Below, in pieces: positions 1-32,000 of a stretch of 32,000 nucleotides of DNA (positions are counted from its first letter, which is position 1; every line of letters starts with the position of its first letter). This DNA comes from Megasphaera elsdenii DSM 20460 (GTDB taxonomy: Bacteria; Bacillota; Negativicutes; Veillonellales; Megasphaeraceae). The translations under genes were made by a program, and so were the position numbers. The notes under the pieces were generated by a model. The model made no database searches. It was not told the origin of the DNA and worked only from the letters and a program-made list of their open reading frames with translations. The stretch covers positions 1,890,001 to 1,922,000 of the forward strand of contig NZ_CP027570.1 of NCBI RefSeq assembly GCF_003010495.1, written 5' to 3'.

Positions 1-189
1 CTCTTAGGCCGCAGCATGAAGGGCCAGATGAAATCGGCCAATAAGCTCCATGCCGATTACACGGTCATCATCGGCGAAGATGAATTAGCCGCCGGTGAAG
101 CCCAGGTCCGCAATATGGCCAGCAAAGAACAAGTCAGCGTTCCCCTTGATGGGATTGTTGCATATATGGAAACACACAAGAAGGGATGA
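1..189 (+). CDS. hisS: histidine--tRNA ligase, C-terminal end (partial, runs off the window)
   Basis: Frame 1 is open from base 1 to TGA at 187-189. It translates to LLGRSMKGQMKSANKLHADYTVIIGEDELAAGEAQVRNMASKEQVSVPLDGIVAYMETHKKG, which looks like the HisRS anticodon-binding domain tail. It lies immediately upstream of aspS, a conserved hisS-aspS pair. Confidence 0.8.
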   Translation, partial: LLGRSMKGQMKSANKLHADYTVIIGEDELAAGEAQVRNMASKEQVSVPLDGIVAYMETHKKG

Positions 190-196
190 TTTACGA

Positions 197-1990
197 ATGG
201 ATACAATGGAAGGTTTACACCGCTCCCAATACTGCGCTGAAGTAAGTGAAGCGGACAACGGCAAAGAAGTCGTCTTGACCGGTTGGGTAGAACGCCGCCG
301 CGACCACGGCGGACTGATCTTCATCGATCTCCGCGACCGTACGGGCATCGTACAGGTCGTCGCTTCGCCGGATTATGAAAAGGTTTCTTTCGATAAAGCA
401 GAACAGGTACGTACAGAATACGTCCTGGCTGTACGCGGTATCGTCCGCATGCGTGATAAAGATACGATCAACCCCAAGATGAAGACGGGCACTATCGAAA
501 TCCGCTGCGAAGAACTGCGCATCCTCAATTCGTCCAAGACACCGCCGTTCTACATTGAAGACAACATCGACGTCGACGAAAAGATACGCCTGAAATACCG
601 TTACCTCGACTTGCGTCGTCCGGAAATGCAGAAGAACCTCATTATGCGCCATAAAGTAAAACATGCCATGCGGACGTTCCTCAACGAACACGGTTTCATC
701 GACATCGAAACGCCGGAACTCTGCAAGAGCACGCCAGAAGGCGCTCGTGACTACCTCGTACCGAGCCGTGTCAACGAAGGCAAATTCTATGCGCTGCCGC
801 AGTCGCCGCAGATTTTTAAACAGCTGCTCATGATTTCCGGTATGGACCGCTACTACCAGATCGCCCGCTGCTTCCGCGATGAAGACTTGCGCGCCGACCG
901 CCAGCCGGAATTTACTCAGCTCGACATGGAAATGTCCTTCATGGACCAGGAAGAAATCCTGACCCTCGTCGAACAGATGGTACACTACATCTTCAAAGAA
1001 ACGTTGGGCCACGACGTCCAGCTCCCGATCCACCGCATGACCTGGGACTACGCCATGGCAAACTACGGCTCTGATAAGCCGGACCTGCGCTTCGACATGA
1101 AGTTCACCGACATTACAGAACTTGTCAAGGATACGGACTTCAAAGTCTTCCGCAACGTCATCGATAACGGTGGTCAGGTCAAAGCCATCAACGTCAAAGG
1201 TGACGCTGATATTCCCCGCCGCGAACTGGACGGCCTCGTCGAATACGTCAGCCACTACGGCGCAAAAGGCCTGGCCTGGATCGGCTTCCTCGAAGACGGC
1301 ACGCTTAAATCGCAGATCAAGAAGTTCTTTGGTGAAGATAAGCTCCGCGAAATCGGTAAGGCCTGCGGCGCTGAAAAAGGCGACTTGGTCCTCATGATCG
1401 CCGATAAACCGAAAATCGTCGCAGCCGCTCTGGGCGAACTGCGTAAAGAAATGGCCCGCCGCATGAATCTCATCGACGAAAACGAATTCGCCTTTACGTG
1501 GGTCGTCGACTTCCCCATGTTCGAATACAGCGAAGAAGAACACCGCTATGTTGCTATGCACCATCCGTTCACAGCTATGCGCGATGAAGACCTGGACAAA
1601 CTGGAAACAGACCCGGCTCACGTCTATGCCAAGGCCTATGACCTGGTCCTCAACGGCATCGAACTCGGCGGCGGCTCCCTCCGTATCTACCAGCCGGACG
1701 TACAGCAGCGCGTCTTCAAGGCCATCGGCCTGACACCGGAAGAAGCAGAACAGAAATTCGGCTTCCTCCTCCGTGCCTTCGAATACGGTGCACCGCCCCA
1801 CGGTGGCCTGGCCTTCGGCCTGGACCGCATGATCATGCTCATGCTCAAACGCAAGTCCATCCGCGACGTCATCGCTTTCCCGAAGACCCAGAACGCTATC
1901 GACCCCATGAGCGAAGCTCCGTCGACAGTTACCAAAAAACAGCTGCATGAACTCCACATCCAAGTAGAAGAAGACTTGGTAAGTAAATAA
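197..1990 (+). CDS. aspS: aspartate--tRNA ligase
   Basis: ORF 95..1990. I place the start at ATG 197 (MDTMEGLHRSQYCAEV), 10 nt after AAGGGA, because the upstream part overlaps the hisS end. Class II aaRS motifs are present: FYALPQSPQIFKQLLM, QIARCFRDEDLRADRQPEFTQLD, GGGSLRIY, GLAFGLDR. Confidence 0.97.
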   Translation: MDTMEGLHRSQYCAEVSEADNGKEVVLTGWVERRRDHGGLIFIDLRDRTGIVQVVASPDYEKVSFDKAEQVRTEYVLAVRGIVRMRDKDTINPKMKTGTIEIRCEELRILNSSKTPPFYIEDNIDVDEKIRLKYRYLDLRRPEMQKNLIMRHKVKHAMRTFLNEHGFIDIETPELCKSTPEGARDYLVPSRVNEGKFYALPQSPQIFKQLLMISGMDRYYQIARCFRDEDLRADRQPEFTQLDMEMSFMDQEEILTLVEQMVHYIFKETLGHDVQLPIHRMTWDYAMANYGSDKPDLRFDMKFTDITELVKDTDFKVFRNVIDNGGQVKAINVKGDADIPRRELDGLVEYVSHYGAKGLAWIGFLEDGTLKSQIKKFFGEDKLREIGKACGAEKGDLVLMIADKPKIVAAALGELRKEMARRMNLIDENEFAFTWVVDFPMFEYSEEEHRYVAMHHPFTAMRDEDLDKLETDPAHVYAKAYDLVLNGIELGGGSLRIYQPDVQQRVFKAIGLTPEEAEQKFGFLLRAFEYGAPPHGGLAFGLDRMIMLMLKRKSIRDVIAFPKTQNAIDPMSEAPSTVTKKQLHELHIQVEEDLVSK

Positions 1991-1997
1991 CGAGATG

Positions 1998-2032
1998 AAA
2001 AAAAGCTTGTCGTATAACGGCAAGCTTTTTTT
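1998..2032 (+). terminator. rho-independent terminator of aspS
   Basis: aaaaaaagcttgtcg-tataa-cggcaagcttttttt is a GC-containing stem followed by a T run. The A run on the 5' side could make it bidirectional. Confidence 0.85.
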
Positions 2033-2326
2033 CGTGGCTCGTGGTTCGTGATTCGTGGCTTGTGGTTCGTGGCTCGTGATTCGTGGCTCGTGGTTCGTGG
2101 CTCGTGATTCGTGGCTCGTGGCTCGTGGTTCGTGATTCGTGGCTTGTGGTTCGTGGCTCGTGATTCGTGGCTCGTGGTTCGTGGCTCGTGATTCGTGGCT
2201 CGTGGCTCGTGGCTCGTGATTCGTGGCTCGTGGCTCGTGGTTCGTGGCTCGTGATTCGTGGCTCGTGGCTCGTGGTTCGTGGCTCGTGGTTCGTGGCTCG
2301 TGGTTCGTGGCTCGTGGTTCGTGGTT
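2033..2326 (+). repeat. 42 uninterrupted tandem heptamers
   Basis: Hand-parsed in perfect 7-bp register from 2033 to 2326. Unit counts: CGTGGCT x22, CGTGGTT x10, TGTGGTT x2, CGTGATT x8. Units 1-12 (2033-2116) are identical to units 13-24 (2117-2200), an 84-bp higher-order repeat. The last unit runs straight into CGTAGGGG of the next repeat. Confidence 0.97.
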
Positions 2327-2830
2327 CGTAGGGGCCGTCCCAAAGGGCGGCCCGCTGTGATATTTGACCACAGCCCGTTCTGGTATTATGGTGAGCCTTT
2401 CTTCGGACTCCGATGCAGCTTCGCCGCGACAGACTCATGATTGTATTACGACCAAGTGTTGTCCGTCATAAATTCCGGTTGTGTACAGGATTCAGGCGGG
2501 ACGCCTTGACAGGACGTCCCCTACGGTATCGCAGACAGGCGATGAAAAAATGAACGCTGGCCGTAAATGGCAGCTCGCAAAAATATACGGCCTGTGGTCA
2601 TGTGAGTAAGGGTCCGTCCTGATAAGGAAGCCCGTGTGTGGGAATCCCGTAAATCGCTTCGTGGCTAGCAATCAGCCGTCAGCCGCGGTCCCATGGACCG
2701 CTTTCGTAGGGGCCGTCCCAAAGGGCGGCCCGCTGTGATATTTGACCACAACCCGTTCTGGTATTATGGTAAGCCTTTCAGGTGCTACTATGCGGACGCG
2801 ATTGGTTTACGAGCCACGAACCACTAACAC
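2327..2830. repeat. cluster of four REP-like units (GTAG + GC hairpin + conserved tail) with a terminal mini heptamer array
   Basis: Forward units: 2328-2355 (GTAGGGGCCGTCC-CAAA-GGGCGGCCCGC) and 2706-2733. Reverse unit: 2495-2524 (reverse complement GTAGGGGACGTCC-TGTCAA-GGCGTCCCGCC). Degenerate forward unit: 2606-2650 (GTAAGGGTCCGTCC-TGATAA-GGAAGCCCGTGTGTGGGAATCCCGT). Segments 2327-2401 and 2705-2779 are 75-bp direct repeats with 2 mismatches. ACGAGCC ACGAACC heptamers in the opposite orientation lie at 2809-2829. Confidence 0.85.
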
Positions 2831-2864
2831 ACATATTGACAAATGTCAATGTGTGCGTTATACT
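2831..2864 (+). promoter_or_regulatory. ars promoter with overlapping palindromic operator
   Basis: TTGACA (2836-2841), 17 nt, TATACT (2859-2864). The perfect palindrome ATTGACA-AA-TGTCAAT (2835-2850), extended by CACAT/GTGTG, overlaps the -35. This is the classic layout for ArsR autorepression. Confidence 0.8.
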
Positions 2865-2908
2865 CTAACCATAGATTGATAAACTTCGATATGAAAGGAG
2901 GCATCGTG

Positions 2909-3220
2909 ATGGACGAAAGGGAAGCAGTCCGCGTTTTTAAAGCCTTGGGCGATGAAAAACGCCTGCGCATTTTGTCGCTCCTGCGGCAAGGGGAACGGTG
3001 TGCCTGTGTACTCTTGGAACACTTGAACTTGTCCCAGCCGACGCTGTCCCATCACATGAAGATTCTTTGCGAGGCCCGGCTGGTCACAGGCCGCAAAGAA
3101 GGGAAGTGGGTCTATTATTCCCTCAATACGGCGCAAGCCCCGGTCCTGGAACAGGCCGTACACGACTTATTTCAACTCAGTGCCGTGCCGGCAGAGGACG
3201 AAGCCTGCCATTGCCAGTAA
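2909..3220 (+). CDS. arsR: ArsR/SmtB-family arsenite-responsive repressor
   Basis: I place the start at ATG 2909 (MDEREAVRVFKALGDEKRLRILSLL) behind GAAAGGAGG. The metalloid site resembles ELCVCDL (ERCACVLLEHL). The HTH is LSQPTLSHHMKIL. It is the first gene of the arsDA-acr3 operon. Confidence 0.9.
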   Translation: MDEREAVRVFKALGDEKRLRILSLLRQGERCACVLLEHLNLSQPTLSHHMKILCEARLVTGRKEGKWVYYSLNTAQAPVLEQAVHDLFQLSAVPAEDEACHCQ

Positions 3221-3236
3221 GGCAGGTTTCTTTTTT
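3204..3236 (+). terminator. weak hairpin + T run between arsR and arsD (possible attenuator)
   Basis: cctgcc (3204-3209) pairs with ggcagg (3221-3226) and is followed by tttctttttt. The stem is only 6 bp with an 11-nt loop. Confidence 0.4.
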
Positions 3237-3286
3237 AGCTAATACATTGATAAATGTAAATATATGAATTTTTTAGGAAGTCTTTT

Positions 3287-3778
3287 ATGATGAAACATAT
3301 GGAAATCTTTGAACAAGCAATGTGCTGCCCGACCGGTCTCTGCGGTCCTTCTATCGACCCGGAACTCTTGCGCGTATCGACCGTTTTGGACACGCTCAAA
3401 CAGCATGGCATCGACGTCGGCCGCTATAACTTGACCAGTGCGCCTTTGAAATTCGTCCAGACGAAGGCCGTTACGGACTTCCTCCAGCACCACGGCCCGG
3501 AAGACCTGCCCCTCATCCTCGTCGACGGCGCCGTCCAGTTTGCCGGCCGCTATCCGACGAATGATGAATTTGCCAGCCTCATCGGCTTCGACCCGGCCAT
3601 CCTCGAAGCAGCCCAGGCTGCTGGGGAAAGCTGCTGCTGCGGCGATAGCGCCGAAGAAACGGCTTCCTGCTGCTGCAGCGATGCACCGGCTGAAAGTGAA
3701 GCTTCTTCCTGTTGTTGTGGCGATGCACCGGCAGAACCGGAAAGCTCGTCGTGCTGCTGCGGAGGTGACTGCAAGTGA
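3287..3778 (+). CDS. arsD: arsenic metallochaperone ArsD with an extended Cys-triplet repeat tail
   Basis: MMKHMEIFEQAMCCPTGLCG matches the ArsD N-terminal Cys12/Cys13/Cys18 motif. AGGAAG lies 7 nt upstream. The tail (3626-3775) carries four CCC triplets. Confidence 0.9.
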   Translation: MMKHMEIFEQAMCCPTGLCGPSIDPELLRVSTVLDTLKQHGIDVGRYNLTSAPLKFVQTKAVTDFLQHHGPEDLPLILVDGAVQFAGRYPTNDEFASLIGFDPAILEAAQAAGESCCCGDSAEETASCCCSDAPAESEASSCCCGDAPAEPESSSCCCGGDCK

Positions 3779-5508
3779 TCCTCTATGATCCCTTTCGCGT
3801 CGTCCAGACGAAATACCTCTTCCTGACCGGCAAGGGCGGCGTCGGCAAGACGTCTGTCGCCTGTGCTACGGCTGTCGCTCTGGCCGATGCCGGGAAGAAG
3901 GTCCTGCTCATCAGTACCGACCCGGCGTCGAACCTGCAAGACGTCTTTTCTATGGAACTGACTAACAAGGCTACGGCCATTGACGCCGTGCCTAATCTGG
4001 CTGTGGCCAATCTGGATCCGGTCCAGGCCGCTGCCGAATATAGGGAAAGCGTCATCGGCCCTTATCGCGGCCTTTTGCCGGAAGCAGCCCTGCGCAACAT
4101 GGAAGAACAGCTGTCCGGCTCTTGTACTGTAGAAATCGCCGCCTTCAATGAGTTCACCAATTTCCTCACCGACGAAACCGTCGCCCGCGATTACGACCAC
4201 ATCCTTTTCGATACGGCGCCGACAGGCCACACCCTGCGCATGCTGCAGCTGCCGTCGGCGTGGAGCCAGTTCATCCAGAAGAGCAAACACGGCGCGTCCT
4301 GCCTGGGCCAGCTGTCGGGGCTGGAATCGCGGAAAGAACTGTACAAGCAGGCCGTCCAGACCCTGGCCGACGGGGCTCAGACGACGATGCTCCTCGTCGC
4401 CCGTCCCGATAGCCTGCCCCTGAAAGAAGCGGCGCGGGCGTCGAAGGAACTGGCCGCCCTGGGCATTGCCAACCAGCAGCTCATCATCAACGGCCTCCTG
4501 CCTTCCTACGATGACGATGCGACCAAGACCTTATATGAAAAGCAGCAGGCTGCCTTGCAGGCCATGCCTGGGGCTATTTCCGATTTACCGCGTTTCCAGA
4601 TTCCCTTGCGGACGTACAATATCACCGGCTTGGACCACGTCCGGGCCCTGCTCAAAGGGGAAGTGAAGGAAGCGGCGACGGAACTGACGCTGGAATGGGT
4701 CCAGCCCCTGCAGGCCGTCATCGACGATTTGGAAAGCAGCCATCGCAAGGTCATCTTCACCATGGGCAAAGGCGGCGTCGGTAAGACGACTGTCGCCGCA
4801 GCCATCGCCTTGGGCCTGGCCCGCCGCGGCCATCGCGTCCACTTGACGACGACCGACCCGGCCGCCCATTTGCAGTATATCGTCAGCCAGACGGACAACC
4901 TGACCTTGAGCCATATCGACGAAGGGGAAGAGCTGAGAAAATACCAGGATGAAGTCCTGAACCAGGCCAAAGCCAACGGCCTGGGCCCGTCGGACCTGGC
5001 CTATATCGAAGAAGACCTGCGTTCGCCGTGCACCCAAGAAATTGCCGTCTTCCACGCCTTTGCCGATATCGTCGAAGCCGCCGACGACCAGATCGTCGTC
5101 ATCGACACGGCGCCGACAGGCCATACGCTGCTGCTCCTGGAATCGACGGAAAGCTACGATAAGGAAATCCGCCGGACCCATGGCTCGACGCCGCCGTCGG
5201 TACAGCACTTGCTGCCGCGTCTGAAAGGGAAGGAAACGGAAGTCGTCATCGTCACCTTGCCCGAAGCGACGCCGGTATACGAAGCCCTGCGCCTGGAAGC
5301 GGACCTGAAGCGGACCAAGCTGCGCTCGAAGTGGTGGGTCATCAACAAGTCCTTTTATCAGGCCAAGACGACGAGCCCTTTGTTAAAGGCCAAAGCCTCG
5401 CATGAAATCCCTTGGATCAACAAAGTCGATGAACATACAAAAGGCCACACGGCCCTCATCGCCTGGCGCCCAGATGAAGTCCGCGGCGACGTCCTAGGGA
5501 CGTTGTAG
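3775..5508 (+). CDS. arsA: arsenite-stimulated ATPase ArsA (two-domain)
   Basis: The GTG start overlaps the arsD stop (GTGA) and is preceded by GGAGGTGA. There are two P-loops (GKGGVGKTSVACA, GKGGVGKTTVAAA) and two DTAPTGHTL signature motifs, consistent with the A1 and A2 halves. Confidence 0.97.
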   Translation: MILYDPFRVVQTKYLFLTGKGGVGKTSVACATAVALADAGKKVLLISTDPASNLQDVFSMELTNKATAIDAVPNLAVANLDPVQAAAEYRESVIGPYRGLLPEAALRNMEEQLSGSCTVEIAAFNEFTNFLTDETVARDYDHILFDTAPTGHTLRMLQLPSAWSQFIQKSKHGASCLGQLSGLESRKELYKQAVQTLADGAQTTMLLVARPDSLPLKEAARASKELAALGIANQQLIINGLLPSYDDDATKTLYEKQQAALQAMPGAISDLPRFQIPLRTYNITGLDHVRALLKGEVKEAATELTLEWVQPLQAVIDDLESSHRKVIFTMGKGGVGKTTVAAAIALGLARRGHRVHLTTTDPAAHLQYIVSQTDNLTLSHIDEGEELRKYQDEVLNQAKANGLGPSDLAYIEEDLRSPCTQEIAVFHAFADIVEAADDQIVVIDTAPTGHTLLLLESTESYDKEIRRTHGSTPPSVQHLLPRLKGKETEVVIVTLPEATPVYEALRLEADLKRTKLRSKWWVINKSFYQAKTTSPLLKAKASHEIPWINKVDEHTKGHTALIAWRPDEVRGDVLGTL

Positions 5509-5548
5509 CTTGTATTTCAATTTATCTGTTTATAGGAGGTTCCTTATC

Positions 5549-6583
5549 ATGGAACATGAATCACAGACCGGCATCAGTTTTTTTCAGCGCTATCTGACCC
5601 TTTGGGTTTTGTTATGCATGGTTGTCGGCGTAGCCATCGGGTATGCCCTTCCGGCTGTCCCGGCCTTTTTAGATACGTTACAGGTCATGGGGATTTCCAT
5701 TCCCATTGCTATTTTGATTTGGGTCATGATTTACCCGATGATGATGAAAGTCGACTTTCAGAGCATCAAAGCCGTAGGACGCCAGCCTAAAGGCCTGTTC
5801 GTCACGTGGATTGCCAACTGGCTCATTAAGCCGTTTACCATGTATGCCATTGCCTGGTTCTTCCTTTTTGTCCTTTTCAGTTCCTGGATTCCGACAGATC
5901 TGGCTCGTCAATACTTAGCTGGAGCCGTACTGCTCGGTGCGGCTCCCTGCACGGCCATGGTTTTCGTCTGGAGTACCCTGGCCAATGGGAATCCGGCCTA
6001 TACCGTCATCCAGGTTGCGACGAATGACTTGATCATCCTCATCGCTTTCGTACCTATCGTCAAGTTCCTCTTAGGCGTTTCACAAGTCACGGTGCCTTAT
6101 AGTGTCCTCTTTGTCAGTATCTTTCTGTTCGTCGTCATTCCCTTGGCAGGCGGTATCCTGACTCGGATGACAGTAGTTAAGCGAAAAGGCCTCGATTATT
6201 TTGAACAGCACTTTGTCCACAAATTCGATTCGGCAACGACTTGGGGCCTGTTACTGACGCTGGTCATTATCTTCAGCTCTCAGGCCCAGGTCATCTTATC
6301 GAATCCGCTTCACATCGTGCTCATCGCCATTCCGCTGACAGTGCAGACTTTCCTCATCTTCTTCCTTGCCTACGGAGCCTGCCGGCTGCTGAAACTGCCC
6401 TTTGACATTGCCGCCCCGGCTGGCTTCATCGGTGCTTCTAACTTTTTTGAATTAGCCGTTGCCGTAGCCATCGCCCTGTTTGGTGTTACCAGCCCGGCAG
6501 CCCTGGCGACGACTGTCGGCGTCCTGACGGAAGTCCCGATTATGCTGACCCTGGTCCGTATCGCCTTAGCTACCAGAAACTAA
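5549..6583 (+). CDS. acr3: ACR3-family arsenite efflux permease
   Basis: I place the start at ATG 5549 (MEHESQTGISFFQRYLTLWV) behind AGGAGG. It is a multi-TM protein with the ACR3 hallmark LGAAPCTAMV. Confidence 0.94.
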   Translation: MEHESQTGISFFQRYLTLWVLLCMVVGVAIGYALPAVPAFLDTLQVMGISIPIAILIWVMIYPMMMKVDFQSIKAVGRQPKGLFVTWIANWLIKPFTMYAIAWFFLFVLFSSWIPTDLARQYLAGAVLLGAAPCTAMVFVWSTLANGNPAYTVIQVATNDLIILIAFVPIVKFLLGVSQVTVPYSVLFVSIFLFVVIPLAGGILTRMTVVKRKGLDYFEQHFVHKFDSATTWGLLLTLVIIFSSQAQVILSNPLHIVLIAIPLTVQTFLIFFLAYGACRLLKLPFDIAAPAGFIGASNFFELAVAVAIALFGVTSPAALATTVGVLTEVPIMLTLVRIALATRN

Positions 6584-6596
6584 TTTATAGCTACGA

Positions 6597-6757
6597 ACGG
6601 CCGCCCCACGTGGTCGCCCCTACAGAAACCCCATCCACGAACCATGAGCTACGAGCCACGAACCACGAACCACGGGATTCCCACAAGCGGGCCGCCTTTA
6701 CAGGACGGCCCCTACGAGCCACGAACCACGAGCCACGAACCACGAGCCACGAGCCAC
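6597..6757 (-). repeat. REP-like hairpins alternating with heptamer arrays (minus orientation)
   Basis: REP units lie at 6599-6623 (ends CCCCTAC) and 6687-6715 (GCGGGCCGCC-TTTACA-GGACGGCCCCTAC). Heptamers (CCACGAA, ACGAGCC, ACGAACC) lie at about 6636-6675 and 6714-6755. These are the reverse complements of the units at 2033-2355. Confidence 0.85.
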
Positions 6758-6758
6758 T

Positions 6759-6795
6759 AAAAAAGCGGCTGTCTTCAAAGGACAGCCGCTTTTTC
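6759..6795. terminator. bidirectional terminator shared by acr3 and the convergent oxidoreductase gene
   Basis: aaaaa-agcggctgtc-ttcaaag-gacagccgct-ttttt is a 10-bp perfect stem with an A run on one side and a T run on the other. Confidence 0.88.
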
Positions 6796-8307
6796 CTATT
6801 TCCCTTCGTAATAATACCGCGTCCACATGACGACTTCCGACAGGGACGGGTGAGGCGTCATGGTTTCGCTGAAGGTATAGACCGATTTGGGGTCGAGGGT
6901 CCGCGTCAGCGGTTTGGCCCGCAAGGCCTGGGCCGTAGGCGATGCAATGTCTTCATGGATCGGATGGATGACGTGGGTGCCGCTCATGAGGTTATTGATG
7001 AAAGGCTGGATGAGGATGGACGCTTCGGGGCCGATGATGTGGGCGCCGAGGATGAATTTCGTCTTCTTGTCGACGACCAGTTTGATGAAGCCGTCGTCTT
7101 CGTCACCCGGTTCATAGCCCATGGCGTAGCCTTTGGCCGATGATGAATAGTGGTTGATGGCCCGTTCGACGTCGTAGCCTTTCTTCAGGGCCTGGTCTTC
7201 CGTCAGGCCGACGTGAGCCGCTTCAGGATAGGTGTAGGTGACGGCCGGTACTGCATCGTAATCGGCCCAGCGCCATGTTTCCGGGGCGTTTCCGGAAAAG
7301 AGGTTGTGCGCCAGGATTTCCGCTTCGTAATTGGCCTTGTGGCGGAAGGGGGCCATGCCGTTGACGTCGCCCAGGGCCCAGATATTCTCAGCCGTCGTTT
7401 CCAGAAATTCGTTCGTTTCGATGTAGCCGCGCTTGTCCAGGCGGACGTCGGTATTTTCCAGGTGCAGCAGTTCCGTCATGGGCCGGATGCCCGGGGCGAC
7501 CAGGATTTCTTCAGCTGCCACTTCGCCTTCTTCGCCGGTCGTGCGGTCGCGGAAGGACAAGACCTTCAGGCCGTCGCGCTGGCTGACGGAAACCGTGTCT
7601 TTATTGAGGCGGATATCCATGCCGTAACGCTGGAACTGCTTGAGGATGAACGCCGATACAGCCGGGTCTTCCTTGGGTAAGAGGCGGACATTGTGCTGGA
7701 CCATAGTGACCTTGGTGCCAGCCGCATCGAAGACGTGGGCGAATTCACAGCCAATCGGGCCGCCGCCGATGATGATCAGGCTCTGGTAGGGCTTTTTCGG
7801 ATATGACGGGCCAAAGAACGATTCCGACGTCACATAGCCCGCTTCTGCCAGGCCCGGCAGGGCGGGGATATTCGTCCGGCCGCCAGTGGCGATGAGAACC
7901 TTGTCGCCCGTCAAGGTGGCGCTGGTGCCGTCATTCAAGGCGATGGCGACCGTGTGATTGTCGACGAAAGACGCCGTGCCGTTGAAGGTGTCGACGTTGG
8001 GGAACTGGTCATAATAACCTTGAATGGCCGGGCTTTCATCGATCTTTTCCCACAACCGCTTCGATAACATATCCCAGTCCAGGCGGACGTTGTCAGCCAA
8101 GACGCCGATGCGGCTCCCTTCGCGGATCTCGCGGATGCGGTTGGCCGCCGTGACCATGACCTTTGTCGGAATACAGCCGCGGTTCAGACAAGTCCCGCCG
8201 AACCGGCCCCGTTCAATGACAGCCACCTGCAAGCCCTGGGCCAGGGCCGCATCAGTCACAATGTTGGCTGCCCCCGTGCCGATGACAATGACATCATATT
8301 TCTTCAT
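6796..8307 (-). CDS. class I pyridine-nucleotide-disulfide oxidoreductase (dihydrolipoyl dehydrogenase / glutathione-reductase-like)
   Basis: ORF 6796..8661. I place the start at ATG 8307 (MKKYDVIVIGTGAAN, a GxGxxG FAD fold) behind AAAGGAG. The redox-active disulfide is GGTCLNRGCIPTK, the second dinucleotide fold is IIGGGPIGCEFA, and the C-terminal interface motif is HPSLSE. The upstream 118 codons of the ORF run through REP repeats and are not coding. Confidence 0.9.
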   Translation of the reverse strand: MKKYDVIVIGTGAANIVTDAALAQGLQVAVIERGRFGGTCLNRGCIPTKVMVTAANRIREIREGSRIGVLADNVRLDWDMLSKRLWEKIDESPAIQGYYDQFPNVDTFNGTASFVDNHTVAIALNDGTSATLTGDKVLIATGGRTNIPALPGLAEAGYVTSESFFGPSYPKKPYQSLIIIGGGPIGCEFAHVFDAAGTKVTMVQHNVRLLPKEDPAVSAFILKQFQRYGMDIRLNKDTVSVSQRDGLKVLSFRDRTTGEEGEVAAEEILVAPGIRPMTELLHLENTDVRLDKRGYIETNEFLETTAENIWALGDVNGMAPFRHKANYEAEILAHNLFSGNAPETWRWADYDAVPAVTYTYPEAAHVGLTEDQALKKGYDVERAINHYSSSAKGYAMGYEPGDEDDGFIKLVVDKKTKFILGAHIIGPEASILIQPFINNLMSGTHVIHPIHEDIASPTAQALRAKPLTRTLDPKSVYTFSETMTPHPSLSEVVMWTRYYYEGK

Positions 8308-8361
8308 AAGATAACGCTCCTTTATATGTAACAAAAATATTAAATACAACCTTTTTAGTAT

Positions 8362-8390
8362 AGTATAAGCGAAAGCGGCCTTTTTGACAA
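8362..8390 (-). promoter_or_regulatory. sigma-70-type promoter of the oxidoreductase gene
   Basis: The minus strand reads TTGTCA (8390-8385), 17 nt, TATACT (8367-8362). Confidence 0.65.
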
Positions 8391-8404
8391 GGCCGTATGA
8401 GATG

Positions 8405-8500
8405 ATAGCCACGAACCACGGACCACGAAAACCCCACAAGCGGGCCGCCTTTACAGGACGGCCCCTACAAATCACGAGCCACGAACCACGAGCCACGAAA
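8405..8500 (-). repeat. REP-like hairpin flanked on both sides by short heptamer arrays
   Basis: GCGGGCCGCC-TTTACA-GGACGGCCCCTAC lies at 8440-8468, with the hairpin identical to that of the 6687-6715 copy. CCACGAA/CCACGGA units lie at 8409-8430 and GCCACGA/ACCACGA units at 8471-8498. Confidence 0.85.
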
Positions 8501-8506
8501 ACCCCC

Positions 8507-8535
8507 TTTACACAACTGGCCGGGTATAGTATAAT
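8507..8535 (+). promoter_or_regulatory. rpsO promoter, followed by a leader of about 95 nt
   Basis: TTTACA (8507-8512), 17 nt, TATAAT (8530-8535). The leader contains GTCG...CGAC pairings and could be an S15 autoregulatory structure. That role is inference only. Confidence 0.6.
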
Positions 8536-8633
8536 AGCTATGTCGTACGGGTGCTCGGTGTCTCGATGACTCCGACGATCACTTAGCACTTTGCGAATAG
8601 ATTCAATTTTTTTACACATGGAGGAAAGATACA

Positions 8634-8900
8634 ATGTTAAGCGTAGAAGAAAAAAAAGCAATCGTAGCTAAATTTGGTGCCAATGAAAACGATACGGGTT
8701 CTCCGGAAGTACAGATCGCGCTCCTCACGAGCCGCATCATCTATTTGACGGAACATCTCCGCAGCCACAAAAAGGACCATGCATCCCGCCGCGGCTTGTT
8801 GAAACTCGTCGGCCAGCGCCGTAACTTGCTCGGTTACTTGCAGAAACACGATCTCGACCGTTATCGTGCTATTCTCGAAAAATTGAACTTGCGTAAATAA
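8634..8900 (+). CDS. rpsO: 30S ribosomal protein S15
   Basis: 88 aa: [63 protein letters not shown]. The RBS is GGAGGAAAG. The gene is followed by pnp. Confidence 0.97.
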
Positions 8901-8915
8901 TCTCGCATATTGTGG

Positions 8916-8951
8916 GGCTGATGCTGATGTGACTGCATCAGCCTCTTTTTT
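8916..8951 (+). terminator. rpsO terminator
   Basis: ggctgatgc (8916-8924) pairs with gcatcagcc (8935-8943) and is followed by tctttttt. Confidence 0.85.
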
Positions 8952-8956
8952 CAGGA

Positions 8957-9022
8957 CACAGGGTGGTAGGTTGTAGCCTGGGTATATCGCCGATGTTCCC
9001 GGACTAGTGCCTATCACCTGTG
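8957..9022 (+). promoter_or_regulatory. long imperfect stem-loop in the pnp 5' leader
   Basis: cacagggtggtagg (8957-8970) pairs with cctatcacctgtg (9010-9022). In E. coli, a leader hairpin cut by RNase III mediates PNPase autoregulation. An equivalent role here is inference. Confidence 0.5.
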
Positions 9023-9039
9023 AATTCAAGGAGGTAACA

Positions 9040-11193
9040 ATGGAAGAACAGAAATTCCAAATGGATTTCGCCGGCCGCCCGCTGGTAATTGAAGTCGGTA
9101 AACTGGCTAAGCAGGCCAGCGGTGCCGCATTGGTCCGTTATGGTGACACCGCCGTTTTCGTCACGGCTACGGGCTCGAAAGAAGCGCGTGAAGACGCAGA
9201 CTTTTTCCCGCTCACCGTCGATTATGAAGAAAAGATGTACTCCGTCGGCAAGATTCCCGGCGGCTTCATCAAACGCGAAGGCAAACCGCCTGAATCGGCA
9301 ACCCTTTTTGCCCGCCTCATCGACCGTCCGATCCGTCCGCTCTTCCCGAAGACATACCGTCATGACGTCCACGTCGTGGCTTATGATTTCTGCGTAGACC
9401 ATGACAACGCTCCGGAAATCGCCGCTATGATCGGTGCCTCCGTATCGCTGTGCATGTCCCACATTCCCTTTGCCGGCCCGATTGCCGGTGTCCGCGTCGG
9501 CCGCGTCGATGGCCAGTTCGTCATCAACCCGACCGTCGCCCAGAGCGAACAGAGCGATATGGACATCGTCGTCGCCGGTACGAAAGACGCCATCCTCATG
9601 GTTGAAGGCGGCGCTCACGAAATCCCGGAAGAACAGGTCCTGGATGCCATCATGTTCGCCCATGAAGAAATCAAGAAAGTCGTCGAATTCCAGCTCGGCT
9701 TCCTCGACAAGATTTCCGTACCGAAACAGGAATTCGTCGAAAAAGAACCGCCGGCAGATATCGTCGAAGCCGTCCATGCTTATGGCGAAGAAGCCATGAA
9801 GACGGCTATCTTCACGGCTGACAAAGTCGAACGCGAAGAAAAGATGGACGCTGTCGAAGCCGATATTTATGAACACTTTGCCGACATTTATCCGGACAAC
9901 GCCGATGATGTCGCTGAAATCACGCAGAAAATGATCAAGGAAATCGTCCGCCACATGATCGCCGTCGACAAGATCCGTCCTGACGGCCGCCGTGTCGACG
10001 AAGTCCGTCCGGTCAGCTGCGAAGTCGGTCTCTTTGCCCGCACTCACGGCACTGGCTTGTTCACCCGCGGCCAGACGCAGATTATGAGCTTCTGCACGTT
10101 GGCACCGCTGTCGGAATGCCAGCATATTGATGGCGTCGGCTTGGAAACGGATCGCCGCTACATGCACCACTATAATTTCCCGTCCTTCTGCGTCGGCGAA
10201 ACGAAGTCGTCCCGCGGTCCTGGCCGTCGTGAAATCGGCCACGGCAAATTGGCAGAACGCGCATTGACCCAGGTCATGCCCAGTGAAGAAGAATTCCCCT
10301 ACGCTATCCGCGTCGTATCGGAAGTCCTCGAATCGAATGGCTCCAGCTCCATGGGCAGTGTCTGCGGCAGCACCTTGGCCTTGATGGATGCAGGCGTACC
10401 AATCAAAGCGCCTGTTGCCGGCGTCGCCATGGGCTTGGTTACTAAAGGTGATGACTTCACCATCCTGACGGATATCCAGGGCATGGAAGATGCTTTGGGC
10501 GACATGGACTTTAAAGTCGCCGGCACTATGAAAGGTGTCACGGCTATCCAGATGGATATCAAGATCAAAGGCCTCAGCCGTGAAATCCTGGCCCAGGCTT
10601 TGAAACAGGCCCACGAAGGCCGCATGCACATCATGGGCAAGATGCTGCAGGTCATCAACGAACCGCGAAAGGAGCTCTCTCCGTATGCTCCGCGCATCAT
10701 CTCCATGCACATCAAGCCGGATAAGATCCGCGACGTCATCGGGCCGGGCGGCAAGATGATCAAACAGATTACCGAAGAAACAGGCGCTAAGATCGACATC
10801 GACGATTCGGGCCTGGTATACATTGCCGCTGTCGACGGCGAAAGCGGCCAGAAAGCCAAAGAATGGATTGAAAAACTGACGGAAGACGTTGAAGTCGGCA
10901 AGACCTACGTCGGCAAAGTCACGCGCATCATGAACTTCGGCGCCTTCGTCGAAGTCCTGCCGGGCAAAGAAGGGCTGGTCCACATTTCCCAGCTGGCCAA
11001 GGAACGCGTCGAAAAAGTCGAAGACGTCGTCCACGTCGGCGATGAAATCATGGTCAAATGCGTCGAAATCGACAGCCAGGGCCGGGTCAACTTGTCCCGC
11101 AAAGCCCTCTTGGGTGGCGGCGACGAAGGCCCGTCCCATCGCAGCCGGGGTCCCCGCGGCGGTCATAACAGCCACGACCGCCAGAAACGGTAA
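9040..11193 (+). CDS. pnp: polyribonucleotide nucleotidyltransferase (PNPase)
   Basis: I place the start at ATG 9040 ([29 protein letters not shown]) behind AAGGAGG. It has two RNase PH-like halves, a KH region ([21 protein letters not shown]) and an S1 region ([21 protein letters not shown]). Confidence 0.97.
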
Positions 11194-11198
11194 GGCTT

Positions 11199-11645
11199 AT
11201 GGCAGGCAGAGGATTTGAAATCATCACGGCCTATGAAGGCTGTGACATCCATCTTCCCGTCCGCAAGACGGCCAAGAGTGCTGGCTACGATTTGGAAGCG
11301 GCAGAAACGACGGTCCTGGCACCGCATGCCGTCACCGTCGTGCCGACAGGATTGAAAGCCTTTATGGAAGACGATGAATATTTATCTATCTTCATCCGCT
11401 CCAGCCTGGCTTTCAAGAAAGGCCTTATGCTGGCCAACAGCACGGGCATCGTCGACAGCGATTACTATAACAATGCCGACAATGAAGGGCACATCATGAT
11501 TGCCTATTATAATACGAACGATCAGGCCTACACCTTGGAAAAGGGCGAACGCATCGGCCAGGGCATCTTCATGAAGTACCTGACCGTCAACGACGACGCT
11601 GCCAGCGGTATCCGCACGGGCGGTATCGGCAGCACGGGAAAGTAA
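11199..11645 (+). CDS. dut: dUTP diphosphatase
   Basis: 148 aa with SAGYDL, GLMLANSTGIVDSDY and GERIGQG motifs, typical of trimeric dUTPases. Confidence 0.92.
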   Translation: MAGRGFEIITAYEGCDIHLPVRKTAKSAGYDLEAAETTVLAPHAVTVVPTGLKAFMEDDEYLSIFIRSSLAFKKGLMLANSTGIVDSDYYNNADNEGHIMIAYYNTNDQAYTLEKGERIGQGIFMKYLTVNDDAASGIRTGGIGSTGK

Positions 11646-11768
11646 AAAGTGAAAATGAGATAATATACCTATCTGGAGGGTTTTGCCTCCCCTGATAGGG
11701 GAGGTGGCCCAACGGGCCGGAAGGGTTGCACTGAAAAAAACAACCTCTCAGCCAGCCTGCGGCTGCCA

Positions 11769-11795
11769 GCTCCCCTATTAGGGGAGCCTTTTTTT
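11769..11795 (+). terminator. terminator closing a highly structured dut-nudix spacer
   Basis: gctcccct-att-aggggagc (11769-11787) is followed by T7 (11789-11795). A near-twin hairpin cctcccct-gat-aggggagg lies at 11686-11704. Confidence 0.8.
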
Positions 11796-11801
11796 GAAAG
11801 G

Positions 11802-12374
11802 ATGATGAATCAAGTGAGTATCAGCAAGGAAACACTCGTTTCTCGTAAAGAAATCATGAAGGGCCGGGTCCTCCACGTTACGGTCGATACCGTTTCCATC
11901 GACGACGGCCAGGGCGGCGAAAAGAAGACGGCCACGCGCGAAGCGGTCTGGCATTTCGGCGCCTGCGCCATCCTGCCGCTGACCGATGACGGCAAGATCA
12001 TCCTCGTCCGCCAGTACCGTTACGCAGCGGCTCAGGCCATGCTGGAAGTGCCGGCCGGGAAGATCGAACACGACGGCGAATCACCCGATTACTGCGCGGC
12101 CCGGGAACTGGAAGAAGAAGCCGGCGTCACGGCTTCGGAAATCCTGCCCTTAGGCTATACGTATACGTCGCCGGGCTTCTGCAGTGAACGGATTTATCTC
12201 TATCTGGCCCGAGGGCTCCAGAAAGGGAAGCAGCACCTCGATGATGACGAGTTCATGAACATCGAATACTATACGCCCAAGGAAATGGAAGACCTCATCG
12301 ACCAGAACGAAATCACCGATGCCAAGACCATCGCAGCCTTTGAAAAAGCCCGCAAATATCTGCCGGGATTATAA
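11802..12374 (+). CDS. Nudix hydrolase, ADP-ribose pyrophosphatase-like
   Basis: The Nudix box is GKIEHDGESPDYCAARELEEEAG. The start is ambiguous (ATG 11802 or 11805, or GTG 11814) because the AAAGGA SD abuts 11802. Confidence 0.85.
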   Translation: MMNQVSISKETLVSRKEIMKGRVLHVTVDTVSIDDGQGGEKKTATREAVWHFGACAILPLTDDGKIILVRQYRYAAAQAMLEVPAGKIEHDGESPDYCAARELEEEAGVTASEILPLGYTYTSPGFCSERIYLYLARGLQKGKQHLDDDEFMNIEYYTPKEMEDLIDQNEITDAKTIAAFEKARKYLPGL

Positions 12375-12386
12375 GGAGGGAATTTT

Positions 12387-13559
12387 ATGAAATTCAATCG
12401 TATCATCGTTATCGTCACGGACAGCGTCGGCGCCGGCGCTGCACCGGACGCTGAAAAATTTGGCGACAAAGGAGCCGATACGTACGGCCACATCGATGCC
12501 AATGTACCTTTGAGCGTGCCCAATCTGCGCCGTCTGGGCTTGGGCCGCGTGGCTCATATCCATGCCGAAGCAACAGACGTCATCGGCTCATATGGCCTCA
12601 TGCAGGAAATCTCGGCCGGCAAGGATACGACCAGCGGCCATTGGGAATTCATGGGCAACCCCGTAGAAAATCCCTTCCCGACGTTTCCCGACGCCTTCCC
12701 GCCGGATTTGTTGAAAGCCTTTACGGAAAAGACGGGCTACGGCTACATCGGCAACGAAATCGCGTCGGGTACGGAAATCATCGAACGCCTGGGGCCGGAA
12801 CACTTCCGGACGGGCCTGCCCATCGTCTATACGTCGGCAGACAGCGTTTTCCAGATTGCCGCTCACAACGATGTCATTCCCTTGGAAGAATTGTACCGCA
12901 TCTGCGACATTACGCGCCGCGAAGTCTGCGTCGGCCCTTATGAAGTAGGGCGCATCATCGCCCGGCCTTTCGTCGGGACCCAGGGCCACTTCGTCCGCAC
13001 CGGCGACCGCCGCGACTACAGCCGGCTGCCCAAGCGGAAAATGGTCTTTTCCTACTTGTCCGAAGCGGGCTATGCCGTCGTCGGCGTCGGCAAGATCGGC
13101 GACATCTATGCCCATATCGGCCTGACCGAATCGTACCATACGGCCAATAACCATGAAGACATGGAAGCCTTGCGGACTCAGCTGGCAGTCCATCGGAAGG
13201 ATAAGGGCCTGCTCATGGCCAACTTCGTCGACTTTGACAGCATGTACGGCCACCGCCGCAACGTCAAAGGCTATGCGGACTGCCTGGAAGCTTTTGACCA
13301 GGAACTGGGCCAGCTCTTGACAGAAATCCATGACGACGAACTGCTGGTCATCACGTCGGACCACGGCAACGACCCGACATGGCATGGCACAGACCATACG
13401 CGTGAACGGGTACCGCTCCTGGTCTACAGCCCGGCTCTGAAGGCTTCTGTCGACTTGGGTATCCGCCAGACCTATGCCGATTTGGGCATGACGATCATGG
13501 ATAATTTTGGACTGACAGGCCTTGAATTCGGTACCAGCTTTTTATCAGAACTGAGGTGA
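12387..13559 (+). CDS. deoB: phosphopentomutase
   Basis: MKFNRIIVIVTDSVGAGAAPDAEKFGDKGADTYGHI, plus SDHGNDPT near the C-terminus. The RBS is AAGGAGGG. Confidence 0.95.
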   Translation: MKFNRIIVIVTDSVGAGAAPDAEKFGDKGADTYGHIDANVPLSVPNLRRLGLGRVAHIHAEATDVIGSYGLMQEISAGKDTTSGHWEFMGNPVENPFPTFPDAFPPDLLKAFTEKTGYGYIGNEIASGTEIIERLGPEHFRTGLPIVYTSADSVFQIAAHNDVIPLEELYRICDITRREVCVGPYEVGRIIARPFVGTQGHFVRTGDRRDYSRLPKRKMVFSYLSEAGYAVVGVGKIGDIYAHIGLTESYHTANNHEDMEALRTQLAVHRKDKGLLMANFVDFDSMYGHRRNVKGYADCLEAFDQELGQLLTEIHDDELLVITSDHGNDPTWHGTDHTRERVPLLVYSPALKASVDLGIRQTYADLGMTIMDNFGLTGLEFGTSFLSELR

Positions 13560-13563
13560 TCCT

Positions 13564-14868
13564 ATGTGGCCCATCGACTGCATCGAACACAAGCGGGACG
13601 GCAAAGTCCTGACTAAAGAGGAAATTACGCGCTTCATCGACGATTATACGGCCGGCCGCATCGCTGACTATCAGGCCGCAGCCTGGCTCATGGCCATCTA
13701 TTTCCAGGGCATGACCTATGAAGAAACGAAGGAACTGACCCTGGCTATGGCTCATTCCGGCGATATGGTCGATTTGTCGTCCATTCCGGGCATCAAAGTC
13801 GACAAGCACAGCACCGGCGGCATTGCCGATACGACGACGCTCATCGTGGCGCCGTTGGTAGCGGCAGCCGGCGTCCCCGTGGCCAAGATGAGCGGCCGCG
13901 GCCTGGGATTTACCGGCGGTACGGCGGATAAACTGGAATCCATCCCCGGCTTCCACGTTGTCCTGCCGGAAGAAACCTTCCTGGAACAGGTGCGCCGCAT
14001 CGGCTTGTCCCTCATCACCCAGTCCGGCGAAATCGCGCCGGCGGATAAACTGCTCTATGCCCTGCGCGACGCGACGGCGACCGTTGAGAGCATCCCCCTC
14101 ATTGCCAGCTCGATCATGAGCAAGAAAATCGCTTCCGGTGCCGACGCCATCGTCCTCGATGTCAAGTACGGTGACGGCGCCTTCATGAAGACCAAAGAAC
14201 GGGCGCGGGAACTGGCTAAGACCATGGTCGGTATCGGCAATCTCGCCGGCCGGCCGACGCGGGCTGTCGTCACCTCCATGGAAGCGCCTCTCGGCACGGC
14301 CATCGGCAACTGCCTGGAAGTCGATGAAGCCGTCGAAGCCCTCTCCGGTAAAGGCGGCCGCCGCCTGATGGAAGTCGTCGAAGCCATCGGCGCCCAGATG
14401 CTCCTCGTCGGCGGCAAAGTAAGAGACGAAGGGGAAGGGCGGGCCCTGATTCGGGACCTCGTCGCGTCCGGCAAAGGCCTGGCGAAATTCAGAGAATTCG
14501 TCAAAGCCCAGGGCGGCAGCACATCGTGGATTGGCAAGCGGCCCCTCACCAAGGCACCCCAAGTCTTTACGGCGGTCTGCACCGATGAAGGCTACATCAC
14601 GCGCATCGACGGCCGGGCCCTCGGTGAAATTGCCATGGCCATGGGCGCCGGCCGGGCCCGCAAAGAAGACAAAATCGACCCGATGGTCGGCATCCGCCTG
14701 TTCAAGGAACTCTACGACCCGGTCCGTCCTGGCGAAGCCTTGTTCACCCTGTACGGCAAGGAAGGCGCCGATATGATGGCCCTGGCCCAGCAGGTCGCCG
14801 ACCACATCATCGTCACGCCCGACCAGGCAGACACCATCGAACCCGTCGTCAGTGAAGTGATAGTATAA
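13564..14868 (+). CDS. pdp: pyrimidine-nucleoside (thymidine) phosphorylase
   Basis: Motifs KHSTGGIADTTTLIVAPLVAAAGVPVAKMSGRGLGFTGGTADKLESIPGF. The RBS is GAGGTGA. Confidence 0.95.
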   Translation: MWPIDCIEHKRDGKVLTKEEITRFIDDYTAGRIADYQAAAWLMAIYFQGMTYEETKELTLAMAHSGDMVDLSSIPGIKVDKHSTGGIADTTTLIVAPLVAAAGVPVAKMSGRGLGFTGGTADKLESIPGFHVVLPEETFLEQVRRIGLSLITQSGEIAPADKLLYALRDATATVESIPLIASSIMSKKIASGADAIVLDVKYGDGAFMKTKERARELAKTMVGIGNLAGRPTRAVVTSMEAPLGTAIGNCLEVDEAVEALSGKGGRRLMEVVEAIGAQMLLVGGKVRDEGEGRALIRDLVASGKGLAKFREFVKAQGGSTSWIGKRPLTKAPQVFTAVCTDEGYITRIDGRALGEIAMAMGAGRARKEDKIDPMVGIRLFKELYDPVRPGEALFTLYGKEGADMMALAQQVADHIIVTPDQADTIEPVVSEVIV

Positions 14869-14869
14869 A

Positions 14870-14920
14870 GTTTGTAGTTTGTAGTTTACAGTGTAGGGGC
14901 GCCCATGCGGGGCGCCCGCC
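14870..14920 (+). repeat. REP-like GTAG hairpin preceded by three GTTTGTA-type heptamers
   Basis: GTTTGTA GTTTGTA GTTTACA (14870-14890) is followed by GTGTAGG. The GTAG is at 14893-14896 and the hairpin GGGGCGCCC-ATGC-GGGGCGCCC runs to 14920. Confidence 0.8.
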
Positions 14921-14927
14921 TGAAAGG

Positions 14928-16319
14928 ATGTCCATGAAAGAATTACGCCATATCCCCGTCCAGAAGGGGAAAACCTATGACATATCCATTGCCCGCCTGG
15001 GTACCAGTGGCGAAGGCGTCGGCCGTTACGAAGGCTTTACGATCTTCGTGCCCTTCGCCTTGCCAGGCGAACAGGTCCGGGCCCGCATTACCCTGGTGAA
15101 GAAAAATTATGCCACAGCGGCTTTAGTCGAGGTCTTGAAGCCTTCGCCGGACCGGATTCAGCCCCAGTGTCCCGTCTACGACCGTTGCGGCGGCTGTCAA
15201 CTCCAGCACCTCAGTTATGAAGGAGAATTGAAGGAAAAGCGCCAGCAAGTCCGGGATGCCCTGGAACGCATCGGTCACTTGCAACATATCGATGTCTTGC
15301 CGACTTTAGGCGCTAACACGCCTTGGCATTACCGCAACAAGATGCAGTTTCCCGTCGCCGCTGCCGGAAAGGGGAAAGTCGCCATCGGCTGTTTTGCTGC
15401 GGCTACGCACGAAGTCATCGACGTGACGGACTGCGCCATCCAGAAAGAAGGCAACAACGCCATCGTCGCCGTCGTCCGCCAGTGGATGAAGGACTTCAAG
15501 ATTCCCGCCTATGACGAAGACGCCCGGACGGGCATCGTCCGCCACATCATGGGCCGCGTCGGCGTCCATACCGGCGAAATCATGGTCTGCCTGATCACGG
15601 CCTGCGATATGGTGCCACACATGAAAGATTTGGTCCAGCGCCTGCGCCGGGATATCCCTGGTCTGACCAGCGTCGTCCAGAACGTCAACAAGCGCCATAC
15701 TAACGTCATCTTAGGGCCCAAAACGAAGACCGTCTACGGCAAAGGGACCATCCACGACTCCATCGGCCCTTTGACCTTCCACATTTCAGCGCAGTCCTTC
15801 TTCCAGGTCAACAGCGAACAGGCCCAGCGCCTCTATGAAACGGCCCTCGATTTCGCCGACCTCAAAGGCGGGGAAACCGTGGCCGATGTCTACTGCGGCA
15901 CCGGGACCATCACCCTGTTCCTGGCCCAGAAAGCCAAACAAGTCTACGGCATCGAAATCGTCGCCCCGGCTATTCGTGACGCCGTTCGCAATGCCAAAGA
16001 CAACCACGTCGGCAACGCCCAGTTCATCTTAGGCGATGCTATCTATAAATTGCCGGAACTCATCAAAAACGGCATCCGTCCCGACGTCATCGTCCTCGAC
16101 CCGCCCCGGGCCGGCTGCGGTGAACCCGTCCTCAAAGCCATCGCCCAGAGCAAACCCAAACGCGTCGTCTACGTCTCCTGCAATCCGGCCACCCTGGCCC
16201 GCGACCTGGCCTACCTGGACCAGCACGGCTACCATACCGCTAAAGTACAGCCTGTAGACATGTTCCCGCGGACCCACCATGTTGAGTCAGTAGCATTGAT
16301 GTCAAGAGAAGAAAAATAG
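14928..16319 (+). CDS. rlmD: 23S rRNA (uracil-5-)-methyltransferase, RumA/RlmD family
   Basis: It has an N-terminal TRAM-like region, the Fe-S cysteines CPVYDRCGGCQLQH, the SAM fold DVYCGTGTITL and DPPRAGC, and a C-terminal VDMFPRTHHVESV. The start could also be ATG 14934. Confidence 0.92.
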   Translation: MSMKELRHIPVQKGKTYDISIARLGTSGEGVGRYEGFTIFVPFALPGEQVRARITLVKKNYATAALVEVLKPSPDRIQPQCPVYDRCGGCQLQHLSYEGELKEKRQQVRDALERIGHLQHIDVLPTLGANTPWHYRNKMQFPVAAAGKGKVAIGCFAAATHEVIDVTDCAIQKEGNNAIVAVVRQWMKDFKIPAYDEDARTGIVRHIMGRVGVHTGEIMVCLITACDMVPHMKDLVQRLRRDIPGLTSVVQNVNKRHTNVILGPKTKTVYGKGTIHDSIGPLTFHISAQSFFQVNSEQAQRLYETALDFADLKGGETVADVYCGTGTITLFLAQKAKQVYGIEIVAPAIRDAVRNAKDNHVGNAQFILGDAIYKLPELIKNGIRPDVIVLDPPRAGCGEPVLKAIAQSKPKRVVYVSCNPATLARDLAYLDQHGYHTAKVQPVDMFPRTHHVESVALMSREEK

Positions 16320-16327
16320 GCGAAAAT

Positions 16328-16348
16328 CCCGTATTTACGGGCTTTTTC
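16328..16348 (+). terminator. rlmD terminator
   Basis: cccgta-tt-tacggg is followed by ctttttc. Confidence 0.75.
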
Positions 16349-16411
16349 GGATATTGATTATTTAGGTCCATATTTGTAAAATGGCCTGTAAAACTGTGTT
16401 TTTAGCACACC

Positions 16412-16513
16412 ATGGATGAAGATTTTCTACCTCGGGGCTTCAATATGGATGTTAAAATGGGGAAATTCCAGGTTGGGGCTTTAAGATGGATGTGAAAAAA
16501 TTCAATATAAGAC
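16412..16513 (+). repeat. tandem direct repeat of about 40 bp, with three ATGGATG cores
   Basis: GGGGCTTCAATATGGATGTTAAAATGG (from 16434) matches GGGGCTTTAAGATGGATGTGAAAAAAT (from 16475). ATGGATG occurs at 16412, 16445 and 16486. Confidence 0.7.
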
Positions 16514-16515
16514 AG

Positions 16516-16561
16516 AATAAGAGCAGGCGCCCCATCACTTGGTGGAGCGCCTGCTCTTATT
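16516..16561. other. 15-bp perfect GC-rich inverted repeat in an AT-rich context
   Basis: aataagagcaggcgc (16516-16530) pairs with gcgcctgctcttatt (16547-16561) around a 16-nt loop. No adjacent T run is present on either strand, so it is not a canonical terminator. Confidence 0.6.
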
Positions 16562-16650
16562 CGTTTGCCAGAACGTAAAATCATTTCATGTCCTTCTTAT
16601 ATAGCAAATTATTATATATGACACTAAATTGTGATTAAAATTACTCTAAT

Positions 16651-16679
16651 TTGCAAATAAAAAACATAAATGATAAAAT
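16651..16679 (+). promoter_or_regulatory. promoter of the exported-protein operon
   Basis: TTGCAA (16651-16656), 17 nt, TAAAAT (16674-16679), with an extended-10 TG at 16671-16672. Confidence 0.6.
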
Positions 16680-16722
16680 TAAATAAATATTATCGTGATA
16701 TTTATTGTTGGGAGGGCAGTTT

Positions 16723-17313
16723 ATGAAAAGTATTAAAAAAATTCCATTAATTGTAGCAACGGCATGTATGATTTGCTTACCTTTTTGTACGAGTCATGCA
16801 ATTACTTACATTCCAAGTTCAGAATCAGATGGTTCCTATGAAGCGGGTCAAGCTGCCGGATCTCTTTTAGGAGCGTTGTTTAGTCGGAATCGTCGACCTC
16901 ATATTAATGTGCATAAGCAGTATGTATACGCAGGGAGCAACGGTTCCTCTGCTTTCTACATAGACTTATCATCTGCTAAATCTATAAAGAAGACAGATAC
17001 ATTCAAATTGGCATCGGCTGATTTTATTTATGTTGATTATACGAAAGAACAAATTTATAAGATAAAAAATCATATTTCATACGATGTAAGTAGCCAAGTT
17101 GCTAGAGTTTCTTTAGCCTCAATGAGCACATTCGATTATAAAGGAAAATTGTTACAGGGGCCTGCAGAGGGAAATGGTCAATTTTCAGATGTAAATCCGC
17201 AAGGTCCTACGGCTGCTGCTGTGAATACGGTTTATAACAAGCTGTATGGGATGGCTTTCTATTATGATTCTTCGATTCCCGTATTAACAAAAACAGGTGC
17301 CTTGGTTGATTAA
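16723..17313 (+). CDS. exported protein of unknown function (signal peptide)
   Basis: ATG 16723 lies behind GGGAGGG. The N-terminus is MKSIKKIPLIVATACMICLPFCTSHA-ITYIP. I recognise no family. Confidence 0.7.
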   Translation: MKSIKKIPLIVATACMICLPFCTSHAITYIPSSESDGSYEAGQAAGSLLGALFSRNRRPHINVHKQYVYAGSNGSSAFYIDLSSAKSIKKTDTFKLASADFIYVDYTKEQIYKIKNHISYDVSSQVARVSLASMSTFDYKGKLLQGPAEGNGQFSDVNPQGPTAAAVNTVYNKLYGMAFYYDSSIPVLTKTGALVD

Positions 17314-17327
17314 AGGATGTGATTTAT

Positions 17328-17840
17328 ATGTCAGTGCGACTAAATAAATTAAGTATTTTTTTTCTTGTGTGTGTAGTGTTTTTTTCTTTTACATTACAGG
17401 CATTTGCTGCTGAAAAACTAGATCAAAAATATATGGGCTTAGGAGATTTAACATGGGGGAGACCTCTTTATGATATTGAAGGCGAATATGATGTTAAATT
17501 CGTAAATAAAAGAACATCAAGTATAGCGTCGACTTCTGTAGAAACCTATTTAATTAGAATTCCAGAAGCCAATGGAAACATGTGTTTTTATGGGCCGCTT
17601 GTAGCTTCTGCTGAGTTTGCGAATGGAAAATTGTTTGCTATAATTATCCCTTTTAAGGGTTATGATGACGAACTCTACAAATTGACCGAAAAATTTGGTC
17701 ACCCACCATATGGAGATAGTTCTAATACAGTAGGCTGGCGTGGTGAACGTATATTGATTTTCTTAAAACGGGAACAAAGTGATTTTGATGGCACTTTAAT
17801 ATTAATAATGCCAGGAGCACAAGATTTTCTTTATAAATAA
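17328..17840 (+). CDS. exported protein of unknown function (signal peptide)
   Basis: ATG 17328 lies behind AAAGGA. The N-terminus is MSVRLNKLSIFFLVCVVFFSFTLQAFA-AEK. It starts 15 nt after the previous gene. Confidence 0.7.
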   Translation: MSVRLNKLSIFFLVCVVFFSFTLQAFAAEKLDQKYMGLGDLTWGRPLYDIEGEYDVKFVNKRTSSIASTSVETYLIRIPEANGNMCFYGPLVASAEFANGKLFAIIIPFKGYDDELYKLTEKFGHPPYGDSSNTVGWRGERILIFLKREQSDFDGTLILIMPGAQDFLYK

Positions 17841-17867
17841 ACTATTTGTAATAGGAGGATAATTAAT

Positions 17868-18371
17868 ATGAAGAAAATACTCGTTTTAATAAGTATGTTG
17901 TTCATTCTTGTAAGCGCGAATGCATACGCTTCTTGGGAATATATGGGCAATGACTCTTCTGGGAATCAAGAGTATATATTGCCAGAAAGTTCACAAGTTA
18001 TAAAATTTACACCTAAACAATTTGAATGGACAGTACAAGTAAAAGAAATATATAGTCGTGAAGGAAAAAGTGATCTTATTAGTAATTATGCGTTAAAAGG
18101 CGTTAAAATCAAAGGTATCGAATTAGCGGATTACGAAATTAAGACTTATCATTTTAAAGCCTGGAAAGATCAAGTAGGGTTTAGAGTGGATAATTCCTAT
18201 GGATACAACAATAATGGTTATCAAGTATGTACCTTTAAAGGGTGGTACAGTTTTGAGCCTTTTGAATCGAGATCTCTTGTTGGTTTATTTTCATACAGAG
18301 CATTAAATTATTTGGAAACTTTGAACAATATTGACTATTTTAAAATTTTAATAGAGAACAATAAAAAATAA
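17868..18371 (+). CDS. exported protein of unknown function (signal peptide)
   Basis: ATG lies behind AGGAGG. The N-terminus is MKKILVLISMLFILVSANAYA-SWEY. Confidence 0.7.
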   Translation: MKKILVLISMLFILVSANAYASWEYMGNDSSGNQEYILPESSQVIKFTPKQFEWTVQVKEIYSREGKSDLISNYALKGVKIKGIELADYEIKTYHFKAWKDQVGFRVDNSYGYNNNGYQVCTFKGWYSFEPFESRSLVGLFSYRALNYLETLNNIDYFKILIENNKK

Positions 18372-18410
18372 ATTGCGTAAAAAATTCATGAATTATAAAG
18401 GAGAAATTTT

Positions 18411-18740
18411 ATGAAAAGAATTGCATTAATTCTAGGATTGATTCTCGCCTTATTTACTTTTTCTGCTGGCGCTTCTGCATGTCCGTATTGTGGAGCTCCA
18501 GGTTATTTCACAGGGGAAAGAGGAAACAATTATAGTAATTCGTGGGATGTATATCAATGTTCGAATGGTCATCGATATGATGTCCCTAATACTCTTTCTG
18601 GCAGTACTTCTGGCCCAAGAAATAATTGTCCGTATTGTGGAGCTCCAGCTTATTTTACAGGGGAAAGAGGAAATAATTACGGCAATTGGTGGGATGTATA
18701 CCAATGTTCGAATGGGCATCGATATAATGTTCCTGACTAA
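18411..18740 (+). CDS. small exported protein with a duplicated CPYCG...CSNGH module
   Basis: ATG lies behind AAAGGAG. The N-terminus is MKRIALILGLILALFTFSAGASA-CPYCG. Two 36-aa repeats lie at 18480-18587 and 18627-18734. Confidence 0.7.
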   Translation: MKRIALILGLILALFTFSAGASACPYCGAPGYFTGERGNNYSNSWDVYQCSNGHRYDVPNTLSGSTSGPRNNCPYCGAPAYFTGERGNNYGNWWDVYQCSNGHRYNVPD

Positions 18741-18808
18741 AAATATTAACTAGGCGTGGGCGTACTAAGTTGGTTTGATGCAATAAAAAATTAGACGATT
18801 TATAGAAA

Positions 18809-18856
18809 AGCGATGAACCTATGAAAAGATTTGCTCATAAGTTCATCGCTCTTTTA
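18809..18856. terminator. hairpin between the convergent exported-protein operon and the recombinase genes
   Basis: agcgatgaac (18809-18818) pairs with gttcatcgct (18841-18850) and is followed by cttttac. Confidence 0.65.
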
Positions 18857-18872
18857 CATTATAAAAATACAC

Positions 18873-20435
18873 TTATACCGTAACTTCGATGCCGGATTTA
18901 AATTTGACTAGAAAATGGTCGGGAAATATGGTGATTTTCTCGATGATTTTCCGAATGGTAATTTCGTTAAATTCTGTGATCTGCGTAGGATGTTCTCTAA
19001 TGAATTTTTTCAAGTCTTCGAGGCGTTTGATATTTGCCTGCTGGCTCAGATTATTTTGTTCAGCTTCTTCCTGTTGTTCCCGAAGGCGAAAGATTTCATT
19101 GGCAATGGCATTATAGTTCTGGCGATTCGTAGCATGCTGAATGAGCTCTTGCTGTAATTCGTCCAGGCGTTTTTGGATACATTCTGGTGAAAGTGTATCG
19201 TTTTTTATAATGGTCTTGGTGATGTTTTTCTGCATCTGCAGCAAGAAGGTGTGGCTATCAGAAAGTATGTGGTTCATGGCCTTCATTGTGATTTCCTTCA
19301 GTAGATTTTCGTTCACTGTTCGATTGGTACAGTTTATCTCGGCGCCTCTTGGATCTAGGCGGCTGATGCAGCGCCAGACGATAGATTTGTGACCTCGATT
19401 GTTCCAATGGACGCGACGGTACAATTCGCCGCAAACGCCGCAGTAGGTAATTTGGGCAAAACAGTTATTACTGGAAAAACTATGCCTTTGGCCGGAAGGG
19501 CTGATATGGACAATGCGACGGCGAACTAACTCAGCTTGTACCTGGAGAAATATGTCTTTAGGAATAATGGCCTCATGATCATTTTCAACATAGTATTGCG
19601 GGACGAAACCGTTATTCTTGACACGTTTTTTGGTGAGAAAATCGACGGTATATGTTTTTTGCAAAAGCGCATCACCCATATACTTTTCGTTCCGCAAGAT
19701 TTTATTAATCGTACTGTCATGCCATTTTTTTCGTCCGGCGCCAGTGAGGATGCCATCTGCTTCTAAATGCTTTCCTATTTTTTTCATACTATAGCCTTCG
19801 AGGTATTCGCGATAAATGCGCTTGACGACTTCTGCTTGTTCCGGATCGATGATAAGATGGCCGTTTTCGTCTTTGGTATAACCGAGAAAATGTTTATGAT
19901 TGACCTGTACTTTACCTTGCTGGTAACGGTACTGGAGGCCTAGCTTTACATTTTGGGAAAGAGATTCTGATTCTTGCTGGGCTAAACTGGCCATGATGGT
20001 GATCAGCACTTCACCTTTGGCGTCCATCGTGTTGATGGATTCTTTTTCAAAAAGGACTGGAATATTTTTTTCTTTAAGCTGACGGATGTATTTCAGGCAA
20101 TCGAGGGTATTGCGGGCGAAGCGGCTGATGGACTTGGTGATGATCATGTCGATGTTGCCAGCCATACATTCCTGGATCATACGGTTGAATTCATTGCGCT
20201 TTTTCGTGTTTGTACCCGAAATGCCGTCATCAGCAAAGATGCCGGCGAGAACCCAATCCGGATGGCTGCTGATGAATTCTTTGTAATGCGAAACTTGCGT
20301 TTCATAACTTGTTTCTTGTTCATCCGAATCGGTACTGACCCGGCAGTAGGCAGCTACACGCAGCTTCTTTTGTTCCGGTTCTTTTTCGATATTTCCCATG
20401 CGTTTTCTGGCGGGGATGATCATAACTTTTTTCAT
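18873..20435 (-). CDS. large serine recombinase (third gene of the triplet)
   Basis: The resolvase catalytic N-terminus is [21 protein letters not shown], with DDGISGT and SRFARN. It has a recombinase domain, a zinc ribbon [25 protein letters not shown] and a coiled-coil tail. Its start overlaps the upstream stop (TAATG). Confidence 0.93.
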
Positions 20436-20749
20436 TATATTGCCTCGCTTTCAATGAGACTATAGAGATATTCTGCCTGCAGCCTCGGATCGTCATAGTG
20501 TTCTTCTGCCTTATCGAAGGTCTCCTGATCGATGATGGCCGGGTAGAAATCGTCGCCGAGGTAATGCCTGTTTTGCATCAGGCGCTTTGCCGAGCTGTGG
20601 TAGGTCTCGATCCCTGCCTCGATGGCCGCTTTTGACTGTGCCATCCCAGCAAAGTAATTCTCATAAAGTTTCCTGATCTTAGCGGCTTCTTCTTCGTGAA
20701 TCACAGCGCAGCCGTTTTCGATTCTGTAGCCGTATGGTGTGTGCCCCAT
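20435..20749 (-). CDS. recombinase-domain-only protein lacking the catalytic serine domain
   Basis: 104 aa. [33 protein letters not shown] aligns with the post-catalytic segments PPYGYDWNGEQMVVNPEQAAVVKEIF and [26 protein letters not shown] of its two neighbours. It has no YxRVS motif. Confidence 0.7.
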
Positions 20750-20753
20750 GTTC

Positions 20754-22313
20754 TCACTTCCTTTCCCTGAGCGTCAGACCGCATTTGAGCTCGAAGCGGA
20801 TGTCATTTCTGGAATGTACGATGATCCGCTTTACAAACCTTTCAAAAAGATCGACGTCGAACTCGTGCAGCATGGCACTCTTTTCCGCAAAGTGCATCAG
20901 CGCCGTGGCTTCGGTGACCTTTGTCACATCCCCGGAGACCGTATTCTTTAGTGCGTCGATCTCATCCCGGAAGGTGTCCGCCTGCGAGAGCAGCTCGTTC
21001 GTCTCCTGACTGTAGAGCACCGGGTCGATGATGCCTTGCGTCATGAGCTTGGTGAGCGTTTCTCTCTTCTCGGTGTTCTGCGTCAGCAGGGTCTGTATCT
21101 GTTGAATGCGCCGGAGAGAATCATCTGTCGACACATTCTTAATTGCTTCCAAGTAGGGCTTCAGGATCAGCCGATGTGAGAAGATCAGCTTGTTCATCAT
21201 TGTGATGAATGCCAGCTTCAGAGCCTCATCCTTCACAAAAAGCATGTGGCATCTGTTCTTATCCACGATGTGGGTGTTGCAGCACCATGCAGCGTATTTG
21301 TATCCGGTGCAGCTGTGAATCCGGCGCTTGAAGGTGTCGTCGCATTCTCCGCAGATGATTTTTCCGGAGAAAACGTAGCGGTTCTGGTATTTTTCGGTGC
21401 CTTTGACGACACCTTTCTCTGACGCCCGCTGTTTCACAAAAGCCTGTGCCGCTTCAAAATCCTCCCGACTGATGATCGGCTCGTGGTGATCCCTGACCAT
21501 GTACTGCGCCTGCTCACCGTGGTTGCTATGCCGGACAAATTGTGAATCCGAGTAGGTTTTCTGGAAAAGGCAGTCGCCGACGTACTTTTCGTTTGAAAGC
21601 ATCCCGCGAATGGTCGTGGCCGTCCATCGTCCGCCTCGCTTGGAAGGAACACCGCGCTGGTTCAGGTCATCCGCAATGGCGTGTGTGCCTTTGCCGGAGA
21701 GCAGGGCTGTGAAGATTTCCTTAACCACAGCCGCCTGTTCCGGATTGACGACCATCTGCTCACCATTCCAGTCGTAACCGTAGGGCGGGTAACTGCATTT
21801 GAAGGTTCCATTCTCGAAGCGCTTTTGGATTGACCATTTGCTGTTTTCCGAAATGGAAACTGACTCGCCTTCGGCCATGCTGGAGAGGATCGCCAGAAAA
21901 AGCTCGCTCTCCATCGAGCCGGTGTTGATGTTTTCTTTTTCAAAGAAAATGGGAATGCGCAGGGCGAGCAGCTTTCTAACCAGCTCTAAGCAGTCTGTTG
22001 TATTCCTACTGAAGCGGCTGATGGACTTTGTGATGATGAAATCCACCTTACCGGCCTTGCAGTCGTCGATGAGCCTCAAAAGCTCCGGACGCTTATCCTT
22101 CTTGGTGCCGGTGATGCCTTCGTCGTAGTAGAGGCCTGCAAACTCCCAGTCATCACGGGAAGTGATGTAATTTTCGTAGTGAGTTTTCTGAGCCTCAAGG
22201 CTTTCAAGCTGTGCATCGGAATCCGTAGAGACGCGGCAGTAAGCGGCTACCTTGATCTTCTTGAGCTTCACTTTTGCGCTCGTCGCTTGCTCTATTTTCG
22301 TTACTTTTCTCAA
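20754..22313 (-). CDS. large serine recombinase (first gene of the triplet)
   Basis: [28 protein letters not shown] and SRFSRN, plus a zinc ribbon CGECDDTFKRRIHSCTGYKYAAWCC. The next start lies 4 nt after its stop. Confidence 0.93.
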   Translation of the reverse strand: MRKVTKIEQATSAKVKLKKIKVAAYCRVSTDSDAQLESLEAQKTHYENYITSRDDWEFAGLYYDEGITGTKKDKRPELLRLIDDCKAGKVDFIITKSISRFSRNTTDCLELVRKLLALRIPIFFEKENINTGSMESELFLAILSSMAEGESVSISENSKWSIQKRFENGTFKCSYPPYGYDWNGEQMVVNPEQAAVVKEIFTALLSGKGTHAIADDLNQRGVPSKRGGRWTATTIRGMLSNEKYVGDCLFQKTYSDSQFVRHSNHGEQAQYMVRDHHEPIISREDFEAAQAFVKQRASEKGVVKGTEKYQNRYVFSGKIICGECDDTFKRRIHSCTGYKYAAWCCNTHIVDKNRCHMLFVKDEALKLAFITMMNKLIFSHRLILKPYLEAIKNVSTDDSLRRIQQIQTLLTQNTEKRETLTKLMTQGIIDPVLYSQETNELLSQADTFRDEIDALKNTVSGDVTKVTEATALMHFAEKSAMLHEFDVDLFERFVKRIIVHSRNDIRFELKCGLTLRERK

Positions 22314-22364
22314 GGGAACTCCTCCTTTCCGTACGTCTATACATCACTCTAAAACGGCTACATA

Positions 22365-22571
22365 TCAAGGTATTTTTGGCATTATTTCCGCGAACAGAGG
22401 GGAGAAAGTTTCCCGATTGATGGCGGTTAATTTGTTGAATTCAGCCACAGAAATCAGGCCGTCATCAAGCATGCCTTTTGCGATGTCCTGTGCCCGGCGA
22501 TAGTCCAGATCACCCTGAATCCGCTCTTGCGTGAAATATCCAGATTGAGCATTTGTGTTTTCGTTTGGCAT
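22365..22571 (-). CDS. small hypothetical protein upstream of, and co-oriented with, the recombinases
   Basis: I place the start at ATG 22571 (MPNENTNAQSGYFTQERIQ...) behind GGAGGTGG. The segment GLISVAEFNKL loosely resembles a SHOCT-type helix. The family is not recognised with confidence. Confidence 0.5.
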   Translation of the reverse strand: MPNENTNAQSGYFTQERIQGDLDYRRAQDIAKGMLDDGLISVAEFNKLTAINRETFSPLFAEIMPKIP

Positions 22572-22640
22572 AACATATCCACCTCCAGTTTCCACTGGAG
22601 ATTGGCGGGCGTTTTGAGCGGAGGATTTTTCACATAAACT

Positions 22641-22678
22641 AAAAAAGCCTGCGGGTATTCCGAAGAACACTCGCAGGC
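22641..22678 (-). terminator. minus-strand terminator upstream of the recombinase operon
   Basis: gcctgcg (22647-22653) pairs with cgcaggc (22672-22678). The A6 at 22641-22646 is a T run on the minus strand. Confidence 0.65.
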
Positions 22679-22698
22679 ATAGCAGATTGGATATTTAG

Positions 22699-22881
22699 TT
22701 ATTTCACTCTGATCTTCCAGCCGGTCAGGATGAGGTTGACGTTTTTTGATAAGTGTCGGGTTGAGCTTCTGGATTGCGAGGCCTGCGTGGATAGCGCGGT
22801 AGATTGTCGGAACGCTGACGAGATGGCAGTCATGCCCAGTGGCACATAGGCTCCCTTTTTGTTATAGGTAGTTCTCTTCAA
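22699..22881 (-). pseudogene. decayed HTH-type gene fragment (sigma-70 region-4-like or transposase HTH-like)
   Basis: The listed 60-aa ORF has a TTG start only 6 nt from a TGCTATAAT box and a low-complexity sequence. An alternative frame reads GHDCHLVSVPTIYRAIHAGLAIQKL, which is HTH-like. This suggests a frameshifted relic. Confidence 0.3.
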
Positions 22882-22930
22882 ACACCATTATAGCAAAGAA
22901 GTCTATGTGTCATTTTAATTTGGTTGTCTA

Positions 22931-23050
22931 GGAGCTGTTATCGATAGGTGTGCGGAGTTGATCGCCCAATTGGTCGCGGAGCCGGAAAATCTCATCAGCG
23001 ATGGCATTGTATGGCTCTGATGTGGCGGTTGATAGAGTAAATATATTTCT
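22931..23050 (-). pseudogene. fragment of a serine-recombinase C-terminal coiled coil
   Basis: The minus-strand translation ...TATSEPYNAIADEIFRLRDQLGDQ... matches [20 protein letters not shown] of the 520-aa recombinase. It is bounded by stops and has neither the N-terminal nor the C-terminal remainder. Confidence 0.6.
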
Positions 23051-23078
23051 CTATCAGCCGTTTTTTTGCTTATAAGTA

Positions 23079-23106
23079 TTGACATATCGTGAAATATGGA
23101 TATAAT
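23079..23106 (+). promoter_or_regulatory. consensus-like promoter placing the TSS at the ATG of the ArsR-like gene
   Basis: TTGACA (23079-23084), 16 nt, TATAAT (23101-23106). ATG 23113 is 7 nt after the -10 and has no SD. Confidence 0.65.
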
Positions 23107-23112
23107 AAATGT

Positions 23113-23427
23113 ATGGATAAGATTGAAATTTTTAAAGCACTATCAAATGAAACCCGGCTCAATATTATTGAGTGGTTGAAGGAACCGGAGAAAAACTTTC
23201 CGCCGCAGGGAGGTCATTTTGATGATATGGTGGATCTGAAAGGCGGTGTGTGTGTTGGAAGCATCCGCGACAAAGCCGGGATATCACAGTCAACCGTATC
23301 TCATTACCTAGATATGCTGCAAAAAGCAGGCTTGCTTCTTTCCGAAAGGCACGGAAAGTGGACATATTACAGACGGAATGAAGAGACTCTCGCTGCGCTG
23401 GCAGACTACTTCGGTCACGAAATTTAA
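23113..23427 (+). CDS. ArsR/SmtB-family winged-helix regulator (island copy, probably leaderless)
   Basis: MDKIEIFKALSNETRLNIIEWL..., with the HTH ISQSTVSHYLDMLQKAGLL and then HGKWTYY. The GTG 23089 start of the listed ORF lies inside the promoter, so ATG 23113 is preferred. Confidence 0.85.
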   Translation: MDKIEIFKALSNETRLNIIEWLKEPEKNFPPQGGHFDDMVDLKGGVCVGSIRDKAGISQSTVSHYLDMLQKAGLLLSERHGKWTYYRRNEETLAALADYFGHEI

Positions 23428-23528
23428 GTTGTGCATAGATTAGACGGGATGAAGATCCCGTTTAATTTAAACCATCACATATCGACAAAGCGAGACATAA
23501 AGATATATAGAAACGAGGAGGAATTCGT

Positions 23529-24407
23529 ATGCATTTTTCATGTGGAATCGTCAGACCGCCTTATGAGGCTGGTTCCTGTTTTTTACAAGTAACGTCGGGT
23601 TGTTCGCATAATAAGTGCCGCTTTTGCACCTTTTACAAGGAAGCACCTTTTTCCGTATCTCCGGAGAGTGAGATACGGGAAGATCTTCAGGAGATCCGGG
23701 ATTCCGGATGGGAGGTAAAGCGGATTTTTCTGCAGGGGGCAGATCCGTTCCTGCTGAGCTACGACAGGCTTAAAAGAATCATGGACCTGATAAAAGAATA
23801 CCTGCCCTGGGGTGTTTCCGTCGGCGGATATGGCAGGGTGGATAGTGTAAGGAACAAGTCTGTAGGTGAGCTGAAGTCGTTGAAAGAGATGGGATACGAC
23901 ATGATCGTATTCGGAATCGAGTCGGGCGATGATGCTGTCCTCGATAAGATGAACAAGGGCTATCATGCCAGTGATATAGTGGAACAGCTCTCCAAGCTGG
24001 ATGAAGCAGGAATGCATTATTCCGTCATCTTCTTATACGGACTGGGAGGCCATGATTATGGTATGGGGCATGCCATTAAAACGGCAGAAGTGTTGAACCA
24101 TCTGTCGCCCGTCAGGGTGCTGGCTTCCGGACTCTCCATCTTCCCTGATACGCCGCTTATGGAAGAAGTGAGAAGGGGTGAGTTCGTAGAGGCTACAGAG
24201 ACAGAAAAGATACAGGAACTGTATACCTTTGTGAAGACGCTTGATATCCACACGCTGCTGGATGCGACGAATGTCTCCAACATGATGCCGGTATATGGAC
24301 ATCTTCCAGAGGACAAAGAGAAGATACTGGCGATGCTCAAACAGGGTGCAGACGAACAGGGGGAAGAGCGATTGCGGATGCGAAGAGACAGCATGAGAAG
24401 CCTGTGA
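23529..24407 (+). CDS. radical SAM enzyme of unknown function
   Basis: The CxxxCxxC cluster is CSHNKCRFC at residues 25-33, and the remainder has the length of a TIM-barrel-type fold. The RBS is GAGGAGG. A hairpin lies at about 23445-23465 between the regulator and this gene. Confidence 0.88.
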   Translation: MHFSCGIVRPPYEAGSCFLQVTSGCSHNKCRFCTFYKEAPFSVSPESEIREDLQEIRDSGWEVKRIFLQGADPFLLSYDRLKRIMDLIKEYLPWGVSVGGYGRVDSVRNKSVGELKSLKEMGYDMIVFGIESGDDAVLDKMNKGYHASDIVEQLSKLDEAGMHYSVIFLYGLGGHDYGMGHAIKTAEVLNHLSPVRVLASGLSIFPDTPLMEEVRRGEFVEATETEKIQELYTFVKTLDIHTLLDATNVSNMMPVYGHLPEDKEKILAMLKQGADEQGEERLRMRRDSMRSL

Positions 24408-24480
24408 CCAGGATAAAAAGGCGGTATTTAGCACATCCGGAATTGGAAGTAACGGCGTTATTATAACTTCAAACTCAAAA

Positions 24481-24510
24481 AGCGCTGTCTTCATGCGACA
24501 GCGCTTTTTT
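24481..24510 (+). terminator. terminator after the radical SAM gene
   Basis: agcgctgtc-ttcatgc-gacagcgct is followed by a T run through 24510. Confidence 0.85.
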
Positions 24511-24660
24511 CGGACTCAAATGCGGCGTTCCGCACGCCGTTCGTCATAAATTCCGGCTGTGCATAGGATTCACACGGGGCAGAAAGGCTTTGGGCGTCCC
24601 CTATGAAATCGCATACTGGTGATGGAAAAGAACGCAGATTGCAAAAAAACGGCCATATAA
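24505..24660 (-). repeat. second copy of the interspersed repeat of about 160-190 bp seen at 2400-2596
   Basis: Shared blocks are TTCGGACTC..ATGC.GC, CGTCATAAATTCCGG(T/C)TGTG(T/C)A(C/T)AGGATTCA, a degenerate REP hairpin ending GGCGTCCCCTAT, ATCGCA.AC.GG.GATG.AAAA and GAACGC. Confidence 0.7.
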
Positions 24661-24774
24661 GAATATTTCTATGTTGCAAATACGACGGATGACCTTGCCG
24701 CTATCTGTTATACTCAAGATGTTCCAAGAAACCAACGCATGAAAATAGATTATGCGAGAAAAGGAAGCGATACT

Positions 24775-25470
24775 ATGATTACGAAAGACATGACTTTAGC
24801 TGACGTTGTAAAAGCTCATCCGAATACGATTGGATTCCTGAATGGATTGCATCTTGATTACTGCTGCGGCGGACATGATCCTATTGCCATGGCTGTCCGT
24901 GAAAAGGGTCTGGACGTGGATAAATTCCTGGCCGAACTCAATCAGGCAGCTGCCAAAAAGGCGACGCAGCGGGACGTCCATGATGATATCGAAGCGTTCA
25001 AGACGCTTAAAGTCACGGAGATGCTTGACGATTTGGAAGCGACGCATCACGTGACAGACCGCAGACTCATGGCTGAAACAGAAGAACTCCTCAACAAGAT
25101 TCTCATCGTCCATTATCCGCATCATGGTAAAATGCTCACGCGCCTCCATCATCTCTATGCCGGCCTGAAAGCAGAACTGGAAGAACATTTTGCCAAGGAA
25201 GAACAGCTCGTGTTCCCGTTGATGCGCCAGCATCCGCATCCGGACAGCCAGACGCTGTCACTTATCCAGGACCTGGAAACGGAGCACACCGGTGCCGGCG
25301 ACGTCATCAAAGAAATCCAGGAACTGACGGATAACTTCACGCCGCCAGCAGATGCTTGCCCGACCTTCCGCCACACGTATGTTGTCATGGAACAGCTCTT
25401 TGACGACATCTTCATCCATATCTTCAAGGAAAACTCCATCGCCTTCCCTGAATACGCCGAACAAGTCTAA
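24775..25470 (+). CDS. ric: iron-sulfur cluster repair di-iron protein (RIC / ScdA / YtfE family)
   Basis: I place the start at ATG 24775 (MITKDMTLADVV) behind AAGGAAG. It has the ScdA_N motif LDYCCGG and hemerythrin-like His/Glu motifs (HHVTDRRL, HFAKEEQLVFP, ETEHTG). An extended -10, TGTTATACT, lies at 24706-24714. Confidence 0.9.
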   Translation: MITKDMTLADVVKAHPNTIGFLNGLHLDYCCGGHDPIAMAVREKGLDVDKFLAELNQAAAKKATQRDVHDDIEAFKTLKVTEMLDDLEATHHVTDRRLMAETEELLNKILIVHYPHHGKMLTRLHHLYAGLKAELEEHFAKEEQLVFPLMRQHPHPDSQTLSLIQDLETEHTGAGDVIKEIQELTDNFTPPADACPTFRHTYVVMEQLFDDIFIHIFKENSIAFPEYAEQV

Positions 25471-25481
25471 CGATAAGAAAA

Positions 25482-25531
25482 AATCACCTGTTCCAACGGT
25501 CTGATTCGGATCTTTGAGACAGGTGATTTTT
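25482..25531 (+). terminator. ric terminator
   Basis: aatcacctgt (25482-25491) pairs with acaggtgatt (25519-25528) and is followed by ttttt. The loop is large. Confidence 0.7.
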
Positions 25532-25618
25532 ATATTTTAGAAAGACTGAGCTCAAGCAGTGGAATGACAGGCCTTTGTCAAAGATGGTATAATGGGATAA
25601 CTGAAAGGGGGGCTATGC

Positions 25619-26071
25619 TTGCCATTTTATACTTATGCGTATGTCGAAAGTCAGGCCCATGTGAGCTACTGGTTCCAGTATGGACTGATTTTTTTTATTT
25701 TAGCGGCACTAGTCATCATCAGCATCAAATATATGCGTAACCGCTTGCGGACGAAGTATCGCGACTTGAGTATCATCCTGCTGCTCATCGGTATTTTCCT
25801 GTGCGGTACGAACTGGGATAGTTTCAGCCGCCAGCGGGAAACTACGGAAAACACGTCTAAAATGACGGCTTTTTTGGATACCTTCAGCGATAACATGACG
25901 TTGTCGAAGTCGGACTTAGCCGTCAATTCCCTGCGCCTGCAAAACGGGATGCTGGTCAAAGTGCGCGATGATTATTATCGCATCGATTTTACGAATGATT
26001 ATACAGCCTATCGCATCAACCGTGTCTATTTGATCCATAAAAAAATTAAGCTTGTCGACGTTTCGAAATAG
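25619..26071 (+). CDS. small membrane protein, DUF3290-like
   Basis: The TTG start lies behind GAAAGGGGGG. It has two N-terminal TM helices and is paired with a DUF421/YetF-like gene, a pairing I recall from lactic acid bacteria. An extended -10, TGGTATAAT, lies at 25586-25594. Confidence 0.65.
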   Translation: MPFYTYAYVESQAHVSYWFQYGLIFFILAALVIISIKYMRNRLRTKYRDLSIILLLIGIFLCGTNWDSFSRQRETTENTSKMTAFLDTFSDNMTLSKSDLAVNSLRLQNGMLVKVRDDYYRIDFTNDYTAYRINRVYLIHKKIKLVDVSK

Positions 26072-26079
26072 GAGGGCCT

Positions 26080-26733
26080 ATGTTTCCATATTCCATGGTT
26101 TTTGCTAAATTAGGATTGGGCTTATTGGCCCTTATTTTACAAATTAATTTGTTAGGCAAAAGGAACCTGGCACCGTCATCGGCACTGGACCAGATCCAGA
26201 ATTATGTCCTTGGCGGCATCATCGGCGGTGTCATCTATAATGATACGGTCAGCATCATCCAGTTTCTCATGATTCTCGTCGTCTGGACAATCCTGGTCAT
26301 GGTCCTGAAATTCTTGAAAGCGAACAGCCGGCTGGTGAAGATCCTCGTCGATGGCAAACCGGTTATCCTGATCGAACAGGGCGAATTACAGACTGAAACG
26401 TGCCTGCGCTATGGCATCCAGGCTTTTGAACTGCAAATGAAGCTGCGCGCTGCCGGTGTCCAGCGGATTCAGGATGTAAAGCGCGCTGTCCTCGAACAGA
26501 ACGGCCAGCTGACCGTTGTTCAGATGGGGGAAAAGAATATCCGCTTCCCGTTGATTGCCGATGGACAAGTGAACCCCGATGTATTGAAACTCATCGATAA
26601 AGACGAGGCCTGGCTGAACCAGGAATTACACCGTCAAGGCTATGAACCGCGAGACATTTTCCTGGCAGAATATCTGGACGGGCAGGTCCTGCTGTACCCA
26701 TATCCGCCGGAATCGGGGACCAAGAAAGGCTGA
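26080..26733 (+). CDS. DUF421 / YetF-family membrane protein
   Basis: MFPYSMVFAKLGLGLLALILQINLLGKRNLAPSSALDQIQNYVLGGIIGGVIYN. It has three TM helices plus a soluble C-terminal domain and starts 9 nt after the previous gene. Confidence 0.78.
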   Translation: MFPYSMVFAKLGLGLLALILQINLLGKRNLAPSSALDQIQNYVLGGIIGGVIYNDTVSIIQFLMILVVWTILVMVLKFLKANSRLVKILVDGKPVILIEQGELQTETCLRYGIQAFELQMKLRAAGVQRIQDVKRAVLEQNGQLTVVQMGEKNIRFPLIADGQVNPDVLKLIDKDEAWLNQELHRQGYEPRDIFLAEYLDGQVLLYPYPPESGTKKG

Positions 26734-26759
26734 CTGCTGCACCTTGTTTGGAAGATGAG

Positions 26760-26988
26760 GTATATTGAACCTCTCCCGCTTATAGAAGCGGGAGATTCTT
26801 GAGAAGATTGCGGTTTAAGTTTCCTCCTAAAATCAGGATAGCCTTATTCTCAAAGGGCTGTCCAAAAGCCTCTTACACAGTCCCTCGAAATCGAAGTTCT
26901 GCTTACTTTTACGGAGTATGTTGGCGGCGCCGTTGATGTCGGCATTGGCCGTCCTGCCGTCAGCGAAACGGTACAGGCCGCGCCGGAT
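26760..26988 (-). mobile_element. 3' remnant of an IS200/IS605-family element (TnpB C-terminus plus right-end region)
   Basis: The minus-strand frame from 26988 to the stop at 26833-26835 reads IRRGLYRFADGRTANADINGAANILRKSKQNFDFEGLCKRLLDSPLRIRLS. This is the characteristic TnpB/OrfB tail (AD.N.A.NI). Downstream of the stop is the hairpin ctcccgctt-ataga-aagcgggag (26773-26794), where an omega-RNA or right-end structure would be expected. Confidence 0.7.
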
Positions 26989-27083
26989 ATTTCAATTCAT
27001 GGTTTGCGGCATACCCATGCTTCTATTTTACTCTTTGCCGGGGTTTCCATTGCCAGTGTAGCTCGACGATTAGGTCATGCGGC
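26989..27083 (+). pseudogene. C-terminal fragment of a tyrosine recombinase/integrase
   Basis: ISIHGLRHTHASILLFAGVSIASVARRLGHA is the box II region (HxLRHT...RLGH) without the catalytic Tyr region. It starts exactly where the TnpB fragment ends. Confidence 0.7.
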
Positions 27084-27146
27084 ACTTTGTTACGCTGGTC
27101 ATGTATTTTGCAGAAAATCTACTGACTGCTATCACGGCAAGAAACA

Positions 27147-27155
27147 TGGTATAAT
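27147..27155 (+). promoter_or_regulatory. extended -10 element upstream of the FNT transporter gene
   Basis: The sequence is TGGTATAAT. ATG 27154 lies inside it, so ATG 27187 is the likely start. Confidence 0.5.
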
Positions 27156-27186
27156 GAAAGAAAAATGTCAGAAAGAAGTGGAATCT

Positions 27187-28044
27187 ATGATTAAACGTTG
27201 TAATCATGACTGTGATTTTTCTTGTCAGCAGTCAGAAGATCAGAAGATGCGTGTCATTGTTGAAGAGCATGAGAAATTGTCACCGAATCTTATTTTTGAA
27301 ATCATCCGCCACGATGGCGAGCTGGAATTGGAACGGCCGGCCTGGCCTTTGATTTTGTCAGCCTTGGCGGCAGGCTTGATGATTTCGTTTTCGTTTTATT
27401 TCCGCTCTATCATCCATGTCTATGTCGGCCAGGCTCCCTGGACGGGGGCGATTACGGGCTTCGGCTATACGACGGGGTTCTTGATCGTCATTCTCGGGCG
27501 ATTGCAGCTTTTTACGGAAAATACGATTACGACGGTCATTCCTGTCTTCCGCGTACCTTGCTGGGAAAATTTTCGGAAACTTCTGCGCTTGTGGGGCATC
27601 GTCTTCGGCGCCAATATCGTCGGTACAGCCATTGCGGCGCTTTTCATGTCCAGCCCGGTCTTTACGACGCCGGAAATTACGCAGTGTCTCCTGACCGTGT
27701 CGCATCACATCATGGCGCCGGACGCGATGGACAACATCATGCGCGGCATCCCGGCAGGTATGCTCATCGCCGCTATTGTCTGGATCATGCCTATGTCGCG
27801 GAGCTTCGCTTTCTTTACGATTTTGACCTTTACCTATTTCATCTCCATCGGCAACTTTGCCCATGTCGTCGTCGGCTCTTGTGAAGCCGCCTATGACGTC
27901 CTCATGGGTGGCTCTGATTTGTACGATTATTTCTTCCGCTTCCTCCTGCCGACAGGCCTGGGCAATATCATCGGCGGCACTGGTGTCTTTACGCTCCTCG
28001 TGTCAGCCCAGGTACGCAGTGAAAATGGGAAGCAGCTCGATTGA
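27187..28044 (+). CDS. formate/nitrite transporter (FNT) family channel, YfdC-like
   Basis: The listed ORF 27004..28044 is a chimera with the integrase fragment. From M62 (MIKRCNH...) it gives 285 aa with six TM segments and QLFTENT and GNFAHVVVG motifs. Confidence 0.82.
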   Translation: MIKRCNHDCDFSCQQSEDQKMRVIVEEHEKLSPNLIFEIIRHDGELELERPAWPLILSALAAGLMISFSFYFRSIIHVYVGQAPWTGAITGFGYTTGFLIVILGRLQLFTENTITTVIPVFRVPCWENFRKLLRLWGIVFGANIVGTAIAALFMSSPVFTTPEITQCLLTVSHHIMAPDAMDNIMRGIPAGMLIAAIVWIMPMSRSFAFFTILTFTYFISIGNFAHVVVGSCEAAYDVLMGGSDLYDYFFRFLLPTGLGNIIGGTGVFTLLVSAQVRSENGKQLD

Positions 28045-28053
28045 GGAACTGAA

Positions 28054-29196
28054 ATGAAATCTGTCGTTTCCGTATTCAAAGAGAATCTGGTACTTGTCCT
28101 GGCGGTAGTGGCGGCATCGGTGTCGATGCTGGCCGTACCGCCTTCGGCGTCCTATGCCGGGTATATCAATGTGCCTGTACTGGCTATTTTGTTCTGCCTC
28201 ATGGTCGTCATCGGCGGTTTGCGGGAAAGCGGTGTCTTTGCGGCCGTGCTGGCGCGTCTCTTGCTCCGACTGGGGACGATGCGCCAACTGGCGGCGGTCC
28301 TGGTCTTTGCCTGTTTTTTTGTCAGTATGTGGGTGACCAACGATGTGGCGCTCTTGACCTTTGTGCCTTTTTCCCTGATGGCCCTGCCGAAAGTGGCCAG
28401 TGAGAAGCAAATGGCGCTTGTCATCGTCCTCCAGACGCTGGCGGCCAATCTGGGTAGTATGTGTACGCCCGTAGGCAATCCGCAGAACTTGTATCTTTAT
28501 TTTTACTACGCCATGGATCTGTCCTCGTTTCTGCTGTTGCTCCTGCCCTATACCCTGGTATCCTTCCTGTTGCTGGCGCTGTCCCTGTTCCGCTTGCCGG
28601 GAACGCCGATTCCCATTTCCGTGCGGCTGGCAGCCCGGCGGACACGGAATCTGCCTGTATTGGCTCCGTCGCGGCAGCTCTGGATTTTGGGCGGGATGTT
28701 TTTCCTTTCCCTGCTCGCTGTGGCGCATGTGCTCGACTATCGTCTGGCCCTGGCCTTTGTCGTGGTCATCACGGCCCTGACGCGGCCCCAGTATTTCCGT
28801 TATGCTGATTACCGGCTTTTGGGTACCTTTGTGGCCTTTTTTATCCTCGTAGGCAATCTGAGCCAGCTGTCTGGCTTCAGGGACCTGTTGACGGGATATC
28901 TGGACGGTCATGAGTTCCTCATGGCCCTTTTGGCAAGCCAGGTCATCAGCAATGTGCCGGCCGCCGTCCTCCTGTCGGGGTTTACTGATGATGCGGCGGC
29001 TTTGCTGCTGGGAACCGATATCGGAGGCCTGGGGACGCTGGTCGCCTCCATGGCCAGTCTCATTTCCTATGGCATGTACGTCCGGGCCTGTCCCCGACAG
29101 CAGGCAGGGTATCTGAAACTATTCACCCAGCTCAACCTGGCCTACCTGCTGGTACTGGTCCTGATTGCCTGGCTCTGTCATCAGCTGGGGGTATGA
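28054..29196 (+). CDS. ArsB/NhaD-superfamily (CitMHS-like) anion permease
   Basis: 380 aa, polytopic. It has the motif GSMCTPVGNPQNLYLY, typical of this permease superfamily. It starts 9 nt after the FNT gene. Confidence 0.78.
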   Translation: MKSVVSVFKENLVLVLAVVAASVSMLAVPPSASYAGYINVPVLAILFCLMVVIGGLRESGVFAAVLARLLLRLGTMRQLAAVLVFACFFVSMWVTNDVALLTFVPFSLMALPKVASEKQMALVIVLQTLAANLGSMCTPVGNPQNLYLYFYYAMDLSSFLLLLLPYTLVSFLLLALSLFRLPGTPIPISVRLAARRTRNLPVLAPSRQLWILGGMFFLSLLAVAHVLDYRLALAFVVVITALTRPQYFRYADYRLLGTFVAFFILVGNLSQLSGFRDLLTGYLDGHEFLMALLASQVISNVPAAVLLSGFTDDAAALLLGTDIGGLGTLVASMASLISYGMYVRACPRQQAGYLKLFTQLNLAYLLVLVLIAWLCHQLGV

Positions 29197-29215
29197 CGGG
29201 TGCTGGCGAATCGTA

Positions 29216-29244
29216 TTGACGGAAAGGGAAGAACATGTTAGAAT
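29216..29244 (+). promoter_or_regulatory. promoter of the GNAT-DMT operon
   Basis: TTGACG (29216-29221), 17 nt, TAGAAT (29239-29244), with TG at 29236-29237. Confidence 0.7.
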
Positions 29245-29250
29245 GATGCT

Positions 29251-29367
29251 AATTTTATAGGAACACCGCTTCTGTCACCGGACAGGAGAAATGAGGTGTC
29301 TGGGAGTTGTCGTAGGTACGGCATGATTACATGCTATAAGACAATTCCTGGACACCTCTGTTTTTTT
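29251..29367 (+). promoter_or_regulatory. structured 5' leader ending in a long terminator hairpin (candidate riboswitch or leader-peptide attenuator)
   Basis: Hairpin ctgtc-accg-gacag lies at 29272-29285. A long composite stem joins gaggtgtctgggagttgtc (from 29293) to gacaattcctggacacctc (to 29358), with the apical hairpin gcatg-atta-catgc, and is followed by T7 (29361-29367). An 11-codon ORF, MRCLGVVVGTA (29291-29326), lies in the 5' arm. Confidence 0.6.
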
Positions 29368-29380
29368 AGGAGGGATTATC

Positions 29381-29806
29381 ATGATTCAAATGCATATGCA
29401 GCAGGGGCTTTCACAGGATGCCCGGATTATCCGGCAGGAGGTATTTGTAGAAGAACAAGGATTTCACCATGAGTTTGATGAAATCGACTCAAGGGCCTGG
29501 CATCTGGTATTATATGAAAATGAGCAGGCCGCTGGCTGCTGCCGTTTCTTTTCATCTGACCAGCCGGGAGTGTATATCCTGGGACGACTGGCCGTGCGGA
29601 AGTCCTTCCGGGGCAGGCAGTACGGGGAGCAACTGGTACGGGAAGCGGAAGCCTGGCTGCGCGGCCGCCAGGTGAAACGGCTGGCCTTGTCAGCTCAGGT
29701 CCGGGTACGTCCCTTTTATGAAAAATTAGGATTTACCGCATCGGGTGACGAATATCTGGATGAGTATTGTCCTCACATCCATATGGAAAAGGAGCTGGGA
29801 AAATGA
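29381..29806 (+). CDS. GNAT-family N-acetyltransferase (YjcF-like)
   Basis: The acetyl-CoA motif is LGRLAVRKSFRGRQYGEQLV, followed by FYEKLGF. The RBS is AGGAGGG. Confidence 0.88.
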   Translation: MIQMHMQQGLSQDARIIRQEVFVEEQGFHHEFDEIDSRAWHLVLYENEQAAGCCRFFSSDQPGVYILGRLAVRKSFRGRQYGEQLVREAEAWLRGRQVKRLALSAQVRVRPFYEKLGFTASGDEYLDEYCPHIHMEKELGK

Positions 29807-30225
29807 GTCTGACCTACTGGATTCCCTTTTTCATCGTTGTCCTTGGTAACATAGGCTATCATATGGTAGCCAAGGCGACGCCGACAGCAGCCCCGCCTTT
29901 TCTGGCCCTCAGCGTGACTTATCTAGTCAGTTTTCTCCTGTGTGCTGCTGCTTACGTGGTGACCGGACCTTCTCTGCGGCAGGATCTGTCGGCCTTAAAC
30001 TGGGCGAGTGCTGCCTGGGGACTGACGCTGGTCGCCGTCGAATTTGGCTACATCCTATTATACCGGGCTGGCTGGAAAATCAGTATGGCCTCCCTCCTGG
30101 CTAATGTCAGCGTAGCGCTCCTTTTAGCAGGCATCGGCGTCCTGCTGTATAAAGACGTCCTGATGCCCCGGCAGATCATCGGCATCATCCTGTGCCTGGC
30201 CGGCGTCTTTTTCCTGCGACCCTAA
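29803..30225 (+). CDS. small 4-5 TM membrane protein, half-size EamA/DMT-like
   Basis: I place the start at ATG 29803 (MSLTYWIPFFIVVLGNIGYHMVAKA), which overlaps the GNAT stop (ATGA). It is 140 aa and hydrophobic throughout. Confidence 0.72.
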   Translation: MSLTYWIPFFIVVLGNIGYHMVAKATPTAAPPFLALSVTYLVSFLLCAAAYVVTGPSLRQDLSALNWASAAWGLTLVAVEFGYILLYRAGWKISMASLLANVSVALLLAGIGVLLYKDVLMPRQIIGIILCLAGVFFLRP

Positions 30226-30316
30226 AAAGATAGGGCCTTGGGGGATGAACGAAATTATGGAACTAGCTTATGCAAGGGTGCTCACGTGCCTTTTCGGGCC
30301 TGGTGGGAATGGGTCA

Positions 30317-31760
30317 TTAATGGAAAATGAGATGAGGGAGACTTGGCAGGCGTTTCGATGCTTCCCAGTCAACTGCAGCCGCCGTAGTCCGGCCCAGTGA
30401 CTGCTCAATAGCGGCCCGAAGAATATACCAGCTTGGGGGAACAGGATATTTGTGCATGTTCAGGAGATCGATGCCCTTGGTGGCACAAGACAACGCCTGG
30501 ACCGCGTTCCCTAATTTCCATTGAATCCATGCTTCTTGTTGATACGTACTGCCCACGAACGGGTAGTACGTATTTTTTTCCTCTTCAGACAGCTTATTAC
30601 GGGAAATCCGGCACTCCTTCAGGGCTTCTTCGTATTTACCGGCTCGAGTCAGAAGGCGGGCATAGTCCAGATGGCCGCGGGCGGGGTTTTTATCCTGCTT
30701 GAGATAGTTACTCTTTCTGTCCCATCATATATTCATAGACGATGGCAAGACTATTCAAGAGAGTATCATTGGGATTTTTGCGGAGTCCCTGTACGGTGGT
30801 TGCATAGCCGGCCCCAGGGTTTCCATCCATCATATCATAGAGACTGCGGATCCCATAAGGAAGCGGACTGTTCGGCGCATGAACGGTCATTTGATCCAGA
30901 TGGCTTTCTGTTCCAGCGTCATCGCCGTAGTACCAGGACAGGCCGGCAAGCGATAAATCCTGCCAGGCTGACTCAGGGAAGGATTGATTATATTCTTTTT
31001 GATAGAGAATGGACAGGAACAGTAACTATGACGACAGGGGAGCAAAGGCGTCATTTGAACGGAGCTCCTGGTCGCGGGCATGATGTTCTTTGACAATAGT
31101 ATCCAGCCGCTTTTGCCTTTGAGCTGCATCGGGGGGAACGGGGGCTGTTATCGTATCCTGAAAGGCATCACGCACGTCTTTATCAGGCAGATCTTTATTC
31201 AGTCGGTACCGCAGGACGCCATTCTTGTCGATTAATAGCAACCGGGGCAGGGAATGGGTATATAGGTGGTAGTCTCCTGTAAGAACGGGAAAGGGGAAGG
31301 CTTCTTCTTTCAGCCAGTTTTCTATTTTGCTCGTCCTGCCAGTCTGTATGACAAAGAAGTTCATCTGTTCGTGATATGAAACATAGGCTTTTTTTGTGAA
31401 ATCCGCATAAGCCGTATTGGCAGAACCGGGTATAGAAGATGCGATGAAAAGCGCTGCAGGTCTGTTTCCTGTTGTTACTGTTACGGGGTGTCCCGAATCT
31501 TTGCTGATAAATCCGGTAACAGGAACGGCTGTACCGGCCGACGCTTCCGAAACAGGAATCTGGATGGGGCGGGAGTTTTTAGCCGGCGTTGTTTTTTCCC
31601 GTTTCGTTAGAGAAGGAACGGTTTCTGTCTGCACGATTTCGTTTTTGTGCTGTATCGCCGCAGGTGCAACTGCAGCTGGTGTGTCGGCAGCCATGACCGT
31701 ATACCCTGTCAGAAAAAGACCTGTCACGGCCAGTGCAATTTGACGTCGTAATAGTTTCAT
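30317..31760 (-). pseudogene. disrupted gene for a secreted thioredoxin-fold + TPR protein (in-frame TAG plus one frameshift)
   Basis: ORF 31760..31026 has a signal peptide (MKLLRRQIALAVTGLFLTGYTVMA) and a TlpA/AhpC-like region. The same frame stays open past TAG (31026-31028) to 30708. A frame change within 30711-30724 then leads into the TPR-like frame (...GHLDYARLLTRAGKYEEALKEC...), ending at 30317. Confidence 0.6.
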
Positions 31761-31904
31761 GGTTTAACCCTCCTGTCTGAGATATATTATAACTTCATTT
31801 TTGCATGCTCTGGTACGGGATGTCAATCCTTTGTCTGGAGACAATAGGGCGAAATGGCAGGAAGCCGGAAAAGATGTTATAATAAAATAACTTAGTTGCT
31901 GACC

Positions 31905-31948
31905 GACTAAGAAAAGCGACTAAGAAAGCGACCAAGATAGAGACCAAG
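31905..31948 (+). repeat. four direct GAC(T/C)AAG repeats at 12-13 bp spacing
   Basis: GACTAAG occurs at 31905 and 31918, and GACCAAG at 31930 and 31942. They are preceded by the inverted repeat CTTAGT...ACTAAG (31891-31911). Confidence 0.6.
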
Positions 31949-32000
31949 TTAGCGATATAAACCATTTTTTCGTGGGTGCTCCGTAATGAAAATGTGAAAG

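Follow-up and report, generated by a model that had tools for sequence, protein, structure and literature searches.

A heptamer array between aspS and the ars operon

The window, by which we mean the whole 32,000-nucleotide stretch of Megasphaera elsdenii DNA that was analysed, carries on its plus strand aspS (95-1990; Pfam tRNA-synt_2, GAD and anticodon OB domains) and an ars operon of arsR (2843-3220), arsD (3287-3778), arsA (3775-5508) and an acr3-type permease gene (5510-6583), followed by a pyridine-nucleotide disulfide oxidoreductase gene on the minus strand (6796 to about 8310) and by rpsO (8634-8900) and pnp (9007-11193) on the plus strand, each assigned by Pfam. Just after aspS lies an intrinsic terminator (1997..2032, plus strand), a hairpin with a 17-bp stem and a T7 run that a simple terminator scan overlooked and that folding reveals clearly (-21.1 kcal/mol, z -6.96). 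The oxidoreductase gene has a terminator-like hairpin with flanking A/T runs (GCGGCTGTC..GACAGCCGC; 6760..6792, minus strand), which was judged by eye from the unfolded sequence. The arsR promoter (TTGACA-17-TATACT, an 11/12 match) has its -35 TTGACA at 2836. No Rfam family matched the window at gathering thresholds, and ARAGORN found no tRNA or tmRNA in it.

A heptamer microsatellite of 42 CGTGGYT-type units (2033..2326, plus strand) begins immediately behind the T7 run of the aspS terminator. It thus lies 3' of that terminator and ends 510 bp before the arsR -35. An earlier note on this DNA had described 42 uninterrupted heptamers here, and our parse confirms a perfect register over 294 bp, with CGTGGCT present 22 times, CGTGGTT 10 times, CGTGATT eight times and TGTGGTT twice. 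The finer anatomy given in that note was borne out as well: units 13-24 are an exact copy of units 1-12, an 84-bp higher-order duplication; the 3' part alternates between CT and TT units, the last ones reading C T C T C T C T T; and the final unit is fused to a hairpin, the array continuing in register into CGTAGGGG. Tandem Repeats Finder (TRF) reports the array at periods of 14 and 21 with scores of 449 and 430, far above chance. With head-to-tail 7-bp units and no spacers, located between the aspS terminator and a cluster of REP-type elements, this is a heptanucleotide simple sequence repeat (SSR) in non-coding DNA; a CRISPR-like reading was ruled out on inspection by the 7-bp period and the absence of spacers.

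REP-type hairpins and shorter heptamer tracts in the window

The hairpin at the 3' end of the array is GC-rich (-21.1 kcal/mol, z -3.4) and belongs to a family of REP-type elements with the consensus GTAGGGGCCGTCC, a loop of 4-6 nt and GGCGGCCCGC, that is, imperfect palindromes of 20-40 nt with a GTAG head. We found five exact heads in the window (2328 and 2706 on the plus strand; 2524, 6715 and 8468 on the minus strand) and two divergent ones (6624 and 24604, both on the minus strand). All seven copies are extragenic, the hairpins fold at -18 to -21 kcal/mol, and four of the seven have same-strand CGTGGYT units at the head or at most 13 nt away. The order gene, terminator, heptamers and REP is seen twice, once after aspS and once after the oxidoreductase gene on the minus strand.

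In the spacer between aspS and arsR, the array register runs into a REP-type element (2327..2357, plus strand) that consists of a C, the GTAG head at 2328 and the imperfect palindrome GGGGCCGTCC-CAAA-GGGCGGCCCGC. This element is part of a 77-nt repeated module (2325-2401), the remainder of which (2358..2401, plus strand) holds a small hairpin (CTGTG..CACAG) and a promoter-like TTGACC-17-TATGGT (2364-2392, a 9/12 match). A second copy of the module (2703-2779, plus strand; family D5) is 97% identical to the first, its REP head at 2706 being preceded by TTC and by no heptamers, and a REP of a second subtype (GTAGGGGACGTCC...GGCGTCCCGCC; 2495..2524, minus strand) likewise has a head without heptamers. 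Directly 5' of the arsR -35 are three inverted heptamers (ACGAGCC ACGAACC ACTAAC-like; 2809..2829, minus strand).

On the other side of the ars operon, sequence inspection identified a divergent REP 3' of acr3 (GTAGGGGCGACC..GGGGCGGC; 6601..6624, minus strand), followed by a degenerate heptamer tract of about 5.7 units (6636..6674, minus strand) and by a REP (6687..6715, minus strand) with an in-register heptamer tract on its head side. That tract has six units by TRF and parse and lies between the oxidoreductase terminator and the REP head (6716..6757, minus strand), with a 55-nt repeat (I1) there that is 96% complementary to 2286-2340. The divergent spacer between the oxidoreductase gene and rpsO contains another REP (8440..8468, minus strand), present in some strains and absent from others, with three heptamers on its tail side (8407..8427, minus strand) and four at its head, directly upstream of the rpsO promoter region (8470..8497, minus strand). 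The earlier note had pointed out shorter arrays of the same units at 2809-2829, 6636-6755 and 8409-8498; such arrays do exist, at 2809-2829, 6636-6757 and 8407-8497, but all of them are on the strand opposite to the long array, a detail on which the note needs correction. The ars operon thus sits between inverted arrays (96% over 55 nt), as it would in a composite transposon, but such a structure is not supported because the module of terminator, heptamers and REP recurs at many unrelated sites, and because the ars operon sits here in nearly all strains seen.

Unit number varies widely between strains

Comparison of M. elsdenii assemblies strongly supports the proposal that the tract is variable in length. 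The spacer between aspS and arsR holds no unit in one assembly (L141), one unit in L129, two in L127 and L130 (followed by the REP) and in L128, three in L123 and L137, four in L138, 14 in L135, 27 in L136 and L139, 31 in L131 (unit pattern T16 C8 T C3 T3), 32 in L134, 42 in the window and about 52 in L133, with two further contigs stopping within the array after at least 22 (L140) and at least 14 units (L142); most of these alleles were taken from metagenomes assembled from short reads, in which repeats can collapse, so that individual counts above about 15 units are uncertain. Unit number differs in this way even among strains whose AspS is 100% identical to that of the window (L133-L142, all ten). 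In L128 the REP cluster is absent and CGTGGTT CGTGGT directly abuts ACGAGC and the ars promoter. The long alleles have a common 5' end (CTACtC) and a common 3' end (CTCTT) with differing interiors, which is the pattern expected for internal gain or loss of units, and alleles with one and with two copies of the 12-unit block both exist. The short tracts vary too, from one to nine units upstream of rpsO, where the REP may be present or absent and where the heptamers of two strains are of another family (AAACTTC type), and from one to five units in other strains at the tract near arsR (2809-2829).

We also considered how secure the number of 42 is for the strain at hand. An exact match of the RpsO protein assigns the window to M. 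elsdenii. The window represents the type strain of this species, as the older type-strain record HE576794.1 matches it with no mismatches over 2214 and 16784 flanking bases. That record, termed a draft by the authors of CP027570 (PMC6346161), has a gap of 543 N in mid-array, which makes the assembly-collapse caveat of the earlier note a relevant one. On the left side of its gap the record retains units 1-26 and a further CGT, and on the right side TGGCT and then the last 30 units; merging these two ends with a minimal overlap of 14 units reproduces the window exactly. The window is therefore either the true sequence or a minimal-overlap collapse, and 42 may be a lower bound for the type strain. 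In the latter case, its length and higher-order structure would be assembly products of a real but longer array, perhaps of about 135 units. Besides the N gap and the overlap merge, the two strain contigs that stop within the array (L140 and L142) and at least 11 CGTGRYT arrays of other genomes that lie at contig ends point that way. On the other hand, the window is free of N and could come from CP027570, a PacBio/Canu assembly of the same strain with over 200x coverage (PMC6346161), both array ends of HE576794.1 agree fully with the 42-unit sequence, and gap sizes in scaffolds are rough estimates. We consider a collapsed array possible on balance, though rather unlikely. The 12-unit higher-order duplication is probably real, since the two-copy block recurs in the independent contigs L133 and L139.

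The array is non-coding and lacks self-structure

The earlier note had taken the array to be open in all frames on both strands. This does not hold, because the TGA that arises from CGTGATT closes the three plus-strand frames (with three, three and two stops), and only the three minus-strand frames stay open across it. The latter accounts for the three long ORFs on the minus strand (215-2371, 1687-2343 and 1929-2438) that the note had rightly called spurious. Taken at face value, the open minus-strand frames would encode a repetitive protein of HEPRATN type, and gene callers do annotate such ORFs elsewhere (P0001 and P0043). However, a perfect heptamer repeat always gives the same 7-aa peptide in three frames, the ORFs extend antisense into aspS, and they have no recorded Pfam domain. 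Most strains have only 0-4 units, and the differences in unit number between alleles are not divisible by three; nor are the totals of 31, 32 and 52, so that the reading frame is not preserved. When the 169-aa minus-strand ORF was compared as a candidate gene with 5.8 billion proteins, only spurious ORFs over similar arrays were found, with no exact match and no domain. One of these matches, P0001, proved to be this very locus in a further strain, with 31 units, and was counted as an allele. We regard a coding role as practically excluded.

At the level of nucleic acid structure, the array folds into less structure than its shuffles (z +1.8 and +2.4) and so has no self-structure. The units CGTGGCT, CGTGGTT and CGTGATT hold at most GG, below the three G per unit that a G-quadruplex needs, and both cruciform and G4 were ruled out by folding and by the absence of G3 runs. 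The array is located neither in a coding region nor between the -35 and -10 of a promoter, where phase variation would place it.

A further proposal of the earlier note was that the array binds a protein cooperatively, with three units equal to 21 bp or two helical turns. The latter is arithmetic only. In its fuller form, this reading makes the tract a functional binding array, a nucleoid or regulatory platform with CGTG cores phased per 21 bp that influences aspS termination or expression of the ars operon. Its support comes from the short tracts, which in all strains immediately precede the -35 regions of the arsR and rpsO promoters, and from the heptamer repeats of Nostoc, which have been proposed to be regulatory from reporter data (bioRxiv 10.1101/2022.06.06.494920). 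For the long array the evidence runs the other way: strains with identical neighbouring genes range from 0 to 52 units here, most having 0-4; the array lies about 500 bp from the arsR promoter and 3' of a strong terminator; and other strains carry a different heptamer family at the same rpsO promoter. Outside the repeat zones, isolated CGTGRYT motifs show no enrichment either (12 observed versus 14.3 +/- 4.0 expected), by which we also rejected dispersed single binding sites. The claim of cooperative binding is thus left without support, and we judge a binding platform to be very improbable. The range of 0-52 units argues against a length-dependent role at the aspS-arsR locus. The long allele there is most likely devoid of sequence-specific function and would do no more than set the aspS terminator farther apart from the REP cluster that precedes the arsR promoter. 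Because short tracts persist at the arsR and rpsO promoters in all strains, there is room for a function of the short form, which may exert a weak spacer or UP-like effect.

Dispersal of the heptamer-REP module

We scanned metagenome contigs with two units fused to the REP head and obtained matches in at least 115 contigs, with at least 120 heptamer-REP head junctions and, among the matches listed, about 41 distinct upstream flanks. The commonest tract at these heads has three units (48 junctions among the matches listed), followed by four (26) and two (22), with five (5), six (3), seven (2), eight (6), nine (2), 10 (1), 11 (3) and 13 units (2) making up the remainder. Unit number varies inside flank groups as well, for example from 2 to 11, 4 to 11 or 3 to 8, and the REP core is conserved across sites with 3' flanks that are site-specific. 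From the distribution of these junctions, the normal state of the module is 2-5 units, and the array of the window is an extreme expansion of one copy. Long arrays at REPs also occur elsewhere: an unrelated locus (L132) has 27 units between two inverted REPs, and in another Megasphaera species (L112) a 21-unit array adjoins a REP.

The unit itself resembles the element that it adjoins. REP copies without an array keep TTC before GTAG, so that the head reads TTCGTAG, and in the REP register the array unit is TTCGTGG, one base off the head. In L016 an array steps by single bases through TTAGTGG, CTAGTGG, CTAGGGG, TTAGGGG, TTAGTGG, TTCGTGG and CTCGTGG to a REP that begins CTCGTAG|GGGCC, which indicates that the unit families are interconvertible, and one unit family, TAGGGGC, forms part of the REP head sequence. 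From the one-base difference between unit and head and this stepwise series, we infer that a tract would begin when the REP head, or the flank that the head prefers, is duplicated. It would then grow and shrink by replication slippage and unequal exchange between units, processes that would yield the block structure, the 84-bp duplication and the differences between strains.

A more specific proposal is that heptamer microsatellites in this lineage are born at the REP GTAG head, TTCGTAG being copied into tandem TTCGTGG or YTAGGGG when the hairpin stalls replication or when a Y1-type nuclease acts on the head, or else that the tracts are a landing pad for REPs. We put this forward as a conjecture and hold it to be unlikely. 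If this is true, the excess of 7-bp repeats across bacteria, which lacks an explanation, would have in Megasphaera a concrete origin that is open to test. L128, which lacks the REP and retains abutting direct and inverted units, would suit the insertion of REPs into existing tracts at least as well as descent of the heptamers from the head.

The behavior of L128 also bears on a mobile-element explanation, in which a REP- or MITE-like element moved by a Y1 transposase (RAYT or IS200 type) has the heptamer tracts as its ends or inserts preferentially into them, and in which the long array is a by-product of repeated cleavage and joining instead of slippage. Between aspS and arsR, the REP cluster is flanked on its two sides by heptamer tracts in inverted orientation, which persist, abutting, where this cluster is missing; REPs are present or absent at orthologous sites; and a GTAG head is a hallmark of RAYT substrates. 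Against this, uniform blocks of units and duplications nested in one another are what slippage typically leaves, and no RAYT was found in 1.28 Mb of Megasphaera loci. One locus (L122) does have a Y1 transposase gene, but we rejected its product as a RAYT since it is a classical IS200 protein (NF033573, 159 bits) that scores 36.7 bits with the RAYT model, below the cut-off of 80, and tblastn with this protein identified no further Y1 gene in the 1.28 Mb of partly redundant Megasphaera-derived loci. We therefore view a transposase-driven origin of the long array as improbable.

Taken together, we read the tract, with a probability of about 0.78, as a non-coding, hypervariable heptanucleotide VNTR of M. 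elsdenii that has expanded from a tract of 2-5 units; such short tracts normally adjoin the GTAG heads of dispersed REP-type hairpins and in many cases closely follow an intrinsic terminator. M. elsdenii is a rumen and gut organism with uses as a probiotic and as a production chassis, and in practical terms the tract is a highly discriminating strain marker for it. It is equally an assembly hazard, at which short-read assemblies fragment or collapse and because of which the original type-strain genome contains a gap, and a source of spurious 'hypothetical proteins' that are now in public databases. The array further adds a Negativicute to the few lineages with heptamer-rich intergenic DNA, and its in-register junction with a GTAG REP head is a lead on how such repeats start.

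Comparison with known repeat systems

Period-7 repeats of several families dominate the Megasphaera intergenic DNA that we examined. In a TRF set consisting of the window and 16 other Megasphaera loci (L016, L018, L121-L132), there were 67 arrays of period 7 and two of period 14, compared with 19 of period 6, 27 of period 9, 14 of period 10 and 16 of period 12; as these loci are partly orthologous and were partly chosen for their arrays, the numbers are indicative. Unit families of period 7 include CGTGGYT, CTAGCCM, AGTTTGT, ACTAAAA, CAGCCGT and GTTTGAG. Searching one genome per species for four CGTGRYT units gave more than 120 loci in many phyla, with tracts of 4-21 units plus one of 35 and one of 41 among the matches listed. 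Only tracts from Megasphaera abut the CGTAGGGG head (three of 126 among the matches listed), and at least 11 tracts are located at contig ends. We found no literature on Megasphaera with heptanucleotide or tandem repeats. The statement of the earlier note that 7-bp arrays of this length are rare is fair as far as length is concerned. Arrays of 35 and 41 CGTGRYT units occur in other phyla, and up to 43 copies have been published for another heptamer, TAACTGA (PMC4679880).

Heptameric SSRs are over-represented in many bacteria, being abundant and variable in length in the intergenic DNA of Xanthomonas and Nostoc, and one proposal explains them by slippage linked to the active site of the polymerase, with no function shown (PMC4692102). 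A close likeness to our array is found in these SSRs of Xanthomonas (GGGAATC) and Nostoc PCC 7120 (GGGGAYT) (Rehm et al. 2015, PMC4692102), which are likewise tandem 7-bp repeats and strongly non-coding, lie near gene ends with some inverted pairs, usually have about four units and are occasionally long (26), and vary much in length and sequence between close relatives without an established function. Their units differ in being G-tracts that form G-quadruplexes, whereas CGTGGYT has neither a G3 run nor self-structure. Unlike them, the Megasphaera tracts are joined in register to a GTAG REP hairpin, and at 42-52 units the longest exceed the maxima reported for Xanthomonas and Nostoc (PMC4692102).

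The TAACTGA repeats of Beggiatoaceae, cyanobacteria and Bacteroidetes (MacGregor 2015, PMC4679880) are also scattered intergenic heptamer direct repeats. Both these and the cyanobacterial STRR heptanucleotides (Calothrix, cited in PMC4692102) mostly have 2-6 copies and rarely up to 43, and several families per genome are possible. TAACTGA tracts mostly lie a few nucleotides upstream of start codons, with a proposed role in translation (PMC4679880), whereas the Megasphaera array follows a terminator and is about 800 bp from the next start codon.

The hairpins of the window share with the REP, BIME and REPIN elements of E. coli and Pseudomonas an imperfect palindrome of about 30 nt, the conserved GTAG head, an extragenic location and copies dispersed over many sites in metagenome contigs, some of them in inverted pairs and present or absent between strains. 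They differ in their host, which is a Negativicute and not a proteobacterium, and in that no associated RAYT gene was identified in the loci searched; we know of no description of classical REPs with tandem heptamer tracts grown from the head. At contingency loci, such as the hmw promoters of Haemophilus influenzae with their 7-bp repeats, a promoter tract can tune expression. Slippage-driven change in copy number would be common to these loci and our array. The array, however, is outside any promoter or coding region, shows no evident on/off logic and has housekeeping (aspS) and arsenic resistance genes as neighbours in place of surface antigens. Thus, the array is an unusually long case of a known kind of bacterial repeat and not a new system, and what sets it apart is its length, its polymorphism and its in-register link to a REP head.

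Kinship of the heptamer families

In Megasphaera sp. WILCCON 0056 (L016, 235-396), a single array passes by one-base steps from the unit YTAGTGG through YTAGGGG to YTCGTGG, and after the YTCGTGG units it leads into the REP head CTCGTAG-GGGCC. These single-base steps show that heptamer families of differing unit are related to one another.

Several further families were found at Megasphaera intergenic sites. Tracts of the AGTTTGT, ACTAAAA and GTTTGAG/TCAAACT families adjoin terminators and face each other in inverted orientation across a short centre, both in the window (14869-14887) and in the comparison loci L122 (2404-2491 and 7014-7047), L126 (3738-3840) and L130 (4595-4687); long hairpins could form from these facing tracts. 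Orthologous intergenic sites hold CCCCTAG/CTAGCCA (9 units), CAGCCGT/TAGCCGT and AAACTTC families (L122 7192-7360; L122/L123 9751-9847; L128 9831-9867), which in some strains take the place of CGTGGYT tracts.

Surroundings of the arrays

The 42-unit array coincides with a gap in HE576794.1, the first genome published for the type strain of M. elsdenii, which is also the strain of the window: a run of 543 Ns (L124, 2936-3478) falls exactly within it, and the array ends in that record have a mutual overlap of 14 units, provided that the window sequence is correct.

Between aspS and arsR, two copies of a 77-nt module (2325-2401 and 2703-2779) lie 378 bp apart with 97% identity, each comprising a REP, a second hairpin and a promoter-like TTGACC-17-TATGGT, with a third REP on the opposite strand between them. 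The inverted heptamers stop immediately upstream of the arsR promoter (2830-2864), TTGACA-17-TATACT (11/12), which overlaps a perfect palindrome, ACACATATTGACAAATGTCAATGTGT, that is probably the ArsR operator.

IS elements were observed within or alongside the REP/heptamer zones of three comparison loci. IS110-family and IS200 transposases lie inside or beside these zones in L122 (2820-3968 and 7512-7967), where acr3 is missing. In L126 (18076-19333) and L129 (18079-19335), some 120 nt separate an IS605 OrfB (TnpB) gene from a GACGTCC-subtype REP.

Elsewhere in the window, a small ORF contains a 108-nt direct repeat (18480-18587 and 18627-18734, 90%), and two adjacent minus-strand ORFs of about 520 aa each (18873-20435 and 20754-22313) have repeated segments in common, the direct repeats concerned being families D6 and D12. 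The sole domain assignment of the pair belongs to ORF 18873-20435, whose counterpart at the end of L124 matches large serine recombinase domains; by its similarity, ORF 20754-22313 would also be a recombinase. Together, the 108-nt repeat and the two ORFs suggest an integrated element.

Heptamer arrays in other lineages

Dephospho-CoA kinase genes of another lineage carry the same heptamer array in frame, where it encodes an insertion of successive 7-aa EPRxTxH repeats; the length of this insertion differs among cluster representatives (P0007, P0012, P0019, P0020, P0031, P0044 and others). Unrelated phyla have long arrays of this same CGTGRYT unit, of 41 and 35 units, in a Solirubrobacterales MAG (L025, 6604-6954) and an Acidoferrales MAG (L115, 4649-4893), with others in L043, L031 and L118. 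No GTAG hairpin stands beside any of them, and the arrays often directly adjoin other heptamer arrays, of GGGATTC, GGGATAG and CGTGACT.

Follow-up and report, generated by a model that had tools for sequence, protein, structure and literature searches.

GTAG-tagged hairpins in Megasphaera elsdenii probably belong to a native REP-RAYT system

A total of 24 families of GTAG-tagged REPs were described by Di Nocera et al. in 2013, in hosts from the Proteobacteria, Cyanobacteria, Chloroflexi and the PVC superphylum; Firmicutes, Negativicutes and Megasphaera are not mentioned there (PMC3733652). Binding and cleavage by the E. coli transposase TnpAREP require both the GTAG and the stem mismatch (PMC3333891). 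REPIN association has been reported for RAYT groups 2 and 3 only, both of which are proteobacterial (bioRxiv 10.1101/2021.07.10.451892). Work on REP-RAYT and REPIN systems is almost confined to Proteobacteria, and surveys of GTAG REPs list no host of Firmicutes lineage. A separate literature describes intergenic heptamer arrays, namely the cyanobacterial STRR, the GGGAATC and GGGGAYT arrays of Xanthomonas and Nostoc, and the TAACTGA arrays of Beggiatoaceae (PMC4692102, PMC4679880).

The window analyzed here is a 32,000-nucleotide stretch of the chromosome of M. elsdenii DSM 20460, a rumen and gut bacterium. An earlier note, made from the sequence alone, proposed that the window contains a REP-like family of GTAG-headed, GC-rich hairpins clustered upstream of the ars operon. 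The analysis presented below indicates that the hairpins are probably REPs of a REP-RAYT system native to Megasphaera.

The hairpin family

The motif GTAGGGGMCGTCC occurs five times in the window as an exact match and eight times when up to two mismatches are allowed. Shuffled versions of the window contain a mean of 0.87 matches at the latter tolerance, and eight matches were reached in none of 100 shuffles. A covariance model built from 42 distinct family members identified six strong copies in the window, at 2325–2358 (+), 2703–2736 (+), 2493–2527 (−), 6684–6718 (−), 8437–8471 (−) and 14890–14922 (+), with scores of 38–46 bits and E values between 2e-10 and 4e-8. These correspond to the forward units that the earlier note had placed at 2328 and 2706, its reverse unit at 2495–2524 and its further copies at 6687–6715, 8440–8468 and 14893–14920. 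Its copy at 6599–6623 is matched by the model, but weakly, at 14.7 bits. The two units that it had called degenerate (2606–2650 and about 24575–24603) were missed by the model and were recovered as decayed copies by alignment, so that the family in the window comprises six strong, one weak and two decayed copies. The family is thus real, as the motif count exceeds that of shuffled sequence and the covariance model and the covariation described below agree with it.

A unit consists of an unpaired 5' GTAG, a GC-rich stem of 8–9 bp, a loop of 3–7 nt and an unpaired 3' GC. The cores are 26–30 nt long with predicted folding energies of −15 to −22 kcal/mol. The stem carries a conserved irregularity, either a T·G wobble or a bulged T, which renders the two strands unequal. 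Alignment columns 14 and 25 pair as T·G (U·G in RNA) in 19 of the 42 distinct sequences and as C-G in 17, whereas the T is bulged in the subfamily with a TGTAAA loop. The stem is backed by compensatory changes, which are seen at five of the nine stem pairs. Across the 42 sequences, standard pairs occupy 91.4% of the stem cells compared with 79.9% after shuffling and 41–54% when the pairing partner is slid, and both sides are changed in 39 cells where 8.6 are expected, a number matched in none of 500 shuffles. Subfamilies with complementary stem changes are present, for example GGGACGTCC..GGCGTCCC, an A-T compensatory variant. The consensus directly 5' of the GTAG is T-Y-C. The GTAG itself is present in all 42 aligned members by construction, because the pattern used to collect them demanded GTAGGGG. 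Independent support comes from the weak model match at 6594–6626 (−), which also reads GTAG; the decayed units at 2606–2651 and 24540–24640, which were found by alignment, read GTAA and ATAG at this position.

No Rfam family was found in the whole window at gathering thresholds, a tRNA scan found no tRNA, and a plasmid collection searched with positions 2300–2840 gave no match. A permissive E-value search of Rfam with positions 1900–2950 returned terminator-like matches alone, all of them spurious. The idea that the hairpins are intrinsic terminators at the 3' ends of genes, which the earlier note had raised against its own reading, draws on their being GC-rich intergenic stem-loops, some of which lie just past genuine terminators. 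However, the stems lack a T-run, a terminator scan of 1900–3000 reports none at the REPs, and separate canonical terminators stand alongside at 2001–2031 and 6761–6795. The hairpins also point either way and are found in the promoter regions of divergent genes as well, and one of them, in the 60-nt spacer that separates the co-oriented genes pdp and rumA, lies 8 nt 5' of the ribosome-binding site of rumA. That they are terminators is therefore extremely improbable.

The aspS-arsR spacer, its promoter-like tails and the heptamer arrays

The cluster at 2327–2830, in the spacer between aspS and arsR, is one complete doublet followed by a decayed unit, an accessory hairpin and a half doublet, bounded on one side by the aspS terminator with a heptamer array and on the other by an intact ars promoter/operator. 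The array (2031–2329, + strand; detected by TRF and as repeat family D1) comprises approximately 43 units of YTCGTGR. It extends from the T-run of the aspS terminator to the GTAG of the first REP, which it enters in phase. Its length differs among strains, and the DSM 20460 assembly contains a run of N inside it. The complete doublet (2320–2545, +) is inverted and REPIN-like with GTAG heads facing outward, and reads in order a forward REP, the tail TGTGATATTTGACCAC..TATTATGG, a spacer beginning CTTTCTTCGGACTCCGATGCAGCTTCGCCGCGACAGACTCA, a reverse REP and a terminal small hairpin. The left arm (2325–2358, +; 46.5 bits with the covariance model, and supported by its predicted fold) belongs to the subfamily GGGCCGTCC-CAAA-GGGCGGCCC, and the right arm (2493–2527, −; 41.5 bits) to the GGGACGTCC..GGCGTCCC subfamily. 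The small hairpin ATCGC-AGACAG-GCGAT that closes the doublet (2528–2543, +) is kept in all doublets that flank the RAYT gene, described below, and in other copies. The decayed REP (2606–2651, +) is of the TGTAAA-loop subfamily and falls below the threshold of the covariance model; it aligns with the copies at 6687 and 8440, the tail TGTGGGAATCCCGT included. An accessory hairpin predicted by folding, GCGGTCC-CAT-GGACCGC (2685–2701, +), ends 4 nt 5' of the next GTAG, and many further copies have the same module on their 5' side. The half doublet is the second forward REP with its tail (2703–2779, +; repeat family D7, 46.5 bits). As the earlier note had observed for segments of 75 bp, it nearly duplicates the first: the 77-nt stretches 2325–2401 and 2703–2779 are 97% identical. 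Three reversed heptamers TACGAGCCACGAACCACTAAC (2808–2828, −; repeat family D5) lie just 5' of the ars promoter.

Each REP tail contains the promoter-like motif TTGACC-17-TATGGT, at 2364–2392 (+) and 2742–2770, matching the consensus at 9 of 12 positions; the first of these includes TGGTATTAT. The earlier note was right about the presence of this motif and its direction toward arsR, and the 75-nt units could on this ground be read as mobile promoters driving arsR and the ars operon, the more so as some family copies, among them those flanking the RAYT gene, carry TGGTATAAT, a perfect extended −10. We consider this reading unlikely. The matches in the window are weak, the −35 element varies among copies (TTAAAC, TTCCAC, TTTGCC), and the tail recurs at numerous unrelated loci, where it may point either way with respect to the neighboring genes. 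Moreover, the ars operon has its own promoter at 2836–2864, which matches 11 of 12 positions, overlaps the ArsR operator palindrome and is kept in strains without the units, such as L008. Judged from its sequence, the motif is an inherited, conserved part of the doublet spacer and a candidate promoter only.

The remaining REPs of the window lie in similar surroundings. The weak copy at 6594–6626 (−), of the ACGTG-loop subfamily, was assigned with the model and by alignment; it is the remnant of a doublet right arm, and in strains L003, L006 and L007 this doublet is complete. Close by, heptamer arrays of CCACGAR (6635–6757, −) are interrupted between two units by a 42-nt REP unit (6684–6718 plus tail), after which the array picks up again with GTGG. 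The REP at 8437–8471 lies with its tail inside a heptamer array (8403–8499, −) in the divergent spacer between a pyridine nucleotide-disulphide oxidoreductase gene and rpsO, and L008, L003 and L002 lack it in the orthologous spacer. Downstream of the pdp stop codon, and still ahead of the ribosome-binding site of rumA (14869–14922, +), TTTGTAG heptamers are followed by the REP at 14890–14922, of the GGGCGCCC subfamily; this site is empty in L001–L003, and the heptamer is present in two or three copies depending on the strain. The decayed right end of a doublet (24540–24640, +), recognized by its alignment to the right end of the doublet at 2440–2545, holds a REP remnant at 24575–24604 (− strand) and the small terminal hairpin.

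Coupling of the hairpins to 7-bp tandem arrays, which the earlier note had regarded as systematic, is real at 2031–2329 and around 6687 and 8440. It is nevertheless partial: heptamers abut 33 of 197 distinct REP contexts (17%), so that "systematically coupled" is too strong. In 0.9 Mb, arrays with a period of 7 number 285, whereas periods of 6 and 8 account for 57 and 24 arrays, respectively. More than 20 types of heptamer unit were distinguished; the arrays are intergenic and vary in copy number among strains. No strand bias of the arrays was found (37 vs 36). Some arrays join REP heads in a fixed phase, in which GTGGYTM units are followed by GTAGGGG, and REP units also occur inside arrays. 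Preservation of the 7-nt phase across REP inserts was considered and rejected, as the inserts measure 42, 96, 29 and 45 nt. The arrays could be preferred landing sites of the REP/RAYT machinery or its by-products, a speculative suggestion to which we attach a rather small probability. In the landing-site version, insertion would take place 3' of ..YT(C/A), with the GTAG replacing the GTGG start of a unit. If either version is true, STRR-type intergenic heptamer arrays would for the first time be tied mechanistically to a Y1 transposase system. The in-phase junctions between arrays and REP heads offer a concrete handle on the origin of heptamer arrays.

Dispersal and the RAYT locus

Two scans of sequence collections matched the REP family in at least 120 and at least 118 stretches, and among the matches listed nearly all are from Megasphaera or gut metagenomes. 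Matches in Armatimonadota, Acidobacteriota and actinomycetes differ in loops and tails, and were set aside as separate families or chance occurrences in GC-rich DNA. Species-level genomes of Megasphaera with the family number at least six, and many gut-metagenome contigs contain it as well. Approximately 620 copies were counted in ~1.8 Mb of sampled DNA, with 36–60 copies per genome within the 133–203 kb sampled from each, so that the family is abundant and dispersed well beyond the window. Seven of the eight loci that span the window region (L001–L008) contain REPs. Presence and absence vary between strains in orthologous spacers, and many copies are singletons or tandem rather than doublets. 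Clean pairs of empty and filled sites with target duplications were sought in the orthologous spacers and none was found; no exact insertion junction can be defined, because these spacers show complex replacement together with gain and loss of heptamers.

REPs occupy every type of intergenic context in both orientations. Apparent REPs inside open reading frames proved to be artefacts, since such frames are opened by the repeats themselves. Of 58 copies located between tandem genes, 37 point in the direction of transcription and the other 36% are antisense; the spacers of convergent genes are enriched ~1.7-fold, and 23 copies lie between divergent genes. The GTAG strand coincides with the strand that is sense for the majority of nearby genes in 75 cases and with the opposite strand in 41 (p = 0.002), counts that are not independent as they include orthologous loci of related genomes; this modest bias has the direction expected for a preference for the lagging-strand template.

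These distributions bear on another account, in which the hairpins owe their maintenance chiefly to a role in RNA, for instance as 3' stabilizers or attenuators of mRNA, such that the RAYT link is historical and selection acts at the RNA level. Di Nocera et al. argued for such a role in many GTAG families (PMC3733652). The conserved wobble is G·U-compatible solely on the GTAG strand, and both the majority of co-oriented copies and the enrichment between convergent genes point in the same direction. The antisense copies and those between divergent genes do not, and transcripts of the copies 3' of acr3 would carry the non-wobble strand. A role in RNA would also be compatible with RAYT-driven spread. 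As the main explanation it is possible, albeit distinctly less than probable.

A transposase gene associated with the hairpins was initially elusive. The first search covered ~0.9 Mb around REPs in GTDB species-representative genomes, using phmmer with E. coli RayT and IS200 TnpA, a scan for HuH...YxxNP motifs, and Pfam on the open reading frames bracketed by REPs. It yielded housekeeping genes and one IS200, and no RAYT. The RAYT came to light in the metagenome scan, where it was first seen beside a REP in locus L194; Megasphaera proteins are 97% identical to it, and remoter relatives are named RayT. The M. elsdenii protein (P0121) is a Y1/HUH transposase of 149 amino acids, entitled "MULTISPECIES: transposase [Megasphaera]" at NCBI and "REP element-mobilizing transposase RayT" in JGI/IMG. 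It is encoded on 450 contigs, the longest of 2.55 Mb and two exceeding 1 Mb, which documents the gene for the species rather than for the window's own strain. The protein matches Pfam PF01797 with 34.4 bits (cut-off 23) and contains the conserved motifs H76xH78 (HuH), W114-Q115 (WQ) and Y135-I-x-x-N-P (YxxNP). The closest solved structure is that of E. coli TnpAREP (PDB accession number 4ER8). The NCBIfam model REP_Tyr_transpos (NF047646) gives 73.8 bits against a curated equivalog cut-off of 80, which is a naming threshold and not a defining biochemical feature; it outscores the other models by a wide margin, with the IS200 model at 27.7 bits.

The RAYT gene occupies one conserved locus, with an amino-acid permease gene upstream in all ten loci examined and queC downstream in nine; L257 differs on this side. 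The same REP family is present on both sides of the gene in all ten loci, and likewise in L194 and L248. In L248, the RAYT gene is flanked by three doublets, and the window doublet at 2320–2545 can be aligned with them over its full length. Contigs often end ~140 nt from the gene. A second RAYT paralogue always has an aminotransferase gene on one side and a decarboxylase gene on the other, and is flanked by the ACGTG-loop stem subfamily that is also present in the window. The species therefore possesses a Y1/HUH gene flanked on both sides by REPs, and this finding, together with the copy number and the non-terminator character of the hairpins, supports the REP/RAYT interpretation put forward in the earlier note on each of the three points that the note had named as able to overturn it.

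Derivation of the hairpins as MITEs from an IS200/IS605 insertion sequence, with mobilization by a classical TnpA(IS200), is very improbable by comparison. Elements of this family do occur in Megasphaera strains, and one is inserted in the REP cluster of L002. However, the subterminal hairpins of this IS200, GCCACCCGTAAAACGGGTGGC and CACCCGCATAGCGGGTG, bear no relation to the REP and have no GTAG. At 159 bits, its TnpA is plainly an IS200 equivalog; the REP-flanked protein, in contrast, best fits a REP-associated transposase. IS200 is found in one of the eight loci L001–L008 compared with REPs in seven. An IS605-like insertion in L006 lies ~70 nt from a REP and gives no sign of REP targeting.

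The preferred reading, a REP-RAYT system native to Megasphaera, can be outlined as follows. The unit would be a single-strand hairpin formed on the GTAG strand, and many units are paired as inverted doublets with outward GTAG heads, resembling REPINs and BIMEs. The doublet spacer is conserved at ~140 nt, and at ~60 nt in another family. A putatively domesticated RAYT at a fixed chromosomal locus amid the same doublets would constitute a REPtron-like arrangement. If it acts like E. coli TnpAREP, the RAYT may bind the folded GTAG strand when this is single-stranded, for example on the lagging-strand template, reading the GTAG and the stem irregularity, and may cut and rejoin nearby, leading to excision, insertion and tandem amplification of doublets and their fragments. 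Such activity would give rise to the strain-variable clusters of whole, half and decayed units in spacers of the aspS-arsR type. The catalytic action of the RAYT on REPs of the window type, their transposition and any effect on the host are thus predictions by analogy. To our knowledge, transposition of E. coli REPs in vivo has not been demonstrated to date.

Since the GTAG hairpins are probably true REPs and the species has a RAYT flanked by them, the proteobacterial system is probably also present in a genome of the Negativicutes, of Firmicutes lineage. M. elsdenii then provides a documented case with two RAYT paralogues and matching REP subfamilies, and Megasphaera a tractable second lineage for studying how RAYTs recognize REPs. 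The intergenic spacers of M. elsdenii are hypervariable, and assemblies break there, probably because of the REPs. Annotation of these genomes calls for caution, as promoter-like motifs and long open reading frames in REP spacers are borne by the repeats.

Comparison with known systems

The Megasphaera hairpins share with the REPs and BIMEs of E. coli the unpaired 5' GTAG, the imperfect GC-rich palindrome and the conserved stem irregularity, as well as the arrangement in inverted pairs with variable linkers and in tandem clusters that vary by strain. The transposase likewise resembles E. coli TnpAREP (rayT/yafM, the "REPtron"): both are Y1/HUH genes encoding ~150–165 amino acids and flanked by the same REPs, both contain the HuH, WQ and YxxNP motifs, and the best match to a solved structure is TnpAREP itself. 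Nonetheless, the host belongs to the Negativicutes (Bacillota), the Megasphaera protein is 25% identical to E. coli RayT and lacks the C-terminal extension of the latter, and the doublet spacers are long (~140 nt) and conserved, with accessory hairpins and heptamer arrays attached. In a comparison at the level of motifs only, NHVH, WQ and YIENNP fit subclass 2.4 of Quentin et al. and not the enterobacterial proteins.

As in the REPIN-RAYT systems of Pseudomonas and Neisseria described by Bertels and Rainey, the inverted doublet is a common unit, the RAYT resides at a fixed locus and is apparently vertically inherited, and each of several RAYT paralogues goes with a REP type of its own. The Megasphaera RAYT looks like a member of a group other than 2 and 3. 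Its doublet spacers exceed the <130 bp used to define REPINs (bioRxiv 10.1101/2021.07.10.451892), and the many singleton and tandem copies are a further difference.

The heptamer arrays agree with the STRR, Xanthomonas/Nostoc and Beggiatoaceae arrays in their period of 7, their exclusively intergenic location, the variation of copy number among close relatives and the presence of several units per genome. Unlike the STRR-type arrays, some of those in Megasphaera abut REP heads in phase and have REP units inside them; we found no published link between intergenic heptamer arrays and REPs in the literature. The hairpins themselves agree with the GTAG super-family of Di Nocera et al. in the terminal GTAG, stems within 6–13 bp, frequent G·T pairs, subfamilies with complementary stem changes, dimers of the HH, TT and HT types, and clustering (PMC3733652).

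Sequence, structure and pairing of the REP units

The sequence GTAGGGGMCGTCC matches the window exactly at five positions and at eight when up to two mismatches are allowed, compared with 0.87 expected from shuffles at the same tolerance. Copies in the window and at related loci share a single frame: an unpaired GTAG, a stem starting with GGG, a loop of 3–7 nt, a stem ending with CCC and an unpaired GC. The mid-stem versions remain complementary (CCGTCC/GGGCGG, ACGTCC/GGCGT, CTCGC/GCGAG, CTTGC/GCAAG, CGCCC/GGGCG and TCGCC/GGCGA). In an alignment of 42 distinct family members, standard pairs occupy 91.4% of the cells, versus 79.9% after column shuffles and 41–54% with the partner slid. Two-sided changes account for 39 cells versus 8.6 expected, a count reached by none of 500 shuffles. 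At one stem position, 19 of the 42 sequences have T·G and 17 have C-G, and in one subfamily the T there is bulged; therefore, a good hairpin is available only on the GTAG strand. Searched with the covariance model built from this alignment, the window shows six strong matches and a seventh, weak one, a result that bears out the REP-like family proposed in the earlier note. The near-identical repeated segments (77 nt here), promoter-like hexamers and 7-bp arrays reported with it are all present. The two units described as degenerate are decayed copies according to the alignment, yet both score below the threshold of the model.

Region 2320–2545 aligns end to end with the doublets that flank the gene of a RAYT (REP-associated Y1/HUH tyrosine transposase). 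The common parts are REP(+), a tail (TGTGATATT.G.CCAC..TAT.ATGG), a spacer (..TTTC.TCGGACTC.GATGC.GCT.CGC.GCGACAGACTCA..), REP(−) and a small hairpin, ATCGC-N6-GCGAT. The four clustered units therefore correspond to a complete heads-out doublet (2320–2545), a decayed REP unit (2606–2651), an accessory hairpin (2685–2701) and a half doublet (2703–2779). The RAYT-flanking doublets carry three heptamers (CGAGCCA CGAACAA CGAGCCA) inside the spacer, at 3490–3512 of the RAYT-bearing locus L248 and at equivalent positions elsewhere, and the window doublet has none; thus heptamers also arise or insert inside doublets. As to the REPIN-like pairing to be checked according to the earlier note, neighbouring REPs in the sample are heads-out inverted in 92 cases, the commonest paired arrangement, heads-in in 45 and tandem in 92.

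Gene context and heptamer arrays

The window carries aspS (95–1990), a spacer of ~900 bp, arsR-arsD-arsA-acr3 (~2900–6583), a minus-strand pyridine nucleotide-disulphide oxidoreductase gene (6796 to ~8310), rpsO (ribosomal protein S15, 8634–8900) followed by pnp and, further along, pdp (13564–14868) and rumA (14928–16319). The gene order around rpsO is common to Megasphaera elsdenii assemblies, and HE576794.1 (DSM 20460) shares both this order and the downstream island. Segment 16400–22313 has a GC content of 33–43% versus ~55%. It carries four small ORFs; next come two minus-strand ORFs of ~520 aa, the first with resolvase/recombinase domains as seen in HE576794.1. The segment probably represents an integrated mobile element and is missing from the corresponding position in most other strains. 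Within its 109-aa ORF (18411–18740) lies a 108-nt direct repeat (18480–18587 and 18627–18734, 90% identical).

The spacers vary among strains. That between aspS and arsR measures ~900 bp in the window but 112 bp in one strain (L008; terminator and two heptamers only). L001–L003 have an empty pdp-rumA spacer, which is filled elsewhere, and the orthologous acr3 and rpsO spacers are likewise variable. Of the REPs, 43 lie in convergent, 23 in divergent and 58 in tandem spacers, in both orientations. No T-run was found after the REP hairpins, and canonical terminators stand beside them. The possibility that the hairpins are terminators confined to 3′ gene ends, raised earlier, is ruled out by these observations. 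The GTAG strand coincides with the majority sense strand of its surroundings in 75 cases versus 41 (p = 0.002, counts not independent), a modest bias in the direction expected if this strand tends towards the lagging-strand template.

The promoter-like motif falls within the conserved REP tail. Across tail copies the −35 part is variable and TAT.ATGG is kept; some copies read TGGTATAAT. By its sequence the tail is promoter-like and a candidate promoter only. The ars promoter itself matches the consensus at 11 of 12 positions, overlaps the putative ArsR operator palindrome at 2836–2864 and is kept in strains without REP units. The palindrome ACACATATTGACAAATGTCAATGTGTG (2829–2866), which overlaps the −35 element of this promoter (TTGACA-17-TATACT), is likely the ArsR operator and is conserved across all strains compared.

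Among short tandem repeats at Megasphaera loci, period-7 arrays are by far the most frequent (285, versus 57 with period 6 and 24 with period 8); they comprise more than 20 unit types and show no strand bias. Some stand apart from any REP, and arrays vary from strain to strain. The systematic coupling with REPs suggested in the earlier note holds as an association, with 26% of arrays within 20 nt of a REP versus ~12% (a rough estimate) for an even spread across intergenic DNA, but it is partial, since two or more heptamers abut the REP head in 33 of 197 distinct REP contexts. Where they abut, the phase is nearly fixed (unit GTGGYTM, then GTAGGGG), and six times the array picks up again with GTGG past an insert of 29–96 nt. 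The REP units thus look as if they sit within heptamer arrays at a preferred junction. Comparable unexplained arrays are known from cyanobacteria, Xanthomonas and Beggiatoaceae (PMC4692102, PMC4679880); no published work connecting arrays of this kind with REPs was found.

REP/heptamer repeats break assemblies. A run of N lies within the aspS-arsR array of HE576794.1 (2937–3478 of locus L004), so the array length is not fixed by the type-strain assembly, and many metagenome contigs stop ~140 nt from the RAYT gene. Other elements were noticed at Megasphaera loci. In strain GCA_041327485.1 (L002), IS200 and IS110-family insertions lie in the ars region (7370–8100 and 2820–3968). The classical IS200 (TnpA 151 aa, NF033573 159 bits), whose end hairpins are unrelated to REP, takes the place of acr3 beside the REP cluster, and the IS110-family element sits in the aspS-arsR interval. 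An IS605-like insertion (L006 18008–19490; a 258-aa TnpB-type ORF and a 143-aa ORF without Pfam match) lies ~70 nt from a REP and is missing at the orthologous L001 site. A different small hairpin element with an AT-rich loop, GAAGAKGG..TTAAATTTAAA..CC, turns up repeatedly in spacers of Megasphaera and is flanked by TTTGTAG heptamers on one side and the complement of related heptamers on the other (L002 7010–7075; L006 aspS-arsR spacer, alignment columns 50–160; L021; L092).

Spread of the family and the RAYT locus

An exact-pattern scan of species-representative genomes returned at least 120 stretches, and the matches listed lie nearly all in six Megasphaera genomes: M. elsdenii, M. intestinihominis, Megasphaera sp. 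WILCCON 0056, MGYG-HGUT-02555, MGYG-HGUT-00612 and UMGS1114. In the metagenome collection, a version of this pattern restricted at one degenerate position returned at least 118 stretches, mostly human-gut contigs. Density is 36–60 copies per genome within 133–203 kb of sampled pieces, ~620 copies in ~1.8 Mb overall; some statistics take in orthologous loci. The family thus extends well beyond the window.

The first ~0.9 Mb around REPs contained no RAYT and only one classical IS200, with end hairpins unrelated to REP. Metagenome locus L194 carries, 55 nt from a REP and with REPs on either side, a 149-aa ORF (NHVH...WQ...YIENNP) above the Pfam Y1_Tnp cut-off. A protein search with this ORF gave Megasphaera proteins at 97% identity, and relatives at ~40–45% are named 'REP element-mobilizing transposase RayT' or 'REP-associated tyrosine transposase'. 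One cluster member, P0121, is recorded on 450 contigs (longest 2.55 Mb) as 'MULTISPECIES: transposase [Megasphaera]' at NCBI and RayT in IMG. The bland NCBI name reflects its NCBIfam REP_Tyr_transpos score of 73.8 bits, under the cut-off of 80; against the IS200 model it reaches 27.7 bits. Alignment places its catalytic motifs in register with those of E. coli RayT and other RAYTs, and TnpAREP (4ER8) is its best solved-structure match. In ten places examined, an amino-acid permease gene lies upstream in all ten and queC downstream in nine, and REPs flank the gene in all ten, with two inverted doublets and a further copy on the upstream side, and one doublet and a further copy on the downstream side. 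The REP-flanked RAYT gene sought from the earlier note therefore exists at the species level. A second paralogue, P0138 (48% identical), lies at another conserved locus flanked by the GGGCGCC/GGGTCGCC-ACGTG subfamily, to which window copies 14890–14922 and 6594–6626 belong. Mobility of the Megasphaera REPs, like any host function, is inferred.

Relation to known REP systems

No description of REPs in Megasphaera or Firmicutes was found in the literature examined, and a full-text search for them in Megasphaera gave no relevant paper; the host was rightly called Firmicutes-type, as it belongs to the Negativicutes. The 2013 survey of GTAG repeats covers Proteobacteria, Cyanobacteria, Chloroflexi and PVC only (PMC3733652), and REPINs have been tied to the proteobacterial RAYT groups 2 and 3 (bioRxiv 10.1101/2021.07.10.451892). 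GTAGGGGCCGTCCTCCGTGGCGGCCCGC recurs in Armatimonadota soil MAG loci (L057, L073, L081, L122) and in an Acidobacteriota MAG (L115), and GTAGGGGCCGTCCGCCGTGGCGGCCCGC occurs in L057. The Armatimonadota copies, at four loci, share a conserved tail of their own, ACGTG..CCGCAG.CGTGCGGCGTGAGGGGGA.GGG. These repeats apparently form an independent REP-like family with a near-identical stem in distant phyla. The Megasphaera REP-RAYT pair is not a new kind of system, because IMG already labels the protein RayT by COG. Judged from sequence, it has all the structural features of a GTAG-tagged REP and of the REPtron, or REPIN-RAYT, arrangement.

Follow-up and report, generated by a model that had tools for sequence, protein, structure and literature searches.

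The base composition of the chromosome of the gut bacterium Megasphaera elsdenii changes abruptly at the end of rlmD (also known as rumA), which raises the question of what the low-G+C DNA at this locus is, how it arrived, and whether it can still leave. In the window (the whole 32,000-nt stretch of strain DSM 20460 analyzed here), G+C is 55%–61% left of 16.3 kb, drops to 32%–35% at 16.5–19 kb, is 43%–52% across the recombinase genes, and 47%–50% right of 24.5 kb. The original prediction had proposed an AT-rich island at 16350–24435 and a comparison with genomes that lack it, and we find two such empty sites. On a metagenome contig from a near-identical strain (L121), whose flanks are 95.9% and 99.1% identical to those of the window, rlmD is joined directly to the ric flank (junction 16286/24461); in another Megasphaera species (G016), rlmD is joined to window position 24463 onward and the whole island is absent. 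The joined rlmD and ric flanks thus place the island at about 16287–24460 (8.2 kb); the ends given earlier are off by no more than about 65 and 25 bases, respectively. Strains differ in its presence: L120 has the island and L121 does not. Judged by its composition and by the empty sites, the low-G+C island is real and horizontally acquired, brought by an element with large serine recombinases, as had been predicted.

The island begins within rlmD itself, not past the rlmD terminator as first thought. The rlmD gene (14928–16319, + strand) encodes the 23S rRNA m5U1939 methyltransferase, with Pfam TRAM and methyltransferase domains. An alignment of relatives and the empty site in L121 show that it is host-encoded to about 16286 and that its last 11 codons (SVALMSREEK and the stop) are supplied by the element, as is the terminator at 16320–16350; the native tail, as in L121, is HVECVALLTRAHL followed by a stop codon. 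Set against L121 and G016, the window thus has an insertion in the 3′ end of rlmD with a replacement C terminus taken from the element. The left attachment site, attL (16277–16310, + strand), consists of a host half, CCATGTTGAG, and then the P′ half of the element, GAGTCAGTAGCATTGATGTCA (16284–16304), with the crossover probably within or near GTTGAGT (16280–16286). Its junction sequence is present in a single copy in the window. The junction pattern CAyGTnGAG..GTATTGATGTCA is common to 44 out of 44 occupied rlmD sites, in very different hosts across the Firmicutes, and in Megasphaera at least three different P′ arm types use the rlmD site. Inward of the junction lies a conserved prophage left arm (16287–16568; no strand assigned), recognized by alignment with prophage arms, by blastn, and by an inverted repeat, and homologous on alignment to prophage arms of M. 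elsdenii, M. hominis, and RUG237. Besides the replacement rlmD tail and the terminator, this arm contains phased sub-repeats of the ATGGATG type (about 16412–16500) and a GC-rich hairpin (16515–16562), which in related prophages lies 5 nt past the SR2 stop codon.

At the other side of the AT-rich DNA is a recombinase module of four genes, all on the − strand, whose proteins all match PHROG families. The first gene encodes a SHOCT_2-domain protein (22365–22670; Pfam PF20612; phrog_2996) and keeps its place upstream of SR1 in the majority of loci. SR1, the inner large serine recombinase (20754–22313; 519 amino acids; Clostridial-phage type), and SR2, the outer one (18873–20435; 520 amino acids; Megasphaera-phage type; phrog_95 integrase), are both full-length open frames with a catalytic motif and with Pfam Resolvase, Recombinase, and zinc-ribbon domains (Zn_ribbon_recom in SR2), so that a large serine recombinase of this architecture stands next to one junction. 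That both frames are open indicates either recent decay or that the genes are kept for some reason. SR1 has 85%–95% amino acid identity to its counterparts at L051, L036, and L061, and 69% to those of Megasphaera prophages; SR2 falls within a block that is 94% identical at the nucleotide level to prophage L132. Between the two is a small protein of 104 amino acids (20435–20749; phrog_7701 family), in which Pfam finds part of the Recombinase domain (PF07508) and no Resolvase (catalytic) domain. Members of this family normally have 137–138 amino acids; the window copy has a 102-nt (34-codon) internal deletion, which is in frame and so does not prove loss of function. The gene is also chimeric, its 5′ part being of Clostridial-phage type and its last ∼45 nt of Megasphaera-phage type. 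The serine-recombinase triplet described earlier therefore holds as an arrangement, in that three genes run in one direction, separated by 4 nt at one boundary and overlapping by 1 nt at the other, but only two of the three are serine recombinases.

The predicted tie between this module and rlmD extends to distant Firmicutes: rlmD is convergent with the module and downstream from it in 44 out of 80 loci, and in 38 of the 51 that have SR2 identity of ≥62% and enough flanking sequence. Because the rlmD association tracks SR2 identity, SR2 is likely to be the rlmD-specific integrase. Some rlmD-linked loci (L071, L075, and L086) hold just the small protein and SR2, and these two together may constitute the rlmD-specific integrase. 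A more ambitious reading, which we offer tentatively and regard as doubtful, is that the four-gene unit (SHOCT, SR1, a 137-amino-acid partial-recombinase-domain protein, and SR2) would be an uncharacterized multi-component integration system dedicated to the rlmD tail. SR2 and the small protein would form its core, the latter as a new directionality or specificity factor derived from a recombinase; SR1 and SHOCT would add a second function, and the slot between SR2 and attL would be a general pick-up point for accessory genes. The roles proposed for SR1, SHOCT, and the small protein are those that gene order suggests.

In the window this slot, between the SR2 stop codon and its terminator hairpin, is occupied by AT-rich cargo (16569–18872, + strand; 33% G+C) with four open reading frames on the + strand (16705–17313, 17319–17840, 17868–18371, and 18411–18740). 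All four have signal-peptide-like N termini and a search for family matches returned none for any of them; the last contains an internal 108-nt duplication. An apparently intact Megasphaera prophage (L132, L134) has the same cargo in the same slot, and across other loci the contents are very varied, including resistance genes (erm and MFS) in L036. No second copy of the rlmD tail and no P′-like site flanks the cargo in the window, which argues that it is not a separate cassette there.

The right part of the island bears out the composite nature, with decayed debris on this side, that had been proposed. From 22300 to 22777 the sequence is colinear with Clostridial phages (88%–91% identity, blastn), and the homology ends inside an endolysin gene of which the last 26 codons (ending in NVNLILTGWKIRVK and a stop) remain at 22699–22777 (− strand; blastn, and BLASTP against the GH25-CHAP-CW_7-LysM endolysin of L036). 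The true break is at 22777/22778. Beyond it is a 41-nt scrap of another SR2-type recombinase gene (22971–23011, − strand; the YNAIADEIFRLR region), identified by translation, which by its 85%–97% identity to the SR2 genes of many loci is debris of a further element. An accessory block follows (23065–24461, + strand; annotated with Pfam and NCBIfam), with an ArsR-family regulator (23089–23427), a radical SAM protein (23529–24407), and a gene stub with a CGWC (thioredoxin-like) motif (24430–24461), all on the + strand. With 90.5% nucleotide identity to blocks beside an HTH_16 gene in other gut metagenomes, it is on this comparison a fragment of an unrelated module, and it has a 97-nt internal deletion at 24419/24430. 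At the right junction (24461–24510, + strand) host sequence picks up again at TTATAA, which is the final sense codon of native rlmD plus its stop, and continues with a 46-nt terminator-like host repeat (24465–24510) that is multi-copy in the genus.

Relative to the empty sites in L121 and G016, 27 nt of the native rlmD tail, which would be expected in attR, are deleted at this junction. We found no native B′ arm or P arm across the window, no second rlmD tail in the genome, and no other intact module elsewhere in the genome; an attR carrying the displaced native tail is thus absent from the window and from the rest of the genome, which marks the window copy as a decayed member of the rlmD-targeting serine-recombinase elements. 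One relative (G019) retains an intact attR. The short repeats proposed as junctions are chance matches. The left copy of TTTAGCACA (16401–16409) sits 115 bases into the conserved left arm and is missing from the sister prophages L132, L134, and L135, which are 89%–94% identical there; the right copy (24427–24435) arises from the 97-nt deletion in the accessory block; and a shared 9-mer appears between two such 200-nt stretches in 12% of shuffles. TATTTAG at 22692 lies inside the 22300–22777 block colinear with Clostridial phages, and the segment from 16.4 to 22.7 kb that was taken to be an intact element is a chimera, cut off inside the endolysin gene and lacking a right attachment site.

The relatives of the island are prophages. 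In M. hominis the replication genes DUF2800, Enc34 SSB, PolA, and D5 primase lie beside the module, in Weimeria a holin and an endolysin lie directly upstream of SHOCT, and deposited phage genomes, among them S. suis phages with "_rum" in their names, contain related modules. The L132/L134 prophage shares the cargo and SR2 with the island and retains both replication genes and a module without interruption; it is 94% identical to window 6717–20500, after which identity falls to 67%. Structural, lysis, and replication genes are contiguous with the integration module in G009, L036, L132, and L134; in the window such genes are gone except for the 26-codon endolysin stub, so that it holds a remnant and not a prophage. 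What had been called a minimal non-autonomous element is instead what is left of a prophage, of which the sister copies are complete.

On these alignments the island has been patched together from at least four pieces. A Megasphaera prophage lineage gave the left arm, AT-rich cargo, and SR2; a Clostridial-type phage lineage gave the small gene, SR1, the SHOCT gene, and the last 26 endolysin codons; and the 41-nt recombinase scrap and the unrelated ArsR/radical-SAM block are the other two. The Megasphaera/Clostridial crossover falls where the small gene is conserved, at its 3′ end. The island (about 16287–24460) is very probably what has been left behind by temperate phages that use the module SHOCT, SR1, small protein, and SR2 to enter the last codons of rlmD, and would now be fixed. 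Integration has set the phage left arm against rlmD, and the phage thereby supplies a substitute C terminus and terminator; the cargo occupies the slot where accessory genes usually lie, between SR2 and attL, and the module is a recombinant of Megasphaera-type and Clostridial-type phage lineages. Everything beyond the endolysin stub has been lost, the right attachment site and 27 nt of native rlmD tail with it, and the recombinase scrap and the ArsR/radical-SAM block now stand in its place. Loss of that site and tail should make precise excision impossible, and with the damage to the small gene it suggests that the island can no longer excise and has become a fixed genomic island.

Two intact large serine recombinase genes, an intact-looking attL, and the presence of the island in L120 but not in L121 might instead point to a minimal, non-autonomous, still mobile IME-like element made of cargo and recombinase triplet, bounded near 16.4 kb and near 24.4 (or 22.7) kb, that would move into and out of the rlmD site. 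We consider this highly improbable. An attR is lacking, with neither the P arm nor the native B′ arm present and the host target shortened by 27 nt; the repeats put forward as junctions match by chance; the right third is made up of a truncated endolysin, a recombinase scrap, and part of an unrelated block; the sister copies are full prophages; and the small gene is damaged. It is also very unlikely that the module has been domesticated and is retained by host use, such as cassette capture or exchange at the rlmD attL in trans or regulation of a nearby gene. Both recombinase frames are intact though other phage parts are lost, and the cargo of the SR2–attL slot is very varied between loci, which favors such a use; however, the same cargo is carried within whole prophages, the window has no second rlmD tail or P′-like site around it and no inverted repeats pointing to an invertible segment, and the island is dispensable, since a near-identical strain is without it.

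Within the preferred reading of a fixed phage remnant, either a recombinant phage integrated once or a tandem array collapsed by homologous recombination. Tandem prophages at rlmD, the Megasphaera type adjoining the gene and the Clostridial type distal, with recombination in the small gene deleting what lay between, are a real possibility that we would put somewhat below even, the alternative being a single, already recombinant phage. The site of the crossover (the small gene's conserved 3′ end), the further SR2-type scrap to the right, the three or more P′ arm types at the site in Megasphaera, and the tandem accretion documented at rum in streptococci (PMC5053989, PMC13651849) all fit such an array. 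Yet phage module shuffling before integration yields the same product, the scrap lies beyond the endolysin stub, where a simple two-element array would not put it, and no hybrid att site is left inside the island.

A well-known landing site for mobile DNA, rlmD has in the Megasphaera island a further member of the elements that target it. Like the island, the phi-m46.1-group and "_rum" prophages of streptococci (e.g., phi-SsuFJNP3_rum) are serine-recombinase temperate phages at the 3′ end of the same gene (rum/rumA); they carry accessory or resistance genes by the junction, and tandem and decayed forms are common (PMC5053989, PMC4288039, PMC13651849). phi-SsuFJNP3_rum has a small-protein and SR2 pair beside rum, 49% and 63% identical to the island's family. 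phi-m46.1 has two adjacent recombinase-like frames, its own recombinases being shorter, with ∼51% identity to the first 400 residues of SR2, and we found no homolog of the small protein in it. The island differs from these prophages in its host, a Negativicute, in being a remnant without phage genes in the window, and in its module of SHOCT, 519-amino-acid recombinase, recombinase-domain-only protein, and 520-amino-acid recombinase, convergent with rlmD.

The original prediction associated streptococcal triplets with integration at rumA; the literature has the reverse, with single serine integrases at rumA and triplets at mutT, traG, or hsdM (PMC4701971; PMC13089153). The single-integrase ICEs and IMEs at rumA, with Tn5252- and Tn1549-type conjugation modules (PMC4701971), share with the island the target gene and the swapping of its 3′ end for element sequence, whereas the island has two recombinases, two small genes, and no conjugation genes. 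In those ICEs the crossover is within the integrase gene, and rumA and int trade 3′ ends (PMC4701971); the island is not of this type, its SR2 stop codon being 2.5 kb from the junction (0.3–8.5 kb in relatives) and the SR2 C terminus conserved at full length. The ICE triplets (external, middle, and internal; PMC4701971, PMC13089153) likewise have co-directional recombinase-family genes at one element end, sometimes with cargo before the target gene. We rejected this class too: all three members there have a Resolvase domain, which the island's middle gene lacks, and their targets differ from rlmD, the target in the window and in 44 related loci.

SCCmec of staphylococci, with ccrA/ccrB at the 3′ end of rlmH (orfX), resembles the island in having two different large serine recombinases side by side, in inserting at the final codons of a gene for a 23S rRNA methyltransferase, and in the composite or decayed islands that accumulate at the site. 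It differs in target gene and recombinase family, and the carrier of the island is a phage, not a cassette; against the NCBIfam CcrA, CcrB, and CcrC models the island's recombinases score 73–140 bits with cut-offs of 700–900 (best 139.5 vs. 900). Phase-variation DNA invertases, which the original prediction had named as a case that would overturn it, are excluded: both proteins have ∼520 amino acids and integrase-type C-terminal domains and score 33–38 bits with the Mpi invertase model (cut-off 272), and we found no inverted repeats in the window suited to an invertible segment.

The island can thus be read as a dated succession of layers, left at a single hotspot by no fewer than three or four mobile-DNA events, with the prediction that it is now fixed. 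The rum/rumA/rlmD hotspot, mostly known from streptococci, is extended to prophages of Negativicutes and many Clostridia, and one recognizable integration module together with one junction motif (CAyGTnGAG / GTATTGATGTCA) is enough for an automated search to locate such prophages and to set the limits of both prophage and cargo slot. Serine integrases whose sites and directionality factors are defined serve as tools for genome engineering, and the recombinase-domain-only partner protein is the one component on which experiments might pay off.

The G+C profile of the window confirms the abrupt change in composition that had been claimed: G+C content is 55%–61% up to 16.3 kb, 32%–35% at 16.5–19 kb, 43%–52% across the recombinase genes, and 47%–50% to the right of 24.5 kb. 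Comparison with genomes lacking the island, as the original prediction proposed, reveals an empty site in another Megasphaera species (G016) and in a near-identical strain known from a metagenome contig (L121). In G016, rlmD (the rumA/rum homolog; 14928–16319, + strand) is joined straight to the flank of ric (window 24463 onward). In L121, which matches the window at 95.9% and 99.1% identity in the two flanks, the site is exactly empty: the native rlmD end reads ...CACGTTGAG TGCGTGGCCTTGCTGACACGAGCGCAC TTATAA and is followed by a 46-nt terminator-like repeat. The two sequences agree as far as GTTGAGT (16286), and agreement resumes at TTATAA (24461); the island therefore spans ∼16287–24460 (8.2 kb), and the native rlmD tail is short of 27 nt. 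A further metagenome contig (L120) carries the left junction and cargo as in the window, at 97% identity, so that the sampled strains include both carriers of the island and strains without it.

The left end of the island lies within rlmD and, from its sequence, has the character of a serine-integrase attL (element–host junction). The window, an M. elsdenii relative with both junctions (G019), and M. hominis (G009) have GAGTCrGTAGCATTGATGTCA in common at the rlmD end, even though their rlmD genes differ by 9%–19% at the nucleotide level; unoccupied relatives have GAGTsCGTGGCyTTGyTGAC. We fetched 80 loci by the protein of SR2, the outer large serine recombinase (520 aa; 18873–20435, − strand), and found an rlmD homolog downstream and convergent in 44 of them. 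All 44 show ...CAyGTnGAG followed by GTA(G/T)TATTGATGTCA and a short new C terminus, in host rlmD genes with identities to that of the window as low as 31%–46%. The 280 nt past the junction can be aligned to Megasphaera prophage left arms; they hold a GC-rich hairpin and phased sub-repeats of the (A/T)GATG type. The hairpin stands 5 nt past the SR2 stop codon in those prophages, and in the window the 2.3-kb AT-rich cargo fits exactly between it (16562) and that stop codon (18873). A 20-mer at 17701–17720 that matches the attB core at 16 of 20 positions is attributed to chance, because it is internal to a cargo ORF and is one of many pairs of this kind.

Other elements also occupy the rlmD site. 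Three Megasphaera metagenome contigs (L116, L119, and L124) carry a different element arm (P′), GAGTGCGTAGCCTTGATATCACrCAAGATGTAG, which brings the junction types at this site in the M. elsdenii group to at least three. Extra rlmD 3′ ends, 1.5 kb to ∼86 kb from the full gene, are found in genomes of the same order (G032:C2:172449–172643; G037:C16, 95849–95959 and 8736–8903; G023:C5:76692–77214), a sign that more elements, or arrays of cassettes, may be integrated at the site.

The repeats first put forward as junctions do not delimit the island. TTTAGCACA is present only at 16401 and 24427, and neither copy is at an island end. The left copy falls inside the conserved arm, and the sister Megasphaera prophages (L132, L134, and L135) lack it; the right copy bridges the point where 97 nt were deleted from an ArsR/radical-SAM block (TATTTAG joined to CACATCC). 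At least one 9-mer is shared between two such 200-nt stretches in 12% of shuffles. The partial copy TATTTAG at 22692, taken as the boundary of a second, decayed element, sits between the endolysin stop and the SHOCT gene, within a colinear phage block.

The recombinase genes belong to a module of temperate phages. It comprises a SHOCT_2 protein (22365–22670), the inner large serine recombinase SR1 (519 aa; 20754–22313), a 104-aa ORF that matches the Recombinase domain in part only (20435–20749), and SR2, all on the − strand. PHROG matches exist for all four module proteins: phrog_95 (integrase) twice, phrog_7701, which corresponds to a full 138-aa small protein, and phrog_2996, which is the SHOCT protein. 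In two sister prophage contigs from metagenomes (L132 and L134), rlmD is followed by four cargo genes as in the window (the first protein 98% identical), then by SR2, the small gene in intact form (138 aa), SR1, and SHOCT, with phage replication genes last. SHOCT in M. hominis is bordered by genes for a DUF2800 nuclease, an Enc34-type SSB, a family A polymerase, a D5-type primase, an SNF2 helicase, and a ParB-methylase; in Candidatus Weimeria (L036), the genes immediately upstream of SHOCT encode a holin and a GH25-CHAP-CW_7-LysM endolysin. Related modules are present in deposited phage genomes, including the S. suis “_rum” phages, in which the small-protein and SR2 pair adjoins the rum gene. 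The arrangement of SHOCT, recombinase, recombinase-domain-only protein, and recombinase is widespread. Our literature search found no paper on the pairing of SHOCT with serine recombinases or on the four-gene module, which may therefore be uncharacterised; we regard this as a lead rather than a result.

The cargo consists of four small ORFs with signal-peptide-like N termini and without a family match (16705–18740, + strand). As the same genes occur in the L132 and L134 prophages, they represent the accessory (“moron”) load of a Megasphaera prophage. The alternative that they form a separate cassette with its own rlmD tail was rejected, there being no second tail copy and the cargo lying inside whole prophages. 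The same slot in other loci holds an adhesin, a P-type ATPase, a MatE pump, a histidine kinase, a helicase, or a WYL protein, and the largest cargo ORFs are co-directional with rlmD in every locus sampled. In L036 the slot between SR2 and rlmD (11849–16633) encodes an erm-type rRNA adenine methylase, an MFS pump, and a PLD protein; these are candidates for resistance genes that form part of the accessory load of the phage. Homologs of the cargo proteins are few and located in variable regions of other bacteria (L125–L130); the first protein has very few. One relative of it (72%) is in a variable region near a Gp49/HTH pair and a STAND NTPase, with a partner of 109 aa, equal in length to the fourth cargo ORF; another (58%) is directly upstream of a ZorA/OmpA-type (Zorya-like) system.

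The copy in the window has a mosaic structure and is both a chimera and a remnant. L132 is 94% identical to the window over 6717–20500 and beyond that only 67%, and 22300–22777 is 88%–91% identical to Clostridial-type phages. At the protein level, SR1, SHOCT, and the small protein show 85%–97% identity to Clostridial-type lineages versus 54%–70% to Megasphaera prophages. DNA alignment places the lineage switch in a conserved stretch, the final ∼45 nt of the small gene; this gene has also undergone a separate 102-nt in-frame deletion with loss of 34 conserved residues. There is no other intact module copy in the genome. Colinear phage homology ends at 22777, within the last 26 endolysin codons (NVNLILTGWKIRVK and stop), and to the right of this stub lies a 41-nt scrap of another SR2-type gene (22971–23011). 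The remaining 1.4-kb block (23065–24461) ends exactly at the host junction and includes an ArsR-type regulator (23089–23427, + strand) and a radical SAM protein (23529–24407, + strand). It is 90.5% identical to an ArsR/radical SAM/CGWC-motif block that unrelated contigs from gut metagenomes carry beside an HTH_16 gene. That the ArsR/radical-SAM pair might be host genes lost from G016 was considered and rejected: the best homologs in the genus are only 60%–62% identical and at other loci, and the ∼90% identity to a module in unrelated contexts also argues against it. Similarly, 24430–24461 (HPELEVTALL and stop), which could pass for a divergent end of rlmD, is a stub: it belongs to the gene that elsewhere follows the radical SAM gene and begins MKAYYIFDSYCGWCYGF... 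(a thioredoxin-like CGWC motif).

The right attachment site has been lost. Using tblastn and DNA patterns, we found no second rlmD tail or native host arm (B′) in the window, and there is no second tail elsewhere in the genome. The intact attR of M. elsdenii (G019) reads TGACATTAAT...CCACGTGGAG, followed by the native tail; no P arm is present in the window, nor was one of the G019 type found at either candidate right end. For the M. hominis prophage, the patterns tried located no attR. In the window, the loss of attR would leave the island unable to excise precisely.

Beyond the island, the window has the 46-nt terminator-like repeat (CTTCAAACTCAAAAAGCGCTGTCTTCATGCGACAGCGCTTTTTTCGG; 24465–24510) and two other short repeats (24540–24650 and 26765–26800). 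Several Megasphaera genomes each contain dozens of copies of these repeats, which look like REP-type interspersed elements. The segment carrying ric (24461–25529; ric at 24739–25470, + strand) is 91% identical to G016, the neighboring rlmD only 77%. It has interspersed repeats on its flanks, in other species is on other contigs or far away, and may be a small repeat-bounded exchangeable cassette.

SR2 is probably the integrase that recognizes the rlmD tail, since rlmD linkage tracks SR2 identity: 38 out of 51 loci with SR2 identity ≥62% and ≥9 kb of flank are rlmD-linked, and none of eight below 62%. Some rlmD-linked loci (L071, L075, and L086) have only the small gene and SR2. The putative attP arms would be imperfect inverted repeats around CCACGT, and gene order suggests that the small protein and SHOCT could act as accessory or directionality factors.

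In streptococci and other Gram-positives, prophages of the phi-m46.1 group, ICEs, and tandem arrays are documented at the 3′ end of rum/rumA/rlmD, a known hotspot (PMC5053989, PMC4288039, PMC13651849). The association of recombinase triplets with rumA in the original prediction is the inverse of that published: The serine integrases that target rumA are single ones, and the targets of triplets are mutT, traG, or hsdM (PMC4701971, PMC13089153). The archetypal rum-integrating phage phi-m46.1 (W01, FM864213.1) has two adjacent recombinase-like frames (48090–50353), one with an internal TAG and the other of 466 aa, 51% identical to SR2 residues 2–398; we found no homolog of the small protein in this phage. 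In an Acidaminococcus prophage region, two serine recombinases adjoin the aci1 beta-lactamase gene (preprint, 10.1101/235788). The window holds a decayed member of the rlmD-targeting serine-recombinase prophages, in a Negativicute host.
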